A stretch of 64,000 bases of DNA. It comes from Botryllus schlosseri (taxonomy: Eukaryota). Shown here one piece after another: positions 1-64,000 of this stretch (positions are counted from its first letter, which is position 1; every line of letters begins with the position of its first letter). The notes under the pieces were generated by a model. The model saw nothing but the letters and a program-made list of their open reading frames with translations. It ran no database searches and was not told the DNA's origin. The stretch spans positions 16,368,001 through 16,432,000 of the forward strand of contig CM119379.1 in the NCBI GenBank assembly GCA_051294905.1, in the 5' to 3' direction. The translations under genes and the position numbers were made by a program.

Positions 1-901
1 AGTCACCTTTTTCGTATGACTTGACTTGACTCGAGTCACTTCGCTAAAATGACTTGACTTGACTTGACTCGGCGTATCAGAAATGTGGATTGACTCGTGA
101 CTCGGAGCAAAATTCACGAGTCAATTTCAAGTCATCAAGTAATCGGCATTGATAAAAATCACTTTATCTTGCTTATGTTCGGATTGTTCGCGAAAAGGTG
201 GTGTAACCCGTGAAAGTGAACAATCATTCAATGATTGTGCGTTTTACTGAGCCTCCATTGTTCTCTCACAAATAAATTGACTACTAACGAAGTGATCGAA
301 GCCTACATAGTACGTTGGCGTAAACTAGTAATAAGGTCATTTAACAGCAAGATATATATTTATGTTCTCTGTTCTTACCTCAACCAAACCTCTTGTTTTA
401 TTGAAATTGAAAGATGATTTAGTTTCTATACTCATACACCATTGGCGCAGACTCGATTTGTATCATATCAATATTTATAAAGGGGTAATGTATTGCATCT
501 TAGCAAGTCGTTTCTCTATTCTCTATTTTGACTGGTGACTAATAACTGAGGCTATGCAATTACTTACATAGTTCAACAGTTCTACGTATATGTGAGCGAT
601 ACAACGCCGTATTGCGTGTATATTAACTTTATATTCGTTCATCGATTCAGAATCAATGGCCACTCAATCTGTAATTCAGACAGCTAGCAAAACGCAATGA
701 CGTAATCATGCTTCCTACTTCGAAAAGGCAACTTAACTTGAATTGTGACTTGACTCGAGACTTGACTTGACTCGACTCGACTTGACTCGAGTCACCTCCA
801 AAAATCTCGAGTCACCTTCGAAAATCGATTGACTTGACTTGACTCGAGTCAAAATGTGCAATGACTCGTGACTCGAAGGTAGTGACTTGATCCCAACATT
901 G
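1..901. mobile_element. GACTC/CTCGAG-rich hAT-type MITE sequence (CAGTGTTGGGA-terminus subfamily); left end outside window
   Basis: Blocks of GACTTGACTCGAGTC at 1-140 and 733-900 ending in TCCCAACATTG (891-901), the same terminus as the copy at 32288-32735. Confidence 0.7.
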
Positions 902-1110
902 ATTAATACTTGAAGTTGGTCATGCTCAAGATTGATCTGATTGTAGCCTACGTATGTGCGGTTAATTTCGATATGAAGTCGTACATAGGGACCGAAACGG
1001 AAGTAATACACGGTCTTGGCAATTTCTAGCCTCCGCATGTCTTCTATCTCACTTAAGATTTTGACCAATTTTCATCCAAATTCAACTTAACAATTTGAAC
1101 CCTCGATTAC

Positions 1111-4100
1111 TTCAGTAGAATCCGTTGTCACGGCGTGATTCAGTTCTCCCACAACCAATTTGCAAACGTCGCATTGAGTGCTCTCCAGTCTTACGTCGGT
1201 AGCAGCAACCTAACAAAGCAGAGCAATGAACATAGGTAGGAAAAGCACGTCATCAGAGGTTCAAGATGCATCTTTGCGACCAAAGCAAAATGATTAATGA
1301 CACTACAAATATATCAAATCCTTGAAGATATAATAAGTTACAGTGATACAGGAGTTATTTCAAGCGGTTTTTATGACAATTTCATATATAAAAGTGAAGC
1401 GAACTAATCCCAAAAGTACTTCTTACTGTTTTCAAAATCGCAAATACAAAATTGAGTAGTTTTATCTAAAACGAAGTGGAAGCAGTATAAAAGCAATACC
1501 ACTTGATTAAGTAGTGCAAGAAACCAAACAATATTTGGGTGCTCGGAAAACTTAGAAGTAATTTGTTACTGACCGGTGACCAACTCTGATTATGAAAGAC
1601 ATTGCTGGCTAAGATTTCGAACATTCACCTGAACGCAAAGCTTCAATTGAACGCAAACGACGTCAGGAGCAAGCTCTTTGATTAATAGCTGTACGATTTG
1701 CGGACCGTACTCTTGTACTAGACTGTCGCATTCGTCTTTGATTGAGCCCGGCAAAATGCTGCAGACTTTTTCCAATGCAGCTTCAATTTCAGACTGCGGA
1801 AAATGTCATATAAGATATTTGGTAATGCTAACATACGGTAAGTCAAGTGGTCGTAGCCCCATAACGTCAATAACTTAAATTGAATCAGGAATGGCTATTC
1901 AAGATAGTTTGGCAAGAGGATTCAAAATTGCCCTTTTTACTATTTCATGTTGTCCTGAATGAAAAACAAAACGCACGAAATGTTGTTCAATTTTCAAAAG
2001 AATATGAATTATATTACATCAGTGTTCACACAGCAAATATTTCTATCAGTAATTCCTCTTTATTGTATAAGAGAGTAACTGAATAGGCTGAATGATGTGC
2101 ACGAAGCACACGACTCCGGAAATGTCAGCGTCAACCAGACCAATAACACGTGCTGTCAGGATATCTGCGGGAGGCTCAAATATTCTTTATCGGATAAGGT
2201 ATCCAAAATGATAATTAAGAAGCACGAGTACAATGAACAAGCAAGGACATTATAATAAGAGAATAAAAAAAATATCTGCTTCACCTCTGTTGAATCCTTT
2301 GACACCAGTTGATCAAGTTCTTGAGCTACCAATTTACAGACATCACATTCCGTGCTATCTTGCACTTCAGCCACTACAACCTATTTAAAAAATAAAGACC
2401 GTATTAACCCAAGAAAATAGTGTAATGCTGGTTTTTGTGATCACCTCTGTATTGCTTCCACCGCATAGCTTCAATTCTTGGCAAATTGTGTCAGGAGCAA
2501 GTTCTTTCACCAAAAGTTGAACAATAGCGTCGCCGTATTCACTCACTAGACTCTGGCACGTAGACTTGATAGATGACGGCAAAATGCCACACACATCATC
2601 AAGCGCTTTTTCGATTTCAGCCTGCGGGTTCAAATACAAATATTGCGCAGACTGTCTCAAATAACTTTGTATTTCCATATCTGATTGAAACATTTTTAGT
2701 CTGATTCAACAAATACGAAGGCATAATTCAACGCTGTTATTTTTACTTTTGATCGGGTAACATTTAACAATACTTTGTATGTACTGAACATATTCCTCCT
2801 GTCCTTTGATGTCTTTGTTTTTTAATTATCCATACAGAGAATAATTTCAAGGATTCCTACTTTTGACCAGAAAACGCCATCAAATATTTGACAATTTCTC
2901 CGAATACCCAAAGGGCACATTTTTTTTCTTTCTAGTCAAGCAATGAAAAAAAGTCCTTACCTCCGTGGAATCTTTCGACACCAATTGATCAAGTTCCTGA
3001 GCTACCAATTTGCAGACATCACATTCCGTGCTATCCTGCACTTCAGCCGCTATAACCTATTTTGAAACAAACACCATGCTAACCCGAGGGACTTGTGCAC
3101 CGTGATGGTTTTTGCGATCACCTCAGTACTGCTTTGACCGCATAACTTCAATTCTTTGCAAACGGCATCGGGAGAGAGCTCTTTCACCAAAAGTTGAACA
3201 ATGAGGTCCCCATATTCACTCACTAGACTCTGGCATGTAGACTTGATGGATGACGGCAAAATGCTACACACATCCTCTAGTGCTTTTTCGATTTCAGCCT
3301 AAATGCCAATAAATGTATCAAGTCTTTGAGTAAAATAATTTATTAATATTTAGTATAACATCATAAGAGCATGAATGACGGGGAAAGTTGACATAGATTA
3401 CTTTTCTGCGACCGAGAAGAATATGATGACAGTTCTATAGCACATTCAATAAAATTTGGCATTTTCGATAATACCTATATCATTCCACTTTGTGACAATG
3501 CTGCAAGTTTATCACGACCTTACAGCAATGTTATTTCCACTCATTCTTTGTGCTACATGTTTTATATGCTGTGATACGATCAATCATGCTTTAGTACTTC
3601 CACGGTGGAAAATATTATCAAAATTATAATATTGTTGATAGATTAAGTCTTAGCGAAAAGGGGTGTATGATTTAAGTACTCGATTAATCATCAGATACTA
3701 CTCAGCTCAATTCATTACAATTAATCCCCGTAAAGATCGGAGTGCTCAAATTATTGTGTAAGTATCATATGTGAGTAACAGTGGATAATACTTGACTAGT
3801 TCTGTCGACAGACGGCGGGACTCATTGCCATCTTATCATGTAGAGCATACTACAAATTCACAGATGAGAATAATTCTCTCCTTTTCCAACAACGATAGAA
3901 GAAAGTCCTTACCTCAGTTGAATCTTTTGACACTAGTTTATCGAGCTCTTGGGCAAGCAATTTGCAAACATCACATTCCGTGCTATCCTGAACTTTGAGA
4001 GCTACAACCTGTTTGGAAACACCATGTTAACCAAAGAAAATTGTGCATTCTGGCCTCTGTGATCACCTCAGTACTGCTTTCACTGCATAGCTTCAATTCT

Positions 4101-7100
4101 TGGCAAATGGCATCAGGAGAGAGTTCCTTCACCAGAAGTTGAACAATGAGGTCCCCATATTCACTCACTAGACTCTGGCATGTTGACTTGATGGATGACG
4201 GCAAAATGCCACACACATCCTCTAGTGCTTTTTCGATTTCAGCCTATAATATGATAGATGTGTTAATCGTCTGTGATGAGTCACAACAAGTCTGATTGTT
4301 CCAGACTATTTTTAAACTATGTACATGTGGAGTTACAAATGCATTATTTTCTATATCTAATTGAAGAACCATATCTGGTTTGAGTAATACCGGTACTTGC
4401 TCTATTTTCTCTAATGATTATACTGTGTTATTGACTACTGACTTTGACTACTTCTGTCATAGATACATACCGTATAACTATATACTGTATAGTTGTATAC
4501 ATCTCTTAGTTCTGTGAACTCATGCCTCCTTAATTATCAAGAAGCGTTGTAATCAAGTCACAAAGCTCCAAGTCACAAGTCAATTTCATTTTTATAGTCG
4601 AGTCAAGTCGAGTCATTTTCAATTCACCACCGAGTCAAGTCCGAGTCCAAGTCAGTGGGCAGAGGGTTGAGTCCGAGTCATGGTATTATGACTCGAGTCC
4701 GAGTCCAAGTCAATGTGTTGGCTGCTCAGTTTCCAGTTAAAGTTTTGTTAAACGCACTTTTTATAACTTTGTTTGGTGATATCTAAGGCAAGTTTTTGTT
4801 GCACTAAAATCGCGAGAATGTTGCACTTAATTCTAACAAAAATTGCAGTAAAAATCACTCATTTACATTTTCACGCAATATTTGATAAAAGTTGCAGTAA
4901 AATTTGACATGAAAACCAGAGAAAAAGTTGCAAAAAGTTGCACTATAAAATCCCTCCAAACAGCTAACACATCATAGTACATAGATTCCGAGTATCTAGG
5001 AAGCTGTCGGAAGATGTATAAAAAGGTTGCAAATGTTGCAATAACTTGCCCTAGTGACATCAAATGGTTTTCATTTTTAATATATTCATTTCTCTCACTT
5101 TTAGCAGTTTCTGGTCGCATTTTCAAATACCAGTACTAAAAGACGAATTCGCAATAGTATGGTTAAATTACTCTTCTTCAAAATTACAATGAAATGTTGG
5201 TGTTGGCCATCTGGGTATCAGGTCATCAGAAAATCATGACTCGGGTCATTACAACCCAGTTTTGGAGACATTATTTTTGCAATGTCTATCTAGGCTAGAC
5301 AATGATAATTTACAGACATTTCTAGTTCCTAATCGATCATGATTTTTAATCCCCAGATTTCTCAATATACCCGATGGACGAGATTATATTCTTTATAATC
5401 CAGTAATGATAAACGGATAGATAATACCTCCGTGGAATCCTTGGAAATCAATTTATCAAGTTCTTGAGCAAGCAATTTGCAGACATCACATTCCGTGCTA
5501 TCTTGCACTTCAACAGCTACAACCTATTTTGAAAAAAAAACTGTCAACCAAAGAAAATTGTGCACCATAATGTGTTTTGTGATCACCTCAGTATCGCTCT
5601 GACCGCAGAGTTTTAATTCTTTGCAAACGGCATCGGGAGAGAGCTCTTTTACCAAAAGTTGGACAATAGCGTCACCGTATTCATCAACCAGACTCTGGCA
5701 GGTAGTCTTGATCGATGACGGCAATATGCCGCACACACCCTCCAATGCTTTTTTGATTTCAGCCTACAATATGATGAATGTGTACCTTGTCTGTGATAAG
5801 TCACAAAAGTCCAGGCCAGGCTGTTCCAGGGTAATTTTTATGCTAAGTAAAGATGGAGTTCCAAATTTATTATTGAAGAAACTTTCTGCCTGGTTTGAGA
5901 AATACTTGCTCCATTTTTCCTCGGCAGGATCATATTGTTATTGGAAAATACTTTGGCTACTTCTATGGATGCGCTACTGTATAGTCGTATACATCCCTTA
6001 GTTCTGTGCACTCATTCCTAGATCATCTTGGAGGCATTATTTTTGGAATGTATATCTAGGCTAAAAGTTGATAATTTACGGACATTGGCAGTTACCATTT
6101 CACCATGATTTTTAATGCAGAGATTTCTCATCATCCCAGTAGGACAAGAGAATAATCTCTATAATGTAGCGACGAGGAACAAAGCCATTACCTCCGTGGA
6201 ATCCTTCGAAATCACTTTATCAAGTTCTTGAGCAAGCAATTTACAGACATCACATTCCGTGCTATCTTGCACTTCAGCAGCTACCACCTTTATGAAAAAT
6301 AAACACGGCCTTTACCCGAGAAAGTTGTGCGGCATGTTGTGCTTTGTGATTACCTCTGTGTAACTTTGACCGCATAACTTCAATTCTTTGCAAACGGCAT
6401 CGGGAGAGAGTTCCTTCACCAAAAGTTGAACAATGAGGTCACCGTATTCGCTCACTAGACTCTGGCATGTAGACTTGATGGATGACGGCAAAATGCCGCA
6501 CACATCCTCTAGTGCTTTCTCAATTTCAGCCTGCAAGACGATAAATGCGTACATTATCTCTGATAAGTCTTCATAAGACCGTTGAAATCTAGTTTCAAGC
6601 TATATGCATGTGGACTCGTGGAGTTTCAAAATGAGCCATTTTCCGAGTCTAATTGAAGTGATTTTCATCTTGTTTGGCGAGAAACCTACTTGTCGTATTT
6701 GCTCGCAACAGAATTGAACACAGTTATTTCTACTTCTATGCGAGTAGCGGTGAACGATACTTTGTGACTAGTTCGTCTACGGAAACTTTTCTATTTTATG
6801 GTGGAACATTATTTTGGAAGTATTTATAAATCAGTTCAGTTCAGTGATAATTCTAACATAAGAATTTTGACAAAATGCACAGATAGGAGAGTGTCGCAAT
6901 GACCAAGTTTCAACAATGGCAATAATCCTAATTATATTTGGATTTTCAATTCATAATTGTGTCGTACCATTCAGTGATCCAAACACTGATGCTGGATTTT
7001 GAATGATTTCGAACCTTGCATTAATCGGAAGATGTCGCTGAATTAAGTGCAACTGGTGAATGCGTGTAGCTGTGCCATTGGTTTTTTATTTTGATTATAG

Positions 7101-10100
7101 ACAGGTATGCTTGGGCAAAGCTCAAGTGGGGTAATCGAAGGGATTAGGCAACGAAATAGCTAAAATATATATGTGGTACATGCTACCATTGCTCATGATT
7201 ATGTTCAATCAAATATTCATCTGGAAATTTTTTCGCGGCCCTCGCAATTCAAGTCCAGTTCATAATTATCTGTGTATAGCCCAATTCCATATTTGAGAAG
7301 TGTCTTAACATTCATAAATTCTTCCAAACAACAGGGGTACCTAATGTCCTTTAGGAGGATTTTTCCTTTTTCAGTAAGTCAAAAAGTCCTCCTAGGACGC
7401 CTAAATCAGGGTTGCCATACTTCCGGAATTTCCCGGACATGTACGGAATTTCACTGAAAAATCTGCGTCCGGGAAGAATTTCTAAAATATGCATAAATGT
7501 TCGGAATTTTGAAGGCTTGATGCAGGCTCGAAAGTTTTTCGTAAATCAACATAAACAATACTATTTTCAAGCAGATTTATACTATTCAAAATTATTCTTC
7601 GCGACGCGCGCGAGTTAATGCAACGTATAATGATATTAGTATGGGCACCATGCACCACCCTCTCCGAAAATTGCAATCAAAAGAAATATAAATAACCATC
7701 ATTTACTGAAATAAGTCTGATTGTGATCGCCATTATAAGCTAACGGTATATTCCTAGAGTTGATTAAGGCCGATTGGATGCTTCAATCACAGACAGTGGT
7801 TCCAAATCTTGGGGTCGTACGGCTTTATCTGGCGATCGCGATGATCTTGAGCTTTGCCACGGAGCATTTTCGAGTGGGAAATGAAGTCGCGGCCATAAAA
7901 GGTTGGAAATCACCGGATGTGCAACCTGCTGGTGCATTTTATAGTAGTCTAATATATGGAAGAATCAATATTATTGACAAAATTCATAGATAAAATTTAA
8001 TAGCCAAATGCATATCGTATGTGCCGAACAAGTTACATCGACTATCCTATGGTGGGCCCAAGATCAGTGCTTTTTTGGGCGGAAGGAGGGGGGAGGAGAA
8101 AAAAATGTTGTTTCGGATATGATTAAAACACATATACCGATAGCCCACCGACCTAACAGTATAGCAGGACTGCCAATCACAATCCTGACAGTCCAGACAC
8201 GGCCCGTCAGATGATTTCAGCCGGCCCGTGGAGAAGTTTATTGCAGACCCTAGCAAGTAGCAATCACCAGAGCTCACATTACAAATGGCCTAATTCATGA
8301 CCTATGTTTCACTCCATTCCTGTATAGTGTGTACAGTCGATGGGCAATGCTTTGCCAGCGTGACGTCATATTGACGGTCAATGAGTTACACCTCATTTTA
8401 AAATCCGCTGGTGGGCGCTAAAAAGAGTCCGGAATTTGCTTCACAAAAATATGGTAACCATAGCCTAACTATCCTCTTTTTTTTTGGAAATTCGTTCTCC
8501 TTCATAGCTTTGACAGCCAGTCCAATGAACAGGATGAACTACAAAACGGCATAAAATAAGTGAAATGTGTAATGCGGACGTTCAAGCGGGTCATTGAGAT
8601 TGCAAACATTCAGGTTGCAAGTCATAAAAAATTTGAGAACCACTGGCCTAGAACATGTAAATACTAATCATCCACACTGAATCAAAAGTTAGATTCTTTT
8701 CTTTTTGGAGATTGATACTCTTTTATCAAATTCACAGATGAATTAAAACACTTGCTAATTGAAGAATCATAAAATGAAGTCTATACCTCAGTTGAATCTT
8801 TCGAAACCAGTTTATCGAGCTCTTGAGTAAGCAATTTGCAGACATCGCATTCTGTGCTATCTTGCACTTTAGAGACTTCGGTCTTTTGCATTGAAAAAAA
8901 GCACCATGGTAAGCCAAGTAATTGTGCACCTAAGTGTCTTTTATCATCACCTCTGTATTGCTTTGGCCGCACAGTTTCAATTCCTGGCATATGGCGTCGG
9001 GAGAAAGCTCTTTTACCAAAAGTTGGACAATGGCATCACCATATTCACTCACTAGACTCTGGCATGTTGACTTGATGGATGACGGCAAAATTCCACACAC
9101 ATCCTCTAGTGCTTTTTCGATTTCGGCCTGCAAAATCGTAAAAGTCGGTAAGAAGATTACTGAAAGTCATAAAAATGTTGCGGTAATAAGCAATGGACTG
9201 ACTAACAAATTAATGAAGTTTTCTAGTCTTGCATAAATGTCTATATTATATGATGCTGTTTAAAAATAAGGATTTATTGATTACATTGACTGACTCTAGG
9301 TAACAATAAGAAATCTCGGCCCTAAACAGGAATAAAATCATTTCTGTGACCGCCCTATTTAGCTGTGTTTTCAATTTCTTACGCCATATGATAGTATTGA
9401 GCTATTTTAATTGAAAGACACCATTCTGTTGCAGCTGAAGTACCAGAATATTCTCGCAATAATAACATTTAAAATTTGAAATCATTTTATCAGATGGGGC
9501 CAAAACACAGATAGGAGAAATCAGTTCATATCATGAGCCCAAGTATTTCAAAACGGTTACCTCTGTAGAATCCTTCGATATAACTTTGTCAAGTTCTTGA
9601 GCTAACAATTTGCAAACATCGCATTCAGTGCTGTCCCCAACTCTGCTGTTTACTACCTGTTTTTCATAACAACAAACTAGTGGAAACAAAGAAATTGTGC
9701 AAGTACAGCCAGTGCAATTCACCTGTTGAGTATTCTGTCCACACAGTTTCAATTGTACACATATCACATCGGGTGCGAGTTCGTTGACCAGCATTTGGAC
9801 AATCTGAGGTCCGTATTCCTCGACGAGACTGTCACATTCGGTTTTGATGGCGGCTGGCAAAATGCCGCAGACATCCTCCAAAGCTTGTTCTATTTCGGAC
9901 TAGAAAAAATTCAGTTTGAAAAGGTTTGCATCGAAAGGTTATAAATTTTATTGCACCATAAATCAGGTACGGCTTTCAAAAGTACATTCATGATAAATGT
10001 TTATTGAGACACCAAGAACTTTTTGCGTGCCACTTATCAAGAGCTACCGGCACGGTAAAGGAAATAAAACGGTGTTGAATTCAAAACCAAATGGATAATT

Positions 10101-13100
10101 ATGACGCAATAATGTTGAATTTATGAATAACATCAATGAATCAATGAACATAGCAACAATGCAGCGTATAGCAACATGTAGCGTAAAACAGTAATGCGAG
10201 CTTGAGACACAGATTATACAACTAACGTAGCAAATGTAATATTACAAAGGAACAAGAAACGGTGTTTGATAGCAAGACGCACAACAGCTACACAAAGGCA
10301 ACTAGTGGAAAATATTTTGGTTTGGACCGGATTGTTAAGTTTAATGAAAGTCGATTCCAATGCTGTTAAGTGGAATGGAGATCTGGCCTTGGACAGATAG
10401 GTTGGTCATTGGACAATGTGCAGGTATTTGAGAGAAAGCCACCCGAGGACAGTCAAGATTTGATTGAAATGGTGGGAGTGGATATTTTTCCAGTACCAGC
10501 TGAGTGGTCGTTCAATACCACACGCATTATGCAACTATGAATTGAATGATTTATAGTCCATGGAAAATATTAATAAATCCCTTTAGCGCATATCATACTA
10601 CTTCCATCGAAGATCAGAAAATTGTAGGAAAAGTATCAATTACATGTACTTTTTGACTTGATTCAATGAAAATTCCATGGTTGTGCCCAATTATATCACT
10701 GGTGAGCGGAAAAAATCAGCTGGCACGACCAGCCATATAAATATAACTCACTTCAGTTGAGCTTTTACTGACAAGACTGTCAAGTTCTTTTGCAACCAAT
10801 TGGCATACCTCGCAATCTACGTTCTCCTGAATTATCTGAATGAAGCAAAGTTCAATGTCTCAATTAGAAAATAACTGTGATGGTTAACAAACCGGGTTTG
10901 AATCTTTCCGATCGGTGAATTCCAGCTCCATCAAGACTGGAAGCAAAGCGATTTCTACCTCGGTCATGTGTGCGGTACAGAATTCCAGAGAAGTGCAAGC
11001 CTCTGCCACGTCCTAACAGAATTTTATGGGAATTTTAGAGGTAGCAACGGTCCAGCACAAAAAAAATTGTTGATTCGTGAATTCGTACAAAATCAAGATT
11101 ACAGAATAAACGTAACAGTACTTCAAATCGCATTAGGATAAAGACTACCTCATAATTACTGTGGCGCAGATTAAAAACAAACATATCGATTCTAGATGAA
11201 GTATATCCTTAACCATGAATAGTTTTAATATTTTAAGCTTCAACAATTAAACAATTGCAAAGAAGGGCATTTCAATTTATTCGCTTGTATTGACGGAATC
11301 TAGTGATCAACTTTTTAGATCAATAATAATGATATAATGTGAAGGACGAGGTTGTTCTAAATCTCAATTTTTTCAACATAACCAAGCAATTTCCCAAGTG
11401 ATTAAAATGGAATAGGGGATTCCCAAATTTGCCTTCAATCCAATTCAATTTATTGCTAATAATTTCATCATTTTAATACACCACAAGACTGCGATACAAT
11501 GAAAGATAGGAAGGTGTCAAAACGACTTAGAGTAGTCGATATCAGACAACCCCCTGGCCTACGTGATGTAAAAAAAGTATTCATGCACACTGAATGAAAA
11601 GTTAGGGAGATGATATAAAAGGACAGGTGATAAAAAGGTGGCATGTGTCGGAAGGCGAGATCGAATACAGTTACACCCCTACACTAGAGTGTCTCGAGAG
11701 GAATAGACAGTTGCAATGAAGCAGAGGTTCCCAAACTATGGATCATGCCCCCTTTTTTCATTAGGGCCATGAAAAAATTTATCATCTCAAAGTCTACCAC
11801 TGTAATTCAATAAATTAAAATTTATTTAAAATACTACTACCACAATAATCTACTTCTTGAGCTTGAGTTCAGTTTACTTACTTTCTTTTACTTTTCGATT
11901 TAATAATATTATTTCAAACATTACAAAATGGCTTGGAAGTAAGATGAGTTATCATAAGTTATCTTAAGCATCTACATGACAAAGGAGTGTGCAAGTCAAA
12001 ATGTGTTTTATGTTCCACAGTTCTGCCTAATGAGTCAAAGAAACCTGGAACGCTGAAGGTTGAAAAAATACTGGGGGTCTTGATTTTTCAAAATTTTCAA
12101 AGGGGGTTAACGTGTAAAAAAGGTTGGGTACCCCTGCAGTTAAGGCTGGTTGTGATGAAGGCGATTCTCAAAGGGAGGTTCCCAAATTTCACAAAAGTAA
12201 TCCAAGATTAAAAAAAAAAACTTTCAAGATATTCTAAAAATTATTTTAATGTATGCTTTTCAGATATGCTCTTTGGAGATACGCTACAAATTTTCAAACA
12301 CAAACTTGAACGAGAGGTACTCACCATTTGTTCCAAAGATTGCCATAGCATTGGCAGGTTCTTCTTGAGCAGGCTGGCACACTGGGCAGTAAAACACACA
12401 ATAATTGCAAAGTACTTTTTGTGCTTTTGAAATTGGAAGGATTGCTGATGCTGATGATCGTCACTCGGAATGCCAAGTGAGTAATTTAAGGAATACTAAC
12501 ATGTCAAACATATTATAACGAACAATCAAGTAAGTCGATAATGATGGGTTTGAAGTCTCGAGCACAGCGGGAGTTATAACTGAATTATGCACACTGCACA
12601 TCACACTGCAAAGTGTACATTCGGTGACAACGGAACATATCTCTGATGTATTGATTAACCACACTAATTTCGCGACCAAATAGACACAGTTCAATAAACT
12701 GAACGTATATATGTATTTTGCAGGCAACCATCAAACATTAAACCGTGTCATATGACCGTACATTTACAAAGTATGCACATATTCTCGTCATGCTAATCGG
12801 AGAAAAATAAAGTACAGGTATATCATGAAAAATATCTGCTTGAGAATGCATGTTCAGAAGAAGAATTGAAACAAAAAACATCATAGTCGAAGAAATGTGC
12901 CATGATTGTGGTAACACAGTAGGCCTACCCCCTTGTGCAGAGTTAAATTACTAAAAACGCTGGACTACACAAATATGTGACTTTAACAGACCGCATATTT
13001 GCTTGCTTGCATTAATTGTAACAGAGCACACAGGGCGATTTATTAGAATTGATTAGAGAGAATACACATACATACCAATATGTGGATGTGGGCTTATTGA

Positions 13101-15517
13101 ATAATGTAAGTATTCGATCCTACATGAGTAGATGGATATGAAGTTATAAATGCACTATAAGAGGGCTGGATTACTGGTATCAATGTTTCATCAGTGAAAT
13201 TTGTGACATCTTCAGTCCCTTGAATCAACAAAAGGCAACAACTAGCAGTAAGCATAAACTCCACACTCCACATACATATACTGATATACATATGATAACG
13301 CTCTTGAGCTTTCGAAGTATATTATAAGGAGGTGATCAGTGAGAAAGTATTTCTACTTGGAAAATGTAGACTACTCAAGTAGATGTCTCAACTTGAAGTA
13401 ATTAGTCATGTTTTCATTCACACTATTTATACCTATATGTTTGAACCAATTTTCAGTACTAGTTACTTCATACTTCATCTGTAACTATTCTCATTAAACA
13501 ACTTACGTATGGTGACTCTAATTACACTCTAGATATGCTACCTTTGAGGGGATTTGCTATCACTATGTTACTTCTATTGTAGACACTGGCATTAACAACA
13601 GTCTCCACTGAACATTTGTACCACAAATATTGAAAATGATACACTGATTTATGTCCGGATTTCAAAGCCCACTGAATGCCTCCTACCATTTGCTTTAGTC
13701 CTTCTCCGAGCTGATCACATTCTTTGATAATTTCACCATTGATTTTATCCTACAGGAACAATGAACGTGTTATACCGGTTTCATCACAGTGCAAATTAAA
13801 CGTTTACCATAGATTCGCTGGCCTTCAGTTTGGCTTGTACGTCTGTGAAAAATGACTTGCAGTCCATGCACTGGTCACCAACAATCTGTTCAGAGAAATA
13901 ACATCATCGTTTCAAGTGGAACACGTTTCCACTCAAGAGAAACTTCCTACCTGTGACAGGCTGTTGCACATTGTCAAATCTGTGCATATGGTACTAACTT
14001 CCTAAAAAGGACAAAGAGTTTCAAGTAGCTTACAGGGTAGGCCTACATAATTTTCTCGATGACAAATCAAAATCGGTTTCACTTACCATCTGAGATATAC
14101 CGTCCAAAACTTGTGGAAAATACTGGCTCACCATAGATTTGCACTGTGAATGCAAGATAATATCATGTATATATTACAAGCCAAAACGCGATATTATCAT
14201 ATGTATAACATAAAAAATATATGCTTACCAGAGGACCCATTCCAGAACCAAATGTTTCACATTCAGTGTCCAGCATTTTGGTCCAGTCATTCTAGAAAAC
14301 AGTTACGATGTCCTTGCTTGGTGACTTTGATTTCATGATATCGATTAGTGTGGCGGTGTGGCTTAACCCAATAGGATTATTTTTAGGAATACGTTGTCTA
14401 CAGAATGCACAATACGGGTGTTCAAAAATGACTATTTTTCTCCAATCGTACTGGCTACTTGATAAATTGTTAGGTTACCTAATTTAAGCCTACACACCAA
14501 ATTTGATTCAATTCCAGCCAGTAGCCGCATTGCTACAGGAGAAGAAAGTTTCTATTTATTATATAAAAATAAATGACAAAAAAGTTGAAGATTAAAGAAT
14601 CGGTCACCGTAAATACTATTTTATTCGTAATCCAAAATTTTTCGGTGTGGATTATGAATAAAATAGTATTTACGCTGACCAATTATTTCATTATTTATTG
14701 TAGTGATGCCCACCGTTAATACTATATTATTCAAATCCCAATTTTTCGACGGCAATAACTCCAGTTCCATTGGTTGGAATTGAACCAAATTTGGTGAACA
14801 TCGTTTCTATAGACAACCTAACATTTTCATGGGGTGAACAGAGAATTTTCAAATTTTTTGTTATTTATTTTTAATTAATGAATAGAAACTTTCTTCTCCT
14901 GTAGCAATGCAGCTATTGGCTGGAATTGAACCAAATTTGGTGTGTAGGCTAAGTTAGGTAACTTGACAATTTTATCAAGTAGCCAGTACGATTTGAGAAA
15001 AAAAAGTCATTTTTGAACAGCCTCAATGCACAATTTCAACAAATCGACAGATCCACTTCAAAACTAAAAAACTATGCCTAAGCGCCTAGCATATTACTTA
15101 CCACCACTTTTCTATTGTTCATCACAGTGTTTTTAAAATCTTTCATAAAAGCGGTACAATCGGAACAGTCGGATCCCGCATCAAGTGGATAAGCGATTGC
15201 CCCGCATACTACTGTAAGACAGAAGCATAATATTAAATATTTGAATCATAATATATTTCAATGCTATCCTAAACACGATCAAAGTTGAGAAGAATTGATC
15301 ACAATAAACATCTTAAAATATTGGTCATTGAATTCAGTGGATCATCCACTCCGAGGCTTTACCAAACCATTGATTTCATGAACACAGCCAATAGGCTTGC
15401 AGCTTTCATTTTAGTTCATTCATATAATACAATGTAGGCTACACATCGTTTGAATTATCTGTTATTATAGTTCATACCCAAGGCAAGAATAACGACGCTT
15501 AAATCCCGCGTCTTCAT
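1111..15517 (-). CDS. PSAP: Prosaposin-like secreted/lysosomal poly-saposin precursor: signal peptide plus >=10 SapB domains; 3' end lies left of the window
   Basis: 26 GT-AG coding exons in consistent phase (5'->3'): 15478-15517 (MKTRDLSVVILAL, signal peptide), 15102-15211, 14229-14291, 14087-14143, 13951-14001, 13808-13885, 13687-13749, 12325-12381, 10959-11012, 10752-10826 (or -10835), 9723-9899, 9561-9656, 8951-9127, 8787-8882, 6354-6530, 6192-6287, 5587-5763, 5428-5523, 4067-4243, 3913-4008, 3122-3298, 2961-3056, 2445-2621, 2285-2380, 1629-1793, 1111-1209. About 941 aa lie in the window. Each domain has the saposin six-Cys pattern (CxxC...C...C...YG...C.....C). The symbol denotes family; strict orthology is untested. 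Confidence 0.9.
4542..5259. mobile_element. GACTC-rich hAT-type MITE (CAGGGTTGTAA subfamily) in a prosaposin intron
   Basis: Degenerate left TIR AAGCGTTGTAA at 4542 and right TTACAACCCAG at 5249-5259; internal similarity to 32860-33336 and 34308-34793; absent from the paralogous intron at ~6000-6050. Confidence 0.8.
7388..8645. mobile_element. Cluster of hAT-type MITE fragments inflating the 2.2-kb prosaposin intron
   Basis: hAT-like termini CAGGGTTGCCA (~7407), CAGTGGTTCCAAATC (7794), TTGCAGACCCTAG (~8241) and TTTGAGAACCACTG (8632-8645); no matching TSD pair found. Confidence 0.5.
14414..15024. mobile_element. Foldback/Mutator-like non-autonomous element with ~175-bp TIRs and 10-bp TSD
   Basis: Arms 14414-~14590 and ~14855-15024 are inverted copies, flanked on both sides by AATGCACAAT (14404-14413 and 15025-15034); inner hairpin at ~14602-14680. 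Confidence 0.85.
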
Positions 15518-16469
15518 TTCGATGGTTGATAATATCTTTTATTTCCAACGTAGGCATAAAATCTAGATCGATAAAAGATAATGTCATGATTGGATATCCC
15601 TGTAACCGCGACTTTAAAACAGCGTGAGCGATCTACACCACGACCGACACCCTATTGCAACTATATGCCTTGCAAAATGATACTTAGCACCACTAATACG
15701 CTCAAAGTTCGTTTAGCACCTCAACAACAAATATTTGTCTTGTTAAAACACGCAGTCGAAATTACTTATTGCAATTAGCCACTATGCGAAATATCGTAAT
15801 AGCGGAGTGACAGCGTTATCACATTTGAGACAAATCATTCTGAATCTGTCTGGTATTAATCACATAAGCCTACTAGGAAGTGATGGAACTTATTCGTTCG
15901 ATGGTTATTTTCAACAAAAAATTCTTATCTGGGAATACCAGCCACAGTCAACCCTCATCCCTCGGTATTCTGCACGCGTAATGCTTGTTAAAACGGTGTA
16001 GCATTTAAAACTTCACATTTCAGTGATTTATAGCGACAAGATAGCGTAGCCTAATATTTTGGAGCGTCCGACTTCTTGGTTGTTAAGACCTGATCAGTAA
16101 AACTGGTAAAACGCAAAAAACAACACTGAGAAAAATATATAATGTTCAGAGATGTATAATTGTATATAGTTTCGCGATACTTCTTTCCACTATAGTTAAC
16201 TCGATTGGTCGTTTCATAATAGCACAGGCTACTAAACGCATTACAAAGTAACGAAATGAAGTTGTGATCAACCCGTAGCATTGTCACAAAGTGCAATGAA
16301 ATAGGAATGGTCGAAAAAATACAAAATTAACGTCGATCGGTGACGTAAAACTGGCATTATATTATTTGTGGTCGCAATAAAGCAGTGGGAAATTCAAGGA
16401 TTTATGGTGCTGGATAACAGACGCATTTGCAAAATAAATACGTCAATATTAATCAATGATGATATCTTC

Positions 16470-16810
16470 ATCTGATCAAGACACACACAATGTACATTTG
16501 TATAATGCGATAAGACACAATGCGATGTAACGAACAGATAGGAGGATGCTGAACGGCCAGTTGCGGTCTGGAATCCACCTCGACCTAGTGCCCGATGTCA
16601 AAGTTATTTTTCGACGTTAATCTCTATTCCGCGGCCTTTTCTTACTTTTTCCATTTCTCGTTAGTGCTTTCATTCATTGGGTTTTTGTCTCTGGACTTGT
16701 TTGTCGCCGAAAGAACAGCGACTTGGGGGAAGAGGAGCCCAGATAAACCTCCGACGCGAAATCGAACTAGTGATAACAACACGATTACGGTTACCATTTC
16801 TTTGCTCTGG
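16470..16810 (-). mobile_element. Degenerate copy of the tRNA-derived SINE
   Basis: Reverse complement shares GTTCGATTTCGCGTCGGAGG, CTGGGCTCCTCTTCCCC and TGACATCGGGCACTAGG.CGAGGTGGAT...CCGCAACTGG with 18034-18305. Confidence 0.7.
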
Positions 16811-18033
16811 ACTGTATGAATCGCTAATTTTAGATTTCTGACTAACCAATATTGGCCTCACAAACACGTTTAATACGATCAGCACCTCGTGCAATCAAGC
16901 TTTCCTAGAATTTTACAGGACACCTGTACACAAGAGCTTTTAGGTTGCACTATAAGAGGCGAGTGTTTATGTCTACTGTCAGAACTCCCAGAGATATTGG
17001 GTGCCAAATAGCTTCGTCTGTGACATCCGGCATGTCACTATAGTGAGCTTAAAGTTTGATAAAACGCAATGACAAAAGTTAAAAGAAAATACGACCATAA
17101 CTCAACCACGGACTCACGTTTGTTCAGGAAAATTATGAGCAACTGCCACAATCATTGGTTTTCTTTACACGGTTCGTAACTATCAATCTTGGGGCGCCTT
17201 AAACAAAGGGCGTAAAAAATAAATTCTTACCAAATTTAATCGGGCGGGTGGGATAAAGGCATTTTCGGTTGTAGGGAATGAAAACTAAAAAAATCAAACG
17301 TGGGAAATAAAGAAAAACAGGCTGGGAAGCACCGCAAAAAGGTAGATCTCCGTACCATTCATATTGTCATGATACTCGAATACTCGTCTTGACGCCTCAA
17401 TTCAGAATCGAATCACTCAGGGTTCTCGATTTTGGCCAGCACTACTAATGATCGTACCGCTCTAACGCAGGTGTCGTGGTAGTTAGGTAGTAAGGAGAGT
17501 GGAGCTGATCATTTTCCCGTTCTTACCACATACCACTGAAACTGAGCTATATATCGGCTATCGTGCACTTGAAGTTGACTGCGCTTTCTGACGGGTACGC
17601 CGTAGACTCGATTCGTCTGTCAAGTTTGCAAGTCTGTGAACTGACATGATCTCTTTCATCTTGACTCTTTCTACAAATCAATTTAAGACATTGCAGCGGT
17701 TGCCTTCAACATACATAGGCCTATATTTGCCCTAGTAGGCTATATAGGTTACTACGAATTTTTAGAATTACCGCCTGCACCAGCTCGACCCACTCAGCTA
17801 TATAAACAGGTAGATCTGATCACTTTTATGCAATATATGTAAGCAGGCTACCACTATTACTGACCAAGCTCATTCATTACCTTTGGAACATTTACTCTTC
17901 GGAACTCGTCAGGCACTGATCGCCAAGCAATTTGTCGCCAAGCATTAAAACCAGACGATGGAAAAATTGCATTCGCACGCGAGCATTCCCTGCATGAGGT
18001 TGATTGCTTCTTTGATCTCAGTGCATGTCTGGC

Positions 18034-18305
18034 GGGGGGATAGCGTAGTGGTGACGATAAGCGCCTGCCGCACAGGCGGCTGGGTTCGATTCCGCGTTGG
18101 AGGATATTCTGGGCTCCTCTTCCCCGCGTCAAGTCAAAAAAGACCCGATGAAAGAGCGCACTCACAAACAAAACGAAAGAGCAAGAATGAGCAGCGGAAA
18201 AGCGACTAACATTGAAAAAGGAACTGTGACATCGGGCACTAGGCCGAGGTGGATGCCGGTTTAACAGACTGCAACTGCAACCGCAACTGGTCGTTCGGAA
18301 TCCTC
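18034..18305 (+). mobile_element. tRNA(Gly-GCC/Asp-like)-derived SINE with intact Pol III A and B boxes
   Basis: A box TAGCGTAGTGG at 18041, B box GGTTCGATTCC at ~18083, CGCCTGCC anticodon-arm-like segment. The 3' side cannot form an acceptor stem, and a ~200-bp body is shared with the copy at 16470-16810. Confidence 0.75.
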
Positions 18306-18436
18306 ATATCAGTATCAGTTTATTAATATTTTCATCACTACAAAACACCATAAAACTGCGATATAATGAAAAGATGGGCAGGTGCCGAAACGAGTAGTCT
18401 TTGAGATGGACACTGGACACCCACCTTGGTCTAGGC

Positions 18437-18828
18437 CAGTGGTTCCCAACGTGGGCGATATCGCACCCCAGGGGGCGATTTAGCGGTATAGGGGGCGAAA
18501 ATGACGAAGGGGGCGATAGGGGGCGAAAATGGACAAAGGGGGCGACAGGGGGCGAAAATAGCGAAGGGGGCGATAAGGGGGCGATGAATCGTTAGAACGG
18601 CTATATTGGAGTCAAGTCGGAGAAATGACCTTTTTTTTAGTCAACCCACGAAAAATTGGATGCTAAAAAGTAAAATTCGACATCGAGCCGCAAAGTTGAC
18701 TTTTTTTTTTAGTCAACCCACCGGTTACAGTTTGTATGCCCATTTTTCGGTTCACAGAATTTGAGGGGCGATGATCGGTGTAGAACTTGAAAAGGGGGCG
18801 ATGGGTCGAAAAAGGTTGAGAACCACTG
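18437..18828. mobile_element. hAT (Charlie-like) MITE with GGGGGCGA internal repeats
   Basis: TIRs CAGTGGTTCCCAAC / GTTGAGAACCACTG; perfect 8-bp TSD GTCTAGGC (18429-18436 and 18829-18836). Confidence 0.92.
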
Positions 18829-19705
18829 GTCTAGGCGAAGTAGAGAAGAGGCATGCACTGCACACTGAATGAAAAGTAAAGCAAAAAATATAAAGGCAAG
18901 CGACAAAATGAGGTGACATGTGGCGGAAGGCAAGATCGATATGTTAGGTCGTATCTGATCGTTACATCGCATTGTACACTGTGTGTGTCTTGTTCAGTGG
19001 AAAATATAATCTGACGATTAGATTAGATTAGATTAGATCAGAAATTTTGGTACTTATCAGCATTGTTTCGTCGATTTGAAGACAGTTAACCAACTCATTT
19101 AGCTGAAGCAAAAGCACCAAACGACATCAGGGATGGCCACAGTCCGGTTCAGGAGTCAGAGCAGGATTACATCGATTTTTAACGTAGTCGGACTGGATCC
19201 GGATTCTGAATTTGCGTTGAATTTGCGTTTATACAGCTCAGTGGTTGACGGTCGGATTTTAGCCGGATTTTTCTACTGAAAAATATGAATATTAGGATTG
19301 TTTTGGCAGGATTTCTTCGGATTCCGAATTGGACATTCACCAGCCTGATTTTTTCGGACACTGAATTTCGAATTGCCAGCCAGATCCGGATAGATTCGGA
19401 TCCCAAAATTTTGGAATCCGACCATCTTGGAACCACATCCGACCTAAGGTTTACCTTAGTTATCTATAATCCGATATCCGACATCCAAGCCGTGACGGAC
19501 TGGTCATGCGCGACGATCACCTAGGAAACAGTGAGGAACACTGTAAATGCTTTGCAGCGCGGCAGCGGTAATGCTATTATGTCGTTCACAAATTTTGGTA
19601 GCATTGTTGTGCCTTATGTATGTATGAAAATATATGAAGCAGTGAAATAATATAATCGGGATTTTGGTATTAGGGAGACTTTGATATTAGAATAGGCCAT
19701 CATAT

Positions 19706-22700
19706 ATGGACAGATCCAGAAGACTGGATGACGTTGACGTCCTTGATTCCAATCTTGTCAAATTTCGAGGATTATACTCTTTTCATGACACAGAAGAAAG
19801 TCAATTTAAATCAAAAAAGCAAAATATACACGACTTTGGAAGCTCAGCTCTGTATAAGGACGTGGTGAGTGAAATTCTGCCTTTGGTCCCCTGGTGATTA
19901 CATCAAACATCTATGATAATTTGTACCGTAGGCCACCGTATCCTAATGTTATACCGTTCCAGCTTCAAAGCCACTTGCAATTCAAAATCTTTTTGTTCTC
20001 AGGATAATGAATCGATAACATCTCAAAACAGCCCTCGCTTGTCCGAACGACCAGTCACACCAATCAATGACAGCATCAAAAGTGCACCCAAAACATATGC
20101 AACATTATCAAAACTAATACACCGAAGAATACATCCGAGGCCGGAATGGGACCACATTTCTGTAGAAGACCAAAGCAGTCTGGTAAAAGAATGTTACTTA
20201 GGCGTGAAAAGTTTCCATGAACGAGTACAAAGCTCGTGTTTAATATTACAGGGAGCAGTAATCATGGGTGAGGTGAACACAGTGTGGCCGCTTCTGCGAA
20301 ATCAGCTTGATGATCCATTTCTAAATCGGCATCAAAATAGGGAATTGCAAAGAAGGATTACGGTAAATCAGCTATGAGTTTTTGTGTGCACCTGTAGGCC
20401 TATAATGAATTCTCATGCAGGGTTAGTGTGATTGCATGTAAAATAAGGTCAGTCGCGACTAGCAAAATAAGATCAGTCACTATAATGTTAGGATTGAAGG
20501 TCAGCGTGTTTAGGGTAGAGTGAGGGTCATTAAGGTTGGGTTTGACGTATTTCGGGTGGGGATTAGTCAGTGCGTAAAGCCATATTTCAAATCAAACTTT
20601 TTGCTTAAGGAATCAAATTTAAAACCGGACTATGTTTCCGATAGTAACTTTGAATCCAAATTTTACTTTTTCATATCCACTTATAAATTCCATATCCAAC
20701 TATCCAACAAACTGATGTTTCAACACAAGTAGTTCTTATGTGATCTGTGCTTCAAATCCAGACTTCAAATCCAACTTTTTTCTAATTTAATTTTTTTTCC
20801 TACAGTAATTTCAAATTTCCAATTTTCATTATTCTTATCAACATGGAATTTCCTAACCTTGATCCTAAATCTGAAAATGTGTCAATATGAACAGTGCACA
20901 ATAAGGACAGTCACATGCAAAATAGGTGAGTCGCTGCATGCAGAATCAGGACAGTAGCCTACATGCCACTACCTTATTTTGCATGTGACTGACCTTATTT
21001 TGTATGCGATCACACCAACCCTCCTTGATTCTCCAGTAATTTGTATGTAAACTAAACTGATTATTTATATTTGAAGCCATTGAAGAGATTACACTCATTT
21101 GATATGTTGTCAGGTTAACCATAATTGAACCAACATAATGGTGAATGGAACAGATATATCGTCGCTGTGGAATCAAAGTAGCCTATGTCCATTTTAAAAA
21201 TTTTGAGATCCATTTTTCAAATTCCGATAAAATCAAGTTTTTGTGAAACTTCCATTGTTTTTGGCCATATCATGGTCATGTTATATTTGTCTCATTGTTT
21301 CAAAGTTAACCATGGCCAAAAAAATGGAACGTTTACAAAAACTTAATTCTCTCAAAATGTGTAAAATGGATATAAGCTAGAGTACTGTTAATACGCCTAA
21401 CCCGACGATATACGATATTTATTTTAAAACCATTCAACGGAACGTAATACCGTGCTTAGTTATATGCAATTTCTGCACATTACTTCAAATTGATGCTCCG
21501 CAGGTACATTGTGTAACTGTGTGCGAGCATCTTTTCTTACATTACTCGGAAAAAGTGAAGACACTCAACAATAAAGGAATTTTTACAAATTCTGCCAATA
21601 TGTGCAGGGTACGCGGCCAGCTAGCTGTGGATGCTGGAAAATAGTAAGTGCATGAGTTTTCTCCTTTGATATTAACCATTCATATTGACAATAGTCATTC
21701 GCTCATTCACAGAGATGGTCAGTAACGAGGTATTTCTATTTTTCCAAAGTACTCAAGTAGATTTTGTTTACTTGCTCTTGGCCAACTTAACCTAGTGATA
21801 GGGTCACCAATACTGCCAAGATCAAGACGCTTAGAAAACGACTTGTGGCTGCCCCATAAAATCAACCATTGCGAATTGACAGTTATTCAGCAAGTAATCT
21901 GTCTGTCTGCCGGTTTGTCGGCTTTGTAGGTGGTACGCGAAGAGAGCTGGGAGTAATGTCATACCTCAGATTGGCGAGCTTCTGCATAAGAAACAGTTAA
22001 ATTTATCTCATCAAATGGTGTTTTCTTGCTATCCATTGGTGTTGCGGTATAGGACTGACAGGAATAACCAATAAACACCGATACAGCCAAGTAAAATAAG
22101 TAATTCAGGTGGTATGTCGTGACAAACAAGCTAGTGGTACGCCGTGTGGTAAAAAACAAATTAGTGGTACGCGATTGGAAAAAGTTTGAGATTTAGTCGC
22201 TCAAAACCGATCAGTGAACACAATGACTTGGACTCGGACTCAAGTCACAACACTATGACTCGGACTCGACCCTCTATTCACTGACTTGGACTCGAACTTG
22301 ACTCGGTGGTGAATTGAATGTGACTCGAGTCAAAACTATAAAAGTGAGATTGACTTGTGACTCGGAACCTTGTGGCTCGGTTACAACCCTGCTAAACGGT
22401 CTGGCCCATTTGTCTGGATATTGCATTCTTGTGGCACATGGCCTCTAAGAAATTTGAAAAGTAGCCTACCCGCGAGCCGTTTTGAGTTGGTGACCCCTGC
22501 CCTAGTGGCTACATTTTTAGGTTACTTCCACTTCTACAATTCTTCCTACTTCTTCAGTTTTTTCGAATTTTCACTCATTGAATTATCGTAGTACTTTGGC
22601 GTGGAGGTTTCATCACTATTATGTGTCCATTTGATATAAGAACCACGTGATTAAACACCGGTATCACAAACGGTAACTGCATAACATGTTTTAGATTGGA

Positions 22701-25700
22701 CCTATTTTGTAGGTGTAATTAGTCATGATTCCTCAACCAAATCTACCTTTTGTAACTATTTACTTCAGTAATTTTCAGACCTTACATTTTCCATTTCCAC
22801 TTCAAGTAGACTTGACATGTCTTAGAAATTAGCTACTTCTACTTTTATTCGAGTGGAAAGTTACCGCATTACTTCTTCTAGTTGATTAGAAACGCTGACT
22901 ACTTTCACCAACTCTGCTGAAATCATTCTTCGATCCATCAGGATTGCATGCTGCTGGTAACATTTGTGTGTTTTATTTTTTCCAGTCTCAATATTTTGTC
23001 GGTGAGGCGGCATATTGTTGCTGATCTGAAGAAGCCACCAATGAAGGAACAGATAACATACAGTAGAGAAGAAGCTTCACGGTCTCCATCCACACCAGGA
23101 CCACCCCAAGTATGTCTCGAAATTAAATTGCGAAATTAAAATGTTGATTGTGCCTCTCTGCATCGGTAAATAAAGAATATACCACAATTTCCAGTCATAT
23201 CTGAACTGAAATAATTATATGCATATCCTGTTATCATTGATTTGATAATGAGCATGCCACCCATCATCACAGTCCATCAGTGAGACAAGTTTATCTTTTT
23301 ACTTGATTCTCACCTGATTTAACATCTTGCCTAGGAATATCACCTATTTATCAGCAATTCGTGTGATAATAAATATAATGCTTGTCTAATTGGTGTTTCT
23401 TTTACGAATTGGCTCAGGTATCATATTTTCACAGGCCATGTCAATAGGATATCCTTTTGTGTTGAACTAATTTGATTTTACGTGCACACTTCCTTGAATT
23501 GCAGAGACCGGAACAGCTTTCATTTAGAAAGCTTATTAAATCAAGCCGGCCTCGAAGAAAATTGAAATACCAATTCAATTTAAGAGCGGAAATTCAGGAA
23601 ATGCAATCCGTGATGCCGTCCATAAGTTTATCGAAGGTAAGTTCATGAAATCAAATGGTATTGTGAAGCACAATGTCCTTTTACCCACACAAACGTCCAA
23701 TTATATTAAAAATCTTATTTGCAACATAAGTAGGGACCATTGATATATCACAGATCGAATCTTTGATGAACAAGTCTTATACATTCCTACCATCGCGACC
23801 AAAAGACTTGGAGATTGAAGATGACGATAACACCGATTCAGAGTCGCTAGATATGAAAACTGATGTTGGCAAATCATCACCCGATTTTGAGAGGTTTGCG
23901 ATGCAGACTTTGTTATCCACAACACCTAATTTCTATAGGTACCGTCTTTATTCAGGTCTCAGATACATCGTTGCCCCTCTGAGCCGTCTCTTCCCCATAC
24001 ACTGTTACTGGATGAAATACTTCAAATCGAAAAGGTAAATAATATTAACTGTTTCATAACTTTACATTCACTCGAGTAAATCGCCTACGTAATACCTGTA
24101 GCAGAAGTGTTAGTAATGCTGTTTTTCTCCATGGCAAAAAGTGAATTTGTACTTATTGAGATATAATAATACTTATTGAGAATATGATAATTTCAAATGT
24201 GAGGCCAGCATCTATTTGACAAGACAGAACGAGCAATTTCACAAAAGCTTCCTGGTTAACAAAGAGTAGCTTAATATCAAAACTACTTGGGCTAATACCG
24301 TATTAGCCGTATATAAGCTGCTTTGTCAAATCATTCCTCTCTATATAGGAAGAGGAAGATTATTTATTGATGAGAAGTCCGTCCATGGCTCAAGAAAGCA
24401 GTCTTGATTTACCGCCAAATACACCGATGCCAGTGAGGGAAGTTGAAAAAGTACGATGTCATACTTCACAAGGATTGCGAACTGGTGTGTACTATTTTAG
24501 TAAGCCAAGAACAGAGTACATCAAATAGGGCTCTCACGAGAGCCATTATACTTTTTCCATTTGCATTTGACTTCGCATTTTTACTGCTTATGCTATTTGG
24601 ATGATTTTGGTAATGAAAATACTCCTAATAGCCTAAAGACTGACAGCATGTTGCCAAGAGGAAGCAGTTGAAATTTATTCCACTTATTGTCCAAACTACT
24701 GTCCCAGCTCTGCCAAATTACACATTCGATTTGCAATGGCATATTTTCCAGGGCCTAAAAGTGACACAAAAGTTTTGGAATCAAGTCCTATCATTCACGA
24801 CAAAGTTGAGAAAGAGGTCGCAAAAGAAAATTTAAGTACACTTGATTACATGAGTGAATTACAGACAGATGCGGGAGATGAAGAGTTGCCGCCATTGATA
24901 CAAGCTATAACAAGGTACGTTTATATTAGTCATAGCATGACAGATGATAAGACTTATTAAAACCATCTTGAATCTGGGCTGAGACATTGCTATATTTTGG
25001 CCTGCTTAGGAACAGATCATTTTGAATCAAGTAAAAGCTTTTAATTCTACAATACTTGAATATCATCGGTGGTGACTGCTTTTACGACCTCCGCTTGAGA
25101 TGTAACTTGGATTATTTCATATTGCCAAAAATCCGCAAGCTGCCTTTTTAAATTATTCTAATCTTGCATAGGAGTCATGAACAACCGCCTGGGAAGCATC
25201 CACCATCTCACATCAAATCAAGTTTATATGGGATCTGTTTTCAAATTATGCTACTACTTACCTGCTCTACTTTGAAAATACGCAATTCTGGTGTTGGTCT
25301 ATCGGCGAAAATATGTTATATGGGCATTACCGGTATCAGGTCAAAATTCCAATATTGGCTGGGCTCTAGAAATGAGTCCATTATGAATTCATGAACATAT
25401 CCCATATTTGTAAAGACATTAGTTAATTTAGTCACAACTAACCCTCAAAGTTTTTTAATAACGATAAATTTTTATTCAGACGACAGAGACAAGATGCCAA
25501 ATTGCGAGAATTAAAGAAGAAAGAGATAGAACTAGATAAAAAGCGGGATGCGGAACTGGAAGAACGGATGAAGCCGTTACCGCAAGCGCAGTATCCTCAA
25601 CCGCCAATTGTGCAGAGCAAATTGCCGGGTGTCAGTAACCCAATGACTAGGAAACCAATCACAATCCGCGCTTCTGACGTTAAAATCAATGACCATGTCG

Positions 25701-28700
25701 ATTTGTCATCCGTGTCGTTGAAATTATATCAACCCGTGTATAATGATTTGAAAGGTAATAACGTTTGAGAAGTCTGCCAAAAGTCAATATAATATCTGAC
25801 TCCTGACTTTGTAGGAGATATATCGCCAGCCACTGTGAAGGAATTGGACGCCAACCTTTTCCAAGGCGGTGAACTAAAGGAAGTTTATTTTGAAATTATG
25901 AAGACCGTGCCGAATATTCATCAGAGATATGATAACGACCCGCTGGTAGGTTAATAGTATGTAGCCAGTTTTTCAATCACTTCTTATTGATCACTGTGCT
26001 TTTCTATTAACTCCGGGAGACGCTGGGGTTCTCATCAATAATTGGTATTGTGGATTATTTCTGCTGGGATTAGGGGATATTCAGAGCTGTGAATGTTTGT
26101 AGAAATGTTATTTGCATTTCTGCATCTGCTGACAAAGCTCAAAAGGGTGAAGCATGTACTGCGAGGTCATCACTAACCTTTTTCGACTCATCGCCCCCCA
26201 AATATTGCGAACCGAAAAAATGGGCATGCAAACTGTAATCACCGGCAAGTTGACTAAAAAAAGGTCAATTTTGCGGCTCAACCTCGATATTACACTTTTG
26301 CAGCCAAATTTTCCTGAGTTGACTAAAAAAGAAGATCTTTTCACCGACTTGACTCCAATATCGCCGTTTTAACGCACCATCGCCCCCCTATCGCCTCCTT
26401 TGTTATTTTCGCCCCCTATAGCCCGTTTTTGCCCCCCTATCGCCCCCTTCGTTATTTTTGCCCCCCCCCCTATGGACAGCCAAATCGCCCACGTTGGGAA
26501 CCACTGCTCTAAGCTGTGCTCAGAAAATCTAAGCTGCGCACAAGAAAGCGGAAGTGATGACCTTATTTTTTAGTCAACACCACAATATTAACAACAAAAG
26601 TGGGTAATTCGGCAGTCCAATCAAAGTGATGACCTTTATTTTAGTCGTTACGCACTGTTGTCCAAGGGACCGCGCAGTGAGTTGGTGAGTGCGCGCAGAC
26701 TCGTGAAAAATTAGAGGGAACATTGCTGATGATGTTTTAAGTTATTTCTATGTGAACAGTTTTGCATGCTGCCAAAAGATTTAGAGACCTACCACATGTC
26801 ATACGCAAATATAACTAGTTATTTACTTGTTTTTGCTGGGTTTGATCGAAATAGGGTTTGTTCGAGAATAATGAAGTTGGTTACATTTCAGATTGTGTCT
26901 CCTGCGTCGAATGTGGATCTGAGCAAGATTCTGGCGTCTAGCACATTAGCCCGTCCACGATCACAGCAAGTTATCAATCCAAACTTAACAAAAGATTATC
27001 TTGACATGCCTTGGAATGGACAGGTAAAACACTAGCTATTTTCACTCGTCGATTTGATTCTACATTCAATTTTTCCAGAACTTTGTTATTATTTTTGTAT
27101 TTCCAGCAATTGAATATCCCCAAACCAACATATCAACCCTACGCCGGCTACCCAAGCAGTGAAGCAACGTCAGTATCACATGTTCAGGAGGAAATTTCGG
27201 CGTTCCACAGATTCACGCCAAGTCAGTTACAACATCCAGGTGTTGATAAGGGGTCGCGGGCTTATGCGTCTTGGCTGCAGTGGTGGAAAAGCACCGTTAA
27301 CAGTGATGATTTCTTCAAATATTTGTCGACGCAGGTATAATTGAATCTATCATTTGTACTTGACTTTGATTCAGGATCAGATTTCATTTGATCTGTGATC
27401 ACGCCTGATCACAGAATAAAGATCGTTTTTTGAACTTACTTGTCTCGTTTATGTTGAGTATTGATAGCATTGCACAATGATATTTCTTGATTATTTCAGG
27501 ATACCGACTTTCTAAGCGTCATATTTCACTTTTATGATAGCGAATACGATGATTCAGAGTTGGAATCGGTAGGAACTGACAAGTTAGAAGCTGAAAGGTA
27601 TGTTTTTGAGATATATTTTCAAGTCACTATTATTTTATTGCTTTAATCAAGTGTCGAAAACTGGGATAATACTTTCAAACTACGTTTGTCGTATCATATC
27701 ATCCAGTGCTTACTATCTTCATATGTATTTAAATGGAAAAATTAAATTTTTCAATTTCCTTGTAGCATGTAGGTTTTGGATGGTTTACCTGCTTTCTATC
27801 ATAAATCATCACTGTTTCTATTACCTATTTCTGGTAGAAAGAGTGTCTATTTTTGGCCATTTTGCATCATGCGATTTTATTGTTATTCAATGTACAGATA
27901 TAAATGTGAGACCATTCATCCAAAATTACTAGCTAGTTACTGGAGTGCTTTTCGGTCTATTTTATTTTTACTTAGAGTAGAGCTTTCTAGCCCTGTAAAA
28001 TCAATACTCGCACATGTGCCTAGGCTGCGCCAATAAGTACTTTAACCTTCTTTAATTGGTGGAACTAGATATAGTAGTGTAACATCTGCAATGCAGTTAG
28101 TGACAAATCAAATGTATTCACACAAAACATTTCCACATCTGTGACTCTTTTGTGTGTTTGTAATCCTAAGGGAAAGAGAGAGGAAGCTCGCAGAGCTGAA
28201 AAAAGAGAAAGAAGAATTCATCCCCGGATTGTGGAATGTAAAATCTGTCATCTTAGGCGGGCTCGGCAAGGACCCCGTCATTGAAGGTTTGTGAACATCC
28301 CTACTTACGATATGTCGATGCCAAATCATCTTTAATTGTCTCATCTTATCAGAAGACGAGCATGAAATCAGCGAGATGGTGACACCTTTATCAACTAGCC
28401 GCAGTCAACGCATGTCGCAATCTCCTTCGAGGACGTTATCTCGAACACCGAGAAATTCGACGCCAAGGTTTGTGGGTTGTTTGCAGAATGATTGGGATTT
28501 TTTCGTTGCCGCAGAATTTCTAATAAGAAGGCTTTCCAGTCTAACATCGACAGTGTTCTTGATTGACGAAGAAAACAGATTCTTATCAGAACATAGTGCA
28601 ATTAATACCGTTATTTCACATTACTGATTTCTTTTATCTGGAATTGACAATCTTCCCTCCTGTCTATTGATAAAGTAGAAATTTTAATTTATTAAGATGT

Positions 28701-31700
28701 GACTAACCTGATCCCGTGCCCCATTTTTAACGTGAACAGTCTAACCAATTGTTTAAATTGAACGCTGTCATTGCGTGGGCTACAACAGTGCAGGCTATGA
28801 ACATGAATGAGTAATGTAATACATTGATAAGCAAAGATTATCTAGATTTTATTCCATCTTGGCATTTTTGCTGCTCAGCCTGTGTAGCCCAGGTTTGTTT
28901 TATGATGTGTGTCTCACAGACCAGAATGACTAGGACGAACTACGGGTAACTACCCAACTCCTACATCGGATTTTGGAGCTGTAGCAAGATAGTTGGCTTC
29001 GGTTTGTCACAAAATTGAGTTTGGTGTATTTATGGCCTATATGCTCTTTAAAATGAGCTGAAATGAAAATGCAATGCGTAAGGCTACAGTACACCTGCTC
29101 ATGACTCCAATTATACTATTTATGGATCACTAACTTCTTGCGAACAATACTGTATTCAGACATGACAGTTATTTCAAGAGCAAGATGGCAGTACCACCCC
29201 TGGTACCACCGATAAAATTCAGAAAAATCGAAGCAGGCAGGAACAGTGCAGTAACGCCGCACAAAACTGTATTAGAGCCAAGTGCGATTGCTGGCTACAG
29301 TCCGAGGGCAGCCAGCGTGGTCACAGACAGTTTAACAGGCACAGGAACCAAGGATTCAACATATATATACTCCGACTCGGAATTCGATGACAGTAAAAGC
29401 GATGTCAAAGACTCTTTCAATTCAGAACCGACCGCTAACAGTGCGCGGTTAAAATATTTTCCGAACCGCGCAAATCCATCTCTTTTACCCATCCAACCGC
29501 AATGCAAAGACGGTGGCAGCATACTAAAGATCGTACAGTCTAGAAATTTGCAAAACGCAATCCTGGAGGGTTACGCGCAAAGTAAATCTTCGTGCAAGTC
29601 AGAGAGCGGAGAGCAGTCGCATGCTTCCACTTCCGGTTATCATTCGGCGAATAGCGAGGTTGTCAGGCACGGTCGAGAGGACGTAAAAAACGATGAGTCG
29701 TGTTTGAGTAGTCGGGATGTCGACACCGAGCCAGCTTGCTTGTCAGGTTAGGATTGCTCGGACTTGGATGTGATTTATTTTTTGTTTTAAGCGTGCGCTA
29801 TATCCTCATAGAGCGTATAGTTAACTTCTGATGTGCAGCCGTTAGTATGCAACCTAACAAGTTCATGAGGTGCCCAGTAAAATTTGCAGAAAAAAAACGT
29901 TTTTAACAACCCTGTTGTAAATGCCTCTTTTAGCATGTTCTTCGTTATATGTTGCTATGCTTGTACGCCAGGGAGAGAATCTGATTTCATTAGTGGTTTC
30001 GACTCCTTCAGACTATCCTTTTTGTATCGTTATCATGGGGTGTTTGACCAGATGAAATTCTTCGTAAACAAAATCAAATGGTATTCGATTTTTCCCTCAG
30101 GCCACTGTCTACTTGAAATATCATCGGAAGACTTGTCAACAACTGATAAATAATCGGTAGGACTGATCATTGGAATTGGAAGACACACCTTTTACAAACC
30201 ATGATAAATTAATTTTGACGGATATTATTAACTACTAGCTTGTTAAATTGTAAATGGTTGTTGGTCATTGATACTTGGTGGTTTTCTGTCAATTCAACTA
30301 CAAAACTCTTGTCGAATGGAAAGACTGCCACTGTACCCCAGTGGTTAGAGCACTGGTCTCACAGTCTGCAATCTGGGTTGTAATTGTATCGACGGGTGAC
30401 ACCGAGAAATCCAGCCACTGACTCCATTCCAGTGCCAGTCCCAAGTCTTTTAAATGGGCAGAAGGAGGGCGTCCTCCGTCCGGCATATAACTTTCGCCAG
30501 ACTATAATGCGGAAAGCTGATCCACGGTGGCAATCCCTAGTCCCTACCCACACGGGAAAATTATTCTTATCGAAACGAAAATTTAAGCATCAATATGATG
30601 GATATGCTTAGGAAACTGCAACAGTATTCCTTATCGATATTTTCAAGCAATCCCAATATATTTTAGACTTGAGCAGGCTTGACATTTTCAGAGAAGCTCA
30701 GGGCCAAATGGAAGAATATACGGGAGAGAAGTGTTTTCTCAGCTAATGTTCCAGTCGATACGAAAAGCTTTTTGAGCAGCAGCGATCACTGTACGAGGAT
30801 AGAACGTATCATTGCAGAAAATAAAATGCTCAACAGGTAGCATAATAGGAGTGAATTTATGTCATACATTATCAGGGTGACTCACTGTGAGCTGTTCCGT
30901 CTTTAGTTACCGTAATATGTCTAAACTAAAGCAAGTTTGACTTGTTTATTCAATGTGAATCTCATTTAACACTTGTGGTCTGTAAATGTTTGATCACGGG
31001 TAGGTCTAATACTATTTCAATCAGGGATATATAGAACTATATTCTAGTTCTATATTTTCCTGATTTCAATTAACAATGAGCAAATTATTATTATCTTTTG
31101 TTGAAAGTATTAATCAATTGTCTACTTTGATTTTAAAATTCTTGAAGGATTCATGGTATCAAACATGTGTCAAACTGATTTTGAATGTATGTAGGAGGAA
31201 CCAAACCTAATTATTGCCTCTGAATCAAAATCATTGCATTACAGATCTCGGTCAAGTCCAAGAGGAACTACTTTTTCATCAAAACCAAAAAGCAATACTA
31301 CCGATTATACCCATCGCAAGCAGGTGATTCATTTGTATCCAGCGCGAATTATGTAATTTGCCAACTCCAAACAATCTTCTAATTACAAATTCTCATTTCA
31401 GCAAGAATCTCCTCGTGAGTTAACGGTTCAAGAAAGACTGGAGATAATTTGGGAAAAATTGAAAATGCCGGACTCACAAAAATTGGATAGCGCTTTGAAA
31501 TACAGCACCGATGAATACATCAAATTATTACCCGAGGTATGTCTACTCAAATACACATCCACATCGCCTATTTACAGCATTGTTAACCCATCTTCAATTC
31601 GATCCTCTTCCATTAAATTCCTTTACAAAGACACTTCTGGTGTGCAATGTATTTGCTTGGATAATTTTGCCGTAATAAGCCACGGAAAATGATATCTTTT

Positions 31701-33940
31701 CATTGTAATCTCTGGTCTACTTTGTAACAGTACACAAACAAAATTTGTCAGATTTCGATGTCTTCTACAGATCACTTTGTCGTGGGAACAAGTTACAGAT
31801 GCAATCTTAAAACGGGAAAAAATCATGGCGAACTTAGAAATCTTTGAAAAAGAAGCTTCTGACCCGAACAGATTTTTCGAGAAAGGTGGGCTTTAGTTAT
31901 TCACTGATACAAAATCAATTATTATCTAGCACTGGGCACCATTTGTTTGTATAATAATAATCTGTATAATTGTAATGTTAGAAGAAATTCCATACCCATT
32001 AGGGGAAAAAGGCTCTTCCGTGGCACGTCTGACTGAAGCCAAAACAAGAGCGTCTTTGTACAAGAAATTGGAAATAGTTGATGCATCTGTGCGTGAATTA
32101 TTGGCCAGTATCAAAAAACGATTTTCCGATGTTGTAACCTTCAATGGACGGCCATACCATGAGAAGATGGATTGGGACAGGTATGGTTATGCGAATTGCT
32201 TCAGAATTGCAGACAAAATCTCAGAATACACTCCAGCAGCTGTAATATATTGCATGACACCATCAGTATTGAGTCGGATGCTGACAACAGTGTTGGAATG
32301 ACACGAGTCATGTTTCTGAATGACTTGACTCCGAATTTGCGAATGAAAAATACGGAATGACTTGTGGCTTGGAGACAAATTTCTGAGTCAATTATCAAGT
32401 CATCAAATATTCTATGTCACAGCTGCCTGATCAATACTAATCCATTATTTAATAGATTCAATGCCTGTTTTCTATATGGTAATGCTCCGTCTTCCATACT
32501 ATTTTAGAATGTATAATACCTTGTGGGCAGCATTTTCATCAATATACATGAGTAGTAGGCACCAAGACGCCTAGCCTATTTGTAATTATGCATATACATC
32601 TGCGCATAAAATCAAACGACACAAACTGAAAATGTTAGATGGCTTGAATCTGAATTTTAAGTCACTTTGCAAATGTACATGACTTGACTCGAGTCAAAAT
32701 TTGCAGAGACTCGAACCGACGTGGTCCCAACACTGGCTGACAGTAGCTTTTACCAGTCAAAATCTGGAACCATATTCCGTCACTTAGTATTACAGTAGGA
32801 TATAAGAAATTCATGTTTGCATGTATGCCCAAAATTGTGAGCCACTTTGGAATAACTAACAGGGTTGTAACCAAGTCACAAGTCTATCTCTCGAGTCATT
32901 TTCAATTCACCACCGAGTCCAAGTCAGCTAGTATAGGGTCGAGTCCGAGTCATAGGGTTTTGACTCGAGTCCGAGTCCAAGTCATTATGTTCACTGTTCA
33001 GTTTTCAGTTCAATCCACTTTTTTCCACTCTGCTCGAGTGATAAAATGGCTCACATTCATAATATAGTAATTTTCCCCGGTCTTAACAGTTTCTAGCCCT
33101 TGTCTTCCAAGTATCAGGACTGATGGACGAAATACCAATAATGTGGTGACTTTACTAATCTTCGAAGTTACAATGAAATGTCTGTCTTGGCCGTGCTAGT
33201 CTCGAGTCAGGCACGATGACTCAAGTACGAGTCGAGTCAATACAAAAATTGACTCGAGTCGAGTCATTTTACGCATTTGAAAATATGACTCGTGTCACCG
33301 AAAAATCACGACTCGACTCGAGTCATTACAACCCTGATAGCTAACTTGATAAAGTATGATAAAAGTCCAAAATATTGTACACAACCACGGTGCAAGCACT
33401 CAAATGCAGGCAGAGGAGGTCAAAGTAGTGTTTATTGGTACCCAAGTAGAAGTAACGTCACAGAAGTAGTCATTCGCAAGGAAGTAAAAAAGTAAGTATT
33501 CTAGGCCTAGTTTTGAAAACTGCCATGTATAAGCAGTAGTAGTTTACGCTTGAGGAAGTAATCTAAGGGGGCAAATGTACTTGAAGTAGAAGTACCAATA
33601 GAAGTACATCGCTTCCGACCAGTGAACACCTCTGAATGCAGGTGGGGTATCGACGTGAACCCATTGCAATTGTTTGGTAAAACTCAAGGCAACAGTAACT
33701 TATCATCTTCCCATCAACTGCATAATTAAAATTCGGTATCGTTTACTTTTCAGAGTGGAGATGTTATATTTCCTGCAGCAAGAGCGTCGATGCCTGATGC
33801 TGCAGGCACACGGCCATCCGGAATCTCTGGATGCTTTCGTGAGTCATGGACAAGTGCGTCCACGCGCAATCTTGCCGCCGATTACGAAGACGTTCACACA
33901 GATACCTATCAACAGCGTCCGATTGACTGTTCCTGAATGA
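19706..33940 (+). CDS. CCDC87: Coiled-coil domain-containing protein 87-like (C-terminal MAP65/ASE1-like region)
   Basis: Exons: 19706-19864 (start tentative), 20003-20362, 21504-21643, 22986-23109, 23505-23636, 23754-23893, 23956-24034, 24349-24450 (or -24484; phase junction unresolved), 24752-24914, 25480-25754, 25815-25945, 26892-27023, 27107-27334, 27500-27597, 28171-28286, 28353-28467, 29160-29746, 30677/30692-30836, 31245-31323, 31402-31536, 31771-31885, 32003-32180, 33754-33940. Motifs WKSTVNSDDFFKYLSTQDTDFL, EASDPNRFFEK and VTFNGRPYHEKMDWDRVEMLYFLQQERR match my recollection of vertebrate CCDC87. Confidence 0.8.
20419..21022. mobile_element. Non-autonomous TIR element (~35-bp TIR) in a CCDC87 intron
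   Basis: AGGGTTAGTGTGATTGCATGTAAAATAAGGTCAGTC at left is inverted at right (GACTGACCTTATTTTGTATGCGATCACACCAACCCT); internal repeats of AAAATAAGGTCAGTC; no clear TSD. Confidence 0.7.
21179..21379. mobile_element. Small palindromic MITE
   Basis: TAGCCTATGTCCATTTT at left and AAAATGGATATAAGCTA at right; the interior is also self-complementary and related to 46859-47115. Confidence 0.65.
21798..22499. mobile_element. hAT MITE (CAGGGGTCACCAA-type TIR) carrying a nested GACTC-family fragment (~22224-22392, reverse orientation)
   Basis: Left ATAGGGTCACCAA and right TTGGTGACCCCTG; 7/8 TSD ACCTAGTG / CCCTAGTG; inner fragment ends TTACAACCCTG. Confidence 0.65.
26165..26506 (-). mobile_element. Second copy of the GGGGGCGA hAT MITE, reverse orientation, in a CCDC87 intron
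   Basis: GTTGGGAACCACTG at 26493-26506, TCGCCCCC repeats, and the shared AACCTTTTTCGAC.CATCGCCCC end; left terminus degenerate. Confidence 0.8.
32288..32735. mobile_element. GACTC-rich hAT MITE, CAGTGTTGG subfamily
   Basis: TIRs CAGTGTTGGA / CCCAACACTG; 7/8 TSD GCTGACAA / GCTGACAG. Confidence 0.85.
32860..33336. mobile_element. GACTC-rich hAT MITE, CAGGGTTGTAA subfamily
   Basis: Perfect 11-bp TIR CAGGGTTGTAA / TTACAACCCTG; 7/8 TSD ATAACTAA / ATAGCTAA. Confidence 0.9.
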
Positions 33941-34307
33941 ACGATTTGAATGTACGAACCAACTTGACGATTGCACTTACTTGGCTGCCAAATCCATAGA
34001 TTGCAGCAATACAGTACTTTTCGACCGTAAGATGCCTTGTATACAAGTCAGTTAGCAAGTTATGTTTGGTCAGTGATCAGTATTGATGTAAAATTGTACA
34101 TTGGCATGTTTTGCAATGTACAATGTTCATTCCGAGCGTGTAGAGATGTTCCTTCTGGCGACAGAGGACCAGCATTTGCAGCTTTATAATGGTTGATTCG
34201 AGGACATTCAAATGCAAATGAGAACAACCACTAGCAACTATGGTGTCAATGAGATATCCCTACCAGGTGGATATGCTGAAGACCGAATGGGTGTACAGAA
34301 TTGTACC

Positions 34308-34793
34308 CAGGGTTGTAAACAAGTCACAAGGCTCTGAGTCACAAGTCAATCTCACTTTTATAGTTTTGACTCGAGTCATTTTCAATTCACTACCGAGTCA
34401 AGTCCGAGTCCAAGTCATCGAGCAGAGGGTCGAGTCCGAGTCATGGTATTATGACTCGAGTCCAAGTCATCCTGTTGACTGCTCAGTTTCCATTCAAAGT
34501 CTTGTTAAACCCACTTTATATAACTCTGGTGATATCGAATGTTTTGCATTTAAAATATTCTAATTATCTCACTCTTGGCAGTTTCTGGTCTCATTTTCCA
34601 GTACCAGTACCAATAGACGAAATCCCAATAGGGTAGTTACTTTACAATTCTTTGAAATTAAAATGAAATGTCGGTCTTGGTCGTCCGAGTCTCGAGTCAT
34701 ATGACTTTGTTCGAGTCATGCATATTTTGAGAAAATGACTCGAGTCATCAGAAAATCGCGAGTCGAGTCATGACTCAAGTCATTACAACCCTG
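34308..34793. mobile_element. GACTC-rich hAT MITE, CAGGGTTGTAA subfamily, between the CCDC87 and PPIB 3' ends
   Basis: Perfect TIR and perfect 8-bp TSD ATTGTACC (34300-34307 and 34794-34801). Confidence 0.93.
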
Positions 34794-35477
34794 ATTGTAC
34801 CCCATAAAGCGTCAAGAATGTAGTCAAATTAACAACTCTACTAACCATGTCATTGTCAGTTCACCACAAGCATATCTGTAGCACTTCGTGTTTAGCCGCT
34901 TATAGCAATGAATGGTTAGTGAGTTACTCTACTCTTCATCTGTACTTCTGTCTAGTTTTTATTTTAAATCCTCGTCTTCGGGTTAACATATCAAAATTTT
35001 GCAGCAGCAGTAGGCTTGATTTGAGACACGCTTATGTCGATGTGTCTGTTCCGAAAGTAGTCCATGCTCTTTACTCAGCAAAAACATGAAGAAATACCTA
35101 ATGTTCCTTAGTCATACTAGACACAACACGAGCATACAAAATTTGCGCAGTGCACGGGCGCTTTTTACTGCAGCATTAATAACTATTTCTTGAAGCTATA
35201 GGTTACAATTCTGGCAATAATATCAGTTTCGAATTTGTCATCTCCTCAACCACCGTCCACCTGTCACCCGGACACACCAGTTCAAAACCACAAATCTCAA
35301 ATCAAATGTCTTGTATTTGCTTCAGATCATACTGCAGTACAAAAACATTGCCACTATTCAACACCAGAGAGAAGTTCGCTCTATAAAATATATTTGCTTC
35401 ACTAATTTGATCACGGACCAGCTTTTCAATGGCCGTACCAAAGCCAGGGCGCTTCGTGCTGCAACCACCCGTGAACA

Positions 35478-37873
35478 CTACTCCTTCACTGGTTCTTTCG
35501 AAACGGCGTACGGCTTCTCAAGTTTGACATGAGACGCATCGGCGATCACGCAATCTTCGGAAGGCCTGTCTCTGCCGTCTGTGCCGACTTTCTCAACCGT
35601 TCTGACAACATCCTGAATGTAAGAAAAGTTATGATCAACACCTTACACAATGTTGGAGCAAAGGGACATAGGCAGTGAACAAGTACTCATACTTTACAGA
35701 ATAATCCTGTCGTTTTTGCCTGCTTGCACAAGTTGTGTTTACAAACCACTTCCACTTCTAATTGACCTTATTTTCACACATCACATGTACGAGCCCTGCG
35801 TCACAAGACAATTGACTACATTTCCGAATATCGCACCCGCTTATGATGTTGGTCATTTTGTGAAAGCCGCCAAGGTGCATATCTTAATGCTGGAAGTTGC
35901 CACGTCCGATTAACCATTAAATGCATGCAAAACCCCGATCAAATCTATTTCCTGAAACTACTGCAGTACTTTTGATACCTTTGTTCTCTACTTCTACTGC
36001 AAGTTGTTTTGGCATGTCATAGAAACACCTACTTGTACTTGTAATCGAGAAGAAATTCTCATTATTACTACTACTTCAATTTGAGTGTCAATACCGACTA
36101 ATTTTAACAATGGTAGTATTAGTTACTCGACCCTGTATGATAAAAACTGACGTGAACATGGTCACGGCCATAGCAAATACTGCTCTTGGGAGTAGAGCGC
36201 TATTTAATAAGCTAGGAAAAGGCTACTAAGACATAACCAAAGCACTCAGCGTGAGCTGGTTGTCACCATTAGTTGGTAAGACAGAAGATCGTCATCATTG
36301 TGCTTGGGAAAGCGGCAGTACAAGCACGAGACGTCTCACCATTCCTCCCACAATCTTTCCGAATACGACGTGCTTGCCATCCAACCACGGAGTTTTCACT
36401 GTTGTCAAAAAGAACTGCGAGCCATTGGTGTCTTTCCCTGTCGATGCACGAATCAAAGATATCATTACATGACAGAAATTATACTGCTTGGCGACATGAT
36501 TGTATAGAGTCGCCGTGTTGACAATTGAAAATTACATTCGACCCTAAATTGCCGAGGACACTACAAATAGGTTTAAACGCAGTTGACACCATAGAATTTG
36601 TGATGACGAATTCACTTATAAAATTGATTCAGAATATAACATATATTGACCATACGAGTACAAATTCAAGATGTATCGGAAATACCTGCATTGGCCATGC
36701 TCAACCAACCAGCCCCGTAATGCTTCAGTTTGAAATTTTCATCCGGAAATTTTTCGCCGTAAATGCTTCTACCTATAAAGAGAGGAGGGCTGGAGAATAC
36801 GTTGCTCACCATTTTCGGAATTGAAGGATTACCTCCAGTACCATCGCCTCGCGTGAAATCGCCACCTTGGATCATGAAGTCTTTTATTACTCTGTGGAAC
36901 TTGGATCCTTTGTAGCCTTCGCCCTCCTGAGAATTTGCGTAAATAAGATATTTACATGAGTGTTTTACAATTGGTTTGGTGAGGGAAGGTTCTCAAAATT
37001 CACTGTCAAAGAGGGAATGGCATTCATCAGAGTAAGCGGTAGAAGCAACAACTACCATATTTCGCTAAAAAACATGACCTTTGCAGTTCAAGTCAAACAT
37101 TCGTTTCGGTACAGGAAAATTAAGGGGGTACATAGAGCAGTCTCCACTCATTTTGTAAAGAAATTCTGAGAAGAGATATTCGATTTTCTCTATTGTAGCT
37201 GCGTGGTTTGTATATTCTATAAATCAAGAGTGTGATTTTATTGGTTCTACACAGACGGGATTGATGGGTAGAGGATTTAAGATTATCAAGCTCCAGTGGA
37301 ATTAGTGGAGTATATTTCCCACCTGAAAGTGGATAATTAAATACTCTCTTTTTTTGTCTTCTATAGGCTGACTAGCAGACATAATAAAAATTGCTTTCAA
37401 GCAAGTTTCAGCCCTTCTGGTTCGAAGTCACAAATGTAATGTATTCGTCCGAGGTACCATTAGCTAGCCCAAAGGTCATTAATATCACATTTGTATACTT
37501 CGAAAACCATGGACCAACCTCTCTCGTGGACAATTCTGCGAAGTTCTTCACAGTTTTTGGAACCGTTTTTCCGAAAAGACCGATTGTAATTTCACCAGCA
37601 TCCTTACCCCCGATTGTGATCTTAAATTTCACCTGAAATATACAAAGCCGCTCGAGCAATTGCAGACAATATAACGAAAAACTATACAGGTCTGGATAAA
37701 GCGCGCAAAGACATCCACATTAATCCCGTTGTACTAACCTCATCAGTGACAAGTGGACCTTTTTTCGCCTCTGATTCATCTGAGAGGAAGAAGAACAATC
37801 CCACAACAATCAGCAAACAACTACCAACGCCGACCTGCATCCTGTACCGTCTCCACCACAGAACTGAATTCAT
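35478..37873 (-). CDS. PPIB: Peptidyl-prolyl cis-trans isomerase B (cyclophilin B), 220 aa
   Basis: Exons 37739-37873, 37519-37632, 36833-36926, 36686-36772, 36340-36437, 35478-35612. Signal peptide, [67 protein letters not shown]-terminal EKPYAVSKE. Confidence 0.97.
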
Positions 37874-39714
37874 ACGAAGTTGGTCGAAAGAATAGCGAGT
37901 CTAGTGGCTGCTGCAATCAGACAGATGCCGCGTTCTCTCATCATATCGTATGCCACGTTACCTACTCTGATTCGAAGATCAGTCAGCCATGGCAGTAGTC
38001 GCTCATAAACCTTGTCGGTAGTTGGCGATCAAGCGTCATCTGCACAATGCACAATCTTCGAAAAGATATGTGGCCTGTCAATCATTGAAGGCTCAATGAG
38101 AATCACCGGATTTCATCAATCCTTCCGGATATTTCGGACTTGTTAGTTTCAGTTTAAAGCGAGAGTATGTCGAGAAGCATTGATTCGCATGTAAAATTGG
38201 ATAATCCAATAAATTCTGCTCCTAAAATAGATAATATAAGTTTTTTCTCATTCAATACCCGGAAAAACTGAATCCGGATGTGAGGCGCAGCCGGGCAAAG
38301 TAAAAAATCACATATTGTAAGCACACATGTGTTGTATGACGGATTCGTATCACGATGGAGACTTCGCTGTAGCTTTCGTAGCAGATGCGTCGTGACGATG
38401 CTTTACTTGATCCGGGAATTACGGTGGCTGGTTGAGCTTTGTATTATAATAACTTTCTACAAGCCACAAGTTTGCAACAAAATGAAAAGAGGAATTGGCG
38501 AAACTGAAGTACGCCAGTACGGTACCGTGTATACAACTTGATGGGTCTTTGGGTAGTCTTGCATTTGCAATATATATAGCCTAGAACAGAGGTTCCCAAC
38601 CGCCGGTCCGTGGCAAGTTTCCTGCTGGTCCGCTAAATATATTAGTTTATATCTGAATTTCAAAATGCAAGAAGTTGGTTGCTTGTCCATGAATTAACGA
38701 AATGAAACATAAAGTTTTGATATGATTCAGAAGTTAGGAACGTTAGAACGTATATATACTTGTCTGCTTGGTGTCGTAATAGAGAGTTCATGATCGTACC
38801 CTAACCTTGACCCTCCTAATACCCCCTTTCCCAACCCTAAGTGCCACTTGACTGTATAGGCCTATAGAGAGAGGGACAATCTATTCGGTTCAATGAACAT
38901 AACAAAGCTTATTATATATCATTCAGAACCAGGCTGTAGCGAAGCCGAAGGGATCGGTAGATCATCAAGTCAGCTACAGCCTGAAATATGAGACGCGTTC
39001 GTAAAGCAAAATATATAACATGTTCGCAATGTATCAAAAACAGATGAAAAACTGAGTGGGATGGGATCATTCACAGTAGGTAACCTAAAGAATGGACGAG
39101 ATAACACAATGGCACTGACTACAGGAACACAAACTAGGCAAAGAAATGCTGATTGACAAATTTATAAAGAATTTTCATAATTTTCTACAAGATATTAGTA
39201 TAATAGCTAGGCTATAGCAAACAACAATGTCGTATGTCTTCCAAAGGATACTAAACACTCACAATCGGTTAACTCGTGAAATTCTGCTCACGACTTCACC
39301 TTGCAAACTGCAATAGAGCCACGTATAAATATTCAATGTAAAAAAGGCAAGGCCCAAATCAAGGATAAATTTTTTAATTGGTAACCGACAGTAATCAAGT
39401 TCTGACTTATATACCGGCACGGTATACTGCGGAAAAATTCAATGATTAATGATATCCTGGCTGTCAGTTATCCTGTTTATTGGGATTGAAATATGAGCAT
39501 AACCAACAAAATTCCGCCAATCATCCGCCGATATATCTATTGACATGTGAACATATCTTGTTCATGAAGCTCTTTGAGTCCTGACCATGAAACACCCAGG
39601 TTGTGAAACCATACAGTATATATATATCACGTAAATCGCAATATTTTATTCTTTTTCTGCAGACTTGTTTTCCAGCATAAGGAAAATAGCTTTTCACCTG
39701 AATAATTTGACACC

Positions 39715-41040
39715 ATGTCAGTGAAACGAGCTGTTAAAAGATCGCTACCAAAGAAAACTCAGTTAAACCACAGAAAAAAAGGCAATCGTGTCTACGACGA
39801 TGACATAGCCAGCGATTCTGATGAGGAATTTATCAACGACAAATCCGTCGAGGAAGACTCTGATTTTGAGGAGACGGCGCAAGAGAAAAAGCTACGTTTA
39901 ACGAAGCAGTATCTGGATGAGCTTAAAGAACTCCAAGGGGACGAAGAAGGTGACGCAGTTGGAGACAAACTCCAGGAAGATATTTTGGAAAACGCTGGGC
40001 GACTCAGAAAGCAAATAGCAGATAGATGTGTTCAACCTACGTCTGACGATCTCTGTGTACTGCGAGGTCACAAGCTGCCGATAACGTGCTTGGTCCTCAC
40101 TAGTGATGGTAAAACTTTATTCACAGCGTCGAAAGACTGCTGTATCATCAAGTATGGCGTAGAGCAAGGAAAGAAATTGAATAAAATTGTCGGCGGGCAC
40201 AGTCGAGATTCGGGAAAGCATCACACCGGTCATATTCTAGCCCTCGCTATTTCAACGGATAGCAAATTTCTTGTTTCTGGCGGTGCGGATAAGTTGATTC
40301 ATGTGTGGAAAGTAGAATCTTGCGAACACATCCACCGCTTTCAAGGGCACCGAGACATCGTAACTGGGCTTGCGTTTCGCATGAACTCCCACCAGTTATT
40401 CTCAAGTTCTTACGACAAATGCGTGAAAGTCTGGGATCTGAATTCGATGGGATATGTGGAGACTTTATACGGCCATCAGGACCAGGTACAAGCTTGCGAC
40501 AGCCTCACGAGGGAGCGGTGTGCTACTGCTGGCGGTAGAGACGGTACTTTACGGATATGGAAAATCGTTGAAGAATCCCAGCTTGTCTTCAACGGCCATC
40601 ACGGGTCGATAGACTGCATTAAGTTGATTAACGAAGAGTACTTTGTGTCGGGATCTGATGATGGGTCTGTTTGTATTTGGAGTGTTATGAAGAAGAAACC
40701 CATAGCTACAGTTAAAAATGCTCACCCCGGTGTAGATTCAACAAATCCTTGGATTACATCGGTAACGGCATTGGTAAATTCAGACTTGATCGCTACTGGA
40801 TCGTCAAACGGGGTCGTTAAAGTGTGGAAGTGCGGTGCCAAATTTTTATCGGTTCAATGTCTGTTTGAAATACCTATCGTAGGCTTTGTTAACAGTCTCC
40901 AGTTTTCGCCAACCGGGGATAAATTGTTCATCGGCGTAGGCCAGGAGCACCGTTTGGGTCGGTGGTGGCGCATCAAAGATGGTCATAATTCTGTTGTTAT
41001 CGCTAAGTTATTTGACGCTGCAAGCAACGACCAGTCATGA
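39715..41040 (+). CDS. RRP9: U3 snoRNA-interacting WD40 protein RRP9 (U3-55K), 441 aa, single coding exon
   Basis: Uninterrupted ORF; basic/acidic N-terminus, ETAQEKKLRLTKQYL, WD40 repeats, C-terminal GQEHRLGRWWRIK motif; polypyrimidine acceptor TTCTTTTTCTGCAG ends 52 nt upstream of the ATG. Confidence 0.96.
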   Translation: MSVKRAVKRSLPKKTQLNHRKKGNRVYDDDIASDSDEEFINDKSVEEDSDFEETAQEKKLRLTKQYLDELKELQGDEEGDAVGDKLQEDILENAGRLRKQIADRCVQPTSDDLCVLRGHKLPITCLVLTSDGKTLFTASKDCCIIKYGVEQGKKLNKIVGGHSRDSGKHHTGHILALAISTDSKFLVSGGADKLIHVWKVESCEHIHRFQGHRDIVTGLAFRMNSHQLFSSSYDKCVKVWDLNSMGYVETLYGHQDQVQACDSLTRERCATAGGRDGTLRIWKIVEESQLVFNGHHGSIDCIKLINEEYFVSGSDDGSVCIWSVMKKKPIATVKNAHPGVDSTNPWITSVTALVNSDLIATGSSNGVVKVWKCGAKFLSVQCLFEIPIVGFVNSLQFSPTGDKLFIGVGQEHRLGRWWRIKDGHNSVVIAKLFDAASNDQS

Positions 41041-41830
41041 GATATTTGAAGTGTGTTACTCTCGGGATGTTGTGGGTAGCTTCTGGATTACAGTTCAAGA
41101 GAGACATGGTTTTGTGCCGCACCTTCTTTCTAATTCAGCAGTATTCACTACTCGTTAGTAGGCCTGGACAAAATCGGACATTGAAGTAATGTGATTCCAA
41201 GTCGAGTATTAGGGTACCACCAATTGCTACATCATATTTATTAGGAGGGTCGCAAGGTAAATATAGTTAAGGCCAGTTGCAGCTCATCGAAATTATAATT
41301 TTATCGTTTTTGACCATGACTATTTAATTGGGCTCTGTGACAATGCCTTGAGTCGATCACTACGGTAATTCATGGAAATGTTGCCGTAATGAATATTTGT
41401 AGCTTTGTGCAGCACCAGGACTTGAATGTTGGGCTACCGCCAATTGTGGTTTCGGAGCACTCGTGGTGGGGTGAATGCACTGAAACTATACTTGTCACTA
41501 AAATGACTCGTAGTGACGTAGTGTGATGACTTATAGAGATGAGTCAACTCTCATGACCCGACTACTGGTACTATAGTCACCATATGCGTGTGCATGTGCA
41601 TTGTGCAGACTTACTGGTCTACTCTGAGCACATTCTTTTCGACTGCATGTGCTCCTGAACCCATTTGATTGAGATGGTTGTTACCTGTATGAGCATTTTG
41701 CAATCACTGGGATTTCACCACACTGGAACTGTCTGGTTACATCACTAACACGACCTGATTGAATCCTCAAACATGGTTTACTGAAATAGGTATCTTGTTG
41801 CTGCCGCAATGTGCTAGCTTAGTGAATTGA

Positions 41831-41962
41831 ATGCATGCGAGTTTTAGCAGGAATAGTGTGACCTGGTATCAACCTAGAGTTGAATGAAGTACCAAGATGC
41901 ATGCGAGTTTTAGCAGGAATAGTGTGACCTGGTATCAACCTAGAGTTGAATGAAGTACCAAG
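41831..41962. repeat. Perfect 66-bp tandem duplication (2 copies)
   Basis: ATGCATGCGAGTTTTAGCAGG...GAATGAAGTACCAAG at 41831-41896 and 41897-41962. Confidence 0.95.
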
Positions 41963-42180
41963 ACAGCATTCATGCATTTATTTGATGTCATGCGTGATTA
42001 AACACAGGACATGGGTACATAGGCAATGTATCAGCTTTTCCAAATGTGTGGTAGCCAACGGATCATTCTACATCCTATGGATATGCGGGGTGAAAGTATC
42101 CCTTATCAGAGACATATATTTCAATACAGAGACAAGGATAAATCATAGGTCGGCTTACAGGGTGATCAACAACATACAAG

Positions 42181-42654
42181 TCGGGCTGGGCAAAATCGAG
42201 TACCTGGGCGATTCGATTCTGAATCAAGTAATATGCTTCGAGTCAAATAATCGAGTATCACTATTTGGAACATCACACGAGAATGTAATACGTCAAAGTT
42301 CAAATGTGTACGGCTTATGCGACCACAAAGAATAAATGCCTGTTATCCATCTCATAAATGATACTTTGGTAATTCGTCGACCATACCGATTTCCAATGTT
42401 GTGGGATAACCTTGACTTCGGAAATGTGCTACGTCCAGTAACCTTCGTAGCTTTCGACGATGTGTTTTGTATGCTGTGATACAGCCTATCAAAATTTCAA
42501 GGCCTCGATAATGAATATTAGTATCGAACTATAATCCGTGTTGATAAATCAACTTTCAGTGGCGATAAGCGTATAATTTCATCGTCTTTAACTGCTCGAC
42601 TTGAAATTAATCTCGATTCAGATCCGACTACTCGAATCATTGTGTCCAGCCCTA
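42181..42654. mobile_element. MITE with GGGCTGG-type TIR
   Basis: Left GGGCTGGGCAAAATCGAGTA and right TACTCGAATCATTGTGTCCAGCCCTA; a related reversed fragment lies at ~17360-17450. Confidence 0.6.
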
Positions 42655-42957
42655 CATACGAGCATCGAAATATTCAATTACAAACTGCATCGATGCTCCA
42701 GTTAAGCAGCACCTTGAGTGAGAATGTGCCAATCCTCGTATCATAAAAAAATGGATATAGTCTCTTAATATTTACACAACACGACCCAATCATTTTTATA
42801 CAAGATGAAAAAGTTTTCATATCGTCAGTAGACAAAAAAGGCGGGAAATAAGATGAAAGGACAACGGATGCATATGTACTGTACATTGAATGTTCCATGT
42901 CGAAAATTTCATAAATACAAGTGGAATTCGTATAAACTAGCAGACGTGCAAGGCAGG

Positions 42958-45900
42958 CTAGGAATTGTTCAGTTTCATCAACTTCTTATTGGTCTGATGA
43001 GTCTTATCGTCCACGCGGCCGACTTTATCCGTTAGCCTGACGATAACCTTGTCTTGCTCGTCGATCTCTTCCCCGAGTCCGCGCCCGAGCTCTTTCAATC
43101 TCGTGAGTCCGCCCAGCATCAAGTCTGAAGTGACAAATTCGTGTCGCCCAGTGTTCAAATATGTAGTTGAGTTACGTAGACAGTAAAAAAGTAGGCATAC
43201 TTCTATTATTGGAGTACTCAAGTCACAGGTTATGCCGACTTAAGTGGTTGTGATTTTCGACTATTTAGACCAGGGGTGTGCCAAACATGCGGGCCTCATC
43301 CGAGCAGTGAAGCAATTTTAAGTAATAAAAAGTTATTTCATTATCCAGCGAAATTCCATAAAAGGTTGACAGTTTGATGCAAGTTGTTGCACAACTTGTG
43401 ACGCAAAACGTCCCCGGCCTCCGTAGGAACCAGAATGTTGATTAAATAATAATGAACCAGCGTCCGTGGTTAGAACCTCTCGTCTTCCACACAAAATAGG
43501 CGCAGGGCCAACATCACGACTAAAACAACGGGAGCAATTAATAGATCTAGTTATATCGTCTTGACCCGCAGGTCACTGTTTCAGTGGTGTGTGACTGGAA
43601 CCAATCGGTAACTTATCATATTTTGCCAATTTCATGTTATGCAAATAAATGTGTACGAATAGAGTCCCTATTATTCATAATATTGCGTCTAATGCTTGAT
43701 AATTAAACATTCCAATGAAAACAAAGGCATGGAACTCGAAATAAAATTTTGTCATCATGTGACTGGTAAGCATAAAATTTTCACACAAAATGCGTTATGG
43801 TATAGGTCTGCATGTGTTATTGGATCTAATGTAGAATTCCATATATTGGATTCCTCATGGTGAAATTGTATACGCAATGTAAATAATTAAACTTCATTAG
43901 TGGCCTAAACATTAACCTTAACTCTGTTGCTAACGTCCAAAGGTCAGTAGTGCGTCTTGCACACTCTTTCTGTCACTGGGATACCTAGGCGGTTAGTAAA
44001 TAGCTTGTTTTGAGATCATAACTTCACACTTGCGACAACATTTGTAGTTACATAAGCACCCCAGCAGAAAGGCGCATGCTTGAACATAGCTACTTCCTGT
44101 TGTAATTACAATGCTATTTCCGAGTGTCATGTGTGAAAACGTCTCAAACGATACTGGATACCGATTACTGAACAAGAACAGTATGGGGTACCTAAATTTT
44201 GGTCGACTTCTTGCATGCGTTCATTCTTTGCATTGCTATCGGTCTTTCCATACTGCTGCCTGCTTTCTCGTTGCTTTGCCAAAACCGGATGACTGTCGTA
44301 GTCAGAACCGGAAGGGTATCCCGCGTTCTCTGAGGCAGTAAGTGCGTTGCTTAATCTGGAAAAAGACATGAATATTCAGGAATGTTAATGTGTCTATCAA
44401 GCTCAAAACCAAGAATGATATCATTGAATAGCTGGTTCGTGGTACAAAACGAAGATAGCTTTAATTGGAACGTCCATTGTTGTAATACATTTATCAATAT
44501 GATATAATACAACTGACAACACATCCTTCACACCATTAGCTTATTAGGAGCACGTGTTGGTTATCAACAACATGATAGAAGTGATAATAAAATAATCCAG
44601 CCAATGAGCCCTATTGAAGAACAATATTTATTTGTTGCTTATTTTCTTTGGTTGTCTGCTACTTTGCTAGTAACGGTAATCGAGAGCCAAACAATGGAGT
44701 TAGTTAAATATACCTTCTTTAGCATGAGAAATAACTCAGCGTGATTTGTGGTGGTATTTCAAATATCTGAATAGGTAGAATTATGTGACGAGTTATACTA
44801 TGTCAAGATAATGTTTAGAACAATGCTGAAAACATATTGTGTAAATCAAACTCAAACGCTAACCATCATACAGAAAGTGAAAAATCATATCTTGACGCCT
44901 GTGGCTATGCATGTCACAAATCATGTGACTCCTTGATGCACACGAATCACGCCAACCGCCATATGGCATAGTTTAGAAATGGTGGAGTCAATTTTCGTAG
45001 ATAGCAATAAAATTACAGATAAGTTGTGGAGGGGAATCCCAAAATATTGCACACACTTGACACTACACCATTACAAGGAATACCATGAGTCATACATTAC
45101 GGACAGCAACTAGTTTCAGTCATCTTAATGGAAGGTTAGACCAATAGATCAAATAGATTAAACACTGACATCATTGTCCCACTCCCACAAATGTATGAAT
45201 CATCAAAACACTGGAAATGAGACAACAATATTAATCACACTATTGAAAGATATCATGATTGCCTGGCAGTATTCATTCAAATACATATTTAGATACGTAC
45301 TTGGAGTTGGTTTCTGGTTTCGAGTCGTCAAAAACTTGGACTGGTTTCTGGGCCGGTTCTTTCTTGAATTTATTGAGAAAGGCGCCCCACATGCTTTTGA
45401 TGCTTTGAATGTGCCGGTCACTTTCCTTCAAGTCTTGTTCCATTTTATCTACCCTTTTCTCCGTCGCTCTCAGCTTCTCGCCTTGATCTATCAATTCCTA
45501 AAAATTACGAAGAAACGATATAACTACAGATGTTGATAGCCGATTCAGATCAGATTCCAATATCCAAGATAGAATAGAATTACGGTAAATCAATATTTCT
45601 TTACAGTGACTAGGTACAGTTTAATCAAATTCACTTTCAAAGTTAATATACGTGAAATACAAACCCGGCAGAATATCGCAAAGATTTAGTAACGGCTGCT
45701 TAGAAAGCCAGGGACTGTCATCTTGTTTTACGCTACTCAATAATTCTGATGCTTCAAGACCCGATTTCAGGGTAGAAATTTCCACACTATATGGCAGTGG
45801 CTTCCAACCATTTTTCGATCGCGGCCCCAATTTCCGGTTAGAAAATGTACTGCAGCCCGAGATTACTAAAGAAAATTGGTCAGCATCTTCGCTCAGACCA

Positions 45901-46685
45901 ACTCACGGCCTATTTGGGAAGCTAATTACCAAAAAAAATCACCACTGTTGCAACCCCAGAACAAAGGCAAATGACTGCGGGTTAAAAACTTAGGCCTACT
46001 GTTGTATTGTATCCAGCATAGCTTACACAAGCTTATACACTTACTTATTGAGGTCAAAGATAAACACCAGCCAAGGCTGTGTCAACAAAAGGAGTTCGTG
46101 TACCATATAAAAATAGTACATTTAACGCACTTTTATTCAAAATTTCATGCTGGTGACATGTTCTTTCCAATTCTCTACTAGTTGCCGACGATAACCCCTG
46201 AGCTGACGAATGTCAGCCGAAAAATGGCCGGGTTCATTTCAATATGAATATACTATTCAATTGTATATTGAAGTTTTGTACCTCCAAGAAACTCTTCAAA
46301 GATATCTACGGCATAGTAGCTACGACAGGATGATTGCCAAGCTATCCATGGCATAGCGTAGTGACGTGACATTCAAGAAACTGGTTAAAAAATGATTACT
46401 AGGCTACGCGCATAATCATACTAATTATCATGACAAGATTAATATATGACCACCCAGAACATATAACAGAATACTTACTTTCGCTGTTTCTGCCCCAATC
46501 TGTTCGGATTCATAGAGTAAGCCAAGCGACCTCTGGGTACTTTGCACCATATCTATTTCCTTCCTCTTGACGACCTGTCTAAAATAATTCGAGGGATCCT
46601 TGTCTGGATCAAACTCTTCATCATCGTCTTCCTCCCATCTGCTCCTTGGCTTTGGGTCATCATCCAACCATGGATTCCCCGACAT
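42958..46685 (-). CDS. SNAP29: Synaptosomal-associated protein 29 (Qbc SNARE), 244 aa
   Basis: Exons 46479-46685, 45301-45497, 44192-44355, 42958-43124. Two t-SNARE helices (STQRSLGLLYESEQIGAETAKELIDQGEKL; RLKELGRGLGEEIDEQD), no palmitoylation Cys cluster, no TM segment, N-terminal NPW+acidic motif. Confidence 0.93.
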
Positions 46686-46858
46686 TTCTAGTTTCCTATA
46701 TATTACCGTTAATAGGGATATACTGTGAAACCAAACAACATCTTTTGATAACGAGCACATCCGATGCTGTGAAATATAATTTGATCTAATTCATCATATA
46801 TTTTAGGCTACAACATTTTAGTGTAGACTAGCCACAAATGGCTAATAACAGCATATTC

Positions 46859-47115
46859 GTCGCTGGGAAACCAGACAGTGTTAATGTTTTATGTCCATTT
46901 TTTGAAATTTTGACTTTTTTCCTATGACTATTTGGACATAGATCTTGCGTTTTAACCGGGTTCCAAGCTCACAAGTAGCAGGAATTTCTAGTGAACTGGA
47001 CATATATACTTGAATTTTCAAGATAAATTGAAAACAAAACTGGTTATGTCAAAATTTCATGGTCGAAGTCAAAATTTCCAAAAATGGACATAACACTGTT
47101 TGGTTTTCCAGCGAC
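46859..47115. mobile_element. Palindromic MITE upstream of the SNAP29 ATG
   Basis: GTCGCTGGGAAACCAGACAGTGTT...TTATGTCCATTTTTTGAAATTTTGACT is inverted at AGTCAAAATTTCCAAAAATGGACATAACACTGTTTGGTTTTCCAGCGAC. Confidence 0.75.
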
Positions 47116-48448
47116 AAATTATGATAGTGTTGTTGATTCTAGCCTACATAAATTTAAAACAGCTGTGTTAAACCATATCAATCTAATCTCATACAAAGGG
47201 CTGAAAAGAGTCTTCTGGTTTTGCACAAATACTATATAGGCCTATGTTTTAATGCCTTGTAGGCTATTAGTGTTAAATGATACAGGTTGGTTGTTGCCAC
47301 ATCAAGACCTACGGCAACGTATTTACCACTTAAGCAAGCCACACTTATCAAATCTGCGCATATATAAGCACAAAATATTATGTAAAATGAACACAAAATC
47401 ATAATCAACTTAGCCACATGTACAAACATTTTTAATATTGAGCTGGGCATGTCACGCTTATATTCATCAAAAACCTGATGGTAATTTTACTAATATGCGC
47501 ATAGTACACAGCAGTCGTCAAAATTCAAAATATTTATGCACATACGTATGAAGTAAATTCCCCACGCTTTCGTTAGAGGGAGCTGCTTATTGTTTGAGCT
47601 TCTCAAGCATTGTATTTCAAAGTGGTCATTGATTTCGTTTCAATAGCTGCATACGTGATCATTATATCGCACTGTGCATGGTGTGTATTGAATGCATGGA
47701 AATGCTAAACTCTATTGAAATCTCGGGACAAATTCCATATATTTTCACATGATGAGATGACTTTTCCGAGTGATATTAATGTAAGGTTTAATGAAATGAC
47801 ACTAGATCGTGCACGGTAATGGGTGGTAGGCCTATATCATAAAACAATTCAATTTTGCAGCGTAAGGATTCATTCTAGCCTAGGGTGGAATCAATGTCAC
47901 ATTTCTGCAATTTATTTCATTTTATTTGAATTATCCTAATGTGACAGTGCCGATATTGCAGCTTGACGAGACTAGAATCGTATGTCCAGTTCTATTTCAA
48001 TGCGTGGAATCTGTCGCAAGCGATCAACTGCGGCCTGCACAACGTTTGGAGGGCTTGCGGTGTGCTACCCGAATGTAAACAAGTTAAACCATCATATCAT
48101 AAATACAAGCCAATATTTAAAAAAATGAAGGCTAGTGGGACAATATTATCTATAATATAGTGAATTAGCAGTCGCGGTTACGGCTGACTAAGCCAAAATC
48201 AATTTATAGCATTTGTGGCGAGTCAGCCCACTTGGAGGATCATATAGCTGCTCACCCGATATATCAGGCAAAACGGCCAGCGATTCCCGTCGGGTAGACA
48301 ATAAGACAAGACAACATAATGTAGAATAGTGAATAACGGGTACCATCTGACTTGGAAGGTAGACAGCTAACGCAAATATTGTACGGTAATAAAAACTCCT
48401 CGCCTTACCTCTGCTCCCTAGTCCCTACTGGGTTTTCTACGTTCAGTT

Positions 48449-49478
48449 CAGAGATGCCACTGAGATATTTTGGAAAAACCCAGATTTGGACGTTAAAAAA
48501 ACCCAGATCCTCTATTTCACTCAAATTTCTATGATATATATAGCTGTAAAACAGTGACTGAGAGTCATCAATCACAGTTATACGGACATAGAAGAAGTTT
48601 TAGCCCTTGATATTGAAATCCCAACAGCTCATTTCCATACTATAAGATGCATGTTGCTTAGTTAAATGAGCAAATCCATCGAAATATGTTTTCCTCTCGA
48701 CACATTGCTACCAGGCATTTGGTATGGGGGGTCAATACGTAGTGTATTATATATTCGTAATGTTAGTAACAATGCTAATCCCCATCTATCGTGAGGGTGA
48801 TTGTAGGGTAGTTCTAGTGACTGTGAGCTGACCAGATGGATTGAAAATAGCTTTCGATTCATTAAACCCGGGACAAACACTTTTATCTGGGATGTTTAGT
48901 CAAAAAAGAAACTGTCAAATCATGAAATTAGGAGTACATTTGCGTTTAACAAACCCCTCTCACTCTGAATAACTTGCCCGGTTGCCCAAAATGTCTCTCT
49001 TTGAGTGTCCCTTTTGAAAGTGAATATACTCTGACGTCAACGTGTTTAATTAGTTAGATCAACAATTGGTCTTTCCATGTGCATAAATTGCATACTTTAC
49101 AGCAGTTACATACTATTTACTGACACACAACGAATTTGTTGCAGCGCTACCGGTAGCATTCAAATTCTAAATCAGAATTGCTCTGTTAGCAAGACTTTCT
49201 GCGACCTAGTAGTCAGTATTCAATGAAGCTCTATCGCATCACGCCAAGACCTCTCATTTTAATAGTAAATGGGTCTCTTTGGACTCTGCCGTTTCAATCA
49301 CAGTGGAATCCGTCGACATTAGAAGATCTTACCAATCTAATAATCCATTTTGCGCCGTAAAATTGACCTGACAAACATGTTGAAAAAAAACCCAGATTTC
49401 AAGCACAAAAACCCAGAAACCCAGGTGATGCTCGAAAAACCCAGATCTGGGTGGAAAAACCCAGGAGTGGCATCTCTG
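48449..49478. mobile_element. hAT non-autonomous element (~1.03 kb), probable internally deleted and decayed transposon
   Basis: Perfect 12-bp TIR CAGAGATGCCAC / GTGGCATCTCTG, perfect 8-bp TSD GTTCAGTT, subterminal AAAACCCAGA repeats at both ends. Confidence 0.92.
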
Positions 49479-49972
49479 GTTCAGTTCATTCAATCTTTCA
49501 TCGCCAGCAGTGCGAGTGCCGAGTAGGGCCCTGTTGTTTACTAAATATCACAGAAGTCGCGGGTATCGAAGACATTACTTGTGAGGATAATGGATATGGC
49601 AGATCATATTAGCCTTTATAAAGGCATTTATGATAAAGGCTATGCTGACCTCACAGTGTCCTACTACCATAGCCTTTGAAGCCGGGTGTCAAAATTAACT
49701 TCCGCCGCGGGCTGGATTCAAACTTTCAGATCGCTCGAGGGCCGCACTAGTCAAATGATTTCAAAATGTTACCTCGAAATCCATGGCCTTGTTTTTCCCT
49801 GGAATATTTTATTACCAGGCATTATATAATATTAAGATCCATAATGGGTGACTTTTTTCCTGTTAACTCGTCCCTTGCATCTGTGGGCAATTGTGCAATG
49901 TCCATTTTTCGAGCTGTAGGAGTAATGGCTGAAAAGGGGATTCGCCTATAATTCGAGTGCCGCGACTTCACC

Positions 49973-50407
49973 AATAAATACCAAGATTTAAGCAGCTGTT
50001 CTGGTTTGGTATGATACAAACCCTTATACTACATATATTATTTTGAGTTCAGGACATCATTTTCATATTGCACCCTACCTTAAAAATCCCCAAGCCTACC
50101 TCGGACTGATCATCAGTTGAATAAATACCAGGATTTAAGCAGCTGTTCTGGTTTGGTATGATACAAACCCTACTACAGATATTATTTTGAGTTCAGGACA
50201 TCATTTTCATATTGCACCCTACCTTAAAAATCCCCAAGCCTACCTCGGACTGATCATCAGTTGAATAAATACCAGGATTTAAGCAGCTGTTCTGGTTTGG
50301 TATGAAACAAACCCTACTACAGATATTATTTTGAGCTCAGGACATCATTTTCATATTGCACACTACCTTAAAAATCCTCAAGCCCACCTCAGACTGATCA
50401 TCAGTTG
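49973..50407. repeat. Tandem repeat, 3 copies of 147/144/144 bp
   Basis: Units start AATAAATACCA(A/G)GATTTAAGCAGCTGTTCTGG at 49973, 50120 and 50264; followed by a GACTC-MITE right end (50408-50433). Confidence 0.95.
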
Positions 50408-52011
50408 ATCATGACTCGAGTCATCCCAACACTGGTTGAAGCATATTGAACTACAATCAGATGTAGGGTAGTTCACGTCGTTGTGAATTGTAATTGTAGA
50501 ATCGTAATTTCAAGAAATCATGGTCGACTACAGTTAAAAAATATTCAATTGTTATGTAGCAGTACGAATACTCGACTCCTTAGTTTCACAGGATTTATGA
50601 CACAAACTGAACATGTGAACAGCTACAGAGAGATAGAAAAAGCACATGTCAAATATGCAGTATGGAATAAAAACAATGCTTAATTGGTATTGGCTGGCGC
50701 TGGTTATATGATCGTGACAATCTACGATAAAATTACGCAATGGATATATTGTAACGTTAAAGCAAATGACCTTATCGACGGTTTCTTTCAATCCAGTTAT
50801 ATTTACAAGTTATGATGTCATTTTGCGGAGCTGGACACTCAGCTAGGTGCACAATAGATTGCTATGGCCAGCGGCATGTCAGTGGAAACTGCATGTGTAC
50901 ATGTACATGCAGTTTACTACAACTGAATTCCACAAGTTGAAATTCACGTTTCTATCCGATTAACACAAATGCAGCACCACTAAGAGATAGTAATGTGATA
51001 AAATACAAAAAAAGGATAAAAAGGTGTCTGTCCAGTAATCACACGGTGGTCTACATTGAATAAGATTTTTAAATTTCAAATGTACAGTTGTGACCTTTAA
51101 ATTTGAAAAATGTAATTTATGCACATCACAAAAACAGGTTGAACCGGAATCAGCAATACAAAAATAACGAATTTAAATCAGGGTCAGAGCAGATACACAC
51201 TGTACACCATAGCATAACACTTGATCGTTTGCATATATACATTGCAGCAGGAAAGTCCGGACATCGTTTAGAATACCAGAAAAAGCAGTGAGTCATCAAA
51301 TCAGGAGCTACTTTGAGGATGTTAGTCCAGAGCTCAAACTGAGAGACGAATATAGTTTGACTTTGCATTATTACTGTGTAAGCAGGATAGCCGTAACTAT
51401 TCAAATTAATTAGCGCAAATTGTTACTACAACACTATGTACATATCACCACTTGGTGGTTACACAGTTCCCTTTAATTTAAAGATACATATGCTTGATTG
51501 GTTTTACAATACGAGAGCAGCAAGGAAACTCTCATAAATTCACCGAGACTTAGAATATGTATATAAATTTTATGTACATTGTTCGAATACATATTAACCA
51601 GAAGCTTCAAGAGCTGACCTTCAATGGAAAACACGCCCACTGATTGTGGTGTTTTACAGTTACACTGTCAGCTCTAAAAGCTTTATGTTTAATTAGGTAA
51701 AATTTGATACAGATCAATAATATCCATACAATAGTTTCCTCCATTTAAACGATTCATTGACGAAATTGCGACTCATTTTAATTGGGCTACGGCAAACCCC
51801 GCTCACACAGTGCTCTAGCGTTTTTTTGGAATTGCTCAGTTTGAGCCTGAAATTCCACACTCTCCTCAATCTCATGATCTCAAACGACGGACATGCAACA
51901 AGGATCCTTCCCATCGTGAATATCCCGTCCAAGCCGTCTCACTCCTTCTCTTCGTATCCTTTAATATCGAAAACTTTCCCCGCATGCATATGCTGTTGAC
52001 GCACATTTCCT

Positions 52012-55000
52012 TCAGCTACGGTAAGTCTTGATAGCCTTGTCGATTTGCTTTCTGCATATCGGGCATTGCCGAATCGCTTGCGTACATTCCATGCAGCAGC
52101 ACATATGCCCGCACGGCATAAACACCATATCCGCTTGATTTGAGAAGCATATCTTACAAAGGCCCTCTTCTTGCATTTGAGTCACCGCATCCTGAGAAAA
52201 GAGAGAGAAAATTGGAGATCCCATTTTGCTGCAAAGACTTGGTGAGTCGGAAACCAGGCTACGACAACTAAACCACGGAAGCAGTTTGATTATCTGTCCT
52301 GACATGTCGATACATAATATATCATACGCGTAAGTTCATCGACACTAGGGACATATCTCATCATTGATGTATCAACATTTACAGACGATAAACCTAATAA
52401 ACTGATGATTTGATATGATTTGAAGGCTTTGACAAAAAAGGAAAAAATAAAATGCGACCTTTTTCTTGGCTGTGTATATGCCTGATGACATGGCATACTA
52501 TTTTCACTGGGAATTTCAGCAAATTTTAGAAAAGTTTGACAGCTTGAAGGGTATTATCCGCTCATCGAATATGTAATGAAATTATTATTATTATCGTGAT
52601 GCAACATGCCATATGATATCAAATAGGACGCGGGAAATTCTCCTGTAGAAATTCCATTTTTGTGCACAAATTCAACTTTACTACAGACAGCAGCACACCG
52701 AATAACCCATACCTGTAGAGACGCGTTGTCTTTCACATCCACGCTGCTGCCCATTGCTCCCAGAAGAGCTAAAAAATAAGATAAGACATTAGATATGGAG
52801 CAAGAACAGCCAAGTAGGCTGGCTAAAGCTACACCAACCATAGGGTGACTGCTTACGCATATACCATTAACACGGATGAACAATCGAACATACCTGAACC
52901 GTGCACAGCGGTACTGGTCGCTGGAGTACTTTCATACATTTCCATAGCTTCATCTTCGTCGTCGTCGTCAGGAAAAAAATTTTTGTTCCCTCTACCTCTT
53001 GGTGCGCTCCCTACGGTAAAAGAAGACATTCCATCTAAAGACAATATTCCTCACTAATTCAACATCAAACGATACTCCATCCATGTGCTATGTCTTTTGA
53101 GTAGAAATAGAAACCGTAAAACTGAAGATCACTCCCTAGGTAGTTGGAAGGACTAGATTTGGAGGCATCATCGGAAGTTGTCAATAGTTTTTCAAACTGT
53201 AATATTCAACTTTGTGACCGGCGGCAATGTCTGGTCGGACTGTGTCGTTAAAATAGGTGCCATTATGAAAATTTTTGAATTTTTTTAGAAGTTGAAATAG
53301 TCTCAAAACATCACCCCTTAACTGGTGCGAAAAGCAGGCAAACCTACTCAAATATTCTAAAAAGTAGAAGTACTTTCTTACTGACCATGACCGCCTCTGC
53401 ACAGAAGACACATAACGGTCATTTAACCGGTATACACAGTCGAGAAGTTTGGATTACGGGTTTGAATGACCAAATTTTGCAATCGAAACCGCAGAATATT
53501 CGTAGTTTTCTAATCGACAGCAACCGCTTTCAATCAAAGTAGCTACAGACGCAGAGAAACTATCACAACAATCTAGCTAGGTAGGCAGCTTTAAATTGAG
53601 CTGCTTTGTGGTGACCAATTTCATACTTCATTTTTTCAAATTATAAAAATTTGAAAAGGCTATTGTGATGTATACGAATCAAACATACATGATGATGATG
53701 ACTTGTCGGTACCCCCAATGGCAAAAGCAGCATTCGTGGCCCCTGTCGGCATCTTTGCTTGCGTCGATTCCTCAGTTATCTGTCTCTCCCTGTCCATGAC
53801 ATCGTTCAGTAGTTCCGTCATCGAGTCGTAGATATCTTCACTGTTGGCTTGTTTTCCCGAAGCTAATTTGTCTTCCAGCAATCCTTCCACCTGCACATGG
53901 ATTTAGATGAGTCAAATCATCGTTGAATTAGTATGCGGATAATCTATTAAACAATATGTTATTTATTTAATTGATTATTTAATTCAAATTTTGCAAGCAA
54001 AGTCATGTTGAGGTGGCAACTCATGCAATATTGTTCTGTTTTGTCCAGATGTAATTAGTGACCTATTCTTGAAGTAACTACTATGACAATATTATCATGT
54101 TTTGTTCAATATTCGAAAATGAAAATAGAATTGTGACAAAGAAAAATAACATTTGACAAGGCAAGAGTCCAATCTCTTGAAAACAGGAGAAACTGACATT
54201 GCTACATAATCCGATACCATCACACGCATGCAGAAAGCAAACTCACAATTTTAGCATCGAATCCCATGAATATGATACTTTTTACGATGTCTGAATTCTT
54301 CATCACGTTTTGTATATGCTCCCATCTTTTTCTTTTCTCCTCCTGGTAAGAGAGGGAGATTAAATTTCGGACTTGAAATGGACAAACTTACAAACTCAAG
54401 ACTTGTATGGATTTTGGTGGGGACGGCTTTCAGATCAGTCGATTATGCTGGACACTAATGCTTAGTCGATACTTGATCAGTTCAAGTGAATTGAATACTA
54501 AATGCTTCAAAGCAGAGGTGGTATTGGTCAAACTTTAAAACTCATTGGTCCACATGAAGATAGCAACTGGTAGCACTTTACCATCGTCCGTAACCAGAAG
54601 TGGTCAAAGTAGTTAGCCTTGCTACTCAAGCAGGGGTATAATTTGCACTGTAACTTTTACTCAATTCCAAGTAAAAGTAGCCATTACCAACACGTGCCAT
54701 ATCTATTCGAATGAAAGTAGAAAAAAGGTCCGAAAAGAACTCAAGCAAGTACTTTCAAAAAGCAAGGTCAAGGGATCACATATTTTTGGCAGCGGTGGTG
54801 GCTACATTCCCAAAAATCTATTCAGTTACAATGGCGCACTCGACCCTCACGGCAATTTCAATCAGAAAAGTGGTGCAAAATTACCGTGAAACGACAATCT
54901 GCTTTTCAAAATCCAATATGTTAAAAGTAAGTAGTTTTGTCTAAAAAAACTTACTCTCGGATCGATAATCGTAAGAGTAGCTGCGGGTTGATTCGAGCTG

Positions 55001-58000
55001 GAACCCGTTCCTGGCATAGGCGGATTTTGCTGCCTGGCAGACGATGCCTGCGCGGTGGCCGGTACATCCAGGTTTGCTCCTTCTTGCTTCGCGATGATGG
55101 GCCTCGGTAAGTGCGGGTGAGCAGACAGATGCCGGTGAACGAAATGCTGGCCTTTGGCGCGTAGTAAAAATTGACAATTCGGGAACCACTTAGCATGCTC
55201 CACCCAGGGCGCGTCGTCGTAGTCCCAATTTTGAAGACCGCCGTTACAATACCAGCATTTAACACGGTCTCGTTCGCCTGAAATCAACATACGAGTCCGG
55301 TTACCGTTGAGTTTGGTTCTAGTTTGGCACTAGAAGCGTAATAACTATTGATATTATTATTATGAAAGTGATGCATCAATACGGTATTGATAAGTTCGAA
55401 AATGAATGTTTCTTTGAATATATGCATGAATCGTGATATACGGCACTTGGTGAAATTGACAGAAAATTTTATAACAAATATCATTATGAAAGCGACACAA
55501 CAATATTGTATTGATAAATTCGGAAATGAATGTTCCACCTAATAATTACGAGCGTGAATTGTGAAATAGGGCACTTGGTGAATTCGGCTAAAAGGGATGC
55601 ATCAATATTGCATGAATAAATTTGAAAATGATTGTTGAGGGAATATGAATTGTGGCGTACACCAACTGAGGAATTTGGCATTAGAAATGCAATCACTATA
55701 TTATGATAAAGCGATGCATCAATATTGTATTAATAAATTAGAAATTGAATGTTTCACTGAATATGAGCGTCACTTGTGATATAAGGCACTCGCTGAATTC
55801 AGCACTCGGCACTTGGCGTGCAAGTATTAATGTACCGTATTGGGTTAGCCTTTATTGGTCATATCGTCACGTCCAGTCAAATTTTATGTTTGACGATTCA
55901 ATAAATGTCTGTCTGTCTGGTTAGGTTCGGGGTAGGTTAGGATTAGGGTCTGTCTGGTAATCGAGGGCGCCGATATGCCTATTTCTAGTCTAAAATATGC
56001 GCATTTTTTTCTTAATTTACTGATGATATTTAAATATAGACCTTACGGCCCATGAAATCATACGAGGTGCGACAAAAATTTTCATGGCTAATAAATATTC
56101 TTCAACAAACGAAAAACGAAATAATCTTGGGCCCCTTCGAGCTCCCGCAATTGGGGGTTTGGGTGCAGCAGTTAAGGCCCTGGTAGATCATAGGCTGAAA
56201 CTATGTATATATTATGATCGTCCGCTGCTCCATTCGCGTCGCGAAACACAATGATCAAATCCACGTATATCCGCTGTGTGATTGGGATTTTAGTTCCACT
56301 ATTGTGGGGAATAATATAATCATTCTGGGTCAGCTTCAAACAATTCATTGGTGAATGGGGTACTACAGAGAAGTGGAGAAAGATTTATTTAATATGCATG
56401 CTGTACCACACATTGTACGTCTTGTACCAAACCAACTGAAGTTGCGATGTCAGAATATTCAATCCAATGATACAATCAATTCATGCGACTCTTACATTAT
56501 GTACCATGATTTCCAGGGCGGACATTTTAAACCGACTCCAAAGATTGATGCGCTCCGCAAAATCCTCAATCCATTACGATTCGTTGCGGTGGCGGTGGTG
56601 CAGATACCGCCACTAGAAGTTGCTAATAATTTGCAATGGCTATCTTACAATAATACGACTTGCCTAAGTACAGTAAATCTGTACCTCAATCACACCTCAT
56701 TCCTAGTTTATTGCACACCCCTTTCAACGGCATACGACATATGGCCCTGCCGGAATACTTGGTTACTTCAGCATTAACTTCCAGATATTGTATACTCGAA
56801 CTTATTTTAGTTGCTGTAAGCCGTAGGTTGTCATAGCCAGAGGAAAAACTCGCCGTTTCTCCCTCCCATTTTCAACTTGAACATGCTGACTCCATACGTG
56901 CCACTACGTCTCAACAGAGTCGGATGAAAAGCTTTACATAGCCTATGTATTATAAATATGAATATATTTTTAGCAATTAATATAACTAAACTTACATTAA
57001 TTCTAAAATTTTCTAAATAGCTTTGTGGCCCATGGACTACCCTTTGAGAACCCCTGCACTAGAGCATCACCAATACGATAGGCATGAAAGTGCCAAGTTA
57101 CCTAGAAAGAAGAATCCGGCTTGCGCAATTTCTTCCGGCGTGGCCGCGGTCTTTCCGATTGGCCATCGTCGATCGAAAGTATCCAGTCTTGTGGCCTCGC
57201 TTCGCATGTGAGGATTTGAAGGGTACCTGCGGACACAGTGAACAAACGGATGAAACCTCGGTGTTTAATATTCGAGACATGCGACATGAAGAGCCAGGAC
57301 GTAGTTCTCGATAATGTATTGCGAACTCTAATAAACTCGTCAGTACCTGGAACTGGAATTACGCATTTTGCTTTTAAATTACTTGTAGTCCATCATTTAC
57401 AAATCTCAATACCGAGCCCAGTGGTGAGTGGTTACCAATTGTTGAGTTTACAATCAGCATCACCCATTTATCGAACAAAATATGAACCGGAAACTGCTGA
57501 AAGCAGATAACGAGGTTTATACAAAATTGCAGAAAAATATATAATAGCTTGCTCAGATGATACTGAAGTTATATAGGCACATTTTATTGATTTTAATGGT
57601 AAGTCATGCATGCGATGGGGCATGAGGACGCTGAGTTTCATAGTTAGTCCAAGTATCAAAATGCTAGCTCATAGCAGTAACTCTCAATTTGAAAGGCTCG
57701 CGAGCAGTGTTCGTGTGTAATTGTTACAAGTAATCGTAAGTATTGAGTTGACCTGCATGTAAATTTTCTCTCTCTTTCTTCTCTCGATTCTGGCTGCTCG
57801 GGAATTGGCACGTTGCGATTTTCAGCTCCCAAAACCATTGGACAGTCGGCGAAATGATCTCGATGCTCCGACTATAGAATATACAATAAAATGATCGTCG
57901 TGATTATGTCACAGGAATTTTCTTGGAACGCAAGTGAACGAAATCTGCTTTAAAATAACCGAGGCTACTCACCAAGGCATTATCGTTTACAGTCCAATTT

Positions 58001-61000
58001 CGCAGAACTCCACCACATGAAAAACACTGAGTGCGATCCAAGTCGCCGAGATAGAAAAATCCAGTCTTCGCTAACGCGGACGGAGGCGCGTTCGGACGTC
58101 GCGTTGGCCATCGTGCAAATGATGACAACCTTGAACAAAAGGGTAGGTTCCATAATCCTAGTCTTTCAAAGGTGCCAAAGGTGGTCAGTAATGTTTTAGA
58201 TTGCTCAAAGTTTGACAACATTTTAAAAGCATAGTTTTGGATTGATATGTATAAGTTTTATGAGCGGCATTGTGAGTGAATAAAACATCGTCGACATCTA
58301 TTCCTACAACAGGATAAAATTCAAAAATAGAACTCAATCACTTTGTGTTAGTCGCGACGTTGTTCCGTGCAATTTCGTAAACTGTCACTGGTGCCAATCC
58401 ACACTTGACATGTCTTGAAATCAGAGTTGGTTGACAGTTTTCAGTTTTTTAGACAAAACTAGGCCTACTTACTCTTTTATTCACTTGGAAATCGCTAACT
58501 GTAACTGTAACTGATACCTATCAATGACCACCGCTACGTTTATGGCTATCGTTTCCTGAATTCTGATCCGGACCACTCGGTGTATAGTATATATAGCTAT
58601 GTCCTAACAATTTCTTTATGACTTCACATAGATTTTGTACCGAAAGATAACCAGCCGACATCATATCTACTTTAGACGTGTGCTTAACGTACCGATCTAA
58701 CTCTCGATTCAAGAATAAGTTTGACAGGAATCTGCGGTGATCAGACGACATGACTTGCGCCATCTGCCACTGCCTCGGCGTTTGGGGTCTGGGTGAAATC
58801 CCATGGTTTCTTTGTTGAGCTACAAAAGAATTGAATCCCATTAAAACAAGGAAAGCGGAGTAAGAGAAATTATCATGGGCAATGCAAATCACTGTAATCT
58901 ACACAAAATTTGAACATGAATCAAGATCGAATCCGGCTTAAAATTACAATGTACAATTATACGTATGTTTGTATACACAAATATATAAATATATCAAGTT
59001 CATTGCTTACTAGGTCTTGTTCTGTGTGTAATATCTGTCGGATGTCCCACATGCAGGTTTGGTCGTTGCTGGGTTGAGAAATTCTGCAGGAAGTAATTTA
59101 TGATTGAAAATCTGACGATGAAGTACACTGGTACCAGAAGTCATGCTCCATGACGACACATAATCATTTCATAGTATACCATTACAATACAAAGTACGAA
59201 ACAGAAATACCTGTAATGGTCAATGAACTCAGTTAAATAACTGGGTTTCACCCTGACATGGCTTTATAACATATGATGTTCAGTACCTTAGTAACCAACA
59301 CCCACGCAACGGTATCTTAATCGACTATTCATTAATTGCAAGAAGTATGTTGGATCATTGCGTTACAACAATCGGGCCAGGCAATTCTCCTAGTAACCAA
59401 TGAAAGCAGGAAATTCTTCCGAATTGCTCAATGATGTTGCCAAGCTTAGAATATCACCGTAACGGCGTAACCTATCAATTTTCATGAACATTAGGCCAAT
59501 CGCTTTTAATTGGTCATGATACGAGTTGGAACCCTGAATAATATGATCATACAAAGTACGATCTTATGCTAGATGACATCTGACATCATATGATATCACC
59601 AGTTTTGTGAATGGCTGAAACACATTTTCCATATTCAATTGAATTCTCAAAAACACCACACATCATACAAACTAGCCTATCTCTCAACGACAAAAACATA
59701 TCCTGATGTGACTGAAACTCCATTGAAATATCACCGTTAGGAATACTGTCTACCATACAATGGTTAGCTATTACAAAGAGACGGACCAATTCAAAAACGC
59801 CATTTGTCATCAACAAAGACTCTGTTTGTCTAGATACTGTGTTCTAAAAACAAACTCACCGTATAACGATTAACAACACAAGCGTCACATCCGAGACAGC
59901 CATTTTCCATAATATGCAATACTAAAAATTTTACTAAATATGCTTCATATACTAGGCATACAACCATGCGTGCAAATGATCTGATTGTGATACAGCTACG
60001 AATCAAGCCACTATATATCATGTCATGTAGTTTACCAGGGGATTCCCTATCAGAATACTCATTGCAACATTCATGGTGGTGATACGTTTATTTCACCCGG
60101 AGACTTTTTGGGTGGCTCGCTTCAATAATTATATATCGGCGCATCAAGGGGATTCAAACCGATTCATAGTGAGCTAATAAGGAAGAGTACAAGGAAACAG
60201 TATTAATCACAGACCGTGGAATTTGCATTGGAACAATGGCAACAACAAACTTTGAATATACGGTACTATAGTAGCAATCAAAGAATGTAACTAAAACAAA
60301 TTACGTACACAAACTCCTTTTGTTTACATCAAATTTGCTGTGACAATCTTGTCAATTTTATAAATCTCTGCATGGCAATTAACCAGTGTAATGCATCAGT
60401 ACACGAGCTGGAAAATTTAGGACATGATGCCCTTTTAATCCTCTCATATTGGTTTGTTCCTTGTGAGTGATGCTTTCTTGCAGGTGAGTGACAGATATGA
60501 ATAAGTGGAAAATTAGAGTATTTGATGATGTTCATGACTTTCCTTCTATCTGTTCATTACATCGTACTGTGTGCTGTGTATCGCACCAAATGTACATTTT
60601 GTCTAGAGCGGAAGAAAATGGAACATCTAATCTACAAACTACCACTTCTGAATTCAAGTGTGGCTGATTGAACTGCTTTGCATTAATCAAATGGACTTTC
60701 AGGTCTTTGCCAGCTTGTGGACTTGTTTCCAAGATACCTAGACATCCCAAACAAACAAATAAATATCACTAAGACAGTAAATCTTCCTCTTATATACTCA
60801 AATTTGAGATTGAGCTGAACTTGCGACTCGGAAGACTCACAATAAATAAAACCACTCTCAAAATACATCTCTTACATGCAATTTTTCAATCAGTATTCTC
60901 AGAGTATCCATAGTTCATTAACAAATCCTCAAATAAATTTACATATGCAGCTCAGCAGCTGTACAATCCATATTGCGGTACTAGGTACGTCAAAACGATG

Positions 61001-63427
61001 AATGATGTTATGCATAACACTCAGGCAACGCTGTTGACTAAACAATAGATGCTTACTGAATTTCTGACTTGTGCTGATGCCAAGCGAGATGTCATTGGAA
61101 TGTTCTCGCTGTGAAATCCCAATGTCATGCCGCAATTGCTTCTGTAAATATATATTATATTTTCAAGATGTTAATGAAGGTAGTCCTACCGATATCAACA
61201 ACGAACAAGGAAATTCTTGAATTTTGTGCCGTCAAGCTTGACATATTGTGTCAAGCAGAGATGGTACAAGTATTGTCAACTTAAAGTAAGAGTAAAAGTA
61301 AGAATGATTTTGCTATTAAATGACATTTAACAATTATAAAATAATCAATTTCGTTCAACGCTTGGCAGTAAAGGCTGTATCAGACGAGGCGATGTCGGCG
61401 GAGCGTTAGTGTTTGTTTTATCATCGCTGCCATCGGCCGGATCGCCGCCGATGTTATTTGACAGTGTCAATTAACTCGGCGACATCGCCAGCGATGAGAG
61501 AAGTGGGAGATGCGCTCATGCGTATCCATATATAAACCAGTGTCGAGACTTGAATAGCGTCACTTTTGCTCAAGCCGTTTGGCGGACGGACCTTCTGGCG
61601 AGGCATTGCGAAACGAATTACTGCGATGTAGTACTCAATTATTGAGCTGCTTCACTTATCCAGTATAGGCCGGCGTTGCAAAATCGGATGCACCCACCAC
61701 CTTCGAGTAGCACATTCTTCTGCAGCTATCATGGCAGTCAAAACTCGTGCTACTTTCAACTGTTTTGACCTACCCTTACAAATACCATACTACCATGGTT
61801 CCGAGAAGGTTTCATTCGACAAGACATTGCAGCATGAACACATTGGACAGGCATCATAATCATATTGCAGAACTAGTTTCGAATATTTTCGGCTAGTTGT
61901 TACTTTGTTTCTGGATAATTTTGACCAGACGTGACTTTTAACTTCAAGTCGAAAGAAAAAAATCGTCGGCTCGACAACCAAAACGGACAGTGTACCCCTT
62001 GTTATAGGACTGGTAGCACTCTAAAGTTGTTCTGTCAAAGGTCCAAGCAAATATAAACCAGCCAACTCTATGCCCTAAATGTATGTAGCTCCGCTGCACG
62101 ATTGGGATTCTTGGGAATATTTATTCTGTTCGGATTTTCTGGATTATGGACAAGATTTTTCAGATTTGCATTGGTATTTGGATGAGAGTGTTCGTAATCG
62201 GAAGGATTGCTCCTCAGAGCTTTGAGCTGTCGGATGGATTCGGATTCTCAGAAATCACTATCCGCCCATCACTGATCAGTGATCCGTGATCATAATACGG
62301 CAGTGACCTGTACAACAACAAAAAAACGATTCACAGATGTCAATCATCCCCGAGCAGGTTTAAATGCAACGGGTCAACGCCTTCTGAAACTAATCAAGTG
62401 CAACGATCTCTCACATGATAGTAGAGAAATTATCGGCCAACATCGCCGGCATCGCCTCGTCTGATACGGCCTTTAGTGGTTAGTGAATTTGCGATCAGCA
62501 TCAACTATTCTCTTACAAAATAGGGACTAAAAAAGGCTTCAAGTAGATGATAAGGTTTCCTCAAAAGTCAAGTCACATGTGATACTAAATTTATGTCAAT
62601 ACATTTTATTACTGATGATCATATCCCGCTGAAATTTCCGTAAGTTGTTACGGCATCATAGCAAAAAACAATCACAATAATATGTAGGCTACTGAACTGG
62701 AGGCATTACATTACAAAACCATATTTACCAAGGAAATAAATAGGACATTCCGAATGTTATGACTTGATTTCACCATAGGTGATTTCTTGAGCATGAAATG
62801 TGTTGACAAATAATATCAAACTTGAATTTATGTTTTTTTAACTTGAGTTCAGAGCGTGACAGAAAGCAACAATATAAGACTTTGAATTATTTACATAATT
62901 TGCAAAATAACATGTCTTGGCATGCAATAAACGGAGCATCCCATCACCAATATTAATCAAAATAATGTCTATTCATATGAAAGAATGTAGTTATCAACTT
63001 CTGCACGCCTATACTAACATTGATTTATTGCACTTGCCCACAAGAACCTATCTATTCTTAAGTCACACTCAAATAGGGCCTAGTTCAAGAAATTTGCGAG
63101 TCATGTTATCGAAATAGTATCGTCTTCACATAATATTAATAATGGTCACAGAGCGAATGTCAATGTCTCAATGAAGCTGGACACACGGTGAGTGCTGTGG
63201 ATCCTCAAAAATATGATCGATTTGAACTGACTTGTGCCAAGTGGTGTCAGCCGGGTTGTCGCCTGGTTCCCAACTTTCGACGGTCCGTCCACATGAAAAG
63301 CACTTCACTCTATCGGAGAATCCAGTAAAGTAGAATCCGGCTTGTGCAAGATTAATCTTGCTGACATGGACAGCCACTGGATAATTGGCAAACGTAGAAA
63401 GACGATACTGCTCGGACCGTACATTTC
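52012..63427 (-). CDS. Inhibitor of apoptosis protein (BIR1-BIR2-BIR3-UBA-RING, no CARD), >=618 codons; first coding exon not identified
   Basis: Exons 63232-63427, 61057-61141, 59011-59083, 58693-58819, 57973-58129, 57753-57871, 57102-57226, 54955-55277, 54247-54342, 53713-53890, 52894-53034, 52713-52768, 52012-52191, with consistent phases. BIR2 CFSC-x16-H-x6-C, BIR3 [31 protein letters not shown]-like IIFMGFD, C3HC4 RING ending KTYRS*. The small linker exons are less certain. Confidence 0.88.
55360..55810. repeat. Degenerate ~100-125-bp tandem repeat (about 4 units) in an IAP intron
   Basis: Anchor GATGCATCAATA..GTATT.ATAA.TT.GAAA.TGAATGTT recurs near 55371, 55497, 55597 and 55713, mostly followed by GGCACTTGGTGAA. 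Confidence 0.7.
61371..62473. mobile_element. PIF/Harbinger-like non-autonomous element (~1.1 kb) in an IAP intron
   Basis: ~30-bp GC-rich TIR AAGGCTGTATCAGACGAGGCGATGTCGGCG vs inverted CATCGCCGGCATCGCCTCGTCTGATACGGCCTT, flanked by TA(A)/T(T)A; the superfamily assignment is inference. Confidence 0.7.
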
Positions 63428-64000
63428 CTGTACAAGAAGAAATGGAAAGATGTCTCATCGGAGTTTGGATGAATCATATGTGAGCTGGAGCGCATCGCTA
63501 TGAGCAAAAGAACTGGTCATGCACCCATCATGAATTGATGGTACACTGTTGCAATGGCGTTGTAACAAAGATTTGATGGATACAAGTATTATGAAATTTG
63601 CTCTGATGGTGCAACCGTCGGAAACAACTTGCGATTAATGTCTTTCAATTAAAATACTTTGGATGATTCATCACCACCACGTTGGTTGCATCATCCAGAT
63701 ACGTTGCGCAATCACTTTGGTGTAATCAATCACAAGACATACATGCAGCAATGTAAATAGTAGGGATGGTATGAACGTGCGGTTCACTTTTGCGTTCTGC
63801 GTGCGAACCACGGAAATTTAGAGGTTCACGTTCACAAAAGAACTTTGGTAGGTTGTGCACTGTGAACCTTTTTCATATGTTACAATTTTTGCCTCGTTAT
63901 AACATCTTTGGTTGAAATTTATTGCATTTCAACTGCGGGCCACTCTATGCATGGCGCTGGAAGCATAACAAAATCAACACTAAACGAACATGCACCTTGA

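What the first reader, a model, noticed from the sequence alone, without database searches (positions are those of the whole stretch)
1111..15517. Poly-saposin precursor with at least 10-11 saposin domains built by tandem two-exon duplication
Seen: signal peptide, two divergent SapB-type domains (each over four small exons sharing 63- and 57-nt middle exons), then 8 complete near-identical SapC/D-like modules and the A-exon of a ninth. The gene continues past the window edge. Known: vertebrate prosaposin has four saposins between small SapA-type prodomains; no N-terminal prodomain is present here (the signal peptide runs straight into YPLDAGSDCSDC). Inference: a lineage-specific amplification releasing many copies of one lipid- or membrane-binding saposin, serving digestive/lysosomal dosage or innate defence.
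Basis: partly seen in the sequence, partly recalled or inferred. Interest (0 to 1): 0.75.

Follow-up and report, generated by a model that had tools for sequence, protein, structure and literature searches.

The report
Giant 29-domain prosaposin-like gene
The window holds the first third of one 41-kb sea-squirt gene that strings 29 saposin (lipid-binding) domains into a single 2,611-residue secreted precursor.

Summary
Confirmed and extended. On the minus strand, a signal-peptide exon (ATG at 15517) leads into two four-exon saposins with 63- and 57-nt middle exons.

RNA contigs from two runs splice that exon across the window edge to its partner and on into further saposins. My full model has 73 coding exons over 41.35 kb (contig C9:16342163-16383517). 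It encodes 2,611 aa: 29 six-cysteine saposin B domains and one C-terminal SapA domain. There is no N-terminal SapA.

The repeated copies are not an assembly artefact. Domains D2-D7 are 91% identical in protein but only 86% in DNA (dS 0.81, dN/dS 0.06).

The many-domain state is not lineage-specific:
- Styela clava has a collinear gene with 31-40 domains.
- Proteins with 12-32 domains are annotated in molluscs, echinoderms, arthropods, a cnidarian and a sponge.
- This genome has a second such gene on contig C16, with SapA at both ends.

What is lineage-specific are arrays within the gene (D1-D9 and a four-fold two-domain unit) and the near-total loss of N-glycosylation sites.

Function is inferred only: an acidic, saposin C/D-like activator precursor cut up in acidic compartments. 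A parallel first-stage note of this scan (s1-240591) covers the same stretch.

The parts
15478..15517 (-). Coding exon 1: ATG and the first 13 residues of the signal peptide (phase-1 donor)
   Evidence: Sequence read; exon table (40 nt, GT donor). No RNA check of this junction.
13951..15211 (-). Saposin N1, four exons (15211-15102, 14291-14229, 14143-14087, 14001-13951; 110/63/57/51 nt). It holds the end of the signal peptide and a six-Cys domain.
   Evidence: Nearest Styela domain is Sc_05 (SH-aLRT 93).
10959..13885 (-). Saposin N2, four exons (13885-13808, 13749-13687, 12381-12325, 11012-10959; 78/63/57/54 nt)
9723..10835 (-). Saposin D1: A exon 10835-10752, B exon 9899-9723
   Evidence: HMM hits; AG/GT and phase 0; Pfam SapB_2 4.6e-14.
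8951..9656 (-). Saposin D2: A exon 9656-9561, B exon 9127-8951
6354..8882 (-). Saposin D3: A exon 8882-8787, B exon 6530-6354 (2,256-nt intron)
5587..6287 (-). Saposin D4: A exon 6287-6192, B exon 5763-5587
4067..5523 (-). Saposin D5: A exon 5523-5428, B exon 4243-4067
3122..4008 (-). Saposin D6: A exon 4008-3913, B exon 3298-3122
2445..3056 (-). Saposin D7: A exon 3056-2961, B exon 2621-2445
1629..2380 (-). Saposin D8: A exon 2380-2285, B exon 1793-1629. Both flanking introns are confirmed by RNA contigs.
   Evidence: Joints 4994>5486 and 4408>4828 on L007; Pfam SapB_2 6.5e-14.
1111..1209 (-). A exon of saposin D9. Its B exon lies outside the window at C9:16366962-16367138.
   Evidence: RNA joint 2338>4311 on L007, a 1,972-nt intron with CT..AC ends.
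1..900 (.). Dispersed repeat inside the A9-B9 intron. It is not part of the coding gene.
   Evidence: More than 40 copies at 83-92% identity across the genome.

Best explanation
This is one minus-strand gene of a stolidobranch (Styela-like) ascidian, spanning C9:16342163-16383517 (window 15517 down to about -25837). It has 73 coding exons and encodes 2,611 aa.

The product belongs to the prosaposin family. Its order is: signal peptide; two four-exon saposins (N1, N2); nine two-exon saposins (D1-D9); four more four-exon saposins (M1-M4); thirteen two-exon saposins (D10-D22, including a two-domain unit repeated four times); a last saposin; and a C-terminal SapA domain.

Every coding exon after the second is a multiple of 3 nt and sits between phase-0 introns. 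Units can therefore be duplicated or skipped without breaking the reading frame, and that is how the arrays grew.

Inferred mechanism: the precursor enters the ER and each 74-residue core forms three disulfides. The conserved C-terminal saposin and SapA region directs it to acidic endolysosomal or phagolysosomal compartments. There, proteases cut the 10-19-residue linkers and release about 29 acidic (pI about 4-4.8) saposin C/D-like peptides of roughly 9 kDa. These lift lipids out of membranes for hydrolases. The amplified near-identical copies supply dose.

Shown here: the anatomy, the domain family, part of the splicing, purifying selection, and orthology to Styela. Inferred: targeting, cleavage and lipid-activator function.
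For: Anatomy:
- The model is a continuous frame with no internal stop; every intron is GT-AG.
- 29 of 29 domains carry the six-Cys pattern; 28 have a 73-74-residue Cys1-Cys6 core, and the last differs (7-residue Cys3-Cys4 gap).

Family:
- Pfam SapB_1 and SapB_2 match the modules, and SapA scores 4e-8 on the penultimate coding exon.
- The genome-wide SapA scan finds that same site.
- A profile search of PDB sequences is best for human saposin C and D.

One transcript:
- Logan contigs of two runs, from two studies, carry eight exact joints with CT..AC ends: A8-B8, B8-A9, A9-B9, B9-M1a, M1a-b, b-c, c-d and M1d-M2a.
- All eight fall at my predicted splice sites.
- One contig of 2,756 nt begins in A8 and runs about 1.9 kb beyond M2a.

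Collinearity with one annotated Styela clava gene (LOC120347581): N1~Sc_05 (93), the M1-M4 group with Sc_07-12, D10~Sc_13 (99), D22~Sc_39 (99), Last~Sc_40 (91).

Real, maintained copies:
- D2-D7 have dN 0.048 and dS 0.81 (dN/dS 0.06). The Y-type unit has dN/dS 0.05.
- Intron lengths differ from 339 to 2,256 nt.

Acidity: pI is 4.05-4.8 in 25 of 29 domains, as expected for lysosomal saposins by general knowledge.
Against: - Only 8 of 72 introns were checked against RNA. The 5' exon junction and everything downstream of M2a rest on splice-site logic and on collinearity with Styela.
- The RNA runs are 'RNA?' by guess, and only contigs were available for them.
- Two bulk RNA-seq runs, sampled at about 6%, showed no reads on the saposin exons. 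Expression is therefore restricted or low in those samples.
- There is no N-terminal SapA, and 27 of 29 domains lack any N-glycosylation sequon; only 3 NxS/T occur in the whole protein. In the paralogue on C16, 7 of 11 domains scanned have a sequon, and in Styela 18 of 40. Trafficking or folding may therefore differ from canonical prosaposin.
- No tool here tests cleavage, localisation or lipid binding.
Confidence: 0.6

Rival explanations
1. The locus is two or more adjacent saposin genes, for example one ending somewhere after M2 and another carrying D10 to SapA, rather than one 41-kb gene.
For: Only the stretch from A8 to M2a was seen spliced together. My search for this species' own annotated or transcript-derived protein found nothing.
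Against: - The most likely boundary (B9 to M1a, where the exon architecture changes) is bridged by an exact spliced joint in two runs.
- The 2,756-nt contig continues about 1.9 kb further.
- I noticed no candidate second start or signal-peptide exon while modelling, though I ran no dedicated search for one. All exons are internal, phase 0 and AG/GT-flanked.
- The domain order is collinear with a single Styela gene model.
Confidence: 0.1
2. The protein acts unprocessed, as a giant secreted multi-saposin lipid binder or carrier (in blood, tunic or gut lumen), rather than as a precursor of free lysosomal saposins.
For: - It lacks the N-terminal SapA and almost all N-glycosylation sequons found in the paralogue and in Styela.
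- Linkers are short (10-19 aa) and acidic, and none of the linkers listed contains a dibasic pair.
- Vertebrate prosaposin is also secreted intact (PMC11587001 abstract).
Against: - The last saposin and the C-terminal SapA are conserved with Styela (Last~Sc_40). That this region mediates lysosomal sorting in mammals is my own knowledge, not tested here.
- Amplifying one exact peptide under dN/dS 0.06 is most simply explained by released identical units.
Confidence: 0.2
3. It is an antimicrobial or pore-forming saposin-like polyprotein, as in naegleriapore or amoebapore-like precursors, released for innate defence.
For: - Multi-saposin precursors cut into antimicrobial peptides are documented in Naegleria and proposed for Dictyostelium (PMC11542183).
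- Independent amplification of arrays in each lineage resembles immune-effector evolution.
- The X-type domains D15, D17 and D19 are near neutral and two of them carry 2-3 His (pI 6.9-7.7).
Against: - 25 of 29 domains are strongly acidic.
- The closest solved relatives by sequence are saposins C and D. Granulysin scores only 2.7e-5.
- Purifying rather than diversifying selection acts on the copies.
Confidence: 0.1
4. The repeats are an assembly artefact or a decaying pseudogene array.
For: Tandem repeats are prone to mis-assembly.
Against: - Copies differ by 7-17% in exon DNA and have introns of different lengths.
- No stop or frameshift occurs in 7.8 kb of coding sequence.
- dN/dS is 0.05-0.11 in the three amplified groups (D2-D7, Y, X D15/17/19).
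- RNA contig pieces on these exons match with 0 differing letters.
Confidence: 0.01

Closest known systems
Styela clava LOC120347581 (XP_077973904.1, 3,236 aa; longer isoform 3,938 aa), annotated 'uncharacterized protein'
   Same: - Closest relative found, with tblastn HSPs up to 76% identity.
- Same family and the same succession of four-exon-type saposins, two-exon-type saposins, last saposin and C-terminal SapA.
- 1:1 domain pairs at the array borders.
- It also carries species-specific arrays (Sc_24-34: 11 copies, several identical).
   Different: - Styela starts with four SapA-plus-saposin units that are absent from this gene.
- It has 31-40 domains against 29 here.
- Its amplified array sits late in the protein, not between the second and third four-exon saposins.
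- 18 of its 40 domains keep an N-glycosylation sequon, against 2 of 29 here.
Second poly-saposin gene of the same genome, G000:C16:~17256000-17300000 (+)
   Same: - Same exon types (four-exon and two-exon saposins; last saposin in three exons; SapA).
- About 20 saposin starts.
- C16_k groups with D22 and Sc_39 (SH-aLRT 99).
   Different: - It has SapA at both ends, and its N-terminal SapA-plus-saposin units match the Styela N-terminus at 38-46%.
- Most of its domains keep the sequon.
- It lacks the D1-D9 and X/Y arrays.
Vertebrate prosaposin (PSAP)
   Same: - Signal peptide, tandem saposin B domains with six Cys, and a C-terminal SapA.
- The modules are most like saposins C and D.
   Different: - Four saposins against 29.
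- An N-terminal SapA is present in PSAP.
- By my own knowledge, each human saposin is N-glycosylated.
Drosophila Saposin-related (Sap-r)
   Same: Invertebrate prosaposin homologue with more than four saposins: eight, each with six Cys. Loss of the gene gives lysosomal storage (PMC5319729).
   Different: Eight domains against 29, and most fly domains carry a glycosylation site (PMC5319729).
Giant poly-saposins annotated in other invertebrates
   Same: Same domain family and the same tandem principle, all without a described function. Examples:
- Aplysia XP_035826565.1 (2,813 aa); its 2,808-aa cluster representative P0001 gave 29 matched stretches
- Elysia marginata GFR60011.1 (31 matched stretches)
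- Physella (27) and Bulinus (26)
- Apostichopus (22) and Acanthaster (19)
- the beetle Ceutorhynchus (21)
- Tachypleus 'prosaposin' (16)
- a sponge, a hydrozoan, bivalves and a spider (12-16)
   Different: Only 30-60% identity per domain. Their arrays are presumably independent, but I did not build their domain trees.

Membership tests
Prosaposin / saposin B-type domain proteins | Six-cysteine saposin pattern (C-x2-C ... C ... C ... C-x4-8-C) in each unit | tested here: met
   29 of 29 domains match. 28 have a 73-74-residue core; the last has a 7-residue Cys3-Cys4 gap.
Prosaposin / saposin B-type domain proteins | Pfam SapB_1 (PF05184) and SapB_2 (PF03489) above the gathering score | tested here: met
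   - SapB_2 scores 43-53 bits (cut-off 21) on B exons.
- SapB_1 scores 28.6 and 35.2 bits (cut-off 25.2) on two stretches.
- 19 SapB_2 matches fall along this gene in the genome scan.
Prosaposin / saposin B-type domain proteins | Pfam match for the four-exon-type domains (N1, N2, M1-M4) | tested here: inconclusive
The evidence is indirect: the six-Cys pattern, and the region P0170:590-1400, which covers the orthologous Styela domains Sc_05-12 (and Sc_13), scores SapB_1 1.5e-15 and SapB_2 8.4e-26.
Prosaposin / saposin B-type domain proteins | N-terminal signal peptide | tested here: inconclusive
   MKTRD, a hydrophobic core and AIA before Y look typical by eye. No signal-peptide predictor was available, and exon junction 1-2 has no RNA check.
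Canonical prosaposin architecture | C-terminal SapA domain (PF02199) | tested here: met
   4e-8, 33.5 bits (cut-off 22). Found again in the genome scan at C9:16342287-16342352. The final exon supplies the ...HC....W end.
Canonical prosaposin architecture | N-terminal SapA domain | tested here: not met
   - The genome has only four SapA matches, none upstream of this gene.
- The Styela N-terminus finds nothing in window 15001-64000.
- The signal peptide runs straight into saposin N1.
Canonical prosaposin architecture | N-glycosylation sequon between Cys2 and Cys3 of the saposins | tested here: not met
   Only M4 and Last carry a sequon there, and only 3 NxS/T occur in 2,611 aa.
Canonical prosaposin architecture | Proteolytic release of single saposins in lysosomes | not testable with these tools
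   This needs proteomics or cell biology.
Antimicrobial saposin-like polyproteins (naegleriapore, amoebapore-like, NK-lysin type) | Cationic or His-switch peptides with closest similarity to lytic saposin-like proteins | tested here: not met
   25 of 29 domains have pI 4.05-4.8. Granulysin scores 2.7e-5 against saposin C at 3.9e-15.

The most novel reading that the evidence does not exclude
The C9 gene is a derived paralogue of the ancestral ascidian prosaposin. It has shed the N-terminal SapA units and nearly all glycosylation sites, and it has amplified one acidic saposin C/D-like peptide seven to nine times under strong purifying selection. On this reading it is a dedicated high-dose effector polyprotein, for example for phagocytic or digestive cells, rather than the housekeeping sphingolipid activator, a role the C16 gene could keep. 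The species-specific arrays here and in Styela, together with the giant genes annotated in other phyla, might then be a repeated, convergent way of setting saposin dose by exon-array copy number; I did not build domain trees for the other phyla.
Probability: 0.25. Interest if true: 0.6.

Novelty: new member of a known kind. Interest (0 to 1): 0.4.

Why it matters
This is one of the largest saposin arrays in a single gene, and it comes from a chordate relative of vertebrates, whose prosaposin has only four saposins. Because all exons are phase 0, the gene is a clean example of dose being tuned by exon-array copy number. Old copies (dS about 0.8) are held to nearly the same peptide (dN/dS 0.06), and a related species has its own separate arrays. 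Pairing with a more conventional paralogue in the same genome gives a natural experiment on what SapA prodomains and glycosylation do. The general phenomenon is already visible in public annotations, although I found no paper describing it, so the value is comparative rather than a discovery of a new kind.

Tried and rejected
- Tandem Repeats Finder did not report the array, because the periods of 0.7-2.6 kb exceed its limit. Direct-repeat families and my own HMMs did find it.
- Rfam found nothing in the 5.6 kb around the window edge. The very deep RNA signal there comes from a tRNA-derived SINE, not a known RNA gene.
- A search for this species' own annotated protein, using the Styela C-terminus as query, found only Styela and two sea slugs.
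- A search with a 238-aa open stretch of the distal array found nothing. This says nothing about longer proteins, because of the tool's length filter.
- Raw reads of two bulk RNA-seq runs gave no coverage on saposin exons at about 6% sampling. This is not evidence of silence.
- Literature searches for saposin with ascidian, Botryllus, or multi-domain terms found no description of such giant genes.
- I could not resolve whether the C9/C16 duplication predates the split from Styela. D22, C16_k and Sc_39 form a trichotomy. The C-terminal motifs are mixed: NILDPSFICQ is shared by C9 and Styela, while CTYGPSYWC and AVQHC are shared by C16 and Styela.
- The spliced protein could not be given to Pfam, structure or database tools, because they accept only unspliced references. 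No structure was predicted.

Full report
WHAT IS THERE

The feature lies on the minus strand. The window is G000:C9:16368001-16432000 of a 495-Mb assembly.

Direct-repeat search finds families of 8-9 copies spaced 0.7-2.6 kb apart between 1104 and 10817. Their translations are the two halves of a saposin. The 'A' exon reads ...DSTECDVCKLLAQELDKLVSKDSTE. The 'B' exon reads AEIEKALEDVCGILPSS...KELKLCGQ....

Pfam gives SapB_2 at 4.6e-14 to 6.5e-14 on B exons and SapB_1 on A exons.

- The ATG is at 15517 in a 40-nt exon, followed by a phase-1 intron and then a 110-nt exon. Together they give MKTRDLSVVILALVVCGAIA, followed directly by YPLDAGSDCSDC.
- Two saposins (N1, N2) are each split over four exons, with 63- and 57-nt middle exons.
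- Eight complete A+B modules (D1-D8) follow.
- The ninth A exon is at 1209-1111.

BEYOND THE WINDOW

I fetched 40 kb upstream of the window start. HMMs built from the window's modules find 22 A exons and 22 B exons in strict alternation down to window coordinate -24003.

Between D9 and D10 lie four more four-exon saposins (M1-M4). These are two copies of a two-domain unit.

After D22 come:
- a last saposin in three exons;
- a SapA domain (Pfam 4e-8; the same site in the genome-wide SapA scan);
- a final exon ending ...AFSHCVDHVWDERTIQ and a stop codon.

The full model has 73 coding exons over 41,355 bp (C9:16342163-16383517) and encodes 2,611 aa with no internal stop. Every intron is GT-AG, and every exon after the second has a length divisible by three.

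By cysteine pattern there are 29 saposin B domains, 28 of them with a 73-74-residue Cys1-Cys6 core.

IS IT ONE TRANSCRIPT?

I laid two contig-level runs (guessed to be RNA, from two studies) and two raw-read RNA-seq runs on a 5.6-kb stretch spanning the window edge (L007).

The contig runs show eight joints with CT..AC ends, which are minus-strand GT..AG introns. All eight fall exactly at my predicted splice sites: A8-B8, B8-A9, A9-B9, B9-M1a, M1a-M1b, M1b-M1c, M1c-M1d and M1d-M2a. The A9-B9 intron is 1,972 nt and crosses the window edge. The B9-M1a intron is 1,239 nt.

One contig of 2,756 nt starts in A8 and extends about 1.9 kb past M2a. The window's modules are therefore co-transcribed with the next block, across the point where the exon architecture changes.

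The rest of the chain (64 introns) is not RNA-checked. It rests on splice logic and on collinearity with the Styela gene described below. The raw-read runs, sampled at about 6%, had no reads on the saposin exons.

NOT AN ARTEFACT

D2-D7 are 91% identical in protein but only 86% in DNA. Their dN is 0.048 and dS is 0.81 (minimum 0.36), giving dN/dS of 0.06. The distal Y unit has dN/dS 0.05 and the X unit (D15, D17, D19) 0.11.

The long introns differ from 339 to 2,256 nt, whereas seven of the eight short B-to-A introns within D1-D9 are 58-68 nt (B8-A9 is 419 nt).

These are old copies held to one peptide sequence by selection. They are neither collapsed nor inflated assembly, and they are not pseudogenes.

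WHO IS IT?

A neighbouring intronless RRP9 gene (window 39715-41037) is 71% identical to Styela clava and 56-59% identical to Ciona. Unnamed transcriptome proteins reach 93%. The genome is therefore from a stolidobranch, Styela-like ascidian. I do not name the species.

RELATIVES

A profile of the 22 B exons, run against 1.84 billion representative proteins, gives 3,452 hits. The top hits are giant proteins with many matched stretches. By their public names these are:
- Aplysia californica (2,808 aa, 29 stretches)
- Bulinus (26), Physella (27), Elysia marginata (31)
- Styela clava LOC120347581 (3,236 aa, 32 stretches; isoform of 3,938 aa)
- Apostichopus (22), Acanthaster (19)
- the beetle Ceutorhynchus (21)
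- Tachypleus 'prosaposin' (16)
- proteins with 12-16 stretches in a sponge, Clytia, bivalves, a sea urchin, sea stars and a spider

Nearly all are labelled 'uncharacterized'. I found no paper on them. The literature I could read describes four saposins in vertebrates, eight in Drosophila Sap-r (PMC5319729) and two-domain or multi-peptide precursors in amoebae (PMC11542183).

DOMAIN TREE

I built a tree of 80 domains: 29 from this gene, 11 from the C16 paralogue and 40 from the long Styela isoform. It has 74 columns, so deep forks are weak. I also tabulated best matches per domain.

- The four-exon type is one clade (SH-aLRT 98) holding N1, N2, M1-M4 and Styela Sc_05-12.
- Border domains pair one to one: N1~Sc_05 (93), D10~Sc_13 (99), D22~Sc_39 (99), Last~Sc_40 (91). 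The two genes are therefore collinear orthologues or co-orthologues.
- The arrays are species-specific clades. Here these are D1-D9 (96), X = D13/15/17/19 and Y = D14/16/18/20 (100). In Styela they are Sc_24-34 (99; 11 copies, several identical) and Sc_14-19 (97).
- The best Styela match of D1-D8 is the Styela array Sc_24-34 (55-59%). Both species amplified, or homogenised, the same ancestral module type, but at different places in the gene.

A SECOND GENE

The genome-wide scans place 11 further SapB_2 matches and three SapA matches on C16:17257682-17299089, plus strand. I fetched this region. It contains about 20 saposin starts with the same exon types, SapA at the C-terminus, and N-terminal SapA-plus-saposin units that match the Styela N-terminus at 38-46%.

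Nothing like that N-terminus lies upstream of the C9 gene. C16 therefore keeps the Styela-like architecture, while C9 lacks the N-terminal units. Whether the duplication predates the split from Styela is unresolved.

PROPERTIES

- The whole protein has pI 4.3.
- 25 of 29 domains have pI 4.05-4.8. The X-type domains are near neutral (pI 5.3-7.7).
- Only 3 NxS/T sequons occur in 2,611 aa, and only M4 and Last have one at the usual position. This compares with 7 of 11 C16 domains and 18 of 40 Styela domains. It agrees with the scan's parallel note s1-240591.
- Linkers are 10-19 residues and acidic, and none of those listed contains a dibasic pair.
- By sequence, the modules are closest to human saposin C (3.9e-15) and D (1.7e-14), then A (6e-9), then B and granulysin (about 3e-5).

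MECHANISM (INFERRED)

By analogy with prosaposin (established knowledge, plus PMC5319729 for flies), the precursor enters the secretory pathway. It is delivered to acidic compartments through its conserved C-terminal part and cut in the linkers. The resulting acidic saposins extract membrane lipids for hydrolases.

Amplifying one peptide under strong constraint argues for dose. Loss of SapA and of glycosylation leaves room for an altered route or role. I put about 0.9 on the identity and the single-gene anatomy within what was tested, and about 0.55-0.6 on the processing and lysosomal mechanism.

VERDICT

This is a new member of a known, though unstudied, kind of gene.

Noticed in passing
L007:928-1320 (= C9:16365727-16366119, about 1.9-2.3 kb left of the window start, inside the B9-M1a intron): A tRNA-derived SINE of about 400 nt. 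Its head has box A and box B motifs (GGGGAGATAGTGTAGTGGTTA...GTTCGATTCCCG). The first-pass genome search gave more than 3,000 candidates, and 39 of the 40 scored copies elsewhere are 97-99% identical, so the family is young. RNA depth is very high (about 6,000x in raw reads), with template-switch-oligo sequence at positions 926-928, which marks 5' ends of molecules. There is no Rfam match.
   Followed up: partly
window 1-900: An older dispersed repeat inside the A9-B9 intron, with more than 40 genomic copies at 83-92% identity.
   Followed up: partly
G000:C16:17256000-17300000 (+) (L009-L014): A second giant poly-saposin gene with about 20 saposin B starts and SapA at both ends. Its N-terminal SapA-plus-saposin units resemble the Styela N-terminus, and most of its domains keep an N-glycosylation sequon. 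It is probably the more conventional prosaposin of this genome.
   Followed up: partly
window 39715-41040 (+): An intronless 441-aa U3 snoRNP protein (RRP9 / U3-55K, WD40). It is 71% identical to Styela clava and 93% identical to an unnamed transcriptome protein. I used it only to place the organism.
   Followed up: partly
window 54862-55290 (-): An open frame with a BIR/IAP-like zinc-finger motif (...[31 protein letters not shown]...). It is probably an exon of an inhibitor-of-apoptosis-type gene.
   Followed up: no
window 18488-18584: A G-rich tandem repeat with period 29 and 3.4 copies (87% matches), in a locally GC-rich stretch (GC 0.44, GC skew +0.14).
   Followed up: no
L007 207>843 (window about -2994 to -2358): One RNA contig of run X1 joins M1a directly to M1d, skipping the 63- and 57-nt exons. 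The skipped segment has AT..AC ends. Because all exons are phase 0 this would stay in frame. It may be an exon-skipping isoform or a contig path through the near-identical M3 unit.
   Followed up: no
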